Shown here: positions 1 through 64,000 of the stretch, piece by piece
Layout of the letters: each line of letters opens with the position of its first letter
Numbering within the stretch: the first letter of the stretch is position 1
Virus record (IMG/VR): IMGVR_UViG_3300008262_003578
Direction: 5' to 3' (one strand)
Length of the DNA: 64,000 nucleotides
Source of the DNA: a virus
Position numbers and translations under genes: made by a program
The notes under the pieces: model-generated
Told to the model about the DNA's origin: nothing
Seen by the model: the letters and a program-made list of their open reading frames with translations, nothing else
The model's database searches: none

Positions 1-887
1 CCTAACATTCGTTGGACTTTTAAACTAAGCCAAGATTTGTCTCCTATTTGAGAGTCACTATCTTTTTTCTTTATTGAAATTGCACCTGTTAAAAAATCTA
101 TTAACCAAGCATAAACATTGTGACCGTCAAATAGTTTGATTGTGTTTAAATAATCCTGAACAAACTGACCAACTAAATTTTGATTAACATCAACTGCGTT
201 AATATTCGCAATTCTAGCTTTTGGGGTTACTTTAAACCATCCACCACCAATCCCTGTTATAGGGTTAATTTCTAAAAATTCAATGTCAAACAAATTTTGT
301 TTTGAATCTCCTTTATAAAATTGAGAATGAACAACCGAATACGGGTTTGTGTTTTGAGTCACGTTATACAGTTCTTTATTCATCGCAAATGGTTTGTTTT
401 GAATAACAACACTATTTTTTTCGTAAATTAATTTACCAACTTTACTATTAGGGTCAATTTTTAAAATGCCCCCTAAATCTATTGAGGCAACACTGATTAA
501 TATTGGACTTTCCGCAACGTAAGTTTGTTGTTGGTCACAACCCACCGCAGTTAAAATTTCTTCAAATAAAATTTCTAAAATTTTAGGTTCAATAGTTTTA
601 ACTGTTTGTATTAATTTTTTTTTAACGTATTGTAATGAATTAGACCCCGTTACTTCATTTATATCTAATAAATGGTCAAATTGAGATTTGACTTTTCTCT
701 GAAAAGATTTAGTCTTGGCGGAAAATGAGTCTAAAGGACCTGTAATAGAGTCCTTTCTTTTTTCAAAAGAAGACCCATATTTTTTAGATGCATCATCATA
801 CCTTTTTTTTAGGTTTTTGTACGCTTTAGTGGACTCAACCTCAGTTTGTAATTTTTCGTAATCAGCACTAATGTCAATAGACGCCAT
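1..887 (-). CDS. Hypothetical phage protein, truncated at the window edge (starts MASIDISADYEKLQ)
   Basis: Manual translation: open frame from ATG at 887 to the window edge; missing from the ORF track. Confidence 0.75.
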   Translation of the reverse strand, partial: MASIDISADYEKLQTEVESTKAYKNLKKRYDDASKKYGSSFEKRKDSITGPLDSFSAKTKSFQRKVKSQFDHLLDINEVTGSNSLQYVKKKLIQTVKTIEPKILEILFEEILTAVGCDQQQTYVAESPILISVASIDLGGILKIDPNSKVGKLIYEKNSVVIQNKPFAMNKELYNVTQNTNPYSVVHSQFYKGDSKQNLFDIEFLEINPITGIGGGWFKVTPKARIANINAVDVNQNLVGQFVQDYLNTIKLFDGHNVYAWLIDFLTGAISIKKKDSDSQIGDKSWLSLKVQRML

Positions 888-895
888 AATTTAAA

Positions 896-1267
896 TTATT
901 TCATTTTATATGACCCTCCACCAGTATTAACATCCTTGTCAATTAAACTTTTAATCATCTCATCATCCATATCAATATCTGACAATGAAAAACTTTCACT
1001 AGTGTTATTTGATTTCTCCCAAATACTTGCTTGTAACTTAGATAAGGATAATTTTTTTTCCACACAGTCATTGATAATTTTTTGTTGTTTTTCAATAACA
1101 GGACCTATTAAAGTCATATCTTCAGGGTCCTTCATCATTGTTAACATTTTATTTTGAATTCTGATGGCAGTATTTCTCTGTTCTACAAGTTCATTGTAAA
1201 TTTCTTGCATCAATGACAAAATTGATTCTTTGGTTAAATTAATTTCTTTTTTTGGTGGTCTTCCCAT
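896..1267 (-). CDS. Hypothetical coiled-coil protein with basic N-terminus (MGRPPKK)
   Basis: 123-aa ORF preceded by a TATTTAT motif. Confidence 0.7.
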   Translation of the reverse strand: MGRPPKKEINLTKESILSLMQEIYNELVEQRNTAIRIQNKMLTMMKDPEDMTLIGPVIEKQQKIINDCVEKKLSLSKLQASIWEKSNNTSESFSLSDIDMDDEMIKSLIDKDVNTGGGSYKMK

Positions 1268-1293
1268 AGTATATAAATATTTATCTAAAAATT

Positions 1294-2040
1294 TTATTTA
1301 ACCATATTTTGGATTAGGTTTAAATAAATAACCTTGAATTTTTTCATTGAACTTCTTATTTCTTTTGTTGATAAATTTGTCATTTCTCTAAGAGATAATA
1401 AAACAATGTTTTTATTAAATTTATTATTATCATTCCCAATAAAAATACTTTCATAATTATCAAACAAATCATATAGGGCCATTCCTAATTTATGCTCGTT
1501 CTCCGACAATTTTTCATTTTTAATGAATAAATCCAATTCAATTAAAAATTTATTAATAACACTGCTATAATCTATAGTATCCTTATCAAGGGAATAAGAA
1601 AACTGTTCACTATTTTCTAAGTCACTTGAAATGTCTTCATATGAAATTTTTCTATTTGTTTCCTTTTGGTCCTTTATGATTTGACCCATTAAATAGTTTT
1701 TACATATGGTACCAAAATAAGAATAGGCCTTTTTTTCTTTAGAAGGTTTAAATTTCTCAATTTTAGTCATTAAAAATGAATGGGTATCTATATGTATTTC
1801 ATAGAAATCCATATCTTTTCTGTATAACTTATACCGTCTAATAATTGACGATATCATTTTATCTAAAGGTTTTCTCAAAAAATCATTATAAATTTTGTTT
1901 TTTTCTTCGTAAGTTTTGGCGGTTAAAAAATCTATAACCGCCATTTCTTCCTGTACATCAAAATAATTTGATTGTTTTGGTTTTCTACCTTTCTTTTTTA
2001 CCTCATTTGATTGTTCTGACAGTTCATTTTTTTCGCTCAT
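1294..2040 (-). CDS. Phage sigma-70-family (T4 gp55-like) sigma factor
   Basis: KMISSIIRRY...LMTKIEKFKPSKEKKAYSYFGTICKNYL aligns with sigma region 2 (LVISIAKKY...LMKAVDKF...KFSTYA); possible C-terminal HTH (LREMTNLSTKEI). Confidence 0.65.
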   Translation of the reverse strand: MSEKNELSEQSNEVKKKGRKPKQSNYFDVQEEMAVIDFLTAKTYEEKNKIYNDFLRKPLDKMISSIIRRYKLYRKDMDFYEIHIDTHSFLMTKIEKFKPSKEKKAYSYFGTICKNYLMGQIIKDQKETNRKISYEDISSDLENSEQFSYSLDKDTIDYSSVINKFLIELDLFIKNEKLSENEHKLGMALYDLFDNYESIFIGNDNNKFNKNIVLLSLREMTNLSTKEIRSSMKKFKVIYLNLIQNMVK

Positions 2041-2864
2041 TAAACAATTTGAGATTCATACTTTATGTTTCTATCGGCATCAAATAAGTATTCTTTTTTT
2101 GCTGACTCAACCCAAAACCTAATCTCATCATTAGTTAATGGTTCATTACCATTTTTGTAATTCCAAAAGATTGAGCCGTTTCTTAAATTAACGTGTTTGT
2201 AACCAATTCTTGGAATTGACATAATTTTAACTGATTTTTGAGTAAGTCTTAAAAACATTTCATAACCAAAAGTTAGTTTAAATGAAGGTTTAATTAAGTC
2301 GTAATCACTGAAAGAACTTTTTCTAATGACCATTCCCGACATTTGGAAATTTTGGTAGTCTTGTAAAGTTTCATTAGTTAATATACCCATTTCAGATGAG
2401 AAGTTAGCGGCAAATGTCGCTTCATTTGTAAATCCCGCAAATAATCCCTTTTCATCGGTATCAACAACTATTGGTAAAAACGCATCAACATCTGGATATG
2501 ATTCAGAATATTTTTTAACATTCTTAAACCAAATTGTGGAGTATTCATCATCAAACTCAAAAAGAGAAACCCATTTTGATTCTGAAGATTTAATACCGTA
2601 ATTAATTTGTGAGGCATAATTAGGTTCTTCAGTCCACTCAAGTTTTTTAACATTTAACAAACCAAAATCAAATCCGTTTAAATATTCGGTAAGAGAAGTT
2701 TCATTACAGTAAACAATTACAAGTTCGTTTATTTGAGTATTTTGAATTTTCAACGACTCAACACATTTTTTAAAGTAATCTTCAAAACCAAGTACCTTAC
2801 TGGTTTTAATCGGTAAAATAACCGATACATCAAATTTTTCTACATTTTCCATATTATTCATCAA
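2040..2864 (-). CDS. Glycosyltransferase, GT-A/GT2-like
   Basis: DVSVILPI N-terminus, NYASQINYGI, acidic FEFDD motif. Confidence 0.75.
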   Translation of the reverse strand: MMNNMENVEKFDVSVILPIKTSKVLGFEDYFKKCVESLKIQNTQINELVIVYCNETSLTEYLNGFDFGLLNVKKLEWTEEPNYASQINYGIKSSESKWVSLFEFDDEYSTIWFKNVKKYSESYPDVDAFLPIVVDTDEKGLFAGFTNEATFAANFSSEMGILTNETLQDYQNFQMSGMVIRKSSFSDYDLIKPSFKLTFGYEMFLRLTQKSVKIMSIPRIGYKHVNLRNGSIFWNYKNGNEPLTNDEIRFWVESAKKEYLFDADRNIKYESQIV

Positions 2865-3918
2865 TTGTTTCTGTTTTTATTAATTGACCTTCAAATGACT
2901 CTAATCTCACCGAGATGTATGATTCAAATAAAGATAAAACGGTACTTTCAAACTGCTCTTGAGTTGATAATTCAGAAACAGTTTTATCCATTTCAGAAAA
3001 AATATTTTCATCAATATTATCCTCAAGCCAACTTTGGATATAGTCCGCAATAAAATCAACCATCTGTATTTTATTATTAGCCCACAAACCATTTTTTTCA
3101 TTCAACCACTTAGGTAATAAGTTAGGAACTAATCCCATAACAGGAACACCCGTTTTCATTGATTCTAATGGGAATGTACCGTAAGAACTTGTCTCATCAA
3201 TCCATACTGATAAACAAGTATCTTTCAGTCCATCCGCAAACTGTTTCTCAGTTAATCCTCTCATATCACGAAAAGTAATCCATCTATATTGGGGGTATTT
3301 AATATAGAAGTTTTTAACTAAGTTAATAGAATCTCTTTGCTCTCTTGTGTTAATTGCGATTATTGGTTTTGATGGTAAACTTGGTTTAGAAAATTTTTCA
3401 GGAATATAAGGTTCTAAAACATCAACTGAAACATTCTTCATCAATGATGAAATGTATTCTTTTTGTTCTTCTGATGTTGTAATACATTTATGGAACCCTA
3501 ATTGACCCCAAGTTTGACCTGGCTGTAATGTCTCAAGAATATGGTCATAAGCTTGGCATAAAACAATTTTACCACAAGGTAATTTTGTGATTTGGCTCAT
3601 TACAAACCCATAAAGTTCAGGTACTACAATAAAATCTTCGGGTGAAACTTCTAAGTTTTGACCCTCAATTGATTGATGAGGTATTTTTTCCATGTACTCA
3701 TTACCCAACCACTCACCAACACCTGTATAATCGGGTTTTTCGTGTAACATAATTACATTATAACCAGAATTAATTAACGTTAATCCTAACCTATAAATGT
3801 ATGAAATAGATGCTTTGGCGTTACCTTTAGTATCTTGAGCCAAAAGATAAATTTTAGATTTTTTATCCTTCATATTTTGGATAGACCTCTCTAATTTTGA
3901 AATTTGTTCTTGATTCAT
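2854..3918 (-). CDS. Glycosyltransferase, GT-B/GT4-like
   Basis: ETSSYGTFPLESMKTGVPV resembles the GT-B E-x7-E donor-binding motif. Confidence 0.7.
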   Translation of the reverse strand: MNQEQISKLERSIQNMKDKKSKIYLLAQDTKGNAKASISYIYRLGLTLINSGYNVIMLHEKPDYTGVGEWLGNEYMEKIPHQSIEGQNLEVSPEDFIVVPELYGFVMSQITKLPCGKIVLCQAYDHILETLQPGQTWGQLGFHKCITTSEEQKEYISSLMKNVSVDVLEPYIPEKFSKPSLPSKPIIAINTREQRDSINLVKNFYIKYPQYRWITFRDMRGLTEKQFADGLKDTCLSVWIDETSSYGTFPLESMKTGVPVMGLVPNLLPKWLNEKNGLWANNKIQMVDFIADYIQSWLEDNIDENIFSEMDKTVSELSTQEQFESTVLSLFESYISVRLESFEGQLIKTETIDE

Positions 3919-3922
3919 ATGT

Positions 3923-4189
3923 TTAATATTTATTTATTATTTTTTTGTTTATTAGTGTATTAAATGCTAATTTAAAAGGTATTGATATTTCAGAACTTTT
4001 TGGTCCTAATGTTTCGTCAACATCTTCACTTTCACTTAATAGAACATCAACCATAATTTTTAACATATCATATTTTACCACACTGATATGTTGTTCTGTA
4101 CTTCCAGACTCTGAGTAGTTTGGTAGATTAACCAATTCCTCCATTTTATCTAAATCAAGATAATAATGTTCATTTAAAATTTTTAACAT
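3923..4189 (-). CDS. Hypothetical protein
   Basis: 88-aa ORF tightly packed in the operon. Confidence 0.7.
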   Translation of the reverse strand: MLKILNEHYYLDLDKMEELVNLPNYSESGSTEQHISVVKYDMLKIMVDVLLSESEDVDETLGPKSSEISIPFKLAFNTLINKKIINKY

Positions 4190-4191
4190 AG

Positions 4192-4785
4192 TTACAATTC
4201 TTTAATTTTATTTTCCAACTCTTTTATTGAGCTAATTGTATGAATGCAAGGAATATCTTTGTTATACTCCGTCTCATATTTTATTATAATTTTACCATCA
4301 GGATAATCTAATAATAAGGCGGGATTTGATGTAAGTAAAATATCCACCTCATCCCACATTGAATTAATTGTTAAATTACTATAGAATTTAACTTTTTCTA
4401 ATTGACACCCAAATTTTGAAAGGAAGAATAATGATGCGGGTTTTGACCTACCAATTTCATCTGAAACAATTAAGAAATCAAAGTAATCTCTGTAATTGAC
4501 ATATATATCATTTAAATCATTGAATGTAGTATATTCAGTTGATTGAGAATGCCCAAATATTTCCATTGGGAATTCCTCATATAAAAATGAATACACCTCT
4601 TCGTCACTTTGGAATTCAAAATGATTTTTAAGTTCTAACGAATTTATTGGTGTGGTTATTTTGTATTCAAACGAATCCTCATCCTCAATACCTTCGGTCT
4701 TATCAATATAGAATTTTTGATAGGTTTGTTCTATCTTACCTAATGTATTTCTTAACACACCATTTATCTCAATCCCAAATCTCAT
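4192..4785 (-). CDS. HAD-fold 5'(3')-nucleotidase-like protein with degenerate motif I
   Basis: GIEINGVLRN where GIDIDGVLRD is expected. Confidence 0.55.
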   Translation of the reverse strand: MRFGIEINGVLRNTLGKIEQTYQKFYIDKTEGIEDEDSFEYKITTPINSLELKNHFEFQSDEEVYSFLYEEFPMEIFGHSQSTEYTTFNDLNDIYVNYRDYFDFLIVSDEIGRSKPASLFFLSKFGCQLEKVKFYSNLTINSMWDEVDILLTSNPALLLDYPDGKIIIKYETEYNKDIPCIHTISSIKELENKIKEL

Positions 4786-5522
4786 TCCTCGTATCTGTTT
4801 AAGATTTTAGTGATTAACGGGTTACGAACAACATCTTCCATACCAAATTCAAAAACTCCTATCTCACTAACATTCTTAAGTTTTTGAATTGCATCCCAAA
4901 GACCCGTTTGTTTCTTATCTTTGTATCGGTCAGTCTGCTCCAAGTCACCCGATATGAAAAATTTACTATTATAACCAATCCTTGTTAATAGTAATTTCAT
5001 TTGATTAGGTGTTGAGTTTTGAGCTTCCTCAAATATTAAAATTGAATTGTCAATGTTCATACCTCTCATATAGGCCAAGGCAAACACCTCAACAAACTCA
5101 AGTTCTTTTAATTTTTCTCTAGCATCCTTACCAATAATTTTATTCATCAGATAGTAAGATGGGAAAATGTAAGGGTCTAATTTTTCCTCAACGTTACCAG
5201 GTAATGCTCCCAACTTTTCTTCTGCCTCAACCGCAGGTCTAACAATAATAATTTTTTCATACTGATTATCAGGGTCGTATAATAAATTAAGAGCTGCGCT
5301 CATAGCCACAAAACTCTTACCAACACCTGCAGGACCCGTACAAATAGTTATTTGGTTATGTTTTAATGTCTCAAAATATTTTCTTTGATTTTCTGTTAAA
5401 AACTTCTCTTTGGGCTTCTTTTTTAAGATTTTACCAATGATGTCTTTTTTATTTAGAGGTCTTGAAGGTTCCTCACTCACCGAAGGCGTTGCTTGCGGAG
5501 ATGGTTTTTTTCTTTGTGACAT
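4782..5522 (-). CDS. phoH: PhoH family ATPase
   Basis: GPAGVGKS Walker A, RPAVEA, LGALPG, AYMRG, EEAQN, GDLEQTD. Confidence 0.95.
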   Translation of the reverse strand: MSQRKKPSPQATPSVSEEPSRPLNKKDIIGKILKKKPKEKFLTENQRKYFETLKHNQITICTGPAGVGKSFVAMSAALNLLYDPDNQYEKIIIVRPAVEAEEKLGALPGNVEEKLDPYIFPSYYLMNKIIGKDAREKLKELEFVEVFALAYMRGMNIDNSILIFEEAQNSTPNQMKLLLTRIGYNSKFFISGDLEQTDRYKDKKQTGLWDAIQKLKNVSEIGVFEFGMEDVVRNPLITKILNRYEE

Positions 5523-5560
5523 ATTATTTTAATTAAATTTTATAACTAAATAATACTCCA

Positions 5561-6544
5561 TTATTTATAATATTCAAGCCAATATTCAATCATCTCATCT
5601 AACATAGATTCAAAAGTATAATTTGGTCTCCAACCTGTCATTGATTTTAGTTTTGTACTATCACCCTTCAAATCGTAAAGTTCTTCAGGACGATAAAATT
5701 TTTCATCAATTGTAACATATTCTCTAAAATCTAATTCTAACTTATTAAAGACATATTCACATAAATCTTTAACAGAATGTGATATACCCGTTGAACAAAC
5801 AAAATCATCGGGTTTATCTTGTTGTAAAATCATCCACATCGCCTCAACATAATCTTTAGCGTGGCCCCAATCTCTAGTGGCGTCAAGATTACCAAGTTTT
5901 AATTGATTAGATAAACCTAATTTAATTTTAACAGCTTCTTTACATACTTTATTCGTAACAAAATTAGTACCTCTTCTTGGTGATTCGTGATTAAACAATA
6001 TCCCATTAGAAACAAACATGTCATATGAGTTTCTATAATTTCTACAAATGTTATATGAGAATACTTTTGCACATCCGTATGGTGATACAGGATTCATTGG
6101 AGTTGTTTCTCTTTGATACCCATCTTGGTCAATACAATTACCAAACATCTCTGAAGATGATGCTTGATAAATTTTTATAGATGGGTCAATTAATTTAACC
6201 GCCTCTAAAAGATTTAATGTCCCAACACCAGTAACATTTGCCGTGTATAATGGTTGGTCAAATGAAATTCTAACATGTGATTGAGCCGCTAAATTGTAAA
6301 TTTCAACGGGTCTAACTTCTTGAATGACACGAATTAATGATGACAAATCTGTCATATCGGCATAGTGTAGTTTAATTTTTTCGTATACCGAGTCTAATCT
6401 TGAAGTTTGATTTTCAGAAACTGAGTTTCGTTTTAAAGTCCCGTGTACCTCATAACCCTTGTCAAGTAAAAATTCTGTTAGGTATGAACCGTCTTGTCCG
6501 TTTATACCTGTAATTAATGCGATTTTATTTTCTAACGTTCTCAT
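5561..6544 (-). CDS. gmd: GDP-mannose 4,6-dehydratase
   Basis: ITGINGQDGSYL, YNLAAQSHV, QASSSEMFG, PYGCAK, LFNHESPRRG, RDWGHA. Confidence 0.96.
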   Translation of the reverse strand: MRTLENKIALITGINGQDGSYLTEFLLDKGYEVHGTLKRNSVSENQTSRLDSVYEKIKLHYADMTDLSSLIRVIQEVRPVEIYNLAAQSHVRISFDQPLYTANVTGVGTLNLLEAVKLIDPSIKIYQASSSEMFGNCIDQDGYQRETTPMNPVSPYGCAKVFSYNICRNYRNSYDMFVSNGILFNHESPRRGTNFVTNKVCKEAVKIKLGLSNQLKLGNLDATRDWGHAKDYVEAMWMILQQDKPDDFVCSTGISHSVKDLCEYVFNKLELDFREYVTIDEKFYRPEELYDLKGDSTKLKSMTGWRPNYTFESMLDEMIEYWLEYYK

Positions 6545-7439
6545 AATTTTTAATAAAGTACTTTATAGTTTTTTTTAATCCATCATATAGTGGGGTAAAA
6601 TTAAAATCGGGTAAATAATTTTTTAATTTTGAATTATCTGATGGTTTTCTATATTGACCATCTGGTTTATTGACGTTGAAATATACCTTACCCTCAAATT
6701 CCATAATTTCAGTTATGATACTGACAACTTCTTTAATTGATATTTCTTGTGAAGTTGATAAAATAATTGGTTCGGATTCAGTGTAGTTATATAAAACCCA
6801 TTCAGTTAATTTTGCAACATCTTCACTAAAAATGAACTCCCTTAATGAATTTCCTGACCCCCAAATTTCAAACGGAGTGTTATTTTTTTTGGCTAAATAA
6901 CATTTATGAATTAATGAAGGTATGACATGACCATTTTCAATATTGTAGTTGTCATTTGGACCATAGATATTAGTGGGTATAACCGATTTATAATTTAATC
7001 CGTATTGTTCTCTATATGCTCGTATCTGAATATCTGTCATTCTTTTGGCATATGCATATGCGTCGTTTGAAAAATGAGGTGGTCCTAAATGTATTTTATT
7101 CTCAGTTAAAGGATATTCTATATTGTCGGGGAATACACATGTGGATAAAAAAGCAACAAGATTTTTAATACCGTGAACCCTTGCTGATTCAATAACATTC
7201 GTATTCATCATTATATTATCGTGAAAAAATTCACCTTTATAGTTCATATTTCCACCAACACCCCCAACTCTACCAGCACAATGAATTATGGAGTCAAATT
7301 TTATCTTATTTAACACCTCGTCAATTTCGGTTCTATTTCTTAAATCACATTTACTTGACGATAATGGGGTATAATTATCCCCATTAAATTCAGAACCAAC
7401 AAGACCATAACCCCCTGTTACTAAAATATTTCCCATCAC
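6525..7439 (-). CDS. fcl: GDP-L-fucose synthase (4-keto-6-deoxymannose epimerase/reductase)
   Basis: VTGGYGLVG, AGRVGG, LSTCVFP, YAYAKR, PTNIYGP, HVIPSLI, REFIF. Confidence 0.93.
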   Translation of the reverse strand: MMGNILVTGGYGLVGSEFNGDNYTPLSSSKCDLRNRTEIDEVLNKIKFDSIIHCAGRVGGVGGNMNYKGEFFHDNIMMNTNVIESARVHGIKNLVAFLSTCVFPDNIEYPLTENKIHLGPPHFSNDAYAYAKRMTDIQIRAYREQYGLNYKSVIPTNIYGPNDNYNIENGHVIPSLIHKCYLAKKNNTPFEIWGSGNSLREFIFSEDVAKLTEWVLYNYTESEPIILSTSQEISIKEVVSIITEIMEFEGKVYFNVNKPDGQYRKPSDNSKLKNYLPDFNFTPLYDGLKKTIKYFIKNYENVRK

Positions 7440-8656
7440 ATCCCAATAATTTCAAAAGTGGGGCAAGGAACAATAAATTTACCCCCACTTTTTAAAAATT
7501 CTGACTCTCTTTCAACAAACTCATTTATAAAATGCCAAGGTAGTACTAACAAATAATCAGGTTTAGCCTTTCTCATTTCATCTTCAGAATAAATAGGAAT
7601 GTTAGTACCGACTGTTTTAAGTCCGAACTTGTATATACTTCTTTCAGCAATACCGTCAATCAAAGTATGGTCTAATCCAAAATATTGTAAAAGAGTATTA
7701 CCTTTAGTTGATGCCCCATAGCCCCAAATTGTTTTTCCTTTGGATTTTTCTTCCTTAATAAAGGAGATTGTTTTTTCTTTTAAATCGTTAATCCTATCAA
7801 AAAATTTTAACCAAACCTCTTCTTTATCTAAACCTAATGTTCTTTCATATTCTAACGTAGATTTTAATCTGAAATTACAAATATCACGATAAGGCTGAGT
7901 TCCGAATTTAGTTTTATCGGAATTTTCTTTCATACAATAAATTCTAAAAGACCCTCCGTTAGTGTCATTAAGTTGTATATCAACTATATCAATACCACAT
8001 TCTTTAAATATTTTTTGGATATTAAACAATGAATAGTAATATACATGTTCATGGCAAATGTTATCAAAGGCTAATTGCTCAATCATCAATGGTGTGTATG
8101 ATAATTGTAATACCCATACTCCATTATCGTCCAAAATTTCAACGATATCATTTACAAAACTTTTAGGGTCTTCTAAATCATAAAACATTGCAATGGTAGT
8201 TATAACCTTTGCCTTTAATTTTCCAAATTTACTTTCTTTAAAAACCTTTGACGTGAAATAATCCTGAATAATTAAATTGGCATGTTTTTCGGATTCTCTT
8301 TTAAATGAATCATCAACTGGGTCTATACCGACTTTAATTAAGTTATCGGGTACATTACTCAATAATGTACCATCATTACATGCGATATCCACCCATAAAT
8401 CATTTTCGTTTAATTTAACAATGTCAGTTATTGAATTAACAATTGATTTTAATTCTTTTTTCATGGTATTATTAATTCCTGACCTATACCAATATTTTCC
8501 ATACATAGTATCTAAAGGTGCTATTTTTTCTAATCTAACCGCACCCGTTTCAGGTTCTAACATCATTTTCATCTCTACTGAACCACCTCTTGGGGATTCA
8601 CCATCTTTTAAAAAGTCAGAAACATATAAATCTCCTAGTGTAAATAATTCTTTCAT
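7436..8656 (-). CDS. NDP-hexose C-methyltransferase (TylC3/EryBIII-like)
   Basis: DIACNDGTLL SAM motif, CHEHVYYYS, NGGSFR, GYGASTKGNTLLQY, LVLPWHF. Confidence 0.85.
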   Translation of the reverse strand: MKELFTLGDLYVSDFLKDGESPRGGSVEMKMMLEPETGAVRLEKIAPLDTMYGKYWYRSGINNTMKKELKSIVNSITDIVKLNENDLWVDIACNDGTLLSNVPDNLIKVGIDPVDDSFKRESEKHANLIIQDYFTSKVFKESKFGKLKAKVITTIAMFYDLEDPKSFVNDIVEILDDNGVWVLQLSYTPLMIEQLAFDNICHEHVYYYSLFNIQKIFKECGIDIVDIQLNDTNGGSFRIYCMKENSDKTKFGTQPYRDICNFRLKSTLEYERTLGLDKEEVWLKFFDRINDLKEKTISFIKEEKSKGKTIWGYGASTKGNTLLQYFGLDHTLIDGIAERSIYKFGLKTVGTNIPIYSEDEMRKAKPDYLLVLPWHFINEFVERESEFLKSGGKFIVPCPTFEIIGM

Positions 8657-8664
8657 AAGTTTTA

Positions 8665-9273
8665 TTATTTTAATAATTTATTATTAACATACCAATCTTC
8701 ATATGGTTTGTTATACCATTCAGGATTTGGGTCTAAACACGGAGCGTTATCAACAACTCTAGAAAACCCGTTTTTAGTTAAAAGTTCAAAAATTTGATTT
8801 TTACGAGTATCACCATCACAATAAAGATTATGTTCTACAGTAATCAGACCAATCTCATATTTGATAAAATCAAACTCTTTTAATGCGATATATTCGTAAC
8901 CTTCAATATCTATAGATAAATAATCAATAACGTTTGGTGCATTATTTTCGTCTAATATATTTAAAAGAGTGTCACAATCAATACTGATACCTTCATTAGT
9001 TATTTTATATTCATTAGCATTAAAATTACAAGTACCTTTATAATCAGTTACCGCCTTGTTGACGTTTACCGATTTCCTGTTTTTAATCAATGAATTAAAA
9101 ACTGACGGATTAGCTTCAATACATATTCCTGACCAATTAAAATTTTTCTCAAAAAAATAAGTATTACTTGTTTGAATTCCATCATAAGCACCAACCTCAA
9201 TAAAGTACCCATTTTTTTTGAATTCTAAAAATTCTGCGACCCATTTGTCTTGATTAGATTGTGAATAATACAT
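8665..9273 (-). CDS. FkbM family methyltransferase
   Basis: IEVGAYDG, SNT, IEANP, IDYLSIDIEGYE. Confidence 0.88.
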   Translation of the reverse strand: MYYSQSNQDKWVAEFLEFKKNGYFIEVGAYDGIQTSNTYFFEKNFNWSGICIEANPSVFNSLIKNRKSVNVNKAVTDYKGTCNFNANEYKITNEGISIDCDTLLNILDENNAPNVIDYLSIDIEGYEYIALKEFDFIKYEIGLITVEHNLYCDGDTRKNQIFELLTKNGFSRVVDNAPCLDPNPEWYNKPYEDWYVNNKLLK

Positions 9274-9275
9274 TT

Positions 9276-9911
9276 TTACTTTTTTATATATATTTGATTA
9301 TAATCAACGATGTCGGATAGATAATACCCAATACTTTCAAAATAATTCTTATATGAATCATCATTTAAAAAATTTTCAACGACAATTAATTTACAATCAA
9401 TATTTTTAGTATTTAGACCTCTCATAACCTCAATTTCCCAACCTTCAACATCAATTGATAAGATATCAACCTTATTAATATTGAGTTCACCTAATATCGT
9501 GTCTAGTTTTTTTATTTTGACTTTTATTTTTTCACTATTTTTATCTGTTAAAATAAAATTAGTGTTATTTAGATAACTTTCTTTAACGTCAATAGAAGAA
9601 AATGAGTGGTCGGTTACAACTCCCCCATACGCGTTTACCTCTTGATGAACTATAGTAAATTCACCATCTCTATCTTCATAAGAACATGCAAATTCATACA
9701 CTTCGTTACCAACCTCTTTATGTTGTTCTACAAAAGTAGGGTTAGGTTCAATTATAATTGACCTCCAACCGTTATCTTTAAAGTGTTTTGACATTGATAA
9801 AAACTCAGGAGTCGCACCCCCAACCTCAACGATTAATCCTTTATATTCGTAATCTGAAAAATATTTTTCTCTAATTATTTTATCAGTATCATATTCAGCG
9901 TAAAACTCCAT
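9276..9911 (-). CDS. FkbM family methyltransferase
   Basis: VEVGG, IIEPNP, DILSIDVEGWE. Confidence 0.85.
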   Translation of the reverse strand: MEFYAEYDTDKIIREKYFSDYEYKGLIVEVGGATPEFLSMSKHFKDNGWRSIIIEPNPTFVEQHKEVGNEVYEFACSYEDRDGEFTIVHQEVNAYGGVVTDHSFSSIDVKESYLNNTNFILTDKNSEKIKVKIKKLDTILGELNINKVDILSIDVEGWEIEVMRGLNTKNIDCKLIVVENFLNDDSYKNYFESIGYYLSDIVDYNQIYIKK

Positions 9912-9969
9912 ATTCCATTTTTTTATTATTTAAATTATTGTTAGGGTAATATTATTATTAATTAATAAA

Positions 9970-10886
9970 TCACAGTTCCATTATTTTGTCAAAATTATTT
10001 ATAAAATTTTCATTTGACCATTTTAGTTTATGTTCTAGTAAAGGAGAACAACCACCACTGATTATATCAGTAATTTTATTTTTCTCAATAGAAATTTCAT
10101 CACAAAATATATATGTCTCATCATATTACAATTAGTGACCGCAATTGGTACATCAACTGATAATGCGTAATCAATAACAGATGAGATACCTTTAGATGGT
10201 TTTTTATCATAATAGAAACAATTCACACTACTTTCATTTAACCACTCCAATAACTCATAATTACTCATGTAATGGTCTGTAATAATAAATTCATTTTTAT
10301 TATTTAACATATTCTCACATAATTTTAAAGTTTCGGTTTTCAAATGGTTATTTATGTCAACATTTGCATTTGGAATATGGAATCTAATTAAAGAATCGGT
10401 ATATTCTTCATTAATTTTATTAATTAAATTGTGAAATCCTTTATCCGGAAACCCAAACCCAAATGAAGAAATAATTGGTCTTTCGTTATTTTGTTTATTT
10501 TTACTTGGTTTAAAATCAAATAAACACCGGTTAATATTATGTTCAGTAACATTATCAACAATTTTTGTTGGGTCATTGTATAGTATTCCTTTTATACTAG
10601 AAAACTTTAAATCACCATCGTGATAAATAAAATAACAATTATATTGTGACGATAATTGATTAACTATCTCATCTGTTATCCATCCCATAACCCATATAAT
10701 GTAATTAAAAACAATAATATCTATTTTATTATTATTTAAAAAATTATTTAAAGTTGTAACGTCATTAGTTTCTAAGTAATAGTAATTGTTGTTTTTACTT
10801 TTTTTAAGACTTTCATATATGTTTAACCCATATTGATGAACACCACAATTAGTTGTTTGTCTATTAACAATTAAAATATCTTTCAT
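9970..10886 (-). CDS. Putative GT-B-like glycosyltransferase with an apparent frameshift near 10107-10114
   Basis: ORF 10062-10886 continues in another frame to a stop at 9970 (CDEISIEK...KWSNENFINNFDKIMEL); paralog of the adjacent gene at 10883-11815. Confidence 0.55.
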
Positions 10887-11815
10887 AACGATTCTATCAT
10901 TCTTTTATAATCATTTGTCATTCTTTCAGGTGACCACAAGTCGTACAACTCTTTTACTTTTGTATTGTTTTTTAAAAACGACTTTAAATTATTTTTTTGT
11001 TCAAAAAAACCTATGTGATTATGAAAATGTCGGTACATATAGGTATTATTAACCACTAAACTAGATTGCGAACTTACCGCCAAATCAGCACTTCCACCAA
11101 CCCCGATAAACGGGTGAGGGGGATTATAAAAGTACATATTTAAATCATTTTTAGATAAGAAATTAATAACCTCATCCTCAGATTCAAAATAAGTGTTAGT
11201 AATATTTAAATTAACGTTTTTCTTATTAATAATATTTTTCCATAAATTAAATTTATATGTATCATCACCACCACCAAAAGTAGCTTGAGTTATATTCATA
11301 TTAATATTTACCTCATCAAATTCGTCGTGTATTAGTTCAATCATCCTGTCAAACATTTTCCAAGGGGAAACACTAAAACCATGAGAACCTATATTTAAAA
11401 TATTGTTTTCATTTTTTTGTTTTGTAAACCTTCTTATTGGTCTAATAGTCGTAAATTTATTATCACTTATAGTTTGATTAGTATCGTCATGAATCACCCA
11501 ACAATCAAAAGTTGTGTTGTAAAAACTAACCATTTCAGGAGTTAGTGGGTCATGGATTATACCGATATGTTTAGCATTGGGATACTCATTAAAAAGACCT
11601 TTATGTATATATGGTAATGTACTTAGGTAATAATTATACAATACATAATTAGGTTTTTCATTTTCCATAATTGACCTATATTCCGATTCCCCATTTACAG
11701 GGGTTTCAAAATACTTAACAGGTAAAATGTTTTTATCTAAAAGGTCATAAATCCTCTTACCAATTTCATATACACCACACTGTGATTTTGAATGATTGAT
11801 ATATAATATACTCAT
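10883..11815 (-). CDS. Putative GT-B-like glycosyltransferase
   Basis: CGVYEIG N-terminus, GGSADLAVS, C-terminal WSPE helix; located in the sugar cluster. Confidence 0.5.
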   Translation of the reverse strand: MSILYINHSKSQCGVYEIGKRIYDLLDKNILPVKYFETPVNGESEYRSIMENEKPNYVLYNYYLSTLPYIHKGLFNEYPNAKHIGIIHDPLTPEMVSFYNTTFDCWVIHDDTNQTISDNKFTTIRPIRRFTKQKNENNILNIGSHGFSVSPWKMFDRMIELIHDEFDEVNINMNITQATFGGGDDTYKFNLWKNIINKKNVNLNITNTYFESEDEVINFLSKNDLNMYFYNPPHPFIGVGGSADLAVSSQSSLVVNNTYMYRHFHNHIGFFEQKNNLKSFLKNNTKVKELYDLWSPERMTNDYKRMIESL

Positions 11816-11817
11816 TT

Positions 11818-12759
11818 TTATTTTTTTAATTCTTTTTTTATCATGTCAATTATTAACTCATCAACATTATATTTTGGTTCCCACCCAATTGATTTAAGTT
11901 TAAAATTATTACCAATTATATTATAATCAATAGATAAATTTTTTGATTCTTCATAATCAATATAGTCATAAAAATTTAAATTATGTAGGGTAAAAAATTT
12001 TTTAGCAAACTCAAACATATTAGTTGATACACCACTACTAAAAACAAAATCGTCATTGATTTTATTGTCAATAATTAATTTAACTCCACTCATAAAATCT
12101 TTAGCATGGCTAATATCTCTATTAAAATTTAAACCGTATAATTTTATTTTTTTGTTTTCTCCCTTAATTATTTGACCAACTAATGATGATATTTTTTTAC
12201 TAACAAATTTATCACTTCTATAATAGGATTCATGATTAAAAAATATACCTGAAGAACATTTAATACCGTATTTAATTCTATATTCGGACATTAAATTATG
12301 GACCGCTAATTTTGAAATCCCATAAGGGTACATTGGAGATGTTTTACTTTCTTCGGTAATTATTTTTTCATTTGACCTTCCATACATTAATGATGAAGAT
12401 GCCTGAAAGAAAAAAATATCTTTATTTTGTTTAACAATTGAATTTAATATATTTGAGGGAATAATGTAATTATGTTCAAATGTTCTGTAAGTGTCTTCCC
12501 ATGGATTTATAACATCAGTTTCTCCTGCAAAATTAACAACCACATCTGGTTTAATTGTTTTTATTAATTGATTTACATAATTAAAATCTGACAATTCTGA
12601 TAAACATAAATTAATATTGAATTTTTTATTATGTTCTTTTAACCTCTCAATCGGGGTCATCATTCTACAAACCCCGTGCAATTCATAATCTTCTTGAATT
12701 ATTTCGGTTAACAATATACCATCCTGACCTAAAGGGCCTGTTATTAGTATTTTAATCAT
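11818..12759 (-). CDS. GMD-like NDP-sugar SDR lacking the dehydratase Glu
   Basis: ITGPLGQDG, QASSSLMYG, YGISK, FFNHES, RDISHA. Confidence 0.8.
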   Translation of the reverse strand: MIKILITGPLGQDGILLTEIIQEDYELHGVCRMMTPIERLKEHNKKFNINLCLSELSDFNYVNQLIKTIKPDVVVNFAGETDVINPWEDTYRTFEHNYIIPSNILNSIVKQNKDIFFFQASSSLMYGRSNEKIITEESKTSPMYPYGISKLAVHNLMSEYRIKYGIKCSSGIFFNHESYYRSDKFVSKKISSLVGQIIKGENKKIKLYGLNFNRDISHAKDFMSGVKLIIDNKINDDFVFSSGVSTNMFEFAKKFFTLHNLNFYDYIDYEESKNLSIDYNIIGNNFKLKSIGWEPKYNVDELIIDMIKKELKK

Positions 12760-13529
12760 ATATTAATGAACTTTTCAATACCATTTAAATGTTTATAACC
12801 CCCATAGGTTATATAATAATAATCATTAATATATTTCTCATCCCCAATATAATGAGTTTCATCGGGTATGATTAGTTCACCCAAATGAGGTTTCCCCAAA
12901 CAGTGGGCAATTGCTAATGGGGTTGACATATTACCTATAAAAAATTTACACGAATTAATTGATTGTACAAGTTCATTAAATGAATTACAGTGAATCAATT
13001 CAACCTTATCTTTATATGGGAATGACTCATATTCATGTAGCGTGTTAATATTAGTAATAAATTTACATTTATTTTCGTTTACTAATTTTTCCCAAGGAAA
13101 AAGGACTGTATGTCTGTGTAAACTTCTGTGGATTAGAATAGAATCCTCAAGACCCTCAATTTTATCAGATTGAACCCAGGGTGTTTTAGGAGGTTCTAAA
13201 TTATAGTTATCACAAAGCATATCAATCCAGTTAGATTTGAAGAACAATTTGGACCACCTCCATTGATTTAAGTTTATATAATCCTCAACAACATCCCCTT
13301 CTCTTAGTAAGTGGAATGAATTAATATAAATTTGAGACATTATAAATGGTTCTAAATCATAATATGTACTGTGCATATCAAAATGAAACCCATCCCCACC
13401 ATATTCGGATAAGTTTGTTATATATAAAACACCTTTTTTGTTATTTTTTTCGCATATTAATTTTATAACCATTAGGTTATGTAATAAGTCACCCGTTTTT
13501 CCCCCACATATAAAATTAATTTTTTCCAT
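12756..13529 (-). CDS. GT9-like (heptosyltransferase-fold) glycosyltransferase
   Basis: GDLLHNL and FIGNMSTPLAIAHCLGKP resemble GT9 motifs. Confidence 0.6.
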   Translation of the reverse strand: MEKINFICGGKTGDLLHNLMVIKLICEKNNKKGVLYITNLSEYGGDGFHFDMHSTYYDLEPFIMSQIYINSFHLLREGDVVEDYINLNQWRWSKLFFKSNWIDMLCDNYNLEPPKTPWVQSDKIEGLEDSILIHRSLHRHTVLFPWEKLVNENKCKFITNINTLHEYESFPYKDKVELIHCNSFNELVQSINSCKFFIGNMSTPLAIAHCLGKPHLGELIIPDETHYIGDEKYINDYYYITYGGYKHLNGIEKFINI

Positions 13530-13770
13530 ACATTTTGTTACTGCCTTGTTTATATAATTTTTGAGGTTTTTGATTTATTACAATATCGTTAATCATTTCA
13601 TCAATTTCTTGTATTAAATCATTTCTTTGTTGGTTAGCAATATTAGTTATTTTGGTTGCGTTAGATATTTCAGAATCAGTAGCGTTAACATTTCGTTTAA
13701 TATCCTCAGCCATCCAAATTCTAATATTGGTCACAGTTAATTTATCTATTAAGTTTCCTATTGTTTCCAT
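13516..13770 (-). CDS. Small helical protein, DUF4254-like
   Basis: ETIGNLIDKL...IWMAED...NQQRNDLIQEID. Confidence 0.55.
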   Translation of the reverse strand: METIGNLIDKLTVTNIRIWMAEDIKRNVNATDSEISNATKITNIANQQRNDLIQEIDEMINDIVINQKPQKLYKQGSNKMYGKN

Positions 13771-13771
13771 T

Positions 13772-15280
13772 TTAATTCATATTTAAAAAACATTCTTTAA
13801 TTTTGTCGAAATTATCTAACATAAACGGTAATAAATTGTTATGGTAATCTTGTTGTAATTTTTTTAAATTATCACTATCCTCGTTCCTTGTTTGACTTTC
13901 ATAATGATATGCAACAATGTTTCCATCACAATAATTTGTCAACCCCAATGTCACACATTTTAAATTTAACTCAACATCTTCTAAACAACTAATATAGTTT
14001 TCATTAAAATACCCACATTTTTCAAAAATGTCTTTCTTAATCATCAATAACCCACCTGTATTACCCGTTTCCTTAGTTAGGGTTGTAGAATAATTATAAT
14101 AATTTGTTAAATTTTTATGACTCAATCGGATATTACCACTTTTATCAACAAAAAGTATAATTCCATCATGCTGAATGGTTTTATTTTCAAAATGAAGTCT
14201 ACCCCCAACAGTTCCGACCTTAGTTTTTTCTTTAAAAACTTTCAACATACCATAAATCGCATTGTTCAACAACTTAATGTCATTGTTACAGAATAGGATA
14301 AATTCATATTCATTTCCAATATGATGTTTTACTACTTCATTATTTATCTTAGCAAAATTATAATAATCAAATTCTATTAATTTAACATTTGTATTTTCAT
14401 ACCTTATTTTAATTAATTCCTTTTCTTCAACTGACGAACCTGTATCGGCAATAAAAATATCATATAACAATGTATTACAGTGTTCGTGAAATGAATCAAC
14501 ACAATCAAATAATAAATTTAATTTACTTTTTGTTGGGATGATGACCGCAACTTTACCAACATTTTTAATTTGTTTTTCTTTAATTTCAGGAACATATATT
14601 GATTCAGGTTTTAAATCTAACGGTAAAATTGACCTGAATTTATTAATAAATTTTTCTTTGGTTTCATAAAATTCTTGATTCGGTTTCCCAACCGATTGGT
14701 GGGTTATTTCAAATGATGAGGTAACACCTATCTTAACACCATCAACATAATTAGGTAAACAAAAACTATGGTCATAAAAATGGAAACGTCCCATGGTCTC
14801 ATCAAATTTATGTATTATCTTTGTTTTGTCAAATGCCATAAATAAACCATCAATACTTACGACAGGAACTAAGAATGGTAATTTTGGTGAGTATTTACTT
14901 AAAAACTTTTTATGACCGTCAGGATGATGATAAACTTGACCAACCATAGTTTGTTTTAATCTTTCCCAATACACACCCGACTCAGGAAAATAACAACTAC
15001 CAGCCTTACCAATTATACCGAATTCAGGGTTGTTAGAAAAATCCTCTAACAATTTTTTACCCCAATTTTTTTCAAGTTTAATATCGTTATGACAACATAC
15101 AACAATATCATACTTGGCATCTTTTATTCCTTTATTGTAAAGTTCGGATAATGAGTATTCGTTATGGTTTACGTAAGGTAAAACCTGTACCCATTGAAGT
15201 CCTGATGTTAACACAAGATGGTCATTAAACTTATCGTTGTATTCTTTATCTTTATGTGTTGAGTAAATTATTGTTATCAT
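13772..15280 (-). CDS. Two-domain GT2-family glycosyltransferase
   Basis: N-domain with CCHNDI, IDGLFM, FHFYD; C-domain with VIIPT, FCNND, TGGLLMI, EDVELNL, HYESQTR. Confidence 0.85.
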   Translation of the reverse strand: MITIIYSTHKDKEYNDKFNDHLVLTSGLQWVQVLPYVNHNEYSLSELYNKGIKDAKYDIVVCCHNDIKLEKNWGKKLLEDFSNNPEFGIIGKAGSCYFPESGVYWERLKQTMVGQVYHHPDGHKKFLSKYSPKLPFLVPVVSIDGLFMAFDKTKIIHKFDETMGRFHFYDHSFCLPNYVDGVKIGVTSSFEITHQSVGKPNQEFYETKEKFINKFRSILPLDLKPESIYVPEIKEKQIKNVGKVAVIIPTKSKLNLLFDCVDSFHEHCNTLLYDIFIADTGSSVEEKELIKIRYENTNVKLIEFDYYNFAKINNEVVKHHIGNEYEFILFCNNDIKLLNNAIYGMLKVFKEKTKVGTVGGRLHFENKTIQHDGIILFVDKSGNIRLSHKNLTNYYNYSTTLTKETGNTGGLLMIKKDIFEKCGYFNENYISCLEDVELNLKCVTLGLTNYCDGNIVAYHYESQTRNEDSDNLKKLQQDYHNNLLPFMLDNFDKIKECFLNMN

Positions 15281-15422
15281 CTTCGTTTTCTTCTAATAAT
15301 TTCTTTAACTTATCTAATTTTTCTGTCATATACCCATTCCACCACCCATCATTCATATTTGACATGGCAATTTCAGACTTCACCTTTTCAATCTCACACT
15401 CTATTTCTTTTTTACTTTTCAT
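15252..15422 (-). CDS. Small hypothetical protein (56 aa, MKSKKEIECE)
   Basis: Manual translation; ATGA overlap with the dUTPase stop; fills the operon gap. Confidence 0.5.
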   Translation of the reverse strand: MKSKKEIECEIEKVKSEIAMSNMNDGWWNGYMTEKLDKLKKLLEENEDDNNNLLNT

Positions 15423-16024
15423 ATCCCTGTACTTCCAAATCCGTTATCACCTCTTTCTTTTTCGTTTATTTTTTCTTTTTCAACCAAATTAACCCACTTT
15501 CCATTAACAACAGGGCAAAGAACTGCTTGAGCAACCTTCATACCTTTAGTTATCGTTACAGGGTGATTATTTGTGTTAAATACAATTACTTGAACTTCAC
15601 CTGTATATCCATTGTCAACAGTTCCTGGTGAGTTAAGAACCATTAGTCCTTGTTTAATCGCTAAGCCGCTTTTAGACCTAACTTGAATTTCGTACCCATC
15701 TTTAATATCAAATGAAAGACCTGTCGGAACTAAAACTCTACCAAAAGAAGGTATTTCTATTTCCTCGGTTGAATATAAATCAAATCCAGAATCACTTGAA
15801 TAATTATAGAACGGGTCAATTGCATTTTCATTTAACTTAGTATACCCTAAATCAAGTGTTGGTTCATATTCATTAAATGCCTTTTCAATTTCACTAAAAT
15901 CAACACCAAATTCGTCCATTATTGAGTCAAAATCTCCAACGTCATCATCTTTAGTTAATTTCATAATCTCATCAATTTCTTTCATTTTTTCGTTGTAGAA
16001 ATTGTAATTTTCAGGATTTGTCAT
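15419..16024 (-). CDS. dut: Trimeric dUTPase with acidic N-terminal extension
   Basis: SGFDL, RSKSGLA, PGTVDNGYTGE, VAQAV, RGDNGFGSTG. Confidence 0.93.
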   Translation of the reverse strand: MTNPENYNFYNEKMKEIDEIMKLTKDDDVGDFDSIMDEFGVDFSEIEKAFNEYEPTLDLGYTKLNENAIDPFYNYSSDSGFDLYSTEEIEIPSFGRVLVPTGLSFDIKDGYEIQVRSKSGLAIKQGLMVLNSPGTVDNGYTGEVQVIVFNTNNHPVTITKGMKVAQAVLCPVVNGKWVNLVEKEKINEKERGDNGFGSTGI

Positions 16025-16722
16025 TTTAGTTCTTTTAATTTTTTTATAGCTTCTATTAATACCTCCACATCCTTCTCACAATATTCGGCAATTTCTTTTA
16101 TCATATTCTTATTCCAATAAGAATCGTGGACATTTGCCCCAGACACCTCACCACCTTTTGGTGATTCAATCCCCAAACAAGAGCAAAGTAAATCAAGGGA
16201 CCCAATTGCGGTATAAGCCCCGTATTGCCATATTTCTTTAGTGTCAATCGCTTTAACTTCCCATGGCTTTGTATCATATGATGGAAGAATCTTGGATGGC
16301 ATAATCCCATTAATAATCATACGCTTAGCCAACATAGGAATATCAAAATTCTTTAAATTGTGACCACATAGATAAAAATCAAGTTTATGACATCTATCTA
16401 AAAGATTTCTAACTTGGATTAAAAGTTCCTTTTCATCTTCACCTGAAAATGTTTGTTTTTTAACATCACCATTATCCATAACAAATGCCATTGACACACA
16501 AACAATTTTTGCAAATTCGGGGACCAATGCCCCCCGTTTTATAAAAACATCATCAGGAACAAGTCCTACGTCTTCTGGAAATCTTTTTTGAAACCAATCA
16601 AAGTACTTACTGAATTGGTCCGCAAGTTCGGGACTAAATTTTTGACAAGATTCGTAATCAGGACAACCCCCAACAGTCTCAATGTCTAAGAATAAAATTT
16701 TAGTAATTGGAATATTAATCAT
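16021..16722 (-). CDS. Stand-alone DEDDy 3'-5' exonuclease (PolB-exo-like)
   Basis: FLDIET, GHNLKNFDIP, YCEKDV. Confidence 0.85.
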   Translation of the reverse strand: MINIPITKILFLDIETVGGCPDYESCQKFSPELADQFSKYFDWFQKRFPEDVGLVPDDVFIKRGALVPEFAKIVCVSMAFVMDNGDVKKQTFSGEDEKELLIQVRNLLDRCHKLDFYLCGHNLKNFDIPMLAKRMIINGIMPSKILPSYDTKPWEVKAIDTKEIWQYGAYTAIGSLDLLCSCLGIESPKGGEVSGANVHDSYWNKNMIKEIAEYCEKDVEVLIEAIKKLKELK

Positions 16723-16725
16723 ATC

Positions 16726-17943
16726 TTATTTTATAATTGATTCGTAAAATTCTTTTCGCAAAATGGTTACATTTTGTAAATTGTATTTGTCTTTAACAGT
16801 TTCATACAATCTTTCACCCATATCGGTAATCATATTAGGGTTCTCAACAAGTTTTTTAATAAACTTTGACCAATCACTATGATTTTTAGTTTCGTCAACT
16901 AACAAAGCATTACCATCAACAAAATTACCATTTTTAAGTGAATGTTTCAAGTCAATTGTATAAGGACCAACGTTAGATGCGATTAACGCTTTTTTGTAAA
17001 ACCCCGCCTCAATAACTTTAAGTTGAGATTTAACCCTGTTAAAAATATGGTTTTTAATTGGTGCTAAAGAAATATCAAATTTAGAGTAATTCATAGCGTA
17101 AGATGTTACAGGTTTTGTCCAAACTCTTTGGTATGGTAATATAATATCACTTTTGTATTCATCTTCTTTAAATTCAAATAAGTAATCTTTGTATTTACCG
17201 TCAATAATTTTATAGTTATTTGTAAAAATCTCTTCATACTTAACCCAAACGGTTTCGCTAGGTTTAATTGGTCTTTGTTTTTGTTCACCTGTCTGTTGAT
17301 TAACTTCAGTTACGGTCCCACGAATATCAAATCCACATAACACATATTGGATTTTATCATTAATACTTGAGTTTTTTTGAACAAATCCATCCAATAATTT
17401 TAAATCATGTAAATGAGATGACCCCCCTAACCAACCAACTCTAATTCTTTCAGATTCTAATGTTGGTTGTTTGAACTGAGGTTCATCTGGATTTATTGCA
17501 TTTGGAAAAACAACCACATTTTTATTGTATTTTCTAATTTCATCGGCAAAAATTTCTGTAGTTGTTGTTACATAATCCGCTAATTTTAGATTAGCAACAA
17601 TTTTTTCATGTATTTTGTTTTGAACAATTAATGAGTGGATTGGGTGTTCTTTTGTTGGTAACCAATAATCATCTAAATCAACAATAACTTTAATTCCTTG
17701 GGATTTTAAGTAGTTAATCAACTGTTGAGTCCCCTCATAAGATGAACCAACATTTCTATGGATATGAACAATTTGATATTTTTTCCAATAATTAGGGTCA
17801 TTTACTTTAGGTTCAAAATCAATATCCACATAAAAATCATTAGGATACATATTTTGTAACATTACATGGGGGTCAACTGAGCGAAACTTTCCGACACCAG
17901 TTTTATCGCTTGGTAAGACTAACACATTAATTTTTTCTTTCAT
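16726..17943 (-). CDS. GT-B/GT4-like glycosyltransferase
   Basis: DLDDYW, VFPNAI, VGWLGGSSH, DISLAP...KSQLKVIEAG. Confidence 0.8.
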   Translation of the reverse strand: MKEKINVLVLPSDKTGVGKFRSVDPHVMLQNMYPNDFYVDIDFEPKVNDPNYWKKYQIVHIHRNVGSSYEGTQQLINYLKSQGIKVIVDLDDYWLPTKEHPIHSLIVQNKIHEKIVANLKLADYVTTTTEIFADEIRKYNKNVVVFPNAINPDEPQFKQPTLESERIRVGWLGGSSHLHDLKLLDGFVQKNSSINDKIQYVLCGFDIRGTVTEVNQQTGEQKQRPIKPSETVWVKYEEIFTNNYKIIDGKYKDYLFEFKEDEYKSDIILPYQRVWTKPVTSYAMNYSKFDISLAPIKNHIFNRVKSQLKVIEAGFYKKALIASNVGPYTIDLKHSLKNGNFVDGNALLVDETKNHSDWSKFIKKLVENPNMITDMGERLYETVKDKYNLQNVTILRKEFYESIIK

Positions 17944-17965
17944 ATTTTTTAATTATATAAACTAA

Positions 17966-17994
17966 AATATAATAGACCATTTTCATTATATCAA
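17966..17994 (-). promoter_or_regulatory. Sigma70-like promoter TTGATA-N17-TATATT upstream of the long minus-strand operon
   Basis: Read directly from sequence; lies 23 nt upstream of the ATG at 17943. Confidence 0.5.
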
Positions 17995-18002
17995 TATAGA
18001 AA

Positions 18003-18032
18003 ACAAAAAACCCCCACGATTAATGGAGGTTT
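18003..18032 (-). terminator. Probable intrinsic terminator
   Basis: On the minus strand AAACCTCCA-loop-TGGGGGTTT followed by a T tract, just after the stop at 18065. Confidence 0.55.
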
Positions 18033-18064
18033 GACCAATGTAATAAAATACAAAGGGGTGCGTG

Positions 18065-18679
18065 TTATTCCGAAATTTTTCTAACCTTAGTAACTTTACC
18101 CTCAAACATATGTTGACCCACTCTAAATTTAAAAACATCGTTAGATTTTTTTGTGGACTCAACCATAAGACCATTTTCTTTTAGTACCTCTTCAACAGTC
18201 TCCCTTACAATACTTCTAATATCATCAGCGGAAATACCATTTGAAATGCTCTCATTAACAATCGGTCTACGTTGTTGTGTGTTTGGTAATGGTTCTCCTT
18301 TTGCGTTAACGTTCATTAATCTTGCAGCTTTTTCAGCTAACTCAGATGAAATACTACTACCACCAGTTAATGGGTTATTTGGTTGAACAATTGGATGTTC
18401 CATCATTAATTGTTTTATTTCATCAGGTAATTTTGATGACATAATTCTATCTTTAGTTACTGGTTGTTGAGGTTTACTAACAGTACTAGTTGTATGAAAT
18501 TCACTTTCATTTAAAATATCATTAGGTAAATTGTAAGTTGCTTGAGGCGCTTCGTAATTTTCTACCTGTGGTGTGGAAAAATTATTTATTCCATTATTAC
18601 CTCTACCCATAGTATCGTGTCGTTCCATAATTTTTTTAGACACCATAAGTTTTTGTATTAAATCATTTTCGTTTGTCAT
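18065..18679 (-). CDS. Hypothetical phage protein
   Basis: 204-aa ORF. Confidence 0.75.
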   Translation of the reverse strand: MTNENDLIQKLMVSKKIMERHDTMGRGNNGINNFSTPQVENYEAPQATYNLPNDILNESEFHTTSTVSKPQQPVTKDRIMSSKLPDEIKQLMMEHPIVQPNNPLTGGSSISSELAEKAARLMNVNAKGEPLPNTQQRRPIVNESISNGISADDIRSIVRETVEEVLKENGLMVESTKKSNDVFKFRVGQHMFEGKVTKVRKISE

Positions 18680-18732
18680 AATAATATGTTTTATAAAAAA
18701 TATGTGATAAAATATAACAGTAAAGTTAACTG

Positions 18733-19137
18733 TTAAGCAATGTTCTCTTCTGTATTATCAAATGTGACTAAGCTAATAACTCTCACCATTCCTTTATCAC
18801 CATTAGGATTAAATCCTGGTTTTGGTTCATTAAATGTCTCACCTGTTGGTTTAAATGATAGGATTTTATCAACTCTAAATAATCTCCACCCAGGTAATGG
18901 TTGTTCACCTTTATATCCTGTATGAGACGCTCCCGAATTATCCCAAGCCCTTAATACTGGGTTATCTGCTTTACTATACCCAAAACAAACAGGCTCAATT
19001 TCACGTAAACCTTTACCTCCTGGTTCATCACCATCATAATAAATAATAACTTTGCGTCGTTTATTAATTGCATCACTTAATGATTCTATTGATGCGACTT
19101 CTAATAATACCGACTTAAATGTATCTATTAATTTCAT
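18733..19137 (-). CDS. Stand-alone WYL-domain protein
   Basis: AI...VIIYY...REIEP...LRAW...WRLFRVDKI pattern typical of the WYL (Sm-like) fold. Confidence 0.7.
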   Translation of the reverse strand: MKLIDTFKSVLLEVASIESLSDAINKRRKVIIYYDGDEPGGKGLREIEPVCFGYSKADNPVLRAWDNSGASHTGYKGEQPLPGWRLFRVDKILSFKPTGETFNEPKPGFNPNGDKGMVRVISLVTFDNTEENIA

Positions 19138-19430
19138 TATGCACTTGGAGTTGTGTAAGGGTTTTGTATTTTATATTTATTTATTACCAATTCTGCTTTC
19201 CTTTCAATTATGTCTTGAATACCTCCCGCATTTTGGTTTCCTGTATCTAAAAACTGACCAGTTCCTTTACCTTGAGCATCTCCATCCGCTAACGCATCTG
19301 GATTAACTGCCGAGTATTGGTTTTCTGTTTTGTAATCATTTTTAGGGAACAATTTTTTTCTTTCCGATTCTGCGATTTCAGATAATGAGTTTTTAGGTTG
19401 ACTGAAATCTAATGGTTCGTTAACTGCCAT
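19137..19430 (-). CDS. Hypothetical protein, possibly virion-associated
   Basis: 97-aa ORF translationally coupled to its neighbours. Confidence 0.65.
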   Translation of the reverse strand: MAVNEPLDFSQPKNSLSEIAESERKKLFPKNDYKTENQYSAVNPDALADGDAQGKGTGQFLDTGNQNAGGIQDIIERKAELVINKYKIQNPYTTPSA

Positions 19431-19432
19431 AA

Positions 19433-19903
19433 TTATATTATTTTATTGATTAAATCGTTTATTCTTTTTAAGTTTTCGGTTATTGCCGTATCATATCTTT
19501 CTGTTGCCGATTTATGTGATTTAGTCGGTCTATTCATATTATTCACGTTATTTTTTTCGTGAGGTTGAATAAATTGATTTGGGAGTACAGTTGATTTAAC
19601 TTCCTTTGGTAAACGAGAATTTTCTCTCATTGAGTTCAGAGTATTGTCAACCCACTCTTTTACGTAATGACCTCCATTTAATATAAATGATAAATCGTTT
19701 TCATGACCATTAAAATTGTCAAACCAATTTTTCATTCTTTTTAATTGTTGATACGTAATTTCTTTTTTATCTCTTAGGTCTTTATTTCGTTTATAACCTT
19801 CAGTTGTTTCATCAGCACCATTGGCAGAATTAAAGCATTGGTCTAAATAACCAACAACGTCTTCAGGTAATGGAACTGTATGTCCGTATAAATCTTTATT
19901 CAT
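19433..19903 (-). CDS. Hypothetical protein
   Basis: 156-aa ORF. Confidence 0.7.
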   Translation of the reverse strand: MNKDLYGHTVPLPEDVVGYLDQCFNSANGADETTEGYKRNKDLRDKKEITYQQLKRMKNWFDNFNGHENDLSFILNGGHYVKEWVDNTLNSMRENSRLPKEVKSTVLPNQFIQPHEKNNVNNMNRPTKSHKSATERYDTAITENLKRINDLINKII

Positions 19904-20750
19904 CGTATTTTAAAGTTTTAATCAATTGGTCTAAACTAATCCCCTCTTTTTCGGCTAGTTTCTTTATTGATTTTAAATTCCTCTTTAAAAATTTACTTAT
20001 TGTTTGGTTTGAGTTGGAGTCTGTTTTAACTACATCACCATCTTTTTTTGATTTTTTAGTTAAAATGTCTTCAACCATCTTAACCATTTTTTGTCTTTGT
20101 ATTTCTTCAATCGGTTCTTTTTCAACTAAACGCTGTCTAATGAAGGCTCCTTTAACTTTTTTCTTTTCTAACTTAGGGTCTTTACCCATTTCCTCAGCTC
20201 TTTCCTCGCCATTATCAACACCCATATCTTCAAGAGTCTCTACAGTATCTTCAAAATCCATATCTTTAGTTTCCTCATACCCAAAAGCATCAGAATAATC
20301 AACCTCAGATACAACATTATCTTGTTCATCTTCACTCTCACCCCAATACACACGGTAACCTCTTGTAACAGGGTCATTAGTTACTCTGGACATTGCAACA
20401 GTTTGGTCCATAGTTTTTTTAGGTGTTAACTTTTGATTAAGAATTGGTGAATTAGAACCTAACATAGTACCATCAGCATCAACCAATTCCTCAATTTCTC
20501 CTTCAGAATCTAAGTCTTTGAATTTTTTTTCAATCTGTTTTGGGTTTAATTTCTTCTTTGTTTTTAAAAACTTACCAACCAAATCTTTAATACTTTTTTC
20601 ATTCTTTTTACTTAAAACTATTTTTTTGTCTTTTTTTCTTGATTCAGTTAAAGTTTCGGCCACAGAATAGAATAACGATATTTTATCATAACCTTCTTTT
20701 AAAAGGAAATAATAATTATTACTGAAATATTCTTTATTATATTCTATCAT
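19896..20750 (-). CDS. Hypothetical protein
   Basis: 284-aa ORF preceded by a TATTTAT motif on the minus strand (20767-20773). Confidence 0.7.
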   Translation of the reverse strand: MIEYNKEYFSNNYYFLLKEGYDKISLFYSVAETLTESRKKDKKIVLSKKNEKSIKDLVGKFLKTKKKLNPKQIEKKFKDLDSEGEIEELVDADGTMLGSNSPILNQKLTPKKTMDQTVAMSRVTNDPVTRGYRVYWGESEDEQDNVVSEVDYSDAFGYEETKDMDFEDTVETLEDMGVDNGEERAEEMGKDPKLEKKKVKGAFIRQRLVEKEPIEEIQRQKMVKMVEDILTKKSKKDGDVVKTDSNSNQTISKFLKRNLKSIKKLAEKEGISLDQLIKTLKYDE

Positions 20751-20766
20751 ATCACTTTTTTTTATA

Positions 20767-20793
20767 ATAAATACTTCGTTTTAGAGTATTTAT
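20767..20793. promoter_or_regulatory. Back-to-back divergent TATTTAT putative late promoters
   Basis: ATAAATA at 20767-20773 and TATTTAT at 20787-20793 between divergent genes. Confidence 0.55.
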
Positions 20794-20803
20794 CTTAAAA
20801 AAG

Positions 20804-23644
20804 ATGGCGGGTCAAAATATAAATCAATATGTTTATCCAAATTGGGGCGTAAAACTCGTTAATGAGTCATATGATATGTCGTTAACGTCTGACGAACAAG
20901 GGTACAATCAAGAGGTTGTTTTCTCACCATATTTGATTGCTCAAACATATGGTAATAAATTACCCGTTTATTTTGATATTGATAATCCTCTAACATCTCA
21001 AGGTTTAAACTTAACATATAAAAATTATAATCTTAATAATATATTTGTTTCTCAAAACTATTATGAAACTAATGATTTAGATTTAAATTGTTTTACAGGT
21101 CATTCTTCTTGTGATATTGGTTTAACAGGTATTGATAATGGTTTAGTATCTGAAATGACGGGACAAACCATAAATTTTACTAATGGGTTAATTAATGACT
21201 CATTAAAGTTTACACGACTTAATTTTGATAGGAGACTTAAACTATTTCAAACCACAGGATACACTAGTTCACCTAACATTAGATTTTCAGGTTTTGATAA
21301 AACTATATTATATGAAGTTGTAAGTAAAAACGACCCTTTTGTCGGTAAATACCACGAACTATATGGAGGGTTTTATCAAGGGTTCTATAAATTATTTGGG
21401 TATGATTATGATATTTTACCTGAAAGAATGAATAAAGGTTGGTCAGTTGAGATGATTCTAAAACCTAGATTAATTGATGAATATTTTCCTGGCCCCAATG
21501 AAACAACTTTAAACGAAATTTACCCTAATAATAAAAATACATTCTTTTATTTTGGGACTAGAGCGGAAAATAAATTTTATCATCACGCTGATGGTACCCC
21601 AAATTGTTTTACAGGGTACACAAGAGTAACAACACCTTTAACGGGATTAACTACCTGTGCTTGCTGTAATAAAACAATAACGGATAGTCGTTGTATATAT
21701 GTTTACCCTCCTAGGTCGGTAAATAATATTCACGACCCACACGTTAATTATGGTTGTAATTTATGTAATGGTAACCGAGAGAAAAAAATAACTTGTGGAT
21801 GTGACTGTAAAGATTATACTTGTGAAACGTGTGGATGGGAATGTTTTGAACATAAGTGTGACACTATAATAACACCTACCCCAACTCCATCGCCCACACC
21901 TACACCCACACCTGACAATTGTGTTATAATACCAACTTGCACACCAACATGTACTAAATGTGATACTTGCGATGATTGTAAATGCTCAACAACAGGATTT
22001 ACATCAGTTGAGAATACTTGCGAGGTGGACCCATTGTTTGATTCATTATCCAACGCAATATCGTTCAGATTATGCGGTGACCCTAAAAACCCTCAAATAG
22101 GGGTTAGAATGTTATCAATTACAGGTGATTGTCAAACAACGGGCTCTTGTGAAAACACTGGTGTTACATTCACGACAGGGTATACGATAGTTGATTATTG
22201 TACCCCACCTATATACCCAAGATGTGAACAAGAAAATCCTGCTTGGTTAGAGGAAGAACATTGGTTCCAAGTTAATATTGTGTGGGAAAGATACAATTGG
22301 TTAGATGAATGTGATTTATTATTTAGAGGTGGTTTAGATACAATAACTGAAAAACTTTATTTAGAATCATTGGCTAATAACACGGTTTCTTTGGTTAATG
22401 TACCTTATACTAAAGTTGACGGAAAAACTGCTGAACAAATTGAAATTGTTAAGTTAAATGATAGATGGATAAGTGAAAAAAATTACCGAGAAGGTAGGTT
22501 AAAAATATATATTAATGGTAAAATATTTTATACAATTGAGAATTTTGAGGAATTAATTCCCAGAGCTTTAGATACTGATAAAGAAAAACAAGTTGGGGTT
22601 CCATTTAACATCTCGTGGGGTGGGGGTACTCAAGGATTACGAGAAAACTTAACATTTTCATCAACAACGTTACCATTTGGGCCTTATATACAAGACCCTG
22701 AATGTTTTCCAATTAACGATTTAACAGGAACAACATTTAATGGTCTAAAAACTAATATATTAATAGAGCAAAATTTTGCTGGAACATTTGAAGGTGCTAT
22801 ATCTCAATTTAGAATGTACACGTCTCCGTTATCCGCCCCTGAAATTAAACACAACTTCAAAATTCTAAATCAGAAATTTGAAATGTTTAATCCTGATTGC
22901 CCTGATTGCTCAACAAAGGTATGTGAAATTAATGATTTTACTTACGTTATTACTGATACAAATGATATACTTGAAGAATCAATTGAAATACCTCATCCAT
23001 TAGGAAGAGTATATATTCCTGACGAAAGAGACAAAAATTATTTAATTGAGGATAAGTTAAAACTTAAAAACACAATATTAACAACTAAGTATTGGGACGC
23101 CGATGAATGGTGGGGCAATCAAGAAAACACCCCTCAATGTGTTGGATATGCTTGGGCTCATTGGATTGAGGACGGACCAGTTAAACATGAGGGTATATCC
23201 CCAATCATCAATCCAACCTTAATTTATAAAGAAGCTCAAAAATTAGATGAGTGGGTTGGTGAAAATTATAATGGTACATCAGTTAGAGGTGGCGCTAAGT
23301 ACTTGAAAAATACAAATAAGATTTCGTCATATTTATGGACTTATAATATTAACGTATTAATAGATACTGTTTTAACTAAAGGCCCTGTAGTTGTGGGAAC
23401 TAATTGGTATAGGTCAATGTTTTTCCCTGATAAGAATGGTTTAATGAGGGTCACTGGTAAATTAACTGGCGGACATGCTTATGTAATTAATGGGGTGGAT
23501 AAAAATAAAAAATTATTTAGAATTAAAAATAGTTGGGGGAAAAATTGGGGAAAATCAGGTCACGCATTCATATCATTTAGTGATATGGAAAAGTTAATTA
23601 AACAAAATGGTGAAGTTTGTTTAGCGATAGAGAATAAATTTTAA
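20804..23644 (+). CDS. Probable virion protein: ConA/LamG-like fold with Cys-rich and PT-rich inserts plus C-terminal papain-like (C1-type) cysteine peptidase
   Basis: FEGAISQFRMYTSPLSAPEIKHN resembles a LamG end; GNQENTPQCVGYA, GGHAYVING, KNSWG match papain Q/C/H/N residues. Confidence 0.75.
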   Translation: MAGQNINQYVYPNWGVKLVNESYDMSLTSDEQGYNQEVVFSPYLIAQTYGNKLPVYFDIDNPLTSQGLNLTYKNYNLNNIFVSQNYYETNDLDLNCFTGHSSCDIGLTGIDNGLVSEMTGQTINFTNGLINDSLKFTRLNFDRRLKLFQTTGYTSSPNIRFSGFDKTILYEVVSKNDPFVGKYHELYGGFYQGFYKLFGYDYDILPERMNKGWSVEMILKPRLIDEYFPGPNETTLNEIYPNNKNTFFYFGTRAENKFYHHADGTPNCFTGYTRVTTPLTGLTTCACCNKTITDSRCIYVYPPRSVNNIHDPHVNYGCNLCNGNREKKITCGCDCKDYTCETCGWECFEHKCDTIITPTPTPSPTPTPTPDNCVIIPTCTPTCTKCDTCDDCKCSTTGFTSVENTCEVDPLFDSLSNAISFRLCGDPKNPQIGVRMLSITGDCQTTGSCENTGVTFTTGYTIVDYCTPPIYPRCEQENPAWLEEEHWFQVNIVWERYNWLDECDLLFRGGLDTITEKLYLESLANNTVSLVNVPYTKVDGKTAEQIEIVKLNDRWISEKNYREGRLKIYINGKIFYTIENFEELIPRALDTDKEKQVGVPFNISWGGGTQGLRENLTFSSTTLPFGPYIQDPECFPINDLTGTTFNGLKTNILIEQNFAGTFEGAISQFRMYTSPLSAPEIKHNFKILNQKFEMFNPDCPDCSTKVCEINDFTYVITDTNDILEESIEIPHPLGRVYIPDERDKNYLIEDKLKLKNTILTTKYWDADEWWGNQENTPQCVGYAWAHWIEDGPVKHEGISPIINPTLIYKEAQKLDEWVGENYNGTSVRGGAKYLKNTNKISSYLWTYNINVLIDTVLTKGPVVVGTNWYRSMFFPDKNGLMRVTGKLTGGHAYVINGVDKNKKLFRIKNSWGKNWGKSGHAFISFSDMEKLIKQNGEVCLAIENKF

Positions 23645-23659
23645 TTTTAAAAATGGATA

Positions 23660-25438
23660 ATGTCATTAAAAATAACTATAAGTAGTATAAATTATGATGG
23701 TGAATTAGCAACCATATTATTTAAACCTGATAATGATATAGTTACAATTAATTTAGGTGAGGTAACATTACCCTTTGATTTTGAACCTTCTTTGTTAATT
23801 CCCCCAAGAGAGGTGTACGGTACATATACCATCTTAGTTGAAGATGCGGATTGTCCTAATATATTGAATGTGTATAGACCAACACCTACCGTTACTCCTA
23901 CACCCACAAATACTAAAACTCCTACACCTACAAATACTAAAACCCAAACATCAACACCTACATTTAATCCTTGTTTAGTAACTAAAACCCCGACAGTAAC
24001 ACCAACAAATACTAAAACCCCAACACCGACTAAAACCCCAACTAAAACAATTGACCCATGTTTATTAACTAAAACCCCAACACCTAGTATTACATCAACT
24101 AAAACCCCAACACCTAGTATTACATCAACTAAAACCCCAACACCGACTAAAACCCCAGCTAATACCTCAACCCCGACTAATACTCAAACTCAAACTAATA
24201 CCAATACTCAAACCCCAACTAATACACCTACTAATACACCAACCAACACAGAAACCCCAACTGAAACTCCGACTAATACGCCAACTAATACTCAAACGCC
24301 AACCAACACAGAAACCCCAACTCAAACACCAACTCAAACACCAACGAATACAACAACACCAACAATAACATCAACTCCAACACAAACTTCAGCACCTGAG
24401 TGCGACATTCTTTTAACTATAATACCAATAACACCGACACCTACTGTCACACAAACCCCAACTAAAACACCATCACCCCAATGTGATTTTACTTTACAGA
24501 TTAACTTTCCAGTAGAAACACCAACACCGACAGTTACTAACACACCAACAAACACTCCAACAACTCCGTCACCATTTTTATTAGATAATTACCCTAATTC
24601 AGTTGCGGCTTTTTCGGCTAGAAAATTATCATCAACATATTCAGGTCCTTGCATGAGAGTGAGAAGAAATTTTGATAATACCGAATTAGACATTGGTTTT
24701 ACCACAATAAATGGTAAAGTGGTTTTAGATTCACCAGCATTAATGGATTTTGTAACAGGTCCTTATGGTTCTTGGTCTTTTACAGGTGGTTTATATCAAG
24801 GAGTTAATGGTACTGGTTATGTTGTTGTTTGGTATGACCAATCAGGTAATGACAACCATGCTTATCAATATACCCCAAATCAACAACAAGGTGTTGTTAT
24901 AAATGGGACTAGAACGGCACTATTAGATAAAGATGGTAATTATCAAATAACCCCTTACTTACACTCTTTTTTTGAATCAATGGCAAAAGCCCCATTAAGT
25001 TTAACAACAAATATACAAATAACCGCAGCATTTACTTTAGGTCAAGTATTTTCTCAAAATAATATTAACTACATATTCTTCGGGTCTAGCGGGTCAATCG
25101 GTGGAGCTTGGTATAACGGTTCTTTCGTTGATGCTCAAGGACTTGGATTCTTTGACGGAGTATTGGCATTTAGTTTAACGGGCGAAGATTTATTATCTCA
25201 CTTAGGTTATTTTGACTTCTCAACGGGTAGAATGTTAATTTCTAAAGATGGTGCACCTTCACAAGATTTGGGGGCGTCGTTGACACCAATTAATCTTACT
25301 CATATCGCGGGTAGAACTGGGTCAAGTGCATTATATTTTAGAGGTGGGGTTAATGAATTTGTGTTCTATAATACAGACCAATCGGTAAATAAAGTAGGTA
25401 TTGAGACCAACATAAACAATTTTTATAACACATATTAA
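23660..25438 (+). CDS. Mucin-like T/P-rich protein with C-terminal ConA-like (arabinofuranosidase-B-like) domain
   Basis: Shared N-domain, about 230 aa of TPTK/TPTN repeats, AAFSARKLSSTYSGPCMRVRR. Confidence 0.7.
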   Translation: MSLKITISSINYDGELATILFKPDNDIVTINLGEVTLPFDFEPSLLIPPREVYGTYTILVEDADCPNILNVYRPTPTVTPTPTNTKTPTPTNTKTQTSTPTFNPCLVTKTPTVTPTNTKTPTPTKTPTKTIDPCLLTKTPTPSITSTKTPTPSITSTKTPTPTKTPANTSTPTNTQTQTNTNTQTPTNTPTNTPTNTETPTETPTNTPTNTQTPTNTETPTQTPTQTPTNTTTPTITSTPTQTSAPECDILLTIIPITPTPTVTQTPTKTPSPQCDFTLQINFPVETPTPTVTNTPTNTPTTPSPFLLDNYPNSVAAFSARKLSSTYSGPCMRVRRNFDNTELDIGFTTINGKVVLDSPALMDFVTGPYGSWSFTGGLYQGVNGTGYVVVWYDQSGNDNHAYQYTPNQQQGVVINGTRTALLDKDGNYQITPYLHSFFESMAKAPLSLTTNIQITAAFTLGQVFSQNNINYIFFGSSGSIGGAWYNGSFVDAQGLGFFDGVLAFSLTGEDLLSHLGYFDFSTGRMLISKDGAPSQDLGASLTPINLTHIAGRTGSSALYFRGGVNEFVFYNTDQSVNKVGIETNINNFYNTY

Positions 25439-25439
25439 T

Positions 25440-25667
25440 ATGATAGTATTAGGTTATAAATATACAACTGAAAATGAGGCTAAAGAAGCCACTAAATTAT
25501 GTGACCAATTTTATGGATACCCTAAAGAAGGTTGTTTATCTAAAAGTTGGTGTGAATACGAGTATTATGAGACGGATGATTTTTATTACATAGTTTATGG
25601 TGATACATTAAAAAATGTATTAGGTGAACCTTCAGAATTAAATATTAAAATAACTAACCCTTTATAA
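25440..25667 (+). CDS. Small hypothetical protein, possible fibre chaperone
   Basis: 75-aa ORF coupled between fibre-like genes. Confidence 0.55.
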   Translation: MIVLGYKYTTENEAKEATKLCDQFYGYPKEGCLSKSWCEYEYYETDDFYYIVYGDTLKNVLGEPSELNIKITNPL

Positions 25668-27487
25668 TGTCATTATCAATAACCATAGCAAGTATTAATT
25701 ACAACGGACAAGTTGGGGATATCACTTTTTACCCACTTACTGGTGGTACGATAAACATCGGACCACAAACAATACCGTATGTTTATTTCACAGATTACCC
25801 ATATGGGGTGTATGATATTTATGTTTCATCATATGATATAACTTGTTCAGTTTCAATAGCACCTCCAACACCAACCCCAACTAATACACCAACTGAAACT
25901 CCTACAAATACTCCTACAGAAACTCCTACAAATACTCCTACAGAAACACCAACCAACACACCTACTGAAACTCCAACTCCTACTTCTACCCCAACAAATA
26001 CTCAAACACCAACTAACTCTATAGTATCATCAGGATTGATAATGAATTGGGATATTCAAAACACAAGTTCTTATAGTGGTAGTGGGTCAATAATAACTGA
26101 CTTACAAGGTAATATAAATGGGACAATGACAGGTGTTATTTCATACACAAACGATTCTCCGAAATATCTAACTATTGATGGTGGAGTATCTGAGTATATA
26201 TACACATCAAATATTAACCCATACTTATCACCTGTAAATACAGGAACGGCTCAATCTACTTTCCTTTGGATTTACCCAACATCTAATGGTATAATTTATT
26301 CTGAACAAGGCTCTCTTTCACCTGACTTTGGTTGGTTCGATGTTCAAATTCAAAGGGATTCTAGTGATAGATTTTTATTCGGAGTTTGGCCATACACTAT
26401 CAATGGTCCTGCACCAATAACATCATCCATTACTCACTCTCTGAATAATTGGTATTATGTTGGTTGGACATATAATGGGACCACACTTACTGCGTATGTA
26501 AACGGAACAATGGTTGGAATATCAACCTATTCGAGAGACACACCATACAATTTAGGGCCTAGTTTACCGATGTATTTCAATTTCGGATACCCATCCACTA
26601 CGGATTTGACAACAACAACTTCCGCTTGTTCTTATAGATTAGGTGCGGTTCAAATTTACAACATTGGTTTATCGGGGGCTCAAGTGTTACAAAACTATAA
26701 TTATGATAGTGCTAAATATATATTACCCACACCAACACCAACAGTTACCCCAACTAACACACCAACTACAACAAAAACCTCAACACCATCGGCAACACCT
26801 AGTATCGTAACATCAAACTTACAACTACAATTATCACCAAGTAGTTATATTGGCTCAGGAACTGTTTGGGATACAACTGTTGGGACTACAGATGCGATTT
26901 TATCGGGTAGTCCAACTTATAATATATTAAGTGGGTTTACATTTAATGGAACTACTCAATATGGTAGAATACCAAGTGTTGATGGTGTAACGAACTTTAC
27001 AAATACCAGTGAGTATACTGTTGAAATTTGGTTTAACCCATCGTCGGGTCAAGCAAATACTGCTGAAGCCGAAATATTAGAGAAATGGAATCAGACTAAT
27101 CAATTGAGGTATCCATATGTTTTTAGATACGCCGAAAATACTGGTACGGTAACCGCGGCAGTTTATGATGGTACTACTTTTAGAAATATAAACTTAACAG
27201 GATTCCCAACAAATACGTGGGCACAAGTCGTGGGGGTTTTCAACTTCACAACAGATGTCTTCACACTTTATAGAAATGGTGTATCGGGAGGCACCGCCAG
27301 TTTAGTGGGTATAGGACAAGTAAGTAATACAAGTTCGGTTGGTATTTCGTGTAGACTTAAAACCGATGGGACAGGTGAGATATTTTTCAAGGGAACAGTT
27401 TCAATAGTGAGAATATATAACACTGCTTTATCGTCCTCTCAAGTGTTACAAAACTTTAATGTAGATAAAACAAAATACGGTTTATAA
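25667..27487 (+). CDS. T/P-linker protein with two LamG/ConA-like domains
   Basis: [21 protein letters not shown] and WAQVVGVFN...TLYRNG; [17 protein letters not shown]. Confidence 0.8.
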
Positions 27488-27491
27488 TAAT

Positions 27492-28823
27492 ATGTCATTT
27501 TCAATAATCATATCAAGTGTTAATTACAACGGACAGGTTGGGGATATTACTTTTTATCCTTTAACTGGTGGGACTATAAATATAGGTCTTCAAACTATAC
27601 CGTATACTTATTTTACTGACTATCCATATGGAACATATGATATCTATTTTTCTTTTTACAATAAAACTTGTTCGTCAACAATAATTCCACCAACACCCAC
27701 ACCTACCAATACTCCTACTGAAACCCCTACCAATACTCCTACTGAAACCCCAACTAATACTCCAACAGAAACTCCGACTAATACTCCTACCAATACACCA
27801 ACTGAAACACCAACTAATACGCCCACCGAAACACCTACTAGTACACCTACTGAAACTCCGACTAGCACACCAACTGAAACGCCAACTAACACTCCTACTA
27901 ACACCCCTACAGAAACGCCGACCAATACCCCTACAGAAACTCCAACCAATACTCCTACAGAAACTCTAACACCCACTCCTACTGAAACACCAACTGAAAC
28001 GCCAACTGAAACGCCAACTAATACTCCTACCGAAACCCCTACCAATACACCAACTAATACACCAACTGAAACGCCAACTAATACTCCTACTGAAACACCA
28101 ACTGAAACGCCAACTGAAACGCCAACTAATACTCCTACCGAAACCCCTACCAATACTCCAACTAATACACCAACTGAAACGCCAACTAATACTCCTACCG
28201 AAACCCCTACCAATACTCCTACTGAAACACCAACTAATACCCCTACCAATACACCGACAGAAACCCCTACTAATACACCTACTGAAACTCCTACTAGTAC
28301 ACCAACAGAAACTCCGACAAACACGCCAACCCCGACTGAAACACCAACTAATACTCCTACTAACACTCCTACCGAAACCCCTACTAATACACCTAGCTCG
28401 TCAATAACACCTACACCAACTGAAACACCAACTGAAACCCCAACTAATACTCCTACCGAAACCCCTACTAATACACCTAGCTCGTCAATAACACCTACAC
28501 CAACTGAAACACCAACTAATACTCCTACTAACACTCCTACCGAAACCCCTACTAATACACCTAGCTCGTCAATAACACCTACACCAACTGAAACACCAAC
28601 TAATACTCCTACACCAACACCAACAGAAACACCTACTAATACACCTAGCTCGTCAATAACACCAACCCCGACTGAAACACCTACTAATACACCAACACCT
28701 AGTGTTACCCCAACAATGACAGTAACTCCAACACAAGTCGCTAGCTTATTATTATTACAAGATGGTAGTCCTATAACACTACAAGACGGTTCGGGAGGAA
28801 TTAAATTACAGTTTAGTTTATAA
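27492..28823 (+). CDS. Mucin-like protein composed almost entirely of TPTE/TPTN repeats
   Basis: About 345 aa of tetrapeptide repeats between a 65-aa shared N-domain and a short LLQDG C-tail. Confidence 0.85.
27690..28735 (+). repeat. Coding 12-nt-period degenerate tandem repeat (TPT[NE]) with four longer [12 protein letters not shown] units
   Basis: Synonymous third-position variation throughout; ACACCTAGCTCGTCAATAACACC occurs four times between about 28390 and 28665. Confidence 0.9.
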
Positions 28824-28870
28824 TAGTCTATACCATAAAATTATGACTACTATATTTATCTAATAGGACT

Positions 28871-30298
28871 ATGCAAATTATTGAAATCACAAGTGTTACA
28901 GGAACTTCACCTTATGATATTATTATATGTGATATAACATATACGTATTGTTATACTGCAGACACTGGAGTAGTTTCAATCCCCCCAACATTGTATGTTA
29001 ATTTACCAATAGAATTGTATGGTTCCCAAAGTGTAATTGTGAAAATAGTTGATTCGTTAGGATGTGAAGAAATCCAATTTGTGGAATGTCCGCCGACACC
29101 AACTCCAACCCCAACACTGACTATAACACCAACAATAACACCAACAAATGCTAATTGTGTTTGTTTAACGTTTACAAACCCAACCTTGAGTACATTAGGG
29201 TTTAGTTATACTAATTGTGATAATGGAGTGGTTAGTTTTACAATTAACCCTTTAACTATCATATATGTATGTGGTTCAAACCCTGTTTATGACTCAGGAG
29301 TTGAGGTAACTATTGGGTCTTATTGTGTTGGGAACGTATGTCCACAACCAACACCAACACCGACCGCAACTCAAACACCAACACCGACTATACCAGGTAT
29401 AATCGGTTCATTTGTTAGCTGTTGCGACTCAAATATAGAATTTAAAGTTAGTAATATACCATATTATCATTATCCATTATCGGGAGTTTATTATATTGTT
29501 AGTTCAGGGTTTCAAGGATGCGCAACATATATACCAACAACGACATCAACAAATATATACGTATGTTCATTAATAGGTTCCCAACCCGATTGTTATTTTT
29601 GTGATATATCTCACCCTGATGTTTTATGTCCTACATCTACACCAACACCTACTAACACCCCAACTGTAACGTCAACACCAACACCTACACCAACTAATAG
29701 TGTTATTTTTGTTAAAAGAGTCGCATTAGATTGTTGTACTATGGAGGGTAAAGTCATCAGCGTACCTTCATATTTAACGTCAGGTGATATTGTAAAAGCA
29801 ACTAATGGTAATTGTTATACTTTATTAGTAACAACACCAGCAAGTGCTAATATAATTTGGGATGGAACAAGCTACGGTGATTGTGAATCTTGTATTACTT
29901 GCCCAACACCAACACCAACACCAACCGAGACGCCAACTAATACCCCAACACCTACTAATACGCCGACTAACACTGTTACATCAACACCATTATTAGTGGT
30001 TTGTTTCCAGTATACTTACTCAACATTTTTAGGTGATTCTGACACAATTTATCAAACAGGATACTATAACTCTAAACCTTACTACACTTTAACTTATGGT
30101 TTTGTTTGGTTTGATATTGGCACATCTTTATGGATTTGGTCAACTTTATTAGGTGGTGGTATTACTTTAGATACATTAAATAATGGGGGATTATTCTACC
30201 CGTATTGTTGTTCATTCTCCCCGTCATATCCTAATTGGGATAACATTAATTCACCTTCTGATTTTATGTCAGTTTCAAGTGTAGGGGGATGTGCTTAA
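28871..30298 (+). CDS. Cys-rich modular protein with PT linkers, probable virion decoration/fibre protein
   Basis: Small CC/CxxC modules separated by TPTPTP linkers; TATTTAT upstream. Confidence 0.65.
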   Translation: MQIIEITSVTGTSPYDIIICDITYTYCYTADTGVVSIPPTLYVNLPIELYGSQSVIVKIVDSLGCEEIQFVECPPTPTPTPTLTITPTITPTNANCVCLTFTNPTLSTLGFSYTNCDNGVVSFTINPLTIIYVCGSNPVYDSGVEVTIGSYCVGNVCPQPTPTPTATQTPTPTIPGIIGSFVSCCDSNIEFKVSNIPYYHYPLSGVYYIVSSGFQGCATYIPTTTSTNIYVCSLIGSQPDCYFCDISHPDVLCPTSTPTPTNTPTVTSTPTPTPTNSVIFVKRVALDCCTMEGKVISVPSYLTSGDIVKATNGNCYTLLVTTPASANIIWDGTSYGDCESCITCPTPTPTPTETPTNTPTPTNTPTNTVTSTPLLVVCFQYTYSTFLGDSDTIYQTGYYNSKPYYTLTYGFVWFDIGTSLWIWSTLLGGGITLDTLNNGGLFYPYCCSFSPSYPNWDNINSPSDFMSVSSVGGCA

Positions 30299-30359
30299 AT
30301 AAGTGAAATTATATTTATTTTTTAATTTGTAAGGTTATTTTTTTCATAAAAAGTTAACT

Positions 30360-31607
30360 ATGAAAATATTTGTTCAGATTGCCTCATATAGAGACCCCCA
30401 ACTTATCCCTACAATTAAAAGTATGATTGAAAATGCTAAACGACCAAAAAACTTGGTTATTGGTATTTGTAGACAATATCACCCTGAAGATGGTTTTGAT
30501 TCTTTGGAGGAATATTCAAAAGATAAACGATTTAGAGTTGTTGATGTTTTATATTCAGAATCTAAAGGTGTTTGTTGGGCGAGAAATCAAGTCCAACAAT
30601 TATATGGTGGTGAAGAATACACTCTTCAGATAGATTCCCATATGAGATTTGAAAAGGATTGGGACGACACTCTAATTAAGATGGTTAAACAACTTCAAAA
30701 GAAAGGGTTCGAAAAACCTTTACTAACGGGATATGTTTCATCATTTAATCCTGAGAATGACCCCGCGGAAAGAATAAGAGAACCTTGGCGAATGGTGTTT
30801 GATAGATTTATACCTGAAGGTGCGGTATTTTTCTTACCTGAGACAATACCTGGCTGGGATAAATTAAAGGAACCAATCCCTGCAAGATTTTATTCCGCTC
30901 ATTTTGCGTTTACATTAGGTAAGTTTAGTGAAGAGGTACAACACGACCCTGAGTTTTATTTTCACGGAGAAGAGATTTCAATAGCGGCAAGAGCATATAC
31001 TCACGGATATGATTTGTTTCACCCTCATAAAGTAGTTATTTGGCACGAGTATACAAGAAAAGGTCGTGTAAAACAATGGGATGATGATAAAGATTGGGGT
31101 ACTAAAAATAATGTGTCTCACGCAAAAAACAGACAATTATTTGCTATGGATGGTGAAGAGGTAACCATTGATTTCGGAAACTATGGTTTTGGAACCGAAA
31201 GAACTTTAAGAGATTATGAAATATATTCAGGACTTTTGTTTTCAAGAAGAGCAGTGCAACAATATACTTTAGATAAACAATATCCACCTAACCCACACAT
31301 TTATGAAACTGAAGAAGAGTGGTTGAGTAGTTTTGCAACAATATTCAAACATTGTATTGATATTGGTTATGATAGTGTACCTGAAGATGATTATGATTTT
31401 TGGGTGGTTGCCTTCCACGATGAAAATGATGAAACTATCTATAGACAAGATGCCGACCCAGGAGAAATCCAAAGAATGAAAAATGACCCTGATGGTTATT
31501 GTAAAGTGTGGAGGCAGTTTCAAACAACACATAAACCATCTTATTGGGTTGTTTGGCCGTATTCCAAGTCTAAAGGATGGTGTGACCGATTAACAGGAAA
31601 TTTATAA
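30360..31607 (+). CDS. GT60-type polypeptide alpha-N-acetylglucosaminyltransferase (Skp1 Gnt1/TcOGNT-like)
   Basis: IFVQIASYRD, SKGVCWAR, LQIDSHMRF (DSH), SAHFAF, YFHGEE, WHEY. Confidence 0.85.
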   Translation: MKIFVQIASYRDPQLIPTIKSMIENAKRPKNLVIGICRQYHPEDGFDSLEEYSKDKRFRVVDVLYSESKGVCWARNQVQQLYGGEEYTLQIDSHMRFEKDWDDTLIKMVKQLQKKGFEKPLLTGYVSSFNPENDPAERIREPWRMVFDRFIPEGAVFFLPETIPGWDKLKEPIPARFYSAHFAFTLGKFSEEVQHDPEFYFHGEEISIAARAYTHGYDLFHPHKVVIWHEYTRKGRVKQWDDDKDWGTKNNVSHAKNRQLFAMDGEEVTIDFGNYGFGTERTLRDYEIYSGLLFSRRAVQQYTLDKQYPPNPHIYETEEEWLSSFATIFKHCIDIGYDSVPEDDYDFWVVAFHDENDETIYRQDADPGEIQRMKNDPDGYCKVWRQFQTTHKPSYWVVWPYSKSKGWCDRLTGNL

Positions 31608-31611
31608 TTTA

Positions 31612-32364
31612 ATGGAAGATATTAACTATTCAGTTTGTATAACTACCTTCTCAAGAAGGTATTCGTATGTGGAAAAATTAGTGACCCAAGTTAGGGAATT
31701 AACTAACTGCGATATATTAATTGCGGTCAATGGTGATTATAAACAAGATTTTAACAATGATTACCGAAAACAAATTTTAGAATTATGTTTAAAATTTGAT
31801 AACGTGTTCCCAATATTTTTTCCAGAACAAAGAGGTTTATCTAAGTTGTGGAATACTTTGGTGGTTCACAGTAAACAAGATTGGTGTTTAGTATTAAACG
31901 ATGATGTTGAATTAGACAACGATGAGGTATTTAAACTTACAATACCTGGTTTAGGGGACAAACCTGATTTACGAAGAATTAACGGTTCTTTCTCGCATTT
32001 TTTAATACATAAAGATTGTTTAGATGAAATAGGTTATTTTGATGAGAGGTTATTGGGTTTTGGTGAAGAAGATGGTGATATTTTTTATAGATATATTGAG
32101 ACGTATAATCAATGGATACAAGAAGCTTGGGTTCACGGATTTAATAATTTGGTGATAGATATTAGAGATGAAAATATAAAACCTGGGGTAGGAAAATACT
32201 CTCAATTTAACCGACATTTTTGTTTTGTTGATGACCCTTGTAAATATGTTCCAGTATCTGAAGGTATTACAGGACTATTTGGTCAACATATGAAAAAAAA
32301 TATTGAGGATTTAAAACAATATCCGTATGAAAAATTCTTTAAAGAAAATAAAGATAAACTTTAA
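31612..32364 (+). CDS. GT-A glycosyltransferase (GT2/GT7C-like)
   Basis: LNDDVE and GYFDERLLGFGEEDGD. Confidence 0.75.
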   Translation: MEDINYSVCITTFSRRYSYVEKLVTQVRELTNCDILIAVNGDYKQDFNNDYRKQILELCLKFDNVFPIFFPEQRGLSKLWNTLVVHSKQDWCLVLNDDVELDNDEVFKLTIPGLGDKPDLRRINGSFSHFLIHKDCLDEIGYFDERLLGFGEEDGDIFYRYIETYNQWIQEAWVHGFNNLVIDIRDENIKPGVGKYSQFNRHFCFVDDPCKYVPVSEGITGLFGQHMKKNIEDLKQYPYEKFFKENKDKL

Positions 32365-32367
32365 AGT

Positions 32368-33306
32368 ATGATTAAAATTAAACTAGAGTGTTGGTGGACA
32401 GATACTAATTCATTAAACAACCGATTTATTAAACAATTTGTATTTGACCAAGATGAATTTGAATTTGTCACTAATAATCCTGATTATACGGTGGTGTTTG
32501 GTAGAACCGATTGGGAAAATATAGAAACTCCTAAAGAAAAAACTTTTTATTTCTCTCAAGAACCATTATGGTCACCTAATGAACCCAAAGATGGTATACA
32601 TGAATTTTGTTCTAAAATTTTTATTGCCGATAAACGAGAATACCCTAATAGAGGTGAGTACATTGAGACATTATTACCAATGTTCTACGGTGGTAGAGGA
32701 GATATTGACCACAGAGAAGAATGGGATTGGTCAAAGAATATTCTATATAAGAACTTTAATAAAACAAAACCTATCTCAATGGTTGTGAGGAAAGATTATT
32801 CAACACATTACAATCACCTATCAAATCCCATAACTTCTAAAATTAACTATATACAAAGAACTGACTTAGGTATAAAGTTATCAGATAATGAAAATATTGA
32901 TATATTTGGGACGTATTGGGAGTCAAATGGTAAAAACATAAAAGGTGAGGCGTGGAATAAACATGTAGGGGTTGATGATTACAACTTTTCAGTATCTTGT
33001 GAAAACTCAATACAAAAAAATTATATAAGTGAAAAATTTTGGGACGTTATATTAACAGACGGAGTTCCAATTTATTTAGGTTGTGTTAACATTAATGAAT
33101 ACATACCCGACAATTGTTATATTAATATTAGTGACTTAAATAATGATGAAATTACAAATGTGGTAGAATCCATAATTAATGATTACGATTTTATTTATAA
33201 TTCAAAAAAAAATGATATTTTAAAATTAAAATCTAATTTTTTTAAGGACCCAAATTTTAACCTTTGGGAAAAAATAAAAGAAACGATAAAAAAATATGAG
33301 TACTAA
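32368..33306 (+). CDS. GT10-like (alpha-1,3-fucosyltransferase-type) glycosyltransferase
   Basis: YNFSVSCENS...YISEKFWD...GVPIYLG matches the GT10 core motif. Confidence 0.75.
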   Translation: MIKIKLECWWTDTNSLNNRFIKQFVFDQDEFEFVTNNPDYTVVFGRTDWENIETPKEKTFYFSQEPLWSPNEPKDGIHEFCSKIFIADKREYPNRGEYIETLLPMFYGGRGDIDHREEWDWSKNILYKNFNKTKPISMVVRKDYSTHYNHLSNPITSKINYIQRTDLGIKLSDNENIDIFGTYWESNGKNIKGEAWNKHVGVDDYNFSVSCENSIQKNYISEKFWDVILTDGVPIYLGCVNINEYIPDNCYINISDLNNDEITNVVESIINDYDFIYNSKKNDILKLKSNFFKDPNFNLWEKIKETIKKYEY

Positions 33307-34189
33307 AATAGTAACAGCCATTTATTCTAATTTACACGGAACAGAATTAGGTGGGAGACCTAGTAGAGGAGGTCATTATAGATATTCACTAAGAACTATT
33401 TTAAAAATGACTGACGCTGATTTTGTTTGTTACACTTCAGAAGACGAACTTGAAAGTTTAAAAGAGTTTTTCTATGTACAAAACAAAATTAGTGAAGATA
33501 GATTAATTATCAAAACGTTTGATTTAAAAAATTTTAGTCTAACTGAAAAAATAAATAAAATTAAAAATGTTAATGAGACTAAACAATCTGACCGTTGTGT
33601 TGAGGTGCAGTATTGTAAATTTATATGGTCATTGGATGAACTAGAAATTGGTAATTACGATAACGTATATTGGTTTGATGCTGGGTTGTCACATAGCGGA
33701 TTGTTTCCCCCAAAACACATGAACAATATTGGATATTGGGAACAAAATTATGAATCAACTTTATTCAATAATGAGTGTCTAAACAATCTAATTGATTTTG
33801 CGGATGATAAAATAGTTTTATGTGCCAAAGAAAATGTTAATAATTTTTGGTCAGGAACCGTACCATATGAATACTATAAAGAACACTGTATGGAACGACA
33901 TATAATTGGAGGTTTTTTTGGTGGAAAAAAAGAAAAAATGAGAGATTATTGTAAACTATTTTTAGAATATGTAAACAAACTTTTGGATAATGAAAATAAA
34001 CTTTATTATGAAGAAAACATTATGTCATTAATGTATTATAATCATAATGGGTTATTTAACCCAAAGTATTTTGATATTTGGTGGCATGAAGAAGATAGAA
34101 TCCCTGGACTTGATTTACATGAATACACAAAAACTAGAAAAAGTTTTTATAAAATATTTGAGGAACTAAATGAAATCTCTATCAATTAA
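33296..34189 (+). CDS. WlaTC/HtrL-like glycosyltransferase
   Basis: KIVTA, YWFDAG, IGGFFGG, EENIMS. Confidence 0.65.
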   Translation: MSTKIVTAIYSNLHGTELGGRPSRGGHYRYSLRTILKMTDADFVCYTSEDELESLKEFFYVQNKISEDRLIIKTFDLKNFSLTEKINKIKNVNETKQSDRCVEVQYCKFIWSLDELEIGNYDNVYWFDAGLSHSGLFPPKHMNNIGYWEQNYESTLFNNECLNNLIDFADDKIVLCAKENVNNFWSGTVPYEYYKEHCMERHIIGGFFGGKKEKMRDYCKLFLEYVNKLLDNENKLYYEENIMSLMYYNHNGLFNPKYFDIWWHEEDRIPGLDLHEYTKTRKSFYKIFEELNEISIN

Positions 34190-34892
34190 CATGAAGTTTT
34201 GGGATGATGGACAACCAAACTCAACTAGAATTAGAAATGTAAATTTTTCTTGGGGTGAAATAAAAAAATTTACATCGTTTTTAAAAGATAATGATATAAA
34301 TGCGGTATGTAATTTATATGATTTTTCAGTAGATAGAGTAACTGAGGATTCTATACATATATCTTACCCTTTAGGTGTTTATAAAAAGGCGGAAAAGACT
34401 AACATAATCTTAAACGACCAAAAAAATTATGATTTTTTTATGATGGTTGATTGCGATGCGTTTTTTCATAAAGACGACTATAACAAATTTTTAGAAATAT
34501 TTAAATTTTTAAATGACGGAGATGTTGTGACCTTTGATTTGGCTAAATTAGAAGATAGAGTTAGTGAGTATATTATAGACGGAGAATTTCAAATAGAAAA
34601 GGCCGATTGGTCATATGCATATTCAGGTAACAGAAATAATGGACCTCTTAATGGTTATTTAGGTGGTTTAGGTGGGGTATATATATGTGATACAAACTTA
34701 TTAATAAAATTAGGTGGTTTTAATGAAAAATATGTTGGTTGGGGTGGTGAAGATGGTGATATGTTAGATAGGATATGGTCATCTCAAATACCACACTCAT
34801 TTAAACCTGTTAGAAATTTTGCACCATTTCATTTACCCCATTTTTCTGATTGGGGTAATAAATTATATAATCAAAGATTTGAAAATGAATAA
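34170..34892 (+). CDS. GT7C/beta-1,4-galactosyltransferase-like glycosyltransferase
   Basis: VDCD DxD motif; GGV...GGFNEKYVGWGGEDGD. Confidence 0.75.
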   Translation: MKSLSINMKFWDDGQPNSTRIRNVNFSWGEIKKFTSFLKDNDINAVCNLYDFSVDRVTEDSIHISYPLGVYKKAEKTNIILNDQKNYDFFMMVDCDAFFHKDDYNKFLEIFKFLNDGDVVTFDLAKLEDRVSEYIIDGEFQIEKADWSYAYSGNRNNGPLNGYLGGLGGVYICDTNLLIKLGGFNEKYVGWGGEDGDMLDRIWSSQIPHSFKPVRNFAPFHLPHFSDWGNKLYNQRFENE

Positions 34893-36570
34893 AACAACAA
34901 TTGTAACTGGATTATGGGATATAGGTAGAAATAGTCTAACTAATGATTGGGCCAGGTCTATGGAACACTACCTTAATAAACTCAAAGAACTACTAAAAAT
35001 TGAGGAAAACATGATAATTTTTGGGGATGAAAACCTACAAAAATTTGTCATGGAACATAGGTCTATTTCTAATACTCAATTTATCATAAGAAATTTAGAT
35101 TGGTTTAAAGATAACACTTATTTTGATTTAATACAAAAAATTAGAACCAGTGATGAGTGGTTAAATCAAGTAGGTTGGTTAAGAGAATCAACACAGGCAA
35201 GATTAGAATACTATAACCCTTTAGTAATGAGTAAAGTGTTTTTACTAAACGATGCTCGTATTATGGATAAGTTTAATTCTGATTATCTGTTTTGGATTGA
35301 TGCGGGAATTACTAATACTGTTCATCCTGGGTATTTTACCCATGATAAAGTATTGTCAAAAGTTGATAAATTTGTTGATAAATTTTCGTTTATATCATTT
35401 CCATATGAGGGTGCGAATGAAATTCATGGGTTTAATCTGACCGAATTAAATAAGTATGCAGGTACCGAAGTCAAGTTAGTGTCAAGAGGTGGATTTTTTG
35501 GGGGGCCAAAGGAATCCATATCTGAGATTAATGGAATATACTATCAATTACTAATTGATTCGTTATCAAAATCTTTAATGGGGACTGAAGAAAGTTTATT
35601 TTCAGTAATAACTTACAAACATCCAGATAAGGTGTCTTATTTTGAAATTGAATATAACGGTCTTATAGGTAAGTTTTTTGAGGATTTAAAAAATGAAACT
35701 TTAAATTCTAAACAAGAGGTTATCAAACCTTCAAACGAATTATCATTTACACCACCATCCAAAGATAGTGTCGGGTTATATGTTATTGGGTTCAATAGTC
35801 CAAACCAACTCAAAACTTTAATAGAATCTATGTTGGTATATGATGAAGATTTTATTAAAAAACCACGTAAAATTCTTTTAGATAACTCAACGGATTTTAC
35901 GACAACCCCAATATATTCTGAAATATGTTCTAATTATGGATTTGAACACATAAAAAAAGATAATTTAGGAATATGTGGTGGAAGACAATGGGTTGCGGAA
36001 CACTTTGAGAAGTCAGGTATGGATTATATGTATTTTTTTGAGGATGATATGTTCTTTTACCCAAATAAAGGTGAGGTATGTAGAAATGGGTTTAATAGAT
36101 TTGCACCTAATTTATTTATTAAATCCCTTTCAATAATACAGAAAGAAAAATTTGATTTCCTTAAGTTAAATTTTAGTGAATTCTTTGGTGATAATAGTGT
36201 ACAATGGAGTTGGTATAACGTACCACAAACTGTTAGAGAAGAGTATTGGCCTGACAATCAAAAATTACCTGAATTAGGTACTTCAGAAAACGCACCTAAG
36301 GCGAAATATACTAGTGTTAGAAGTTATGAAGGTGTACCATATGTTACAGGTGATGTTTATTACTGTAATTGGCCACAAGTAGTTTCAAAAGAAGGTAATA
36401 GAAAAATGTTTTTAGAAACAACTTGGGCACACCCATATGAACAAACTTGGATGAGTCACATATTCCAAGAGACTAAGAAAGGTAGAATTAGTGGTGGTTT
36501 ATTATTAATGACACCAACTGAACATAACAGGTTTGACCATTATTCGCGTGAATTAAGAAAGGAAAGTTAA
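34885..36570 (+). CDS. Two-domain glycosyltransferase: HtrL-like N-domain plus GT-A-like C-domain
   Basis: TTIVTGLWDIGR, FWIDAG, RGGFFGG, TEES; C-domain with GGRQWVA and FFEDD; likely start is ATG 34885 rather than 34819. Confidence 0.7.
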   Translation: MNKTTIVTGLWDIGRNSLTNDWARSMEHYLNKLKELLKIEENMIIFGDENLQKFVMEHRSISNTQFIIRNLDWFKDNTYFDLIQKIRTSDEWLNQVGWLRESTQARLEYYNPLVMSKVFLLNDARIMDKFNSDYLFWIDAGITNTVHPGYFTHDKVLSKVDKFVDKFSFISFPYEGANEIHGFNLTELNKYAGTEVKLVSRGGFFGGPKESISEINGIYYQLLIDSLSKSLMGTEESLFSVITYKHPDKVSYFEIEYNGLIGKFFEDLKNETLNSKQEVIKPSNELSFTPPSKDSVGLYVIGFNSPNQLKTLIESMLVYDEDFIKKPRKILLDNSTDFTTTPIYSEICSNYGFEHIKKDNLGICGGRQWVAEHFEKSGMDYMYFFEDDMFFYPNKGEVCRNGFNRFAPNLFIKSLSIIQKEKFDFLKLNFSEFFGDNSVQWSWYNVPQTVREEYWPDNQKLPELGTSENAPKAKYTSVRSYEGVPYVTGDVYYCNWPQVVSKEGNRKMFLETTWAHPYEQTWMSHIFQETKKGRISGGLLLMTPTEHNRFDHYSRELRKES

Positions 36571-36610
36571 TTATTTTATATTATAAAGTATTTATAGTAA
36601 AAAATAATAG

Positions 36611-37354
36611 ATGGAGTTTTTTATTAAAAAAAACGCAACATTACCAGTATTAAAATTACAAGTAGTTAAGGACGGTAGAAGTGATTATAATAACTTTATG
36701 AATACCATAGAGTTGTCCACAATATTCTTTTCTATGGTTGATGTTGAGACAGGGGTTCCAAAAATAAGTAGTAGACCTGCGGGGTTTGTTGAAAAACTTT
36801 TTGAAGACCCTAATGCGGAACCTGAATATTACATCTATTACCAATTCACAAATAAAGACACAAATAGAGTAGGACGTTATGAAGGACAATTCATGTTACG
36901 TAATGATGATGGTGTTTTAATTTTACCAATAAGAGAAAATTTATTTATAAATGTACAAGAGTCTTTTATAAGTGACGAATTACCTTATGAAAGTTGTTAT
37001 GTTTCCGAATTTCCTTGTTGTGTTAACGGACCTTATACTACAACTACAACTACAACACCTTGCCCGACGTGTCCCCCATGTCCACCTGTAACAACAACAA
37101 CAACAACATACAATCCTGTAACAACAACAACAACAACACATATTCCCGTAACAACTACCACAACAACAACTCATACACCATCTTCTACACCGACTAATAC
37201 ACCAACACCATCTTCTACACCGACTAATACACCAACACCAACTCCGACCTTAACTCCAACTCAAACACCACCTGTTGATGTATTAATTAACCCTATAATA
37301 ACTGAGGGTGGTGTGTATATAATAATTGGAAATAACGAATACTTAGAATTTTAA
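36611..37354 (+). CDS. Probable virion protein with BppU-like N-domain and poly-Thr mucin-like segment
   Basis: FFIKKNATLPVLKLQV...YEGQFML; PVTTTTTT repeats; TATTTATA upstream. Confidence 0.6.
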   Translation: MEFFIKKNATLPVLKLQVVKDGRSDYNNFMNTIELSTIFFSMVDVETGVPKISSRPAGFVEKLFEDPNAEPEYYIYYQFTNKDTNRVGRYEGQFMLRNDDGVLILPIRENLFINVQESFISDELPYESCYVSEFPCCVNGPYTTTTTTTPCPTCPPCPPVTTTTTTYNPVTTTTTTHIPVTTTTTTTHTPSSTPTNTPTPSSTPTNTPTPTPTLTPTQTPPVDVLINPIITEGGVYIIIGNNEYLEF

Positions 37355-37387
37355 TATTCTATATAAAATTTATAAAATAAAAAAACT

Positions 37388-39307
37388 ATGACACTAACTG
37401 GTAAAACAATTGGACAACTAACATATCTTTCGGGAGTAACAAGGGATACATTATTTCCCGTAGAATTAAGTGGCGATACTTACCATATACCCTATTCAGC
37501 ATTCACTAATTCAAACTATAACGAAGGAACTTACGATGAGTTATATTCATTCGCCACAGGTGGAACACTAACCGCTGGAAGTTATTACTTAATGACTGAC
37601 TTCCAAACGTGTTACGACCAACCAAACTATGATAACACTAAAACCCCTATTACAACGGGTAACTATAAAACAGGAACAACAGAACCAATTTTATTATTGG
37701 CGGTATCCACAACAGAATTTTCACCTACTGTATATTCTACATTATACACTAATGATAAAATAACATACGACATAACTTGGAATACCACTGAAATCACGAG
37801 TAGTCCTGCAAAAGGTAGAATTACTGAAAGAATTGATAACTTTAATAATAGAACTGATTATGATAACAGAAGTATTTTATTTAAAAGATATGATGGGTAT
37901 TCATATAACGAAAATAACCCATTAAGTGGTCTTGTTGGGATAAGTGGTTTAACAGGAACAACAGGCGTGTTATATGGTAATACAGGTACCACATTTTTTT
38001 CAAATTTCTCAACGGGGTCAATTGTTTCAGTACGAAATTTAAATCCTTCATTTTTCGAAATTATATCAGTTGAGAGTGATTCTATCGCAATTATATCAGG
38101 TGTAACAATAAATGAAACTACTGACTCACCTTATTATTATGGAAATGATGATGGTATAATGAGTTATTACCAACCTAATGTAAGACAAGACCAAGTTTTT
38201 GAATACACAACATTTGGTGATGCTATTGATGATGGTGGAGCGGTTAATAACTATATTGGTAACTATTCTAATTTACATTTAAAATTTGGAACTGGGGATT
38301 TTTTACTTGCAAATAATGTATTCTTAATAGGTTCATTTAGAAACAACACCATTGGTAACGGTTCTTATAATAACACATTTAATGACGATTGTGATAATAA
38401 TCAAATAGGTGATAGTTTTTATAACAACTCAACGAATGATGATTTTGACGGTAATATAATTGGGGAAAATTTTAATAACAACTATATCACCTCTAATTTT
38501 AATAATAATAGAATTGGTAGTGATTTTGATTTTAATATTCTAATTGGTGGTTCTTTTTATAGAAATAATATTGGGAACGACTTTAACAATAATGTTTGGA
38601 CTAATGGAGATTTTCAAAATAATGAAATAGGAAACCAATTTAATAATAATAAAATCTATAACGATTTCTATAATAATGATATTGGTAATGGGTATAATAA
38701 TAATGAAAGTTACTCAACTTATAATCGTAATTTAATTGGTAACGGATATAATGGTAATACGGTATATTCACTATTCTACGAAAATAATATTGGTCAAGTT
38801 TTTGAAACTAATACTATTGGAACCAATTTAACTATTGGTACATACAATTTCTCTAAAAATAGAATAGGGGATAGTTTTTATATTAATGTTATTTCTGGTA
38901 ATTTTCAATATAATGAGATAGGTAATGATTTCTATGCTAATAATATCGCTAATAACTTCTCATATAATGAAATTAGAAATTATTTCTATTCTAATCTCAT
39001 TAATAATGATTTTGGTTTTGGTGGTAGTGTTAGTCAAGGTAATAAAATAGGTAATTATTTTTATAATAATAATATTGGTGAATATTTTTATAATAATAAT
39101 ATTGCTGACAATTTTTACTTTAATATAATAGGTAATGATTTCCAATTAAACGAAGTTAAATTTGGTTTAAATTCTGTAAATCTTAGTTTATCAACTCACG
39201 TATATGCTAACTATAATTGTACTATATTTTTAAGAAGTGATGCTCAACTTAGACTATCATATTACGACTCAACTGATACACTGTTAATTACAGATGTGGC
39301 AAGTTAA
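37388..39307 (+). CDS. Probable fibre/spike protein with Asn-rich 9-residue beta-solenoid repeats
   Basis: More than 20 IGNxFxNNx repeats. Confidence 0.65.
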   Translation: MTLTGKTIGQLTYLSGVTRDTLFPVELSGDTYHIPYSAFTNSNYNEGTYDELYSFATGGTLTAGSYYLMTDFQTCYDQPNYDNTKTPITTGNYKTGTTEPILLLAVSTTEFSPTVYSTLYTNDKITYDITWNTTEITSSPAKGRITERIDNFNNRTDYDNRSILFKRYDGYSYNENNPLSGLVGISGLTGTTGVLYGNTGTTFFSNFSTGSIVSVRNLNPSFFEIISVESDSIAIISGVTINETTDSPYYYGNDDGIMSYYQPNVRQDQVFEYTTFGDAIDDGGAVNNYIGNYSNLHLKFGTGDFLLANNVFLIGSFRNNTIGNGSYNNTFNDDCDNNQIGDSFYNNSTNDDFDGNIIGENFNNNYITSNFNNNRIGSDFDFNILIGGSFYRNNIGNDFNNNVWTNGDFQNNEIGNQFNNNKIYNDFYNNDIGNGYNNNESYSTYNRNLIGNGYNGNTVYSLFYENNIGQVFETNTIGTNLTIGTYNFSKNRIGDSFYINVISGNFQYNEIGNDFYANNIANNFSYNEIRNYFYSNLINNDFGFGGSVSQGNKIGNYFYNNNIGEYFYNNNIADNFYFNIIGNDFQLNEVKFGLNSVNLSLSTHVYANYNCTIFLRSDAQLRLSYYDSTDTLLITDVAS

Positions 39308-39321
39308 ATTATTTTTTAAGA

Positions 39322-39358
39322 TAAAAAAAAAGGGGGTCACAAAAACCCTCTTTTTTTA
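39322..39358. terminator. Intrinsic terminator, possibly bidirectional
   Basis: A-tract, AGGGGGT-loop-ACCCTCT, T-tract. Confidence 0.65.
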
Positions 39359-39359
39359 T

Positions 39360-39388
39360 TTGACAAAAAACAAATTTACTAATATACT
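39360..39388 (+). promoter_or_regulatory. Near-consensus sigma70 promoter TTGACA-N17-TATACT for the DNA polymerase gene
   Basis: Read directly from sequence; exact -35 and 17-nt spacer. Confidence 0.75.
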
Positions 39389-39451
39389 TATTGATGTAAG
39401 GTAAATGTCGTTTGTAACGGCAGCAAATGAACCATTTAAAACTATAAGTGT

Positions 39452-42262
39452 ATGATAAACGAAGAAGAAATCAAAACCTTCCTAGAAGGTAATGACCCCG
39501 AGCAATTTATAGTTGCTATTGAGTACGATTATGTGTCGGACTCCATCTACAAAATCAAAGAAGACCCCATTAAAGGTAAGTTAATCCAAAAAGACACATT
39601 CACTGCATTTGCGTGGGTTGGTGATTTACGTGGTTTAAATTTCTATCAATCATCTAAGGCTCTTCAAAAAGAAGGTATGTCCAAACATGGTATTATGATT
39701 GAGAAGTTAAGAACAACTCATGAGGATGGTACATCTAATGAACAATTAGAAAATGGTTTAAAATTTATGGTTAAATCATTAAAAGGATACCGTTCCTTAA
39801 TTCAGTTTTTTCGTGATGGTGGTGTTGACCCATGGGGTGAAAGAACCAAAGATAGAATATCTGTATTACCCCCTGTTGAACAATACCTCATCTCAAAAGA
39901 AAAAAGATTATTCAAAGGGTTTGACGAATATAATGATATCACGAGGTTTGTATTTGACCTTGAGACGACCTCTTTAGAACCAAAAGACGGTCGTATTTTC
40001 ATGATTGGGGTTAAAACAAATAAAGGATTACAAAGAGTTATTGAATGTTCAAACGAAGATGAAGAACGTAGAGGTTTAGTTGAGTTCTTTAGAATAATTG
40101 ATGAGGTTAAACCAACTATTATCGGTGGGTACAACTCCGCAAACTTTGACTGGTATTGGATATTTGAAAGATGTAAAATGTTGAATATAGACATTAAAAA
40201 AATTTGTCATACCCTAAACCCTAAAGCAACCATAAAACAGTCTGAAAACCTTTTAAAATTAGCAAATGAGGTGGAAAGATATAACCAAGTTGGTATGTGG
40301 GGTTATAATGTTGTTGATATCATTCACGCGGTTCGTAGAGCACAAGCAATTAACTCAAGTATTAAGTCCGCAGGTTTGAAGTATATTACCAAGTATATTG
40401 ATGCTGAGGCTAAAGACCGTGTATATATTGACCACTTAGATATCGGTCCATTCTATGCTAAGAAAGAAGAGTTTTGGTTAAACATTGAGAATGGTAACTA
40501 TAGAAAAGTTGGTGTTGACCCAAAGGTTGATGCTATCTGTGAAAAGTATAATAAGGTTTATATTAAAACAACAGGTGATGATTTAGTTGAGCGTTATCTT
40601 GACGATGACCTTGAGGAAACGTTATTGGTGGATGAGGAATTTAACCAAGGAACGTTTCTATTAGCATCCTTAGTACCAACAACATATGAACGAGTTTCAA
40701 CAATGGGTACCGCAACTTTATGGAAAATGATTATGTTAGCGTGGTCATACAAACACAAATTAGCAATCCCCCAAAAACAAGAAAAAGGTGCGTTTGTTGG
40801 TGGTTTATCACGATTATTAAAAACAGGTTATTCTAAGGATGTATTAAAACTTGACTACTCTTCACTATATCCATCTATTCAGTTGGTTCATGATGTGTTC
40901 CCTGAATGTGACGTTATGGGGGCGATGAAAGGAATGTTAGCTTACTTCCGTAACTCTCGTATTATGTATAAAAACTTGGCTAAGGAGTGGGAAAGTAAGG
41001 ATAAGAAAACCTCACTTAAGTTTGACCGAAAACAATTACCGATTAAAATCTTTATCAACTCCCTATTCGGTGCGTTATCCGCTCCACAAGTATTTGCTTG
41101 GGGTGACATGCACAAAGGTGAACAGATTACTTGTACGGGAAGACAATATCTTCGTCAGATGTTAAGATTCTTTATGAAACGAGGTTACACCCCACTAGTG
41201 TGTGATACGGATGGTATGAACTTCTCATTACCTGAAGGTGGTGTTGATGATAGAAAGTATATTGGTAAAGGACTAAATTGGTTAGTTAAAGAGGGTAAAG
41301 AATATACAGGTTACGATGCTGATGTTGCTGAGTTTAATGATTTGTTTATGAGAGGTGCAATGGGACTTGACTGTGACGGTACCTGGAAATCTTGTATCAA
41401 CTTGGCAAGAAAGAATTATGCAACCTTAGAACATAAGGGTAAAATTAAATTAACAGGTAACACAATTAAATCTAAGAAACTACCTCTTTATATTGAGGAG
41501 TATTTGGATAAAGCGGTTAGACTTTTACTTGAGGGTGATGGTAAAGGTTTTGTTGAGTGGTATTATGAATACCTGACTAAAATATTTAATCAGGAGATTC
41601 CACTTATGAAAATCGCTCAACGAGCTAAAGTTAAATTGAGTTTGGATGATTATAATAAAAGAGCAAACCAAAAAACTAAGTCAGGCGGTGCTATGTCACG
41701 CATGGCACATATGGAGTTGGCGATTCAACATAAATTAAATGTGAATCTTGGTGATGTTATTTATTATGTAAATAATGGTACAAAGGCTTCTCAAGGGGAT
41801 GTCCAAAAAGTGGGTAAACCAAAAACGGGATGGAAAGACGCTCACAAAGACATATACCGTAACCAAACAGGTAAAGAACTTTTAGAGACAATGGATGCTA
41901 TGATACAGATTAATTGTTATATGTTAGAAAGTTCTGATATTGAATCGGACCCAAATATGACAGGTGAGTATAATGTACCAAGAGCGATTGCGACATTCAA
42001 CAAACGAATAGAACCCTTACTTATTGTCTTTAAAGATGAGGTTAGAGATGGGTTATTAGTTACTGACCCAGAAGATAGAGGTTTCTTTACAACTGAACAA
42101 TGTGAATTAATTAATGGTAAACCATTTAATGAACAAGACCAAGATACCATTGAGGATTTGTTAACAATAACTGAACAAGAAATGGAATTTTGGGGTAAGG
42201 TAGGAATTCAGCCTGATTATATCTACGAGTTAGCTAGTGAAGGGTACGAAGAGTATGTATAA
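39452..42262 (+). CDS. polB: Family B DNA polymerase with 3'-5' exonuclease
   Basis: DLETT, YNSANFD, LDYSSLYPS, KIFINSLFG, CDTDG; no intein seen. Confidence 0.95.
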   Translation: MINEEEIKTFLEGNDPEQFIVAIEYDYVSDSIYKIKEDPIKGKLIQKDTFTAFAWVGDLRGLNFYQSSKALQKEGMSKHGIMIEKLRTTHEDGTSNEQLENGLKFMVKSLKGYRSLIQFFRDGGVDPWGERTKDRISVLPPVEQYLISKEKRLFKGFDEYNDITRFVFDLETTSLEPKDGRIFMIGVKTNKGLQRVIECSNEDEERRGLVEFFRIIDEVKPTIIGGYNSANFDWYWIFERCKMLNIDIKKICHTLNPKATIKQSENLLKLANEVERYNQVGMWGYNVVDIIHAVRRAQAINSSIKSAGLKYITKYIDAEAKDRVYIDHLDIGPFYAKKEEFWLNIENGNYRKVGVDPKVDAICEKYNKVYIKTTGDDLVERYLDDDLEETLLVDEEFNQGTFLLASLVPTTYERVSTMGTATLWKMIMLAWSYKHKLAIPQKQEKGAFVGGLSRLLKTGYSKDVLKLDYSSLYPSIQLVHDVFPECDVMGAMKGMLAYFRNSRIMYKNLAKEWESKDKKTSLKFDRKQLPIKIFINSLFGALSAPQVFAWGDMHKGEQITCTGRQYLRQMLRFFMKRGYTPLVCDTDGMNFSLPEGGVDDRKYIGKGLNWLVKEGKEYTGYDADVAEFNDLFMRGAMGLDCDGTWKSCINLARKNYATLEHKGKIKLTGNTIKSKKLPLYIEEYLDKAVRLLLEGDGKGFVEWYYEYLTKIFNQEIPLMKIAQRAKVKLSLDDYNKRANQKTKSGGAMSRMAHMELAIQHKLNVNLGDVIYYVNNGTKASQGDVQKVGKPKTGWKDAHKDIYRNQTGKELLETMDAMIQINCYMLESSDIESDPNMTGEYNVPRAIATFNKRIEPLLIVFKDEVRDGLLVTDPEDRGFFTTEQCELINGKPFNEQDQDTIEDLLTITEQEMEFWGKVGIQPDYIYELASEGYEEYV

Positions 42263-42265
42263 TAA

Positions 42266-42288
42266 AAAAGGGACCAAAAGTCCCTTTT
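42266..42288. terminator. Bidirectional terminator between convergent genes
   Basis: AAAAGGGAC-CAAAA-GTCCCTTTT. Confidence 0.75.
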
Positions 42289-42291
42289 ATT

Positions 42292-42651
42292 TTATTCTTG
42301 TTTTAACCCATCACTAGATAATATATACCATATGTTATTGATTGATAATAACTCAACACATGCCCCTTTATCAATAAAAATTTCATCATATTCTTCATCA
42401 ATTTTACCAATCATGGGTATTATAAAAACTTTTGTTAATGCTTTTATCTTTATATGTTTAGTTGTAGATGAATCCAACATAACTCTTGATGAGTTAACCT
42501 CTCTAACAACCAAAATACTTTCTCCTTTGGTTCTATAATCAGTGTTTGAAATAACTTTAATTTCATTATTTTTAGGTGACCTATCATCAATAACTGTTTC
42601 GGTCATATAAAATTTATCACCAATTCTTTTTTTATTTATTAACGTTTTCAT
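42292..42651 (-). CDS. Hypothetical beta-rich protein, probably virion-associated
   Basis: 119-aa ORF directly downstream of the neck gene. Confidence 0.6.
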   Translation of the reverse strand: MKTLINKKRIGDKFYMTETVIDDRSPKNNEIKVISNTDYRTKGESILVVREVNSSRVMLDSSTTKHIKIKALTKVFIIPMIGKIDEEYDEIFIDKGACVELLSINNIWYILSSDGLKQE

Positions 42652-42652
42652 T

Positions 42653-43774
42653 TTATATCACATATATTTGTCTTGGCATTGCTCTGAACTTTAATTGTTT
42701 ATTTAAGTTCTCAGCTAATAATGCCTCACGTTCCATAACCTTTTCAGGTTTCAATCTTGTTAGTCTTCCTTCGGCCCCAATTAATTCCTCAATTAACTTT
42801 GTTTTTTCATCTTTGGCTTCAGTTGACAATGATTGATAATCCATTGTTAATTCAGAATCGGGTGTTTTTAAGTTACCGCTATATTTACCTCTTACTCTTG
42901 AAAGTGTTTCTTTACAATATGCAATAAACCAACGTCTAACCCATTGTTGTGCAGGGTTATTAAGTTCAGTCCAACTCATGTTTTCAAAAGGGACATCTGA
43001 AGGTAATTTGATAATATCAGGATTATCTTTAAGACATTTATCTCTACCACCTTGTGTTGTGTCATAATAATGATACCACACTTTACCTCTCATTAATGTT
43101 GCGTTACCGAAGTCAAATTTACCACCTGGAGTATTCATTAAATTAATTGACTTTTTACCATCAGGTAATGCCGTAATAGTGTAAGTTAGGTCACCAGCGA
43201 TAATTCTTCTTTGTATATTAATTTCTTGCATTCTCAATAACATATCAAATGCTGGCATCATAAAATATGAACCCGAATAACCCATTTGTGAATAACCCGC
43301 AGGTCCACCAAGTCCAGCTCCACCAAGGGCTCCAAATGTCCAAGGGTCAAATAGTAAATTATTTAATTCTGAAGGTGTAAACCATAGTAGTTCATTGATT
43401 TCCCTATTAGCGGGAATTTCATACATTTGTTGATTCGCTTGTAACTGAATGTAGTCTTTTTTTAATTCCCAATCACCACCAGCTTGTAATCCAACTATTT
43501 TAGAATAAGCGTATGTGTACCTCGTTTCATAATCCAAACTCTTAGTAATAAATGCTCGGGATAAAGATTGAGTATCTAAATTAAGATTATATAATGAAGT
43601 CCATTGAGATTCAATTAGCCAATCTTGAACATATTGTGAGTATTCCCCTATAGAGAACTCTAATAATGTGTCCATTTGTTCGTCCTCTAATTCAACTGAA
43701 CGTAATGGGGCTCCCAACAAATGTCTAACTTTTTTGTATAGGGAACTTCTTTCTGGTTCTGGGATAACTGACAT
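42653..43774 (-). CDS. Neck/head-tail adaptor protein (T4 gp13-like)
   Basis: LGAPLRSVELEDEQMD N-terminal motif; LSRVRGKY; TATTTAT upstream. Confidence 0.7.
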   Translation of the reverse strand: MSVIPEPERSSLYKKVRHLLGAPLRSVELEDEQMDTLLEFSIGEYSQYVQDWLIESQWTSLYNLNLDTQSLSRAFITKSLDYETRYTYAYSKIVGLQAGGDWELKKDYIQLQANQQMYEIPANREINELLWFTPSELNNLLFDPWTFGALGGAGLGGPAGYSQMGYSGSYFMMPAFDMLLRMQEINIQRRIIAGDLTYTITALPDGKKSINLMNTPGGKFDFGNATLMRGKVWYHYYDTTQGGRDKCLKDNPDIIKLPSDVPFENMSWTELNNPAQQWVRRWFIAYCKETLSRVRGKYSGNLKTPDSELTMDYQSLSTEAKDEKTKLIEELIGAEGRLTRLKPEKVMEREALLAENLNKQLKFRAMPRQIYVI

Positions 43775-43813
43775 ATATATTTTTTTATATATAAATATCT
43801 AGACGATACTCTT

Positions 43814-44974
43814 TTATCTACAAATTATTTTGTCGGTATCTTTTTTAGGGATGTTTAAAATAATTTTTTTTAAAACATCAGATTCTCTGTCAAATACATA
43901 AGCGGGGATTGAGGTACCTCTAAGGTCAGGATTAATTCTAAATCTAATTGATAATCTTTTTTCATTACACCCTCTTTGACCTAAATTAGACCAATAGAAT
44001 TGAATGTATTTTGACGGTATAATAGTATAATCATCATATATTAAACCGTCCATATTACCTGACAAGTTATCAAGGAAAGTTTCAGCAATTGGTAACTTTT
44101 CAACCCACTTGAATATAGCGTCTATGGTGTGGTTATATATTCCTAAATGAGTTGGTTTAAAAGATGATAAATCGCTTTGTTTAAAAATAGAAAAGAATTC
44201 GGACAAATAACTATCAATGTTAGTATCCATCATTTTTATCTCAAACTTTGACCCCGCACTAAAAAGGATTTCTTCATTACCATTATCATCAATAACATAT
44301 AAAGGTTTTTTAGAAACAACATCAATTTTAGTTGGGTTAGATGATTCTAAAGATTCAACTATACAAGATTTAATATCTTCTAGTAGTTCGGTGAATTCAT
44401 TCTCATCGGAAGTTTGTTTAAGTTTATCTATAATATCAATAAATTTATCGGTACTTTCTTCACCACATTTATAATTTAAACTTAACCCAGTTCGTTTAGG
44501 GTCAAAATATTCACCAACAAAACTGTTTTCGTATTGGGTATATTCGGTCTGACGAACATTTTTAAGTATTTCCTCTAAATCATCAGGTATAATACCCTCT
44601 CTACTTATTTGTTTAAGTTTTCTTTTTAAAGGTACATTTTCCACTTCATTACCATCTATAAATTTTGCAATGGTTTTTAGTATGCTAATAGTTCTATCTT
44701 CATATTGTAATGATAACTCTAAAATCTTAGGTAGTAACCCAACATTTTTATGACCAAAAAATTTGTGTATTGACCTTATAGAATCATTTAATGATTTTTT
44801 AAGTTTGTCGTCTAAAGTATCCCTCAATGATTTTAATCTACACGATGGACTGTTAATGTTTCTTGACGTTTTACATAGTTTAGATAAATAATCACGGGTG
44901 TCCGCATTTGTTACGACTTCACCATCAGATTCAAAAATACGGTTGTACTGACTTTCAGACATTATGAATTTCAT
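43814..44974 (-). CDS. Hypothetical protein with MKFIMSESQY leader
   Basis: 386-aa ORF. Confidence 0.7.
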   Translation of the reverse strand: MKFIMSESQYNRIFESDGEVVTNADTRDYLSKLCKTSRNINSPSCRLKSLRDTLDDKLKKSLNDSIRSIHKFFGHKNVGLLPKILELSLQYEDRTISILKTIAKFIDGNEVENVPLKRKLKQISREGIIPDDLEEILKNVRQTEYTQYENSFVGEYFDPKRTGLSLNYKCGEESTDKFIDIIDKLKQTSDENEFTELLEDIKSCIVESLESSNPTKIDVVSKKPLYVIDDNGNEEILFSAGSKFEIKMMDTNIDSYLSEFFSIFKQSDLSSFKPTHLGIYNHTIDAIFKWVEKLPIAETFLDNLSGNMDGLIYDDYTIIPSKYIQFYWSNLGQRGCNEKRLSIRFRINPDLRGTSIPAYVFDRESDVLKKIILNIPKKDTDKIICR

Positions 44975-44975
44975 A

Positions 44976-46505
44976 TTAATAAATATCCTTTATTAAGTTA
45001 TTGTCAGGTATAACATATTTACCATTAGTTATTTTGACATTTTTATTATCAAAAATCATAATTTTACCACTAGTACTTGCAAAAATTAACCAATCAGTTG
45101 TATATTGTTTTATTTGACCAGTATCATTCATTGTATATTCCCCATTTGATAGGTCAAATGTTTTATATGGTTTTACTTGTGCAGTGAAAATGTTATTATC
45201 AATTTTAACTCTACAATCAATTCCACCGACAGCATCTTCCAAACTACCAAGTTCTCCCACTTTTTCTACATTATCTTCACCATAGATTTCTTTAAGTTTG
45301 GTAACAACCATCTCTTCAGTAGCATCACCAATTTTGTTGGTACTACCTAATGTTGCCATTATGTTTTCAAATGTCGGAGATGAAATTGTAAAAATTCTAA
45401 ATTTAAATTCATTAACAACCTCAATAAGTTTTTTAGATTCGTCTATTTGTTGTTTAACTGACTTACCATCAAATGATATTGTTGGTCTGTTTAATTTTGT
45501 TAATACTTTGTTAATGTCATTTATTAAAACACAGAACACCTCGTAGTTTGTATTAATTTTATTTAATACAGACCTACCAGGTTTTTCTAAATCATAGATA
45601 CCATTCATTTGGTCAACACCATACTCATCTTTTTTATAGTAGTTGTCAGGAAATACATCTGATAATATTTTTTCAATCCCATATCGGTAAATCTTTTTAA
45701 CATACTTGTTGGTGTTAAATATGTCTTTGTATTTAACAACATCGGACCTCTTACACCTATCGGAAACACCCTCAGTAATGATATATTTCATTTTAATATT
45801 CTCATTAATTTTAGTTTGAGTTTTCATCTTCAACAGTTCGTTAACAAATTTCCAATTCACACATTTCCAAAAGTTACGGATATATTCATCTCTTTTATTT
45901 TGGTATTTTAAATAATATGCATGCTCCCATAAATCCAAACCTAATAGAGGGTAACCTCCATTTTTAATAATATTCATCAATGGATTATCTTGGTTTGGTG
46001 TTGAAATGATTTTTAATGTACCTCTTTTAGTTAAGACTAACCAAGCCCATCCTGAACCAAATCTATTTTTAGATATATCCTCAAATTTAGATTTAAATTC
46101 TTTAAAACTGCCAAATGACTGATTTATTTTTTTAAGTATCGGTCCATCACATTGTTGTTCTTTAGGTGATAACATTTTCCAAAACAAAGCGTGATTAAAT
46201 GCTCCACCAGCATTATTTCTAATTGTTTTGTTGTACTTACTGATTTTCTTAATAATATCCTCAAGTTCCACATCACCATATTCTTTTTTGGATAATGCGT
46301 CATTTAATTTTTTAACATATCCTTTATAGTGTTTATTGTAATGGAAATCCATTGTTTCAGCATCAATGAAATTTTTTAAAGCTGAATAGGCGTACGGCAA
46401 TTTCTCAATCCCAATTTTTTTCGCTTCACTAATAAGTGTTCTTTTAGCGGATTGTTTTTTAATATCTTCAGTAAGCAATTTTGCTTTTTCTTCTAACGAT
46501 TTCAT
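44976..46505 (-). CDS. sodA: Mn-type superoxide dismutase fused to a PD-(D/E)XK-like domain
   Basis: HYNKH, NNAGGAFNH, GSGWAWL, NQD, DLWEHAYY; C-domain E...GID...AQVK. Confidence 0.88.
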   Translation of the reverse strand: MKSLEEKAKLLTEDIKKQSAKRTLISEAKKIGIEKLPYAYSALKNFIDAETMDFHYNKHYKGYVKKLNDALSKKEYGDVELEDIIKKISKYNKTIRNNAGGAFNHALFWKMLSPKEQQCDGPILKKINQSFGSFKEFKSKFEDISKNRFGSGWAWLVLTKRGTLKIISTPNQDNPLMNIIKNGGYPLLGLDLWEHAYYLKYQNKRDEYIRNFWKCVNWKFVNELLKMKTQTKINENIKMKYIITEGVSDRCKRSDVVKYKDIFNTNKYVKKIYRYGIEKILSDVFPDNYYKKDEYGVDQMNGIYDLEKPGRSVLNKINTNYEVFCVLINDINKVLTKLNRPTISFDGKSVKQQIDESKKLIEVVNEFKFRIFTISSPTFENIMATLGSTNKIGDATEEMVVTKLKEIYGEDNVEKVGELGSLEDAVGGIDCRVKIDNNIFTAQVKPYKTFDLSNGEYTMNDTGQIKQYTTDWLIFASTSGKIMIFDNKNVKITNGKYVIPDNNLIKDIY

Positions 46506-46547
46506 ATTCTTAATATATTACTATAAATAAGCCGAAACCTCAAAATA

Positions 46548-48317
46548 TCACTTAGAATGTATACGATTCATTATTTCTTGTACAACATCACTCTTATCAA
46601 TATTATCTCCCATTACGGTATCAATCACATTTTTCTTATTTGATAAAATATCATATATTGCTCCCTCAATAGAGTTTTCAAATATAGGATAATAAATTGA
46701 CACACTATTCTTTTGACCGAATCTATAAGCTCGGTCCTCTGCTTGTTGGTGGTCTGATGGAACAAATGATAAGTCATTCATAATACATGCCTCACCAGCG
46801 GTGAGAGTAATTCCGACACCCGCGGCTTTAAGGTTCCCAACAAATACTTTGATTTTATCGTTCTCTTGGAATTGGTCAACGGCATTTTGGCGATGAGGTT
46901 TACTACATGACCCATCTAAATAAACCGCTTGTTTACCAAAGTGTTGATAAATTTTTTGTAGTGTGTCTGTAAAGTTTGTAAATATGATGACCTTTTTATC
47001 TTGGTCAATAATACTTTGAGCTAATTCTATTGTGGTATTTATTTTTTCTTCGGCAATTACTTGTCTAACCTTCATCAACTTACTAAATTGAATCGTTAAT
47101 GATGAAGATTCTTCTTTTTTATTTTCATACCAATTATAATACTCACCCATTAAACCTTCGTAGTTTTTTGATTTGAGTCTTAGATATACTGGTGTGATTA
47201 TCTTGTCAGGTAAATCTAACACATCAGTTTTTAATCTCCTTAAAAATTGTCTTGATGTTCTATCCCTTAATTCCTCTAAGTTGGATGCTCCTGATGTATT
47301 CCATACTTTTCTTTTACCTGCATTAAATTGATACCCCTGACAATATCTAATTGCGTAAGCCATCCAATTCTGAGCAACGGGACTTTCAATTAAGTTTAAT
47401 AAATTATAATAATTCATTGGTCGTGATGTCATTGGTGTTCCCGTTAACAACCAAAGATATTTTGTTTTTGATGCAAAATTATTTACAAGTTTGGTCCTTT
47501 GAGCCTGACCATTTTGAATGTAGTGAGCCTCATCAATGATGATTAGTTCAGGATTAAATTGAGATATTAATGTTTCTTCTTTTGATTTTAATTCGTGGAA
47601 GTTCTTTAGTATATCATAATTAATTATCAGGAAATCATGTTCTAATGAAAAGTTTTTACCTTCAGCAATATAAACACTTCTGTCAGTATAGTTTGCAATT
47701 TCTCTTTGCCAATTTATTTTTAACGATGCAGGACATATAATCAAAACTCTTTTTGCTCCTGTTTCTAAAGCGGCAATAATTGTTGATGTGGTCTTACCTA
47801 ATCCCATATCATCCGCTAAGATAAATCTTTTAGTACCTACCAATTTCTCAATAGATTCTTTCTGATGTGATAATGGGGGTCTATGTTCGTATTTAGAATA
47901 ATCAATCTCAACTTTTTCAGTGGTGTGAGTTTTTATTATGGCACTTTTAGGTAACCAAAAGTCATGAAGTTGTTCAGATTCAAACACCTTACCCCAAATA
48001 TGATAAGCCTTGTCTTTCTCAACCAATAATTTCTCAACCCATATTTTTTCAGGTATGGTTGTATATAGTTTTTCATCAGATATTTTTTTAGCAAAATAAG
48101 GGTCAAGGTCAACCCATTTTTTGGCGACTTTAGGATTAACACCTGAATAGTTTATAATATAATCTGATTGTGAGCGTGTAGGAACAAAGCTCTTATTCGT
48201 TAAGAACTTATTCTTTAAATTTATCAAAAAGTTATTTGACCCTTGATATTCTTCCAATATATTAAGAGCCTTTCTTTCAACAACTTCAAAATTACTTTTT
48301 ATTTCGTTATTTTCCAA
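46548..48317 (-). CDS. SNF2-family (SMARCAL1/HARP-like) helicase, TTG start
   Basis: LADDMGLGKT, DEAH, LLTGTP, GVGITLT, QAEDRAYRFGQ. Confidence 0.93.
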   Translation of the reverse strand: MENNEIKSNFEVVERKALNILEEYQGSNNFLINLKNKFLTNKSFVPTRSQSDYIINYSGVNPKVAKKWVDLDPYFAKKISDEKLYTTIPEKIWVEKLLVEKDKAYHIWGKVFESEQLHDFWLPKSAIIKTHTTEKVEIDYSKYEHRPPLSHQKESIEKLVGTKRFILADDMGLGKTTSTIIAALETGAKRVLIICPASLKINWQREIANYTDRSVYIAEGKNFSLEHDFLIINYDILKNFHELKSKEETLISQFNPELIIIDEAHYIQNGQAQRTKLVNNFASKTKYLWLLTGTPMTSRPMNYYNLLNLIESPVAQNWMAYAIRYCQGYQFNAGKRKVWNTSGASNLEELRDRTSRQFLRRLKTDVLDLPDKIITPVYLRLKSKNYEGLMGEYYNWYENKKEESSSLTIQFSKLMKVRQVIAEEKINTTIELAQSIIDQDKKVIIFTNFTDTLQKIYQHFGKQAVYLDGSCSKPHRQNAVDQFQENDKIKVFVGNLKAAGVGITLTAGEACIMNDLSFVPSDHQQAEDRAYRFGQKNSVSIYYPIFENSIEGAIYDILSNKKNVIDTVMGDNIDKSDVVQEIMNRIHSK

Positions 48318-48366
48318 AACTAAAGTTTAATTATAAATAATAATCATAATTAGGATATTTATCAAT

Positions 48367-48882
48367 ATGTCAGAAAATAAAGTTCCAATAACAAGATTAG
48401 GTAAATTCTTTGGTGCTGAAGATTTTAATTTGGATATCTCTATGGGTGAAGAATGGTTACACGGAGATATGAATTTTACATTGGTATTATATAGAATTGA
48501 CCGTAAAAAAACTGTCACAGATGATGTGTATGGTGAGACTGTTAGTGATGGTATCAAATTTTTACCTCCTATAGAATTTAAAGCATTTGTACAGGTTATG
48601 GCTCCTGAAAATAAAAATGTGGGTAATTCTAAAATAGAACAATTTGAACCTGGTAATATTAGAGTATCGGTTTATCAATCACATTTGGATGAATTAGGTA
48701 TTGATATTGAATTTGGTGATTATATAGCTTATTACGAAACTGAAACACGAGTTAGATATTACACGGTTAATAATGATGGTCGTGTTGTTTCTGACAACAA
48801 ACACACATATGGTGGTTATAAACCATTTTATAAAACTATTATTGCGTCTCCTGTTGGACCAAATGAATTTAACGGATTATAA
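48367..48882 (+). CDS. Probable head-closure/neck protein (T4 gp14-like)
   Basis: Position, size, DDVYGE motif; TATTTAT ends 4 nt before the ATG. Confidence 0.5.
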   Translation: MSENKVPITRLGKFFGAEDFNLDISMGEEWLHGDMNFTLVLYRIDRKKTVTDDVYGETVSDGIKFLPPIEFKAFVQVMAPENKNVGNSKIEQFEPGNIRVSVYQSHLDELGIDIEFGDYIAYYETETRVRYYTVNNDGRVVSDNKHTYGGYKPFYKTIIASPVGPNEFNGL

Positions 48883-48886
48883 TTAA

Positions 48887-49924
48887 ATGGCTTTACCAAA
48901 AAAAATAAAAAAAGACATTCCACTAACTGAACAAAAAACTCTTTTACCGAGAAGACAAGAGTTAGTAGATAAAATTAATAGAGATGGTACTTACCTTCCT
49001 AAATCAATTCTTCATGCAGATTTAGATGGTGGTATGTTAGAGTTTGTTAAGAACGATTTAAAAACTGTCGTCACTGGAAAAGTAATACCAATGATAGATA
49101 TTTTAATTACAACTCAAAATTGGGCTCAATTCGCACAAACTTGGGATATTCAAAACATTGACAAAAATGTGGAACCCCCTTTTATTACTGTAGTTAGAGT
49201 ACCCGAAGTTAAATACGGGACTAACCCATCAACCGTTTATAATATACCAAATAGAAAACAATTTTTTTACGCTCAGGTACCAACTTGGGATGGACAAAGA
49301 AACGGACTTGACATATATAAAATACCTCAACCTGTTCCCGTTGATATAACATTCCAAGTCAAAATAGTTTGTAACAGAATGAGGGAGTTAAATAAATTTA
49401 ATCAAATTGTTATTGAGAAATTTGCCTCAAGACAGGCTTATACTAATATTAAAGGTCATTATATTCCTATAATAATGAACGGAATAACCGACGAATCTGT
49501 AAATGACATTGAGAAAAGAAAATATTATGTCCAAAGTTACGAATTCACAATGTTAGGATTTTTAATTGATGAAGACGAATTTGAAGTTTCTCCCGCAGTG
49601 TCAAGAGTGTTACAAGTCTTAGAGTTGGAACAAAATAAAAGTAAGAAAAGAAAAAAGGAAAATTCAAATCCTGACAATTTATCAACGGTTGCATTATTTG
49701 TGGTTGGTAATAATGTATTGAGTGAGTTATTCAATTACACCGTTGATATTAACATCGGAAATATTTCAAATGTTGAATCTTTTGATGTTTATATTAATGA
49801 CGATTATTATGGTAGTGATTTAAGTTTAATACAAATTAACACTAACGATAGGTTACGAATTGAGATAACTAAAAATGATGACACAAAAGAAGCGACGATA
49901 GAGTTTAATAATAAATTACTTTAA
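48887..49924 (+). CDS. Probable tail terminator (T4 gp15-like)
   Basis: PVPVDITFQVKI...NQIVIEKF resembles the gp15 PVPY motif; upstream of the sheath. Confidence 0.55.
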   Translation: MALPKKIKKDIPLTEQKTLLPRRQELVDKINRDGTYLPKSILHADLDGGMLEFVKNDLKTVVTGKVIPMIDILITTQNWAQFAQTWDIQNIDKNVEPPFITVVRVPEVKYGTNPSTVYNIPNRKQFFYAQVPTWDGQRNGLDIYKIPQPVPVDITFQVKIVCNRMRELNKFNQIVIEKFASRQAYTNIKGHYIPIIMNGITDESVNDIEKRKYYVQSYEFTMLGFLIDEDEFEVSPAVSRVLQVLELEQNKSKKRKKENSNPDNLSTVALFVVGNNVLSELFNYTVDINIGNISNVESFDVYINDDYYGSDLSLIQINTNDRLRIEITKNDDTKEATIEFNNKLL

Positions 49925-50085
49925 TTTTCACCGTAGATATCTTTAGACTCCTTACATTTTTCCATTATAAGTTTCTCAATAAATCTATAAATTTTAATCC
50001 CTCGTTTCTCACAATACTTTTTTAGAGTGTCATGAGCCTCTTTTGAAATCTTTAAATTCTTTATCTCTTTACCTTCATTTTCCAT
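49921..50085 (-). CDS. Small ribbon-helix-helix-like DNA-binding protein (54 aa)
   Basis: Manual translation MENEGKEIKNLKISKEAHDTLKKYCEKRGIKIYRFIEKLIMEKCKESKDIYGEN; own TATTTAT at 50121-50127. Confidence 0.7.
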   Translation of the reverse strand: MENEGKEIKNLKISKEAHDTLKKYCEKRGIKIYRFIEKLIMEKCKESKDIYGEN

Positions 50086-50211
50086 AGTAGAAAAAAGGCA
50101 GAATTTATTCTACCTAATTTATAAATACTTGCCACAAAGTAAAGTACTTTGGTTTTTTTCAGAATATTTATCAATAAAATAAAAATAAATAAATAAAAAA
50201 CCAAAAAAATA

Positions 50212-53200
50212 ATGGCGACAAACAGTAAAGTATTCGTATCACCTGGGGTTTATACATCCGAGGTTGATTTGAGTTCACTAATTTTGATGAGTTTACAACC
50301 TATTTCGGTGGAACATCACCTGAAAAATTTGTTAACACACAAATACCGAAATATGAAGCATCTTACATTGCTAAATCTTATTTACAACAATCTAACCAAT
50401 TATTCGTTACAAGAGTGTTAGGATTATCGGGGTATGATGCGGGACCTTCTTGGTCAATATTAACTAAGGCAAATGTTGATAAATCAACAGTTGATTTCTT
50501 TTGTGAAAGTGCTACAACTATTGATTGTGTTACAGAATGTGTTGATTATAAAACAATTGATTTTGCAATTGATTTCTCAGGTTGTACTAATAGTACAGAC
50601 ACTATAACATTCTTAGACCCAACTCAAATTCCTGATGAGATATTAGTAAAATTAAATTTACCATATGAGAATTTTGATAACTCAACATCAACTTTAGATG
50701 CTGACATTAAACTTCAAATATTTAACATTTTAAATGAACCATCAACTGAGTTGAGTTCTATTAATTATTATGGTACAATACCTTATTCAGATTATTCAGG
50801 TTTAACTGCATTTACAGGTGAAACTAATGTATTTGATGTTGACGGTGTTGATTCATTAACCGCTGATTATACGGCACCTCAAAATGATTCTTGGTATTAC
50901 GCATTATTTGATAATGTTGGTTCAGGAGCATATACAGGTTATTCGTTTTGGTCAATTGTTACTGATTTAACTTTAATACCTGTAACAACAACTACAACAA
51001 TAGCACCTACAACAACTACAACAACAACTAATCCTTGTGTTACACCTGTACCTACAACAACAACTACAACAACAACTGCGGCACCTGTTAATTGTTACAC
51101 GGGTACTTTAGTTGGTAGAATATATGTTTATTCAGGAACTGCTTACACTGATTATGATGATTTAGTTATTGCGACGATGCGTTCAAGAGGGCTAGCAACT
51201 TATGGTTCTAATGACAATGGAGCGGTTTATGAAGTTTCAGGTTTGACTGATGTTGAAATGGTTTGTACAGGAGGTTATTCTGGAGTTACTAAAAACCCAT
51301 TCTCAACATTTGGTTTAAATGTAACTAAAATTGATGGTGAAACTCTATTCTTTGAAACTTCATTGTCAACATCTGATTCAAAGTACTTAACTAAAGTATT
51401 TGGTAAATCTAACTTTGGTAAAGATAAAGATTCAGTACCTGTATTTGTTGAGGAAAACTTCCCTAATCTATTAGTTTACGCTTATAGAAAAGGATATATT
51501 AGAGGTTTAAATTGTGAATTGGTTTCATTACCTGATGCTAGACAAGGTGTTGACCCAACATCAATAGCGTTCTATTTAGAAAAATATCAATCACCGACAT
51601 CTCCTTGGGTTGTGTCTGAATTGAGAGGTTCTAAAGTTTATGATTTATTTAAATTTACAACTATTTCTGATGGGGACTCTGCTAACACTGAGGTTAAAAT
51701 TTCAATAGCTAACATCTCATTTAATAATGGAACATTTGATGTATTGATTAGAGATTATTTTGATACTGATAATAATCCTGTTGTAATTGAAAAATTCACT
51801 AATTGTAATATGAACCCAAGTGACAACAATTATATAGCTAAAAAAATAGGAACGTCTGATGGTGAGTACCAATTGAACTCTAAATATGTTATGGTAGAAC
51901 TTAATGAGGACGCCCCGATTGATGCTTTACCTTGTGGGTTTAAAGGTTTCTCTACAAGAGAATATGCGGGGGCTCGTTCACCATTTAGTTTAATTAAAAA
52001 TAAATACGACTATCCTGGTGAAGTGGTGTTTGACCCACCATTTGGTTTATCCACAGGTGCAAATGCGGTAACTACAAGTCCTGGTGATAATATTAGAAGA
52101 ACTTACTTAGGTATTTCTGATACTATTGGTATTGATTCTGACATTTATTCATACAAAGGTAAACAATTACCAAATAATATATGTGACGCTGTAACAGGAG
52201 CTGATTGGGCTTATATGACGAGAGGTTTCCATATGGATAAAAATGCTAGCGGTATTACAATACCAAATACATTTGTAACAAGTGGTACACCAGCGTTTAT
52301 TTGTGGTGACGCAGAATTTACATCGGACCCTGATAATGAATCTAATCCATATTACAGATTATTTGCTAGAAAATTCACATTATTAGCTCAAGGTGGTTTT
52401 GATGGATGGGATATATATAGAGAATACAGAACTAATGGTGATAGATTTGTTTTAGGTAGAAGTGGATACTTGAAGGGTTCTTGTCCAACACTTAAATACC
52501 CTACGGCAACAGGATGGGGAGCATTCAAACAAATAACAGTTGGTGATAATAATGTTGATTATGCAAATACTGACTACTACGCTTACTTATTAGGTATCCA
52601 AACTTTCTCTAATCCTGAAGCGGTTAATATAAATGTATTTGTAACACCAGGAATTGACTATGTGAATAATTCTGATTTGGTTGGAAGTGCTATTGAGATG
52701 ATTGAGTTTGATAGAGCGGATTCAGTTTACATCACAACAACACCTGATTACAATATGTTTACACCTTCGTTAGGTGACCCTACTGATTTAATTTACCCTC
52801 AAGAAGCGGTTGATAATTTGGAGACGGCTGGTTTAGATTCTAACTACACGGCAACTTATTACCCTTGGATTTTGGTTAGAGATACTGTTAATAATACACA
52901 AATCTACTTACCACCAACAGGTGAGGTAACTAAAAACTTAGCGTTGACAGATAACATCGCATTCCCTTGGTTCGCTGCGGCGGGTTACACTCGTGGTATT
53001 GTTAGTTCAATTAAGGCTCGTAAGAAGTTAACTCAAGAAGATAGAGATACTCTTTACAAAGGTAGAATTAACCCAATCGCAACTTTCTCAGATGTTGGTA
53101 CAGTTATTTGGGGTAATAAAACACTTCAAATCAGAGAGTCGGCATTAGATAGAATTAATGTAAGAAGATTGTTACTACAAGCTCGTAAGTTGATTTCAGC

Positions 53201-53459
53201 AGTTTCAGTAAGATTGTTGTTTGAACAAAACGACCAAAAAGTAAGACAAGATTTCTTAAATGCGGTGAACCCAATCTTAGATGGTATCAGAAGAGATAGA
53301 GGTCTTTACGACTTCCGTGTAACAGTATCATCAGATGCGGCTGATTTAGATAGAAACCAAATGACAGGTAAAATCTACATCAAACCAACCAAATCGTTAG
53401 AGTTTATAGATATAACATTCTATATAACACCAACGGGGGCTTCGTTTGAGAATATCTAA
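50212..53459 (+). CDS. Contractile tail sheath protein with a frameshift/deletion at about 50275
   Basis: VFVSPGVYTSEVDLS, then frame change to TNFDEFTTYFGG; C-terminal sheath domain YYPW, PPTG, WFAAAG, INPI, WGNKTL, RINVRRL, EFI. Confidence 0.93.
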
Positions 53460-53472
53460 AATAAGAAATAAG

Positions 53473-53504
53473 ATAAGCCGACATTTTTTTAAGTGTCGGC
53501 TTAT
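53473..53504. terminator. 11-bp hairpin after the sheath gene
   Basis: ATAAGCCGACA ... TGTCGGCTTAT, overlapping the next TATTTAT. Confidence 0.55.
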
Positions 53505-53524
53505 TTATATATAAAAGAAAACAA

Positions 53525-54346
53525 ATGAGAAAAAGAAAAATTTTTGAAGGTTTTGATGAGGAGGGAACTCCTGATATGAAGTATTATGCTTTTGATTGGG
53601 ACGATAATATTTTAGAAATGCCAACCAAAATTATTTTAAAAGATAAAGATGGTGAGGAGGTACCAATGAGTACTGAAGATTTTGCACACTATAGAGGTAT
53701 GTTAGATAAAAAAGAAGATTTTGAATATAATGGTCACACTGTAGTGGGGTTTGCATCAAATCCTTTTAGATATTTTACCGTAGAGGGCGATAAAAATTTT
53801 ATAGTTGATTCTATGTTAGCTAAATTAGGTCCAGCTTGGCCTGATTTTGTTGAGGCAATTAATAACGGGTCAATTTTTTCTATTGTTACAGCTAGAGGAC
53901 ACACCCCTTCAGTTATTAAAAATGCGGTGTACAACTTCATTGTTAGTAACCATAAAGGAATTGATTCAAATGAACTAGTTAAGAATTTAGAAAAGTATAG
54001 AGATTTGGCGGGTGACGAACCGTTATCAAAAAAAGAAATGATTCAAGAATATCTTGATTTATGTAAATTTTATCCTGTAACATATGGAAGTGGTTCCGCA
54101 ACTAACCCTGAACAAGGTAAAATTGATGCACTGACAGAATTTGTTAATTATGTAAAAAGGATGTCAAAATTCTTAAACAAGAAGGCTTACCTTAAAAATG
54201 AGATTAGCAACAACTTTGTTCCACAAATAGGATTCTCCGACGATGATTTAAGGAATTTAGAAAAAGTAAAATCACATTTTGGGGATGACCCAGAAAACAT
54301 TATTAAAACAATTTCAACGCATGGAGGAATTAAAAAACCTTATTAA
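53525..54346 (+). CDS. HAD-superfamily phosphatase
   Basis: AFDWDDN motif I, IVTARGH motif II, GFSDDD motif IV. Confidence 0.75.
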   Translation: MRKRKIFEGFDEEGTPDMKYYAFDWDDNILEMPTKIILKDKDGEEVPMSTEDFAHYRGMLDKKEDFEYNGHTVVGFASNPFRYFTVEGDKNFIVDSMLAKLGPAWPDFVEAINNGSIFSIVTARGHTPSVIKNAVYNFIVSNHKGIDSNELVKNLEKYRDLAGDEPLSKKEMIQEYLDLCKFYPVTYGSGSATNPEQGKIDALTEFVNYVKRMSKFLNKKAYLKNEISNNFVPQIGFSDDDLRNLEKVKSHFGDDPENIIKTISTHGGIKKPY

Positions 54347-54502
54347 TATATTTATTAATATAAAAGTAAAAATAAATAATAATTAAAACTAGAAATGACT
54401 GTTATACTGGAATGATAATTTTAAAAAATCTGAAAGTAAATAGAAAAATTTTTCAAGTGATATTTATAATAAAAAAATAAACGAAAATTAAATTAAAATG
54501 AT

Positions 54503-54991
54503 ATGGCTGATTTATTAATGAGAATGCCAATACCTTACGAACCGAAGAGACAGAACAGGTTTATTTTGAGATTTCCTTCTACTTTGGGGATTAACGAGTG
54601 GTTTGTTGAAACAGCATCAAGACCTAAATTAACGATAGCTTCTACGGAGATTCAATTCTTAAACACTTCTACATATGTTGCTGGTCGTTTTACTTGGGGT
54701 GAGATAAGTGTTAAATTTAGAGACCCTATTGGTCCTTCAGCATCTCAAGCTTTAATGGAATGGGTTCGTTTATGTGCAGAATCTGTAACAGGTCGTATGG
54801 GTTATGCTGCTGGTTATAAGAAAAATGTTGACTTGGAAATGTTAGACCCAACAGGAGTTGTTGTAGAGAAATGGATATTAGAAGGTGCTTGGTTAATGAA
54901 TGTTGACTTTGGTTCATTGGCTTATAACAGTGACGCAATTGCTGACATCACGGCAACTTTGAGACCTGACCGTTGTATATTGGTATACTAA
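54503..54991 (+). CDS. Tail tube protein (T4 gp19-like)
   Basis: EPKRQNRFIL, WGEISVKFRDP, LMEWV, EKWILEGAW, LAYNSD. Confidence 0.92.
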   Translation: MADLLMRMPIPYEPKRQNRFILRFPSTLGINEWFVETASRPKLTIASTEIQFLNTSTYVAGRFTWGEISVKFRDPIGPSASQALMEWVRLCAESVTGRMGYAAGYKKNVDLEMLDPTGVVVEKWILEGAWLMNVDFGSLAYNSDAIADITATLRPDRCILVY

Positions 54992-55012
54992 AATAAAAAA
55001 ATATATTTTATT

Positions 55013-55044
55013 AATCCACGTAATAGTTATTGCGTGGATTTTTT
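55013..55044 (+). terminator. Intrinsic terminator after the tube gene
   Basis: AATCCACGTAAT-AGTT-ATTGCGTGGATT plus T tract. Confidence 0.75.
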
Positions 55045-55093
55045 GTTTATTAAAAATACTTCCATACTATATTTAAAATAAAAAGTAAATAAT

Positions 55094-55852
55094 ATGGAAC
55101 AAAATGTTTTTGAAGCGGGACAACAAAATTTTAATTTACCACACGATATCGTATCATTACCTAGTGGGGGTATTTTTTATAAGTCAAAGAAAAAATCTAT
55201 CAAAGTTGGGTATTTGACAGCATCTGATGAGAACTATTTAATTGGTTCATCTCAAAGTGGTAGAGAAAATATTATAATGACATTATTAAGAAATAAAGTT
55301 TATGAACATGATTTAAGACCTGAAGAATTGGTTGAGGGTGATGTGGAAGCAATTCTTATTTATTTAAGAAACACTTCATTCGGACCTGAATATGGTATGA
55401 GATTAATTGACCCTAAAACAAATAAAGTTTTTGAACATACTGAAATTTTAGATGAAATCACAATTAGACAACCAAAAGTTCAACCCGATTCTGATGGTTT
55501 ATACACAATGATATTACCACGTTCAGGTAACACCCTTAAATTAAGACCATTAACTTTCCACGATTCCTTAGAATTAGAAAGAATGGCGGACCAATATCCT
55601 GTAGGTAGAATCGCTCCAAAGATAACATGGAGATTAAATAAATTAATACATTCAGTTGACGGGAATGAAGATAGAAATTTTATTTCACAATTTGTTGAAA
55701 CATTACCTATTGTTGATTCAAAAGAAATCAGAACGTTTATGAGAGAAAATCAACCTTCATTAGATTTATCTAGAAGAACAATCGCCCCGTCAGGAGAAGA
55801 GGTAATATTTGATATTGCCTTTGGGGTGGAATTTTTTCGTCCTTTCTTCTGA
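55094..55852 (+). CDS. Baseplate hub assembly/tail assembly chaperone (T4 gp26-like)
   Basis: LPSGGIFY, YLTASDENYL, GDVEAILIYLR; between tube and tape measure. Confidence 0.75.
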   Translation: MEQNVFEAGQQNFNLPHDIVSLPSGGIFYKSKKKSIKVGYLTASDENYLIGSSQSGRENIIMTLLRNKVYEHDLRPEELVEGDVEAILIYLRNTSFGPEYGMRLIDPKTNKVFEHTEILDEITIRQPKVQPDSDGLYTMILPRSGNTLKLRPLTFHDSLELERMADQYPVGRIAPKITWRLNKLIHSVDGNEDRNFISQFVETLPIVDSKEIRTFMRENQPSLDLSRRTIAPSGEEVIFDIAFGVEFFRPFF

Positions 55853-55994
55853 ATATAATAAAATTTTAATTGACGAATTTTATTATTTAGCAAAACTCCT
55901 ACATATTTCATATTCGGATTTTCTAAAAATTCCGACATATATGAGAAAATACCTGATAAACAAATTAGTTGAAGATAGTACCCCAAAAGAGTAA
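55809..55994 (+). CDS. Downstream chaperone ORF, probable frameshift extension (gpGT-like)
   Basis: Overlaps in +1 frame with no convincing start; EFYYLAKLLHISYSDFLKIPTYMRKYL. Confidence 0.6.
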   Translation: MILPLGWNFFVLSSEYNKILIDEFYYLAKLLHISYSDFLKIPTYMRKYLINKLVEDSTPKE

Positions 55995-56034
55995 AATTTT
56001 TTGGGGTTAACTATTTATTATAAAACAAAAAACT

Positions 56035-57864
56035 ATGGCGGAAGAAACAGAAAGTTTTATGGATGACTTCGGAAAAAAGATTAAAGAAGTTCTTGATTCC
56101 GTTGGTGAGGTATTTAAATCAAATATTGACCCAAGTAGAATTACTGCGGTCATGGAAGAACTTGATGTACAAGCAAGTAAGGTCATTGCAACTTTTGGTC
56201 AAGGTAGAGAAAATATTGTCGGTATTAAACAAGCAATGGCTGATGCCGTTGTGAGTGTTAAGGCGTTAGGAGGTAGTTTCCAAGACGTATTAGATACTCA
56301 AAATAATATTGCTAATACTTTAGGTAGAAACTTGGTATTAGCATCTGATTCATATAAAGATTTATACGCCGCAGCCGAAGCGTCGGACCAATCATCGTCA
56401 ACTATTGTTGAATCATTTAAAAATGTTGGTATATCAGTTTACGACTCATCAAAACAAATTGAGGGGATTTTGAATACCGCTAGAGAAATTGGTGTTAGCG
56501 GTTCTTTAGTGACAGGGGAAGTTTTAAATAATATGGACTTATTAAATAAGTACACATTTCAAGGAGGAGTTGATGGATTAGCGAAAATGGCCGCACAAGC
56601 GGTTAACTTAAGGATTAATGTTAATGCGATTGGTGCGACTTTAGATAAAGCATTTAATCCTGAATCCGCAATTGAAATGGCCGCAGCAATGCAAAGATTA
56701 GGAGCAACACAATCTGATTTATTAGACCCACTTAGATTAATGGATTTAGCTCAGAATGACCCTGCTGAACTACAAAATCAAATTGCGGAAATGTCAAAAC
56801 AATTTGTTGAATTGAATGAAAAGGGACAATTTGAAATTATGCCAGGAGCCAAAAGACAAATGAAGGAGATTGCTGACGCTATGGGTATGGATATATCTAA
56901 CTTAACCAAAATGGCGATTGGTAGTGCGGAACTTGAAGATAAAATGTCTAAGATTAGTTTCCCTGATACGTTTACTGAAGAACAAAAAACTATGATTGCC
57001 AATATGGCCGAAATGGAGGGTGGTGAATATAAAATACAACTTGGTGGTGACAAATTAGGAATCGCTGAAGCGATAGAAAGATTAAAGTCAGGAGGTGATG
57101 ATGCAATGCAAGATTTAATGGATTCTGCAAAACCTAAGACTCTTGAAGAGTTAACAAAAGAACAATTGGGTTATACGGCAGCAATGAAAGCCTCATTAAG
57201 TACGCTTGAAGACAGAATTCCATATGCAATTGCGAGTATGAGAGGCGTTAGTCAAGGTCAAACCAAATTAATGAAAGGTACTGAAGCAGTGACTGGTGCG
57301 TTTGATACCGATGCTCTAAGTGTTAAAACAATTAGAAATCAGTTTAACGACCTTTATGAAGGAGTAAGTGGCTCAATAAGTCAAAATGGGATTGACTTTG
57401 AAAATTTAAGCGATAGTATCAATAAATTTGGTGATTATTTTAATACATCATTTACTGAAAGTTTTAAAAATTTAGATGAAAAAGTTAATGAAGCGGTTGG
57501 TTACAAAATAACAGAAATCCTAAAAAAAATGGATGAATCTTTAAATATTGGTACTAAATCTACAGAAACTAAAACTGAAACCCCTACGGCAACCCCAATT
57601 CAGACTGTTACTACCACACCACCAACGAGTACGAATAACAATTTGGCGGTAAATAATTTAAATACAACAACCACTGAAAACAAAACCAATACAAATGTTA
57701 GTGAAAATAAAAACATTTCACAAATAACTTTAGACATAAATGTTAATTCAAGTAATGTTGATAAAGATAAGGTAATAGAAATAATTAGTAGAACTGAAGT
57801 TGTTCAAGCAATCAATTCTGAAATCAAAAAACTTAATACAACTAACGGTCTAACAACAACATAA
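56035..57864 (+). CDS. Tape measure protein
   Basis: Alpha-helical A/M/Q-rich 609 aa between chaperone and baseplate genes. Confidence 0.75.
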   Translation: MAEETESFMDDFGKKIKEVLDSVGEVFKSNIDPSRITAVMEELDVQASKVIATFGQGRENIVGIKQAMADAVVSVKALGGSFQDVLDTQNNIANTLGRNLVLASDSYKDLYAAAEASDQSSSTIVESFKNVGISVYDSSKQIEGILNTAREIGVSGSLVTGEVLNNMDLLNKYTFQGGVDGLAKMAAQAVNLRINVNAIGATLDKAFNPESAIEMAAAMQRLGATQSDLLDPLRLMDLAQNDPAELQNQIAEMSKQFVELNEKGQFEIMPGAKRQMKEIADAMGMDISNLTKMAIGSAELEDKMSKISFPDTFTEEQKTMIANMAEMEGGEYKIQLGGDKLGIAEAIERLKSGGDDAMQDLMDSAKPKTLEELTKEQLGYTAAMKASLSTLEDRIPYAIASMRGVSQGQTKLMKGTEAVTGAFDTDALSVKTIRNQFNDLYEGVSGSISQNGIDFENLSDSINKFGDYFNTSFTESFKNLDEKVNEAVGYKITEILKKMDESLNIGTKSTETKTETPTATPIQTVTTTPPTSTNNNLAVNNLNTTTTENKTNTNVSENKNISQITLDINVNSSNVDKDKVIEIISRTEVVQAINSEIKKLNTTNGLTTT

Positions 57865-57900
57865 AATACATTATAGTCTATTTATTAATAAAAAAACAAA

Positions 57901-60900
57901 ATGCCTGAAAGTCCATTATCATTCGCGTCAACATCTACGTTTAGAAATACTTTAATGGCTAAAAATTTAGCTCAATATACTGTTGTGGGGAATTACACAC
58001 CACCAACAGGTCCATTGAATTATGAAATTGTGTTGGGTGATAGTAATGTTATTGATTCACCAAACAATTTAAATCAAACATACCCTGACCAATTATATCC
58101 ACTTAATGAATATGGACCTGATGGGGGGTACAACTTAACTATTGATTTTAATGGACCACCATTACCTGTTGACTCAAATCAAGGACCGTATAATCCTAAT
58201 CCTGACCAAAGTCAGTTAATAACATTAAATGGTTTATATATAACAGGACCGTATATTATAAATGATTATTCCCCTGAAAATGGATATAACTACGTTTATG
58301 GTGTTACTGATACAATCAACCCAGGTCAGATACATTTACCATATGTAAATAGTTTTGTCGCATCAAGTTACTCACCGTATTCAATACTATCAAGTGATAA
58401 CCCAACGGGAAGTGACGGTTCATTATCTCAAGATTCGTATATTGCTCAATTAGGAGCAGCACAACTACAAAATTTATTTGAAGATAGAATCAATTTAGAA
58501 ATTTATCAAAGTACTGTAGGTGCTGTAAATTTAAATACGTTACAAGACCCTTTTGAAGCTGCATTGATAGCTACAGGTCAACAACCATTAATCTATAGAA
58601 ATTGGAGGATTACGGTACCTGAAAACTCAATTGTTGCGGCCTTAGACTTTGCAACTAGATTAACAGGGTCTTATTGGCCCGTATCATTAATACCTGGTGA
58701 CTATTACGATGAGAATACTAGCAATGGTTTACAATCAAACCAAACTTCTAATGCGTTAAGTACGGTTAATCAATTAACGGGTGGATTATTAGGTCCGATA
58801 CTGAATATCAATAGAAACCCCTCACAAATATTTTTAGCTAACACAGGTAATGGACAAAGGTCAGCATTATTCGCTAACCTACATTATAATAGATATTCAC
58901 CTAATTACAATAATGAGTTTGGAGGGGCCTTGGGTGTTATTCAGGGATTAGTGAATGTGGTAAATAATGTTGTGAATCCTAATGGGACCATAACAAGTAG
59001 TTATTACGTAGGTAGTAGTAATGCTGAACCTTCACAAATAACAAGTCCAGCTAACCAAATACCAATTAATTCATTTGGTCAACAAAATCCGTCACCTGTT
59101 TATGGTCCTTCTGAATTGGGTCAATTATATGAAGGTAATATTGATAATATTAAGTTTGGTTTAGCGGGTATATCATCTGAAAATGGTGGGGGTATTGATG
59201 GTCAATTTATATGGACTTCACCAAAATACAAAAGTAATGCTGGATTTAAAGCAACACCTGGTGGGGGTAGTGGGAGTAAAGATGATGACTTTAATCAAAT
59301 TAGTTCTCAGTATCAAAGTAATGAATCAACTAATCTTGAATATAAAAAAGGTTCAATATTAGATAATACTCAAAAATTAATTGATTCTGCGGATAATGTT
59401 ACGGGTATCTCAAGATTAAAACACGTAGGTAATGCGATGAACCAAGTTTCAAAGGTATTCCACGATGGTTACAAGGAGATGACAAAAGGTTCTCAAGTGG
59501 TTTCATATAAAGATAATACAACAGGTAACGAAGCGGGTATTGAATATTGTAGAGTTTTTACCAAAGACACACCTTATTACACTTTCGCTGACTTACAAAA
59601 AACTGATGGTATAACTACTTCAGGTAGACGTTTTAGTTATTCTATTTTAGATAATACTTACAATTTGAATATTGCTCCACTTAAAAATCCTGGGTCAACC
59701 AATATTGTAAAAAATGAGAAGGGTGATTTTTATGCCAAGAAATATATGTTCTCAATTGAGAACTTGGCTTGGAGAACATCAAGTAGACCTGGTTTTACTT
59801 ATGATGAATTACCTGTTTGTGAAAAAGGCCCTAATGGTGGTAGAGTTATGTGGTTCCCTCCTTATGAATTAAAATTTAGTGATACTAGTCAGGCCGATTG
59901 GAACCCAACAAATTTTATAGGTAGACCTGAACCAATATATACTTATAAAAATACAAGTAGGTCAGGACAGTTAAGTTGGAAAATAATTGTGGATAGCCCT
60001 TCAGTAATGAATATTATTGTTGACCAACAATTAAAAGGTGCTAGTACCGAAAGAGTAAATTCAATTTTAGAATCATTTTTTGCGGGATGTGTAAAATTTG
60101 ACATATATGAATTGGCTAAAAAATATAACACAATACCTGTATCCGAATTACAACAAATACAAGAGGCGTTAAATAATCCAAGATTAACTGCTGAAGAATT
60201 AGCGGGAATTAAAGCTTCTATACCTGCAGACAATACCGATGTTGTTGGTAACATGGCTAATAGTACTGGAGGTGGAGGTGGAGATAAGGCAAAAACTGAA
60301 GACACTTCAGTTCAGGAGTTTGAACAAAAATACTTGGATTTTGCATTTTATTTTGAAAATGATATGCCAGGTCCGCACAATTCAACTAGTAATACCACCA
60401 CTGAAAATTATCAATCACTTTATGATACATATGTAAGTCAAACGAATATTGATTCTTACCAATCAAAGGCTAATTCGGTATTTAAAACTGATAATGGTGA
60501 ATCTAAAACAACAGGATTTTTTGATACTGTTATAAAAAGTAATTTTAAAAATATTGCTGAAGGTGATTCTAATTTTATAAATGATTCTATAAAATTATTA
60601 GAAAAAGGTTATGGACCTATAAGTATTGAAATGGTTGGTTCGGCTTCTGCGGTGGCGTCTGAAAATTATAATAAGGCGTTATCTAATAGGAGGATTGATT
60701 CAATAAAGAAGTTTTTTAGTTCTAAAGGTCTTGAAAAATATATTACTGAAGGTAAGTTTAAAGTTACCTTAGAACAAGGTGCTGGTGAAAATATTGTAAT
60801 ACCTAAGACATCGGTTGAAATTGGGTCAGGTACTACTGAAGTTACCACAACTGATTCTGGTGTTGGAAATGACGTGGATTGTACTAAGTTACAATTTCCT

Positions 60901-62955
60901 GATACTTCAGTTGCACAAAATAACTCAACAAATAGAAGTATCGCTAGAATTAATTCAACAAGTGCAATGGCATGTCGTAGAGTTAAAATTAAAAACATTA
61001 AGGTTAATGGTTCAGCAACTAATGAAAAAATAGATGAACCTGTAGTTATTGATGAGAAAAAAGAAGACGATATTGTTATAACCCCAATTAAACCTACACC
61101 ACAAAAAACAATATCTACTGAACTTAAAAAAGGGTTAAGTAAAAAAATATTAAGAAGTTTACTATCTGAATGTGATTATTTTGAAATGATTAAGGAAAAC
61201 GAGCCTATGGTGTATAAATCATTCTCAGAGAAAATAAAACATTTCAATCCTGCGTTTCACTCAATGACTCCCGAAGGTTTAAACTCTCGTTTAACATTCT
61301 TAAATCAATGTGTGAGACCTGGTGAAACAATTCCTGTGATAGGCCCTGACGGTAAACCAAAATATAATGATTCAGTTAATACTGCGTTTGGGGCTCCACC
61401 TGTATTGGTATTAAGAATAGGTGATTTTTACCATACTAAAATAATTCCCGATAACGTAAGTTTTAGTTATGAACCATTAATTTATGACATGAACCCTGAA
61501 GGTATTGGGGTTCAACCAATGATGGTTAATGTATCACTAAGTTTTAAAATGATTGGTGGTATGGGGTTAAAAGAACCTGTTGACCAATTACAAAATGCGT
61601 TATCATTTAATTACTACGCAAATACTGAAATATACGATGAAAGGGCGGTATTTACCGAAGACACATCGGCATTAGATAAAGAAGTGTTTGACGCCATTTT
61701 AGCAGCACAACCAAATGGTAAAGCAAATAATAATGTGTCAAATCAATCAAATGGTGGTGAAACAATAGGTCAGATAAAGAAAACAGTACCAGTTACTACA
61801 CCACAATTTACTGGTGAAACGGGTGAAATATTTTACCAAAAAGTGATGGATAATTTATATGATACCAATAAGTCATATTTTGAAAACATAACGAATCAAT
61901 TAGAAAAAATATTATTACAATATAATAATGGTGTTTTACAAATGGTTAACTCAAAAAGACAATATACTAAAGGTAATGTTAAAAATGAATCAGGAAATGC
62001 GGAGTGTGAAATATATGGAAAACCTGATTTAACCAATTCAAATGAGTTATTTGATTTAGTTAGGTTAGGTATTAATAATAATAGTAATCCGATTATACAA
62101 GAACTTTTTTTACAGGGATTTTCACCTAGTGTTGCTGAGTTTGTGATACTTAAACAAAATATGATTCAGTACATTGATACTTTGCAAGGTGATTTTGATA
62201 GTGGTTTAGCTACTATTAATCAAGATATTGTTGGACAAGAAAATAATTTAATAAGTTTAATTGCGCAATTAAATAGTGTTGCGGATAAGACTGATGGTAA
62301 AATAGTTGGGAATAAAGTCTTTATATACAACATTAGTGGGTCAACGGCTCAAGGGGCGGTTAGCTCAACTAGTGTAGGGGTTAGTAATACATATGATGAG
62401 TTTATAAAAGATTATAAAACTTTACCTACTTCACTTAATTCTTATATTAAATTATTGACCGATAATAAAGTGTTAACTAAAGACTATACTTCGGTTGGAG
62501 TTTTTAAACCTGCAACAGATAAGATTGGTGAAACATCAATACCCTTAAGTTTCTTTATGGTAATGGCTAGAGTGTTTACTGATAAAAATAAATTACAAGA
62601 TTTTAAAAATTTTGTAATTAGCGGTCCTTTAGTTAATTATAAAACACCTAAAGATTTAAGAAAATCATTTGATAAAGCTTGTGATGAATTGGCTAAAAAT
62701 TATGAAAAAGAACTAAAAGCTGAAGAAAAGAATTTTGAGAAGTTTAAAAAGAGTGACGGTTATAAACCATATTTAACAGGTATTGATAAATTAATGTACC
62801 CTAAAGGTAAAACCAGAAAGTTTAATTTTACAACACAGAAAGATGAAGTTAAATTCCCTCAACAAGAAAAATATATAAAAGATATTTATGGGACAGTTCC
62901 TTATGGTGATAAGGCCAATGATAAAAATACGTTTGATGGTAAAATAAATTTATAA
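57901..62955 (+). CDS. Large baseplate/tube-initiator protein with an inserted OmpA-like domain
   Basis: Tube-like segments (WFPPYELKFSD, PPVLVLRIGDFY...VSLSF); YFEND...GSAS...YNKALSNRR...RRVKI. Confidence 0.65.
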   Translation: MPESPLSFASTSTFRNTLMAKNLAQYTVVGNYTPPTGPLNYEIVLGDSNVIDSPNNLNQTYPDQLYPLNEYGPDGGYNLTIDFNGPPLPVDSNQGPYNPNPDQSQLITLNGLYITGPYIINDYSPENGYNYVYGVTDTINPGQIHLPYVNSFVASSYSPYSILSSDNPTGSDGSLSQDSYIAQLGAAQLQNLFEDRINLEIYQSTVGAVNLNTLQDPFEAALIATGQQPLIYRNWRITVPENSIVAALDFATRLTGSYWPVSLIPGDYYDENTSNGLQSNQTSNALSTVNQLTGGLLGPILNINRNPSQIFLANTGNGQRSALFANLHYNRYSPNYNNEFGGALGVIQGLVNVVNNVVNPNGTITSSYYVGSSNAEPSQITSPANQIPINSFGQQNPSPVYGPSELGQLYEGNIDNIKFGLAGISSENGGGIDGQFIWTSPKYKSNAGFKATPGGGSGSKDDDFNQISSQYQSNESTNLEYKKGSILDNTQKLIDSADNVTGISRLKHVGNAMNQVSKVFHDGYKEMTKGSQVVSYKDNTTGNEAGIEYCRVFTKDTPYYTFADLQKTDGITTSGRRFSYSILDNTYNLNIAPLKNPGSTNIVKNEKGDFYAKKYMFSIENLAWRTSSRPGFTYDELPVCEKGPNGGRVMWFPPYELKFSDTSQADWNPTNFIGRPEPIYTYKNTSRSGQLSWKIIVDSPSVMNIIVDQQLKGASTERVNSILESFFAGCVKFDIYELAKKYNTIPVSELQQIQEALNNPRLTAEELAGIKASIPADNTDVVGNMANSTGGGGGDKAKTEDTSVQEFEQKYLDFAFYFENDMPGPHNSTSNTTTENYQSLYDTYVSQTNIDSYQSKANSVFKTDNGESKTTGFFDTVIKSNFKNIAEGDSNFINDSIKLLEKGYGPISIEMVGSASAVASENYNKALSNRRIDSIKKFFSSKGLEKYITEGKFKVTLEQGAGENIVIPKTSVEIGSGTTEVTTTDSGVGNDVDCTKLQFPDTSVAQNNSTNRSIARINSTSAMACRRVKIKNIKVNGSATNEKIDEPVVIDEKKEDDIVITPIKPTPQKTISTELKKGLSKKILRSLLSECDYFEMIKENEPMVYKSFSEKIKHFNPAFHSMTPEGLNSRLTFLNQCVRPGETIPVIGPDGKPKYNDSVNTAFGAPPVLVLRIGDFYHTKIIPDNVSFSYEPLIYDMNPEGIGVQPMMVNVSLSFKMIGGMGLKEPVDQLQNALSFNYYANTEIYDERAVFTEDTSALDKEVFDAILAAQPNGKANNNVSNQSNGGETIGQIKKTVPVTTPQFTGETGEIFYQKVMDNLYDTNKSYFENITNQLEKILLQYNNGVLQMVNSKRQYTKGNVKNESGNAECEIYGKPDLTNSNELFDLVRLGINNNSNPIIQELFLQGFSPSVAEFVILKQNMIQYIDTLQGDFDSGLATINQDIVGQENNLISLIAQLNSVADKTDGKIVGNKVFIYNISGSTAQGAVSSTSVGVSNTYDEFIKDYKTLPTSLNSYIKLLTDNKVLTKDYTSVGVFKPATDKIGETSIPLSFFMVMARVFTDKNKLQDFKNFVISGPLVNYKTPKDLRKSFDKACDELAKNYEKELKAEEKNFEKFKKSDGYKPYLTGIDKLMYPKGKTRKFNFTTQKDEVKFPQQEKYIKDIYGTVPYGDKANDKNTFDGKINL

Positions 62956-63278
62956 TGGGTAGACAATATTATAATAGATATAATAATTTTATTTTAAATG
63001 GGGAACAAACTGTTGTTCCTTATATCACTCTACCGAGTAAGAGTACTGATAAAAGATATGTATATAAAGTTGCTCAAACAAGATTAGATAAATTATCTCA
63101 GCAATATTACGGAGCACCTTATTTTGGTTGGTTAATTTTAGTGGCAAATCCATTGTATGGAGGACAAGAATGGAGTATTCCTGATGGTTCTATATTGACA
63201 ATTCCATTTCCTTTAGTAGCTTCATTACAAGATTATAAAAATACATTAGACAACCACTTCTTCTATTATGGTAGATAA
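62955..63278 (+). CDS. LysM-like baseplate wedge protein (P2 gpX/T4 gp53-like)
   Basis: TRLDKLSQQYYG...WLILVANP. Confidence 0.75.
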   Translation: MGRQYYNRYNNFILNGEQTVVPYITLPSKSTDKRYVYKVAQTRLDKLSQQYYGAPYFGWLILVANPLYGGQEWSIPDGSILTIPFPLVASLQDYKNTLDNHFFYYGR

Positions 63279-64000
63279 AATAGAAAACATTTTAGTTGAA
63301 TTTGATTACAACAACATTATTGTCGTTGACCCTAATAAAGTGGTTGACTTAGATGGTAATGTCAAAGAAAGATTTGTAAAACAGGAAGATTTAGTGATGT
63401 ACGCTAATTTAGAGTGTAAAGTATTACCAAGAACTAAGTTAGCGGTAGGTTCAGCAACTGATGATGCTATACAAACTGTATCAATCGCATCAATCAATTT
63501 TTTGAATCCTGGTAATAAAACATTTATGGATAACGCCTATACCGATGAGATAACAGGTAAAGATACTATTCAAGGTAAAGGTGTTAATCAGGTTACTCAA
63601 AAACAAATACAAAATCCTAAAAAAAGTGATGATTGGTATCTTAGACAAACATTATCTTCAGGGGGTAAAGACGGTGCAACTGACAATGGATTATTAGGGA
63701 TAACTAATATTTCAATCAATCAAAACCTATCTTTTATGCCAACCATTGACATCCAACTTGAGGACGTTAAAGGAAGAGCATTATTTGAAGGTGGTGATAA
63801 TTCTCCATACGCAGCATTTTTTAATTTACCATACCCTTTATTTAATTTAACTATTAAAGGTTTTTATGGGAAGGCGATAAAGTTGGCGTTAATGTTACAA
63901 ACATTCACCACTAGATACGATTCAAATGACGGTAATTTTAAAGTAAGTTTAAAATTTTATACTTACAAATATACTATTTTAAGTGAGATTACTATGGGTC
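63268..64000 (+). CDS. Probable baseplate hub protein, truncated at the window edge
   Basis: Manual translation MVDKIENILVEFDYNN...LLGITNISI...LEDVKGRALFE; open to the end. Confidence 0.6.
   Translation, partial: MVDKIENILVEFDYNNIIVVDPNKVVDLDGNVKERFVKQEDLVMYANLECKVLPRTKLAVGSATDDAIQTVSIASINFLNPGNKTFMDNAYTDEITGKDTIQGKGVNQVTQKQIQNPKKSDDWYLRQTLSSGGKDGATDNGLLGITNISINQNLSFMPTIDIQLEDVKGRALFEGGDNSPYAAFFNLPYPLFNLTIKGFYGKAIKLALMLQTFTTRYDSNDGNFKVSLKFYTYKYTILSEITMG

Follow-up and report, generated by a model that had tools for sequence, protein, structure and literature searches.

A row of Thr/Pro-rich genes directly followed by a gene with features of GT60 glycosyltransferases raises the question of whether a phage glycosylates its own mucin-like proteins, as a preliminary description of this DNA had proposed. 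The stretch analysed (64,000 nucleotides, hereafter the window; IMG/VR record IMGVR_UViG_3300008262_003578) belongs to a large, uncultured T4-like myovirus whose relatives have genomes of 214-322 kb and whose host is probably a freshwater member of the Bacteroidota, from the Saprospiraceae/Lewinellaceae part.

Organization of the Thr/Pro-tract genes

Six Thr/Pro-tract genes lie on either side of six genes for soluble glycosyltransferases in a single co-oriented block (20804-39307). The tract genes and their companions are:

20804-23644, + strand: C1-peptidase protein, 946 aa, heading the block; short TPTPTPSPTPTPTP linker (residues 351-378), then a Cys-rich segment and a C-terminal papain-like C1 peptidase (PF00112, E 1.1e-6; phrog_16701 peptidase, E 1.4e-56)
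23660-25438, + strand: Thr/Pro-rich protein 1, 592 aa (125 Thr, 63 Pro); N-terminal module of ~65 aa, 240-residue PT tract (69-309), folded C-terminal domain (phrog_10356 'virion structural protein', E 9e-7)
25440-25667, + strand: small ORF between paralogues, 75 aa (ORF call; no family match in Pfam or PHROG searches)
25667-27487, + strand: Thr/Pro-rich protein 2, 606 aa (105 Thr); N-module as in protein 1, PT linkers 61-119 and 349-380, LamG/ConA-like lectin-fold domains (PF13385, E 5.6e-25; phrog_8510 'virion structural protein', E 2.6e-24)
27492-28823, + strand: near-pure TPTE/TPTN tract protein, 443 aa; N-module as in protein 1, 360-residue tract, short C-terminal tail
28871-30298, + strand: Thr/Pro-linker protein 4, 475 aa; diverged N-module, four short PT linkers separating Cys-rich domains
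36611-37354, + strand: poly-Thr/PT protein, 247 aa, closing the glycosyltransferase run; folded N-domain, tract 135-225
37388-39307, + strand: Asn/Gly-rich protein, 639 aa, with NNxIGNxF-type repeats read from the sequence (no match in Pfam or PHROG searches)

The four large genes (23660-30298) and the small 25440 gene described earlier are all present as ORFs, but the block is larger than a row of four, since 20804-23644, with its TPTP linker, and 36611-37354 also qualify. The most extreme product, that of 27492-28823, is 61% Thr and Pro with an unbroken tract at residues 58-416, encoded by degenerate units of 24, 60 and 108 nt with 72-77% matches at the DNA level. This degree of repeat similarity, together with the use of all four Thr and all four Pro codons in the tracts, indicates that the repeats are old and constrained at the protein level, and not a product of fresh slippage. 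Coding is on the plus strand, and the LamG match shares its reading frame with the tracts; a Gly/Val-rich minus-strand ORF (27656-28534) was rejected as a gene, being the antisense shadow of the Thr/Pro repeat.

The N-module of 28871-30298 is common to the N-termini of giant mucin-like proteins of 1,366-3,289 aa in relatives. The Thr/Pro-tract proteins have no signal peptide, no hydrophobic segment was found in any tract protein or transferase, and all components of the system are thus predicted to be soluble. The Asn/Gly-rich protein is possibly a beta-helical fibre, and its belonging to the system is uncertain.

The GT60 enzyme resembles initiators of mucin-type glycosylation

The gene that follows the four large tract genes heads the transferase run:

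30360-31607, + strand: GT60-family glycosyltransferase, proposed initiating polypeptide HexNAc-transferase (PF11397; phrog_24687)

Family membership, previously suggested from the motifs IASYRD, DSH and HGEE, all of which were found, was confirmed by an HMM search against PF11397 (E 3e-72; 244.5 bits, cut-off 21). The protein comprises a catalytic GT-A domain (~1-330) and an extra beta-rich C-terminal domain (~325-415), with invariant residues D92, H94, E204, E205 and H229; D92-x-H94 and H229 do not vary in 39 diverse homologues. A sequence search against PDB chains returned no match. With the AlphaFold model (pLDDT 96), the top Foldseek matches were all polypeptide GalNAc-transferases, and ranks 1-29 in VIA-align were ppGalNAc-Ts from animals and Toxoplasma (Z 19.3-22.8, ~260-294 residues aligned), generic GT-A enzymes ranking below all of them (Z ≤18.1). 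The modelled fold is thus nearest to that of mucin-type initiating enzymes.

Further transferases and probable sugar-supply genes

The remaining genes of the run, and a second region rich in sugar genes, are:

31612-32364, + strand: GT2-family glycosyltransferase, proposed extension step (PF00535, E 4.6e-8)
32368-33306, + strand: GT10-like fucosyltransferase, proposed extension step (PF00852, E 2.6e-14)
33296-34189, + strand: 297-aa protein with bacterial homologues in GT60 operons
34170-34892, + strand: galactosyltransferase-like protein, GT7 C-terminal/GT2-like, proposed extension step (PF02709, E 4.5e-12)
34819-36570, + strand, likely start 34882: two-domain HtrL/YibB-like plus GT-A protein (PF09612, E 5e-18)
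2040-17943, - strand: region of probable sugar-supply and transferase genes (Pfam matches), comprising a GT2 at 2040, GDP-mannose 4,6-dehydratase at 5561, epimerase/reductase at 6525, sugar C-methyltransferase at 7436, two FkbM methyltransferases at 8665 and 9276, a second dehydratase at 11818, a two-domain GT2 at 13772 and a weak GT4-like protein at 16726

Five members of the proposed six-gene glycosyltransferase run have Pfam matches, whereas 33296-34189 has no direct family match in Pfam. Its tblastn homologues lie in four bacterial GT60 loci (L121, L118, L103, L105) and match HtrL_YibB weakly (PF09612, E 1.1e-5 and 1.8e-3), and it is probably a single-domain HtrL-like transferase; its identification as the HprK-related kinase of the HPr-rel-A system was rejected on comparison. 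The protein encoded by 34819-36570 is conserved together with GT60 in phages as well as in bacteria, and is 45% identical to a GT60 neighbour at L103 and 33% to one at L150. Its model has a pair of GT-A domains and resembles LARGE1, K4CP and Mimivirus R699; we propose that it may act as a bifunctional extender or polymerase.

The genes at 2040-17943 probably provide sugars and further transferases, and may serve the glycosylation system. Unrelated PhoH, dUTPase and exonuclease genes are interspersed among them. Among the window genes examined, none was found to encode a Wzx-, Wzy- or WecA-like membrane-spanning protein, and neither a lipid-carrier enzyme nor a membrane protein was found in the glycosyltransferase block.

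GT60 and Thr/Pro-rich genes co-occur in phages and bacteria

The GT60 enzyme is carried by 343 IMG/VR loci. In 48 of the 63 related loci whose sequence extends far enough upstream, the conserved GT60 gene is immediately preceded by a Thr/Pro-rich ORF, in favour of the linkage that the preliminary description had proposed to test in related phages. Most of the other 15 are borderline or have a Thr/Pro-rich ORF a few genes away. Tracts are hypervariable in relatives, whereas GT60 is 76-87% identical, and the longest spans residues 164-1717 (~1,550 residues) of a 1,792-aa protein. The position of 36611-37354 is also kept, with an equivalent second poly-Thr ORF after the HtrL-like gene, at the far end of the variable transferase set. 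In a complete 322-kb relative, a cluster homologous to 20804-25438 sits ~30 kb from GT60 and PT tracts occur at no fewer than four further loci, so that the adjacency seen here partly reflects lineage gene order; adjacency is frequent, not obligatory.

The association extends to independent bacterial lineages. A Thr/Pro-rich ORF lies within 8 kb of GT60 at 18 of 61 bacterial loci, several directly adjoining and co-oriented, and by the criterion applied 43 have none within that distance. In several phyla, GT60 homologues stand beside small proteins made of a leader and a Pro/Thr/Ser-rich part. Among cellular homologues the closest, from Saprospiraceae (71% identity), adjoins a protein with a leader, SPTPTT repeats and a T9SS tail. 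When whole genomes of 2.8-4.5 Mb were scanned for DNA strictly coding for TPTPTPTP, such DNA was unique or nearly so and adjoined GT60 in five (G002, G003, G006, G007, G010), and 10 of 17 sites adjoined GT60 in another (G004). PF11397 was present in 5 of 61 Halieaceae genomes, an unselected sample, and in two of these five all strict PT sites were 2-3 kb from GT60. The bacterial association is far above genome-wide background.

An HtrL-like two-domain enzyme is near or adjoins GT60 at 17 of the 61 bacterial loci. Operons combining GT60, HtrL-like and PT proteins also match PqqD (PF05402, E 1e-12) and an HprK-related kinase (TIGR04352, E 4e-13), all with scores far under the curated cut-offs; PqqD-family peptide chaperones and such a kinase argue for a peptide substrate. 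A 2OG-Fe(II) oxygenase lies beside the tract gene at one locus (L096) and one GT60 neighbour is Pro/Ser-rich without Thr; together with the existence of a hydroxyproline-specific GT60, these make Thr less than secure as the acceptor. The association is one of gene neighbourhoods, which weakens the reading of PT tracts as acceptors.

Connection with the virion

Only one undoubted virion protein of the window carries a mucin-like stretch:

50415-53459, + strand: tail sheath with an N-terminal extension bearing a poly-Thr stretch at ~residues 190-225 (PF17482 and PF04984; Thr/Pro window 0.70)

The four Thr/Pro proteins named earlier had been called virion proteins. Their PHROG 'virion structural protein' matches are weak and fall on the lectin-fold ends, and the genes lie among replication genes, outside the tail module; a virion location is presumed rather than observed. 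A baseplate-wedge/tail-fibre-connector domain (phrog_677, E 8e-16) forms the end of one PT-tract protein of the complete relative, in which a second such protein is encoded between the terminase gene and a tail-fibre gene. ORF334 of XacN1, a cultured Xanthomonas jumbo phage, is 49% identical to 30360-31607, and XacN1 virions contain at least two Schiff-positive proteins (PMC5852040).

Relation to known systems

Literature searches yielded no published description of a GT60 and Thr/Pro-tract pairing. Characterized GT60 enzymes are from protists, namely Gnt1 of Dictyostelium and Toxoplasma, acting on Skp1 hydroxyproline, and the Trypanosoma cruzi UDP-GlcNAc:polypeptide transferase, acting on mucin Thr. 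The phage enzyme shares their PF11397 family and D-x-H metal motif, is predicted to be soluble and cytoplasmic like Gnt1, and has a presumed acceptor that is Thr/Pro-rich like T. cruzi mucins. Its proposed action before a two-domain transferase parallels that of Gnt1 before the bifunctional PgtA (PMC6939170). Unlike PgtA, the phage partner is HtrL-like rather than GT74/GT2; the phage/prokaryotic branch also differs from the protist enzymes in its ~90-residue beta-rich C-terminal domain, outside the Pfam profile, and the window has no prolyl hydroxylase partner.

GT27 ppGalNAc-Ts, which initiate mucin-type O-glycosylation on Ser/Thr/Pro-rich tandem repeats, provide the closest solved structures, over most of the catalytic domain, at an identity of just 10-16% in the structure-based alignments. 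They reside in the Golgi as type II membrane proteins and carry a ricin-type lectin domain, whereas the phage enzyme is predicted to be soluble and its small C-terminal domain is unrelated. Self-encoded glycosylation is also known from giant viruses (chlorovirus capsid glycans, Mimivirus fibrils), which similarly use virus-encoded soluble transferases with nucleotide-sugar and methyl-sugar enzymes in the cytoplasm, but infect eukaryotes and differ in initiating chemistry. The likeness of the two-domain enzyme to R699, among other tandem GT-A enzymes, is one of shared two-GT-A arrangement with a low overall TM-score (0.27-0.28) and not demonstrated kinship.

Mycobacteriophages glycosylate their own structural proteins, the capsid and tail-tube subunits bearing glycans at their C-termini (Freeman et al. 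2023, as cited in PMC12619734). Phage-encoded transferases acting on own structural proteins, as there and possibly in XacN1 virions, are proposed here from the genes; unlike mycobacteriophages, the present group has dedicated tract proteins with up to ~1,550 repeat residues (in relatives), and for XacN1 PMC5852040 names neither the glycoproteins nor the enzyme responsible. The weak operon matches in bacteria recall the TIGRFAMs 'HPr-rel-A system' (HprK-related kinase A plus PqqD-family chaperone), for which a literature search found no described function. The phage window yielded neither the kinase nor the PqqD component.

Alternative explanations

Unglycosylated PT linkers commonly serve as spacers in many proteins that bacteria secrete, and if the tracts here were such linkers that happen to lie nearby, the transferases could instead remodel host capsule or O-antigen, for instance to block superinfection. 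Clusters in jumbo phages that combine glycosyltransferases and sugar-nucleotide enzymes have been interpreted in this way (PMC7824862), the GDP-mannose dehydratase, epimerase, methyltransferases and many transferases of the window are typical polysaccharide-locus content, and the transferase set differs among relatives as in O-antigen loci. We nevertheless find this unlikely, as the fold of 30360-31607 is nearest to polypeptide rather than polysaccharide transferases, among bacteria its homologues accompany PT-rich proteins and PqqD chaperones rather than Wzx/Wzy/WecA-type genes, the block lacks membrane proteins and lipid-carrier enzymes, and XacN1 virions contain glycoproteins.

GT60 might instead act on a protein of the phage or the host at a single defined site or a small number of them, possibly a hydroxyproline as on Skp1; the tracts would then not be the main acceptor. 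The single Skp1 hydroxyproline targeted by Gnt1, the best-studied GT60 (PMC6939170), is a precedent, the oxygenase beside GT60 and tract genes at one bacterial locus fits it, and PqqD in the bacterial operons points to a leader that guides the modification of a single small precursor. This explanation seems distinctly unlikely given that no 2OG oxygenase homologue was found in the window, Pfam-scanned ORFs included, or in any fetched phage locus, that the feature common across phyla is a repetitive tract of Pro with Thr/Ser and not a conserved single site, and that T. cruzi GT60 acts on Thr-rich mucins. Sugar hypermodification of the bases of phage DNA, as a protection against restriction, is a frequent role of phage glycosyltransferases cited for large aquatic phages (PMC12619734). 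It would suit the setting among replication genes (dUTPase, exonuclease, PolB), yet is highly improbable here: the search of the window turned up no base hydroxymethylase or comparable enzyme, the fold matches are protein O-glycosyltransferases, the fucosyltransferase, methyltransferases and deoxyhexose pathway suit complex glycans better, and the bacterial operons resemble those for peptide modification.

Proposed glycosylation of phage fibres

The mucin-like glycosylation system first proposed for this locus is supported by the family and fold of the GT60 enzyme and by its linkage to Thr/Pro proteins in phages and bacteria. Cytoplasmic, phage-encoded O-glycosylation of the phage's own Thr/Pro tracts, probably on fibres, is accordingly the reading that we favour, with a probability of about 0.65. 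The PT-tract proteins would be made in the host cytoplasm during infection, each with a ~65-aa N-module, a tract ranging in length from tens to hundreds of residues, and lectin-fold or other cargo. The soluble GT60 would transfer the first sugar from a UDP-sugar to hydroxyls of the tracts, its likely acceptors; by extrapolation from the protist enzymes, this may be an alpha-HexNAc, possibly alpha-GlcNAc, on Thr rather than Ser or hydroxyproline. Extension would fall to the HtrL-like two-domain transferase (34882-36570) and the strain-variable GT2, GT10-like, GT7-like and 33296 proteins, probably supplied by the phage GDP-6-deoxyhexose and methyltransferase genes.

Since many bacteria show the GT60-Thr/Pro pairing too, the phage probably adds a sugar coat to fibre-like proteins of its own. 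The products would probably be stiff, protease-resistant, hydrated stalks holding binding domains on the virion, and protease resistance, spacing and shielding are, speculatively, the benefits that such stalks might bring.

Organization of the gene block

The window, with a G+C content of ~30%, is derived from a large T4-like myovirus. Its tail genes specify a sheath, a gp19-like tube protein and a T4-type baseplate protein; a family-B DNA polymerase, a SNF2 helicase, PhoH and a dUTPase are also encoded. In relatives the same GT60 enzyme was found on contigs of 214, 272 and 322 kb, the last rated complete. Positions 20804-39307 form a single co-oriented block in which intergenic gaps are tiny or genes overlap. 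Promoter and terminator sites were no more numerous across 20000-39900 than in shuffled sequences, and a tRNA scan returned none.

Genes of the block (all on the + strand; PT, Pro/Thr)
20804-23644: 946-aa protein at the head of the block, in which a dense Cys cluster and a PT linker accompany a papain-like peptidase at the C terminus (phrog_16701, E 1.4e-56)
23660-25438: Thr/Pro-rich protein, 125 Thr, tract of 240 residues
25667-27487: Thr/Pro-rich protein, 105 Thr, tracts of 59 and 32 residues
27492-28823: Thr/Pro-rich protein, 175 Thr, tract of 359 residues
28871-30298: Thr/Pro-rich protein, 80 Thr, four tracts of ~30 residues
30360-31607: GT60 enzyme
31612: GT2
32368: GT10-like fucosyltransferase
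33296-34189: 297-aa protein with no direct family match; its homologues in bacterial GT60 operons touch HtrL_YibB weakly
34170: GT7/GT2-like
34819-36570: HtrL_YibB-like N-domain plus a second domain
36611-37354: poly-Thr/PT protein at the end of the glycosyltransferase run
37388-39307: 639-aa protein, mostly Asn/Gly-rich NNxIGNxF-type repeats, matching no family

Upstream of the block, the minus strand carries genes for a GDP-mannose 4,6-dehydratase, an epimerase/reductase, a sugar C-methyltransferase, two FkbM methyltransferases, a second dehydratase and further transferases, a set that, judged from sequence, would be enough to supply deoxy- and methyl-sugars. Amid the sugar and replication genes lie a weak WYL-domain match and a PhoH-like ATPase (E 1e-62), at 18733-19137 and 4782-5522 (minus strand), respectively.

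Elsewhere in the window, a 509-aa protein (44976-46505, minus strand) contains a complete Fe/Mn superoxide dismutase, with both Pfam domains, in residues 1-225, followed by ~280 residues without a match, a fusion unusual for a phage. The tail module includes a 1,684-aa ORF (57901-62955) whose sole match is OmpA-like and sub-threshold; a role as tape measure or as a baseplate-hub-like protein is possible.

Thr/Pro-tract proteins

The row of four Thr/Pro-rich genes reported in the preliminary description is real. Their coding on the + strand is supported by the four N-terminal modules, which align with one another, and by the LamG domains of 25667-27487, which are in frame with its tracts; a 292-aa Gly/Val-rich minus-strand ORF (27656-28534) reads the PT repeat in antisense and does not merit annotation as a gene. 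The PT repeats are degenerate in DNA, with matches of 72-77% and every synonymous Thr and Pro codon in use. Long Ser/Thr/Pro-rich repeats of the kind that characterizes mucin-type acceptors extend over ~60-360 residues in the window and up to ~1,550 in relatives. Three further occurrences had been overlooked: the PT linker of 20804-23644, the poly-Thr/PT gene 36611-37354 and a poly-Thr stretch in the N-terminal extension of the tail sheath.

Matches of the 62-aa module shared at the N-termini are confined to its own clade, and a search against the Atlas returned only sub-threshold matches, to viral hypothetical proteins of 72-74 aa; we propose that the module serves as an anchor. PHROG matches to 'virion structural protein' among the products of 23660-30298 cover only the lectin-fold ends. 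Indirect support for a virion location comes from the poly-Thr of the tail sheath and from tail-connector and tail-fibre settings in a relative, and the four proteins are somewhat more likely than not to sit on the virion.

At the two ends of the block, 20804-23644 has a homologue (L171:6561-10319) in the 322-kb phage, likewise at the head of the corresponding cluster, and 37388-39307, which may be a beta-helical fibre, shares a short homologous N-terminus with L171:5844-6422 of the same phage.

The GT60 enzyme and the accompanying transferases

Assignment of 30360-31607 to GT60, made earlier from motifs, was borne out by a profile search against PF11397 (244.5 bits against a cut-off of 21, E 3e-72), the match falling in two stretches and reaching profile position 348 of 352. 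Close homologues number more than 7,400 in public data, and GT60 homologues form 4,678 clusters at 50% identity. D92, H94, E204, E205 and H229 are invariant in an alignment of 39 diverse homologues. The AlphaFold model (pLDDT 96) has a GT-A fold with a Rossmann-like core, the D-x-H motif and a downstream His; structural alignment ranges, rather than a residue-by-residue comparison, suggest that D92, H94 and H229 are equivalent to the Mn ligands of GalNAc-T2. All top Foldseek matches to the model were polypeptide GalNAc-transferases, which also occupied ranks 1-29 in VIA-align (Z 19.3-22.8), ahead of generic GT-A enzymes (up to 18.1), and structural kinship with GT27 is therefore evident. It was found by fold comparison alone, as PDB sequence searches with the enzyme and with the 39-sequence profile returned no solved relative. 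C-terminal to the catalytic domain, and outside the Pfam profile, lies a beta-rich domain of ~90 residues.

No hydrophobic segment was detected in the GT60 enzyme, the other transferases or the tract proteins, so that any reaction must be cytoplasmic, as it is for Skp1 Gnt1. By analogy, the first sugar could be alpha-GlcNAc on Thr, an assignment we make tentatively and at slightly worse than even odds. Some representatives among the homologues (P0123, P0124, P0125 and P0129) are giant, reaching 1,600-2,500 aa, and contain as many as four separate GT60-like stretches.

The model of 34819-36570 contains two GT-A domains in tandem, and the folds it matches best belong to two-domain enzymes, among them LARGE1, K4 chondroitin polymerase, heparosan synthase and Mimivirus R699; with overall TM-scores as low as ~0.25, the likeness is one of common arrangement with tandem GT-A enzymes rather than of demonstrated kinship. 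The product of 33296-34189 was considered as a counterpart of the HprK-related kinase of bacterial operons and rejected, similarity being absent.

Conservation in phage relatives

An IMG/VR scan retrieved 343 loci carrying the enzyme, with 76-87% identity among the top 80. The proposed linkage between GT60 and Thr/Pro-rich genes held in most relatives, the ORF directly upstream being Thr/Pro-rich in 48 of the 63 loci with enough upstream sequence, but not in the complete 322-kb phage, where the cluster homologous to 20804-25438 lies ~30 kb from GT60. The remaining loci were mostly borderline or had a Thr/Pro-rich ORF a few genes away, and only two (L062 and L064) had none. Adjacency to GT60 is thus common, not fixed.

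The tract genes of relatives are hypervariable in number and length, encoding proteins of 170 to 3,289 aa, one of which has a continuous tract spanning residues 164-1717. They have in common the N-terminal module of 28871-30298, and their cargo domains include LamG and beta-propeller folds. From GT60 to the conserved HtrL-like gene, the intervening transferases differ by locus, and a small poly-Thr gene usually comes next. In the 322-kb relative, PT tracts occur at at least four other loci; one PT protein bears a C-terminal baseplate-wedge/tail-fibre-connector domain and the gene for another is flanked by those for the terminase and a collagen-like tail fibre, so that the tracts are a genome-wide trait of the structural modules of these phages.

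GT60 neighbourhoods in bacteria

Because close relatives have a common gene order by descent, cellular genomes were also examined. PF11397 homologues are present in many phyla, and a Thr/Pro-rich ORF lay within 8 kb of GT60 in 18 of the 61 bacterial loci of at least 12 kb, several being directly adjacent and co-oriented. The genome-wide background of such tracts is very low. In two genomes (G002 and G003) the single TPTPTPTP-coding site of the entire genome falls in the gene adjoining GT60; such sites adjoin GT60 in every case in G007 and G010, in 4/5 cases in G006 and in 10/17 in G004. Since the ten genomes of this background test had been chosen for having a Thr/Pro neighbour, an unselected family sample was added: 5 of 61 Halieaceae genomes encode PF11397, and in two of the five all strict PT sites lie 2-3 kb from GT60. 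By a rough count, strict PT loci occur about once per 8 Mb in this sample, which puts chance adjacency on the order of 0.1% per locus. At the level of gene neighbourhood, the association of GT60 with tracts in phages and bacteria is strong.

Two architectures are seen among the bacterial neighbours: small proteins in which a Tat-like 'RRxxL...' leader precedes Pro/Thr/Ser repeats, and fusions that carry a repeat tail of this kind on a PqqD domain. The closest cellular GT60 homologue (Saprospiraceae, 71% identity) adjoins a protein composed of a leader, (SPTPTTSVSPSNSI)n and a T9SS tail. A two-domain HtrL-like homologue lies beside or near GT60 in 17 of the 61 loci (45% identity in Gemmatimonadaceae, 33% in Halieaceae), and the same operons encode PqqD-family peptide chaperones and an HprK-related kinase; the peptide chaperone argues for a polypeptide substrate. 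Kinase and chaperone were not found in the phage window and were weakly matched in the bacterial loci; phage and bacterial operons have in common only GT60, the two-domain HtrL-like enzyme and the 33296-like gene.

Four operons from Gemmatimonadaceae and Halieaceae (L103:5508-10972, L105:6391-11002, L150:4819-11492 and L144:4880-11457) bring together five gene types: 33296-like, HprK-related kinase A (weak TIGR04352), PqqD, GT60 and two-domain HtrL-like. PqqD is sometimes fused to a PT tail and GT60 is sometimes present in two copies. Together they suggest a form of the undescribed 'HPr-rel-A system' that glycosylates peptides.

VgrG-like spike proteins of type VI secretion account for the Thr/Pro-rich ORF located 1-5 kb from GT60 in Burkholderiaceae and Alcaligenaceae; they contain a stretch of pure PT, with window scores up to 1.0 (L136:10267-13131, L148:13049-15520, L146:13265-15670, L170:13075-15564 and L135:13066-15351).

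Origin of the phage enzymes

In an unrooted maximum-likelihood tree of 84 GT60 sequences, built with a short search and including metagenome bins that may hold phage contigs, the window clade was sister to Saprospiraceae, Lewinellaceae and Bacteroidia sequences (SH-aLRT 97), and the XacN1/RAS14 jumbo-phage enzymes grouped with Burkholderiaceae and other Betaproteobacteria (SH-aLRT 99). From these two positions, two jumbo-phage lineages seem to have taken GT60 separately from the phyla they infect, and the tree points to a Bacteroidota host for the phage of the window.

In the cultured Xanthomonas jumbo phage XacN1, ORF334 is 49% identical to 30360-31607, and ORF325, 9 kb away and adjoining baseplate-wedge genes, encodes a 3,313-aa protein with two short PT linkers. 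At least two Schiff-positive proteins were seen in purified XacN1 virions, and the authors suggested the phage's own transferases as their makers (PMC5852040). This staining is indirect evidence for dense O-glycans on the repeats.

Proposed mechanism and alternatives

In the most likely mechanism, with a probability of roughly 0.65, the phage encodes enzymes that O-glycosylate its own Thr/Pro tracts in the cytoplasm. Glycosylation of the tracts would begin with GT60, the co-conserved two-domain enzyme and the variable transferase set would extend the glycan, and the product would be sugar-coated stalks bearing lectin-fold or other binding domains. Remodelling of host polysaccharide, the reading given to sugar clusters of jumbo phages in PMC7824862, we regard as unlikely here. 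Modification of a different protein at specific sites, with hydroxyproline as a possible acceptor, is quite improbable: a 2OG-Fe(II) oxygenase (PF13640, E 1e-6; L096:5374-6000, minus strand) beside GT60 and a Pro/Thr/Ser-rich T9SS protein hints at a hydroxyproline route in one Lewinellaceae genome, but no homologue was found in the window or in the fetched phage loci. Glycosylation of DNA has a very slight probability.

A broader reading, which we hold to be doubtful as a whole, is that a prokaryotic pathway, widespread and as yet undescribed, has GT60 and the two-domain HtrL-like enzyme at its core; it would be cytoplasmic, would make mucin- or proteoglycan-like molecules, would operate with PqqD in bacteria and would have been captured by two phage lineages. 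GT60 would prime Pro/Thr/Ser tracts, and the tandem GT-A enzyme, with its fold-level likeness to LARGE1 and to chondroitin and heparosan polymerases, would extend the primer into a repeating chain. In bacteria the pathway, guided by PqqD, would act on small leader-bearing proteins, and the two jumbo-phage lineages, having captured it independently from host phyla, would use it for a virion glycocalyx of stalks of up to ~1,500 residues.

The current view assigns mucin-type O-glycosylation to eukaryotes, and few cases of phage virion protein glycosylation are known. Taken singly, glycosylated phage virions, GT60 enzymes and mucin-type glycosylation have been described before; our literature searches found no description of a soluble GT60-led system linked, in abundant jumbo phages, to Thr/Pro proteins of mucin size, nor of a module of GT60, HtrL-like enzyme and PT protein across bacterial phyla. 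If the proposed readings are true, lake phages of an abundant group use enzymes of their own to produce mucin-like appendages coated in sugar, and the same enzyme pair constitutes a route of protein glycosylation that has gone unrecognised in many bacterial phyla. Such a result would bear on the resistance of phages to proteases and grazers, on their sticking to surfaces or hosts and on the roots that the GT60/GT27 enzymes have in prokaryotes, and would offer soluble cytoplasmic enzymes for the production of mucin-like glycoproteins in bacteria.
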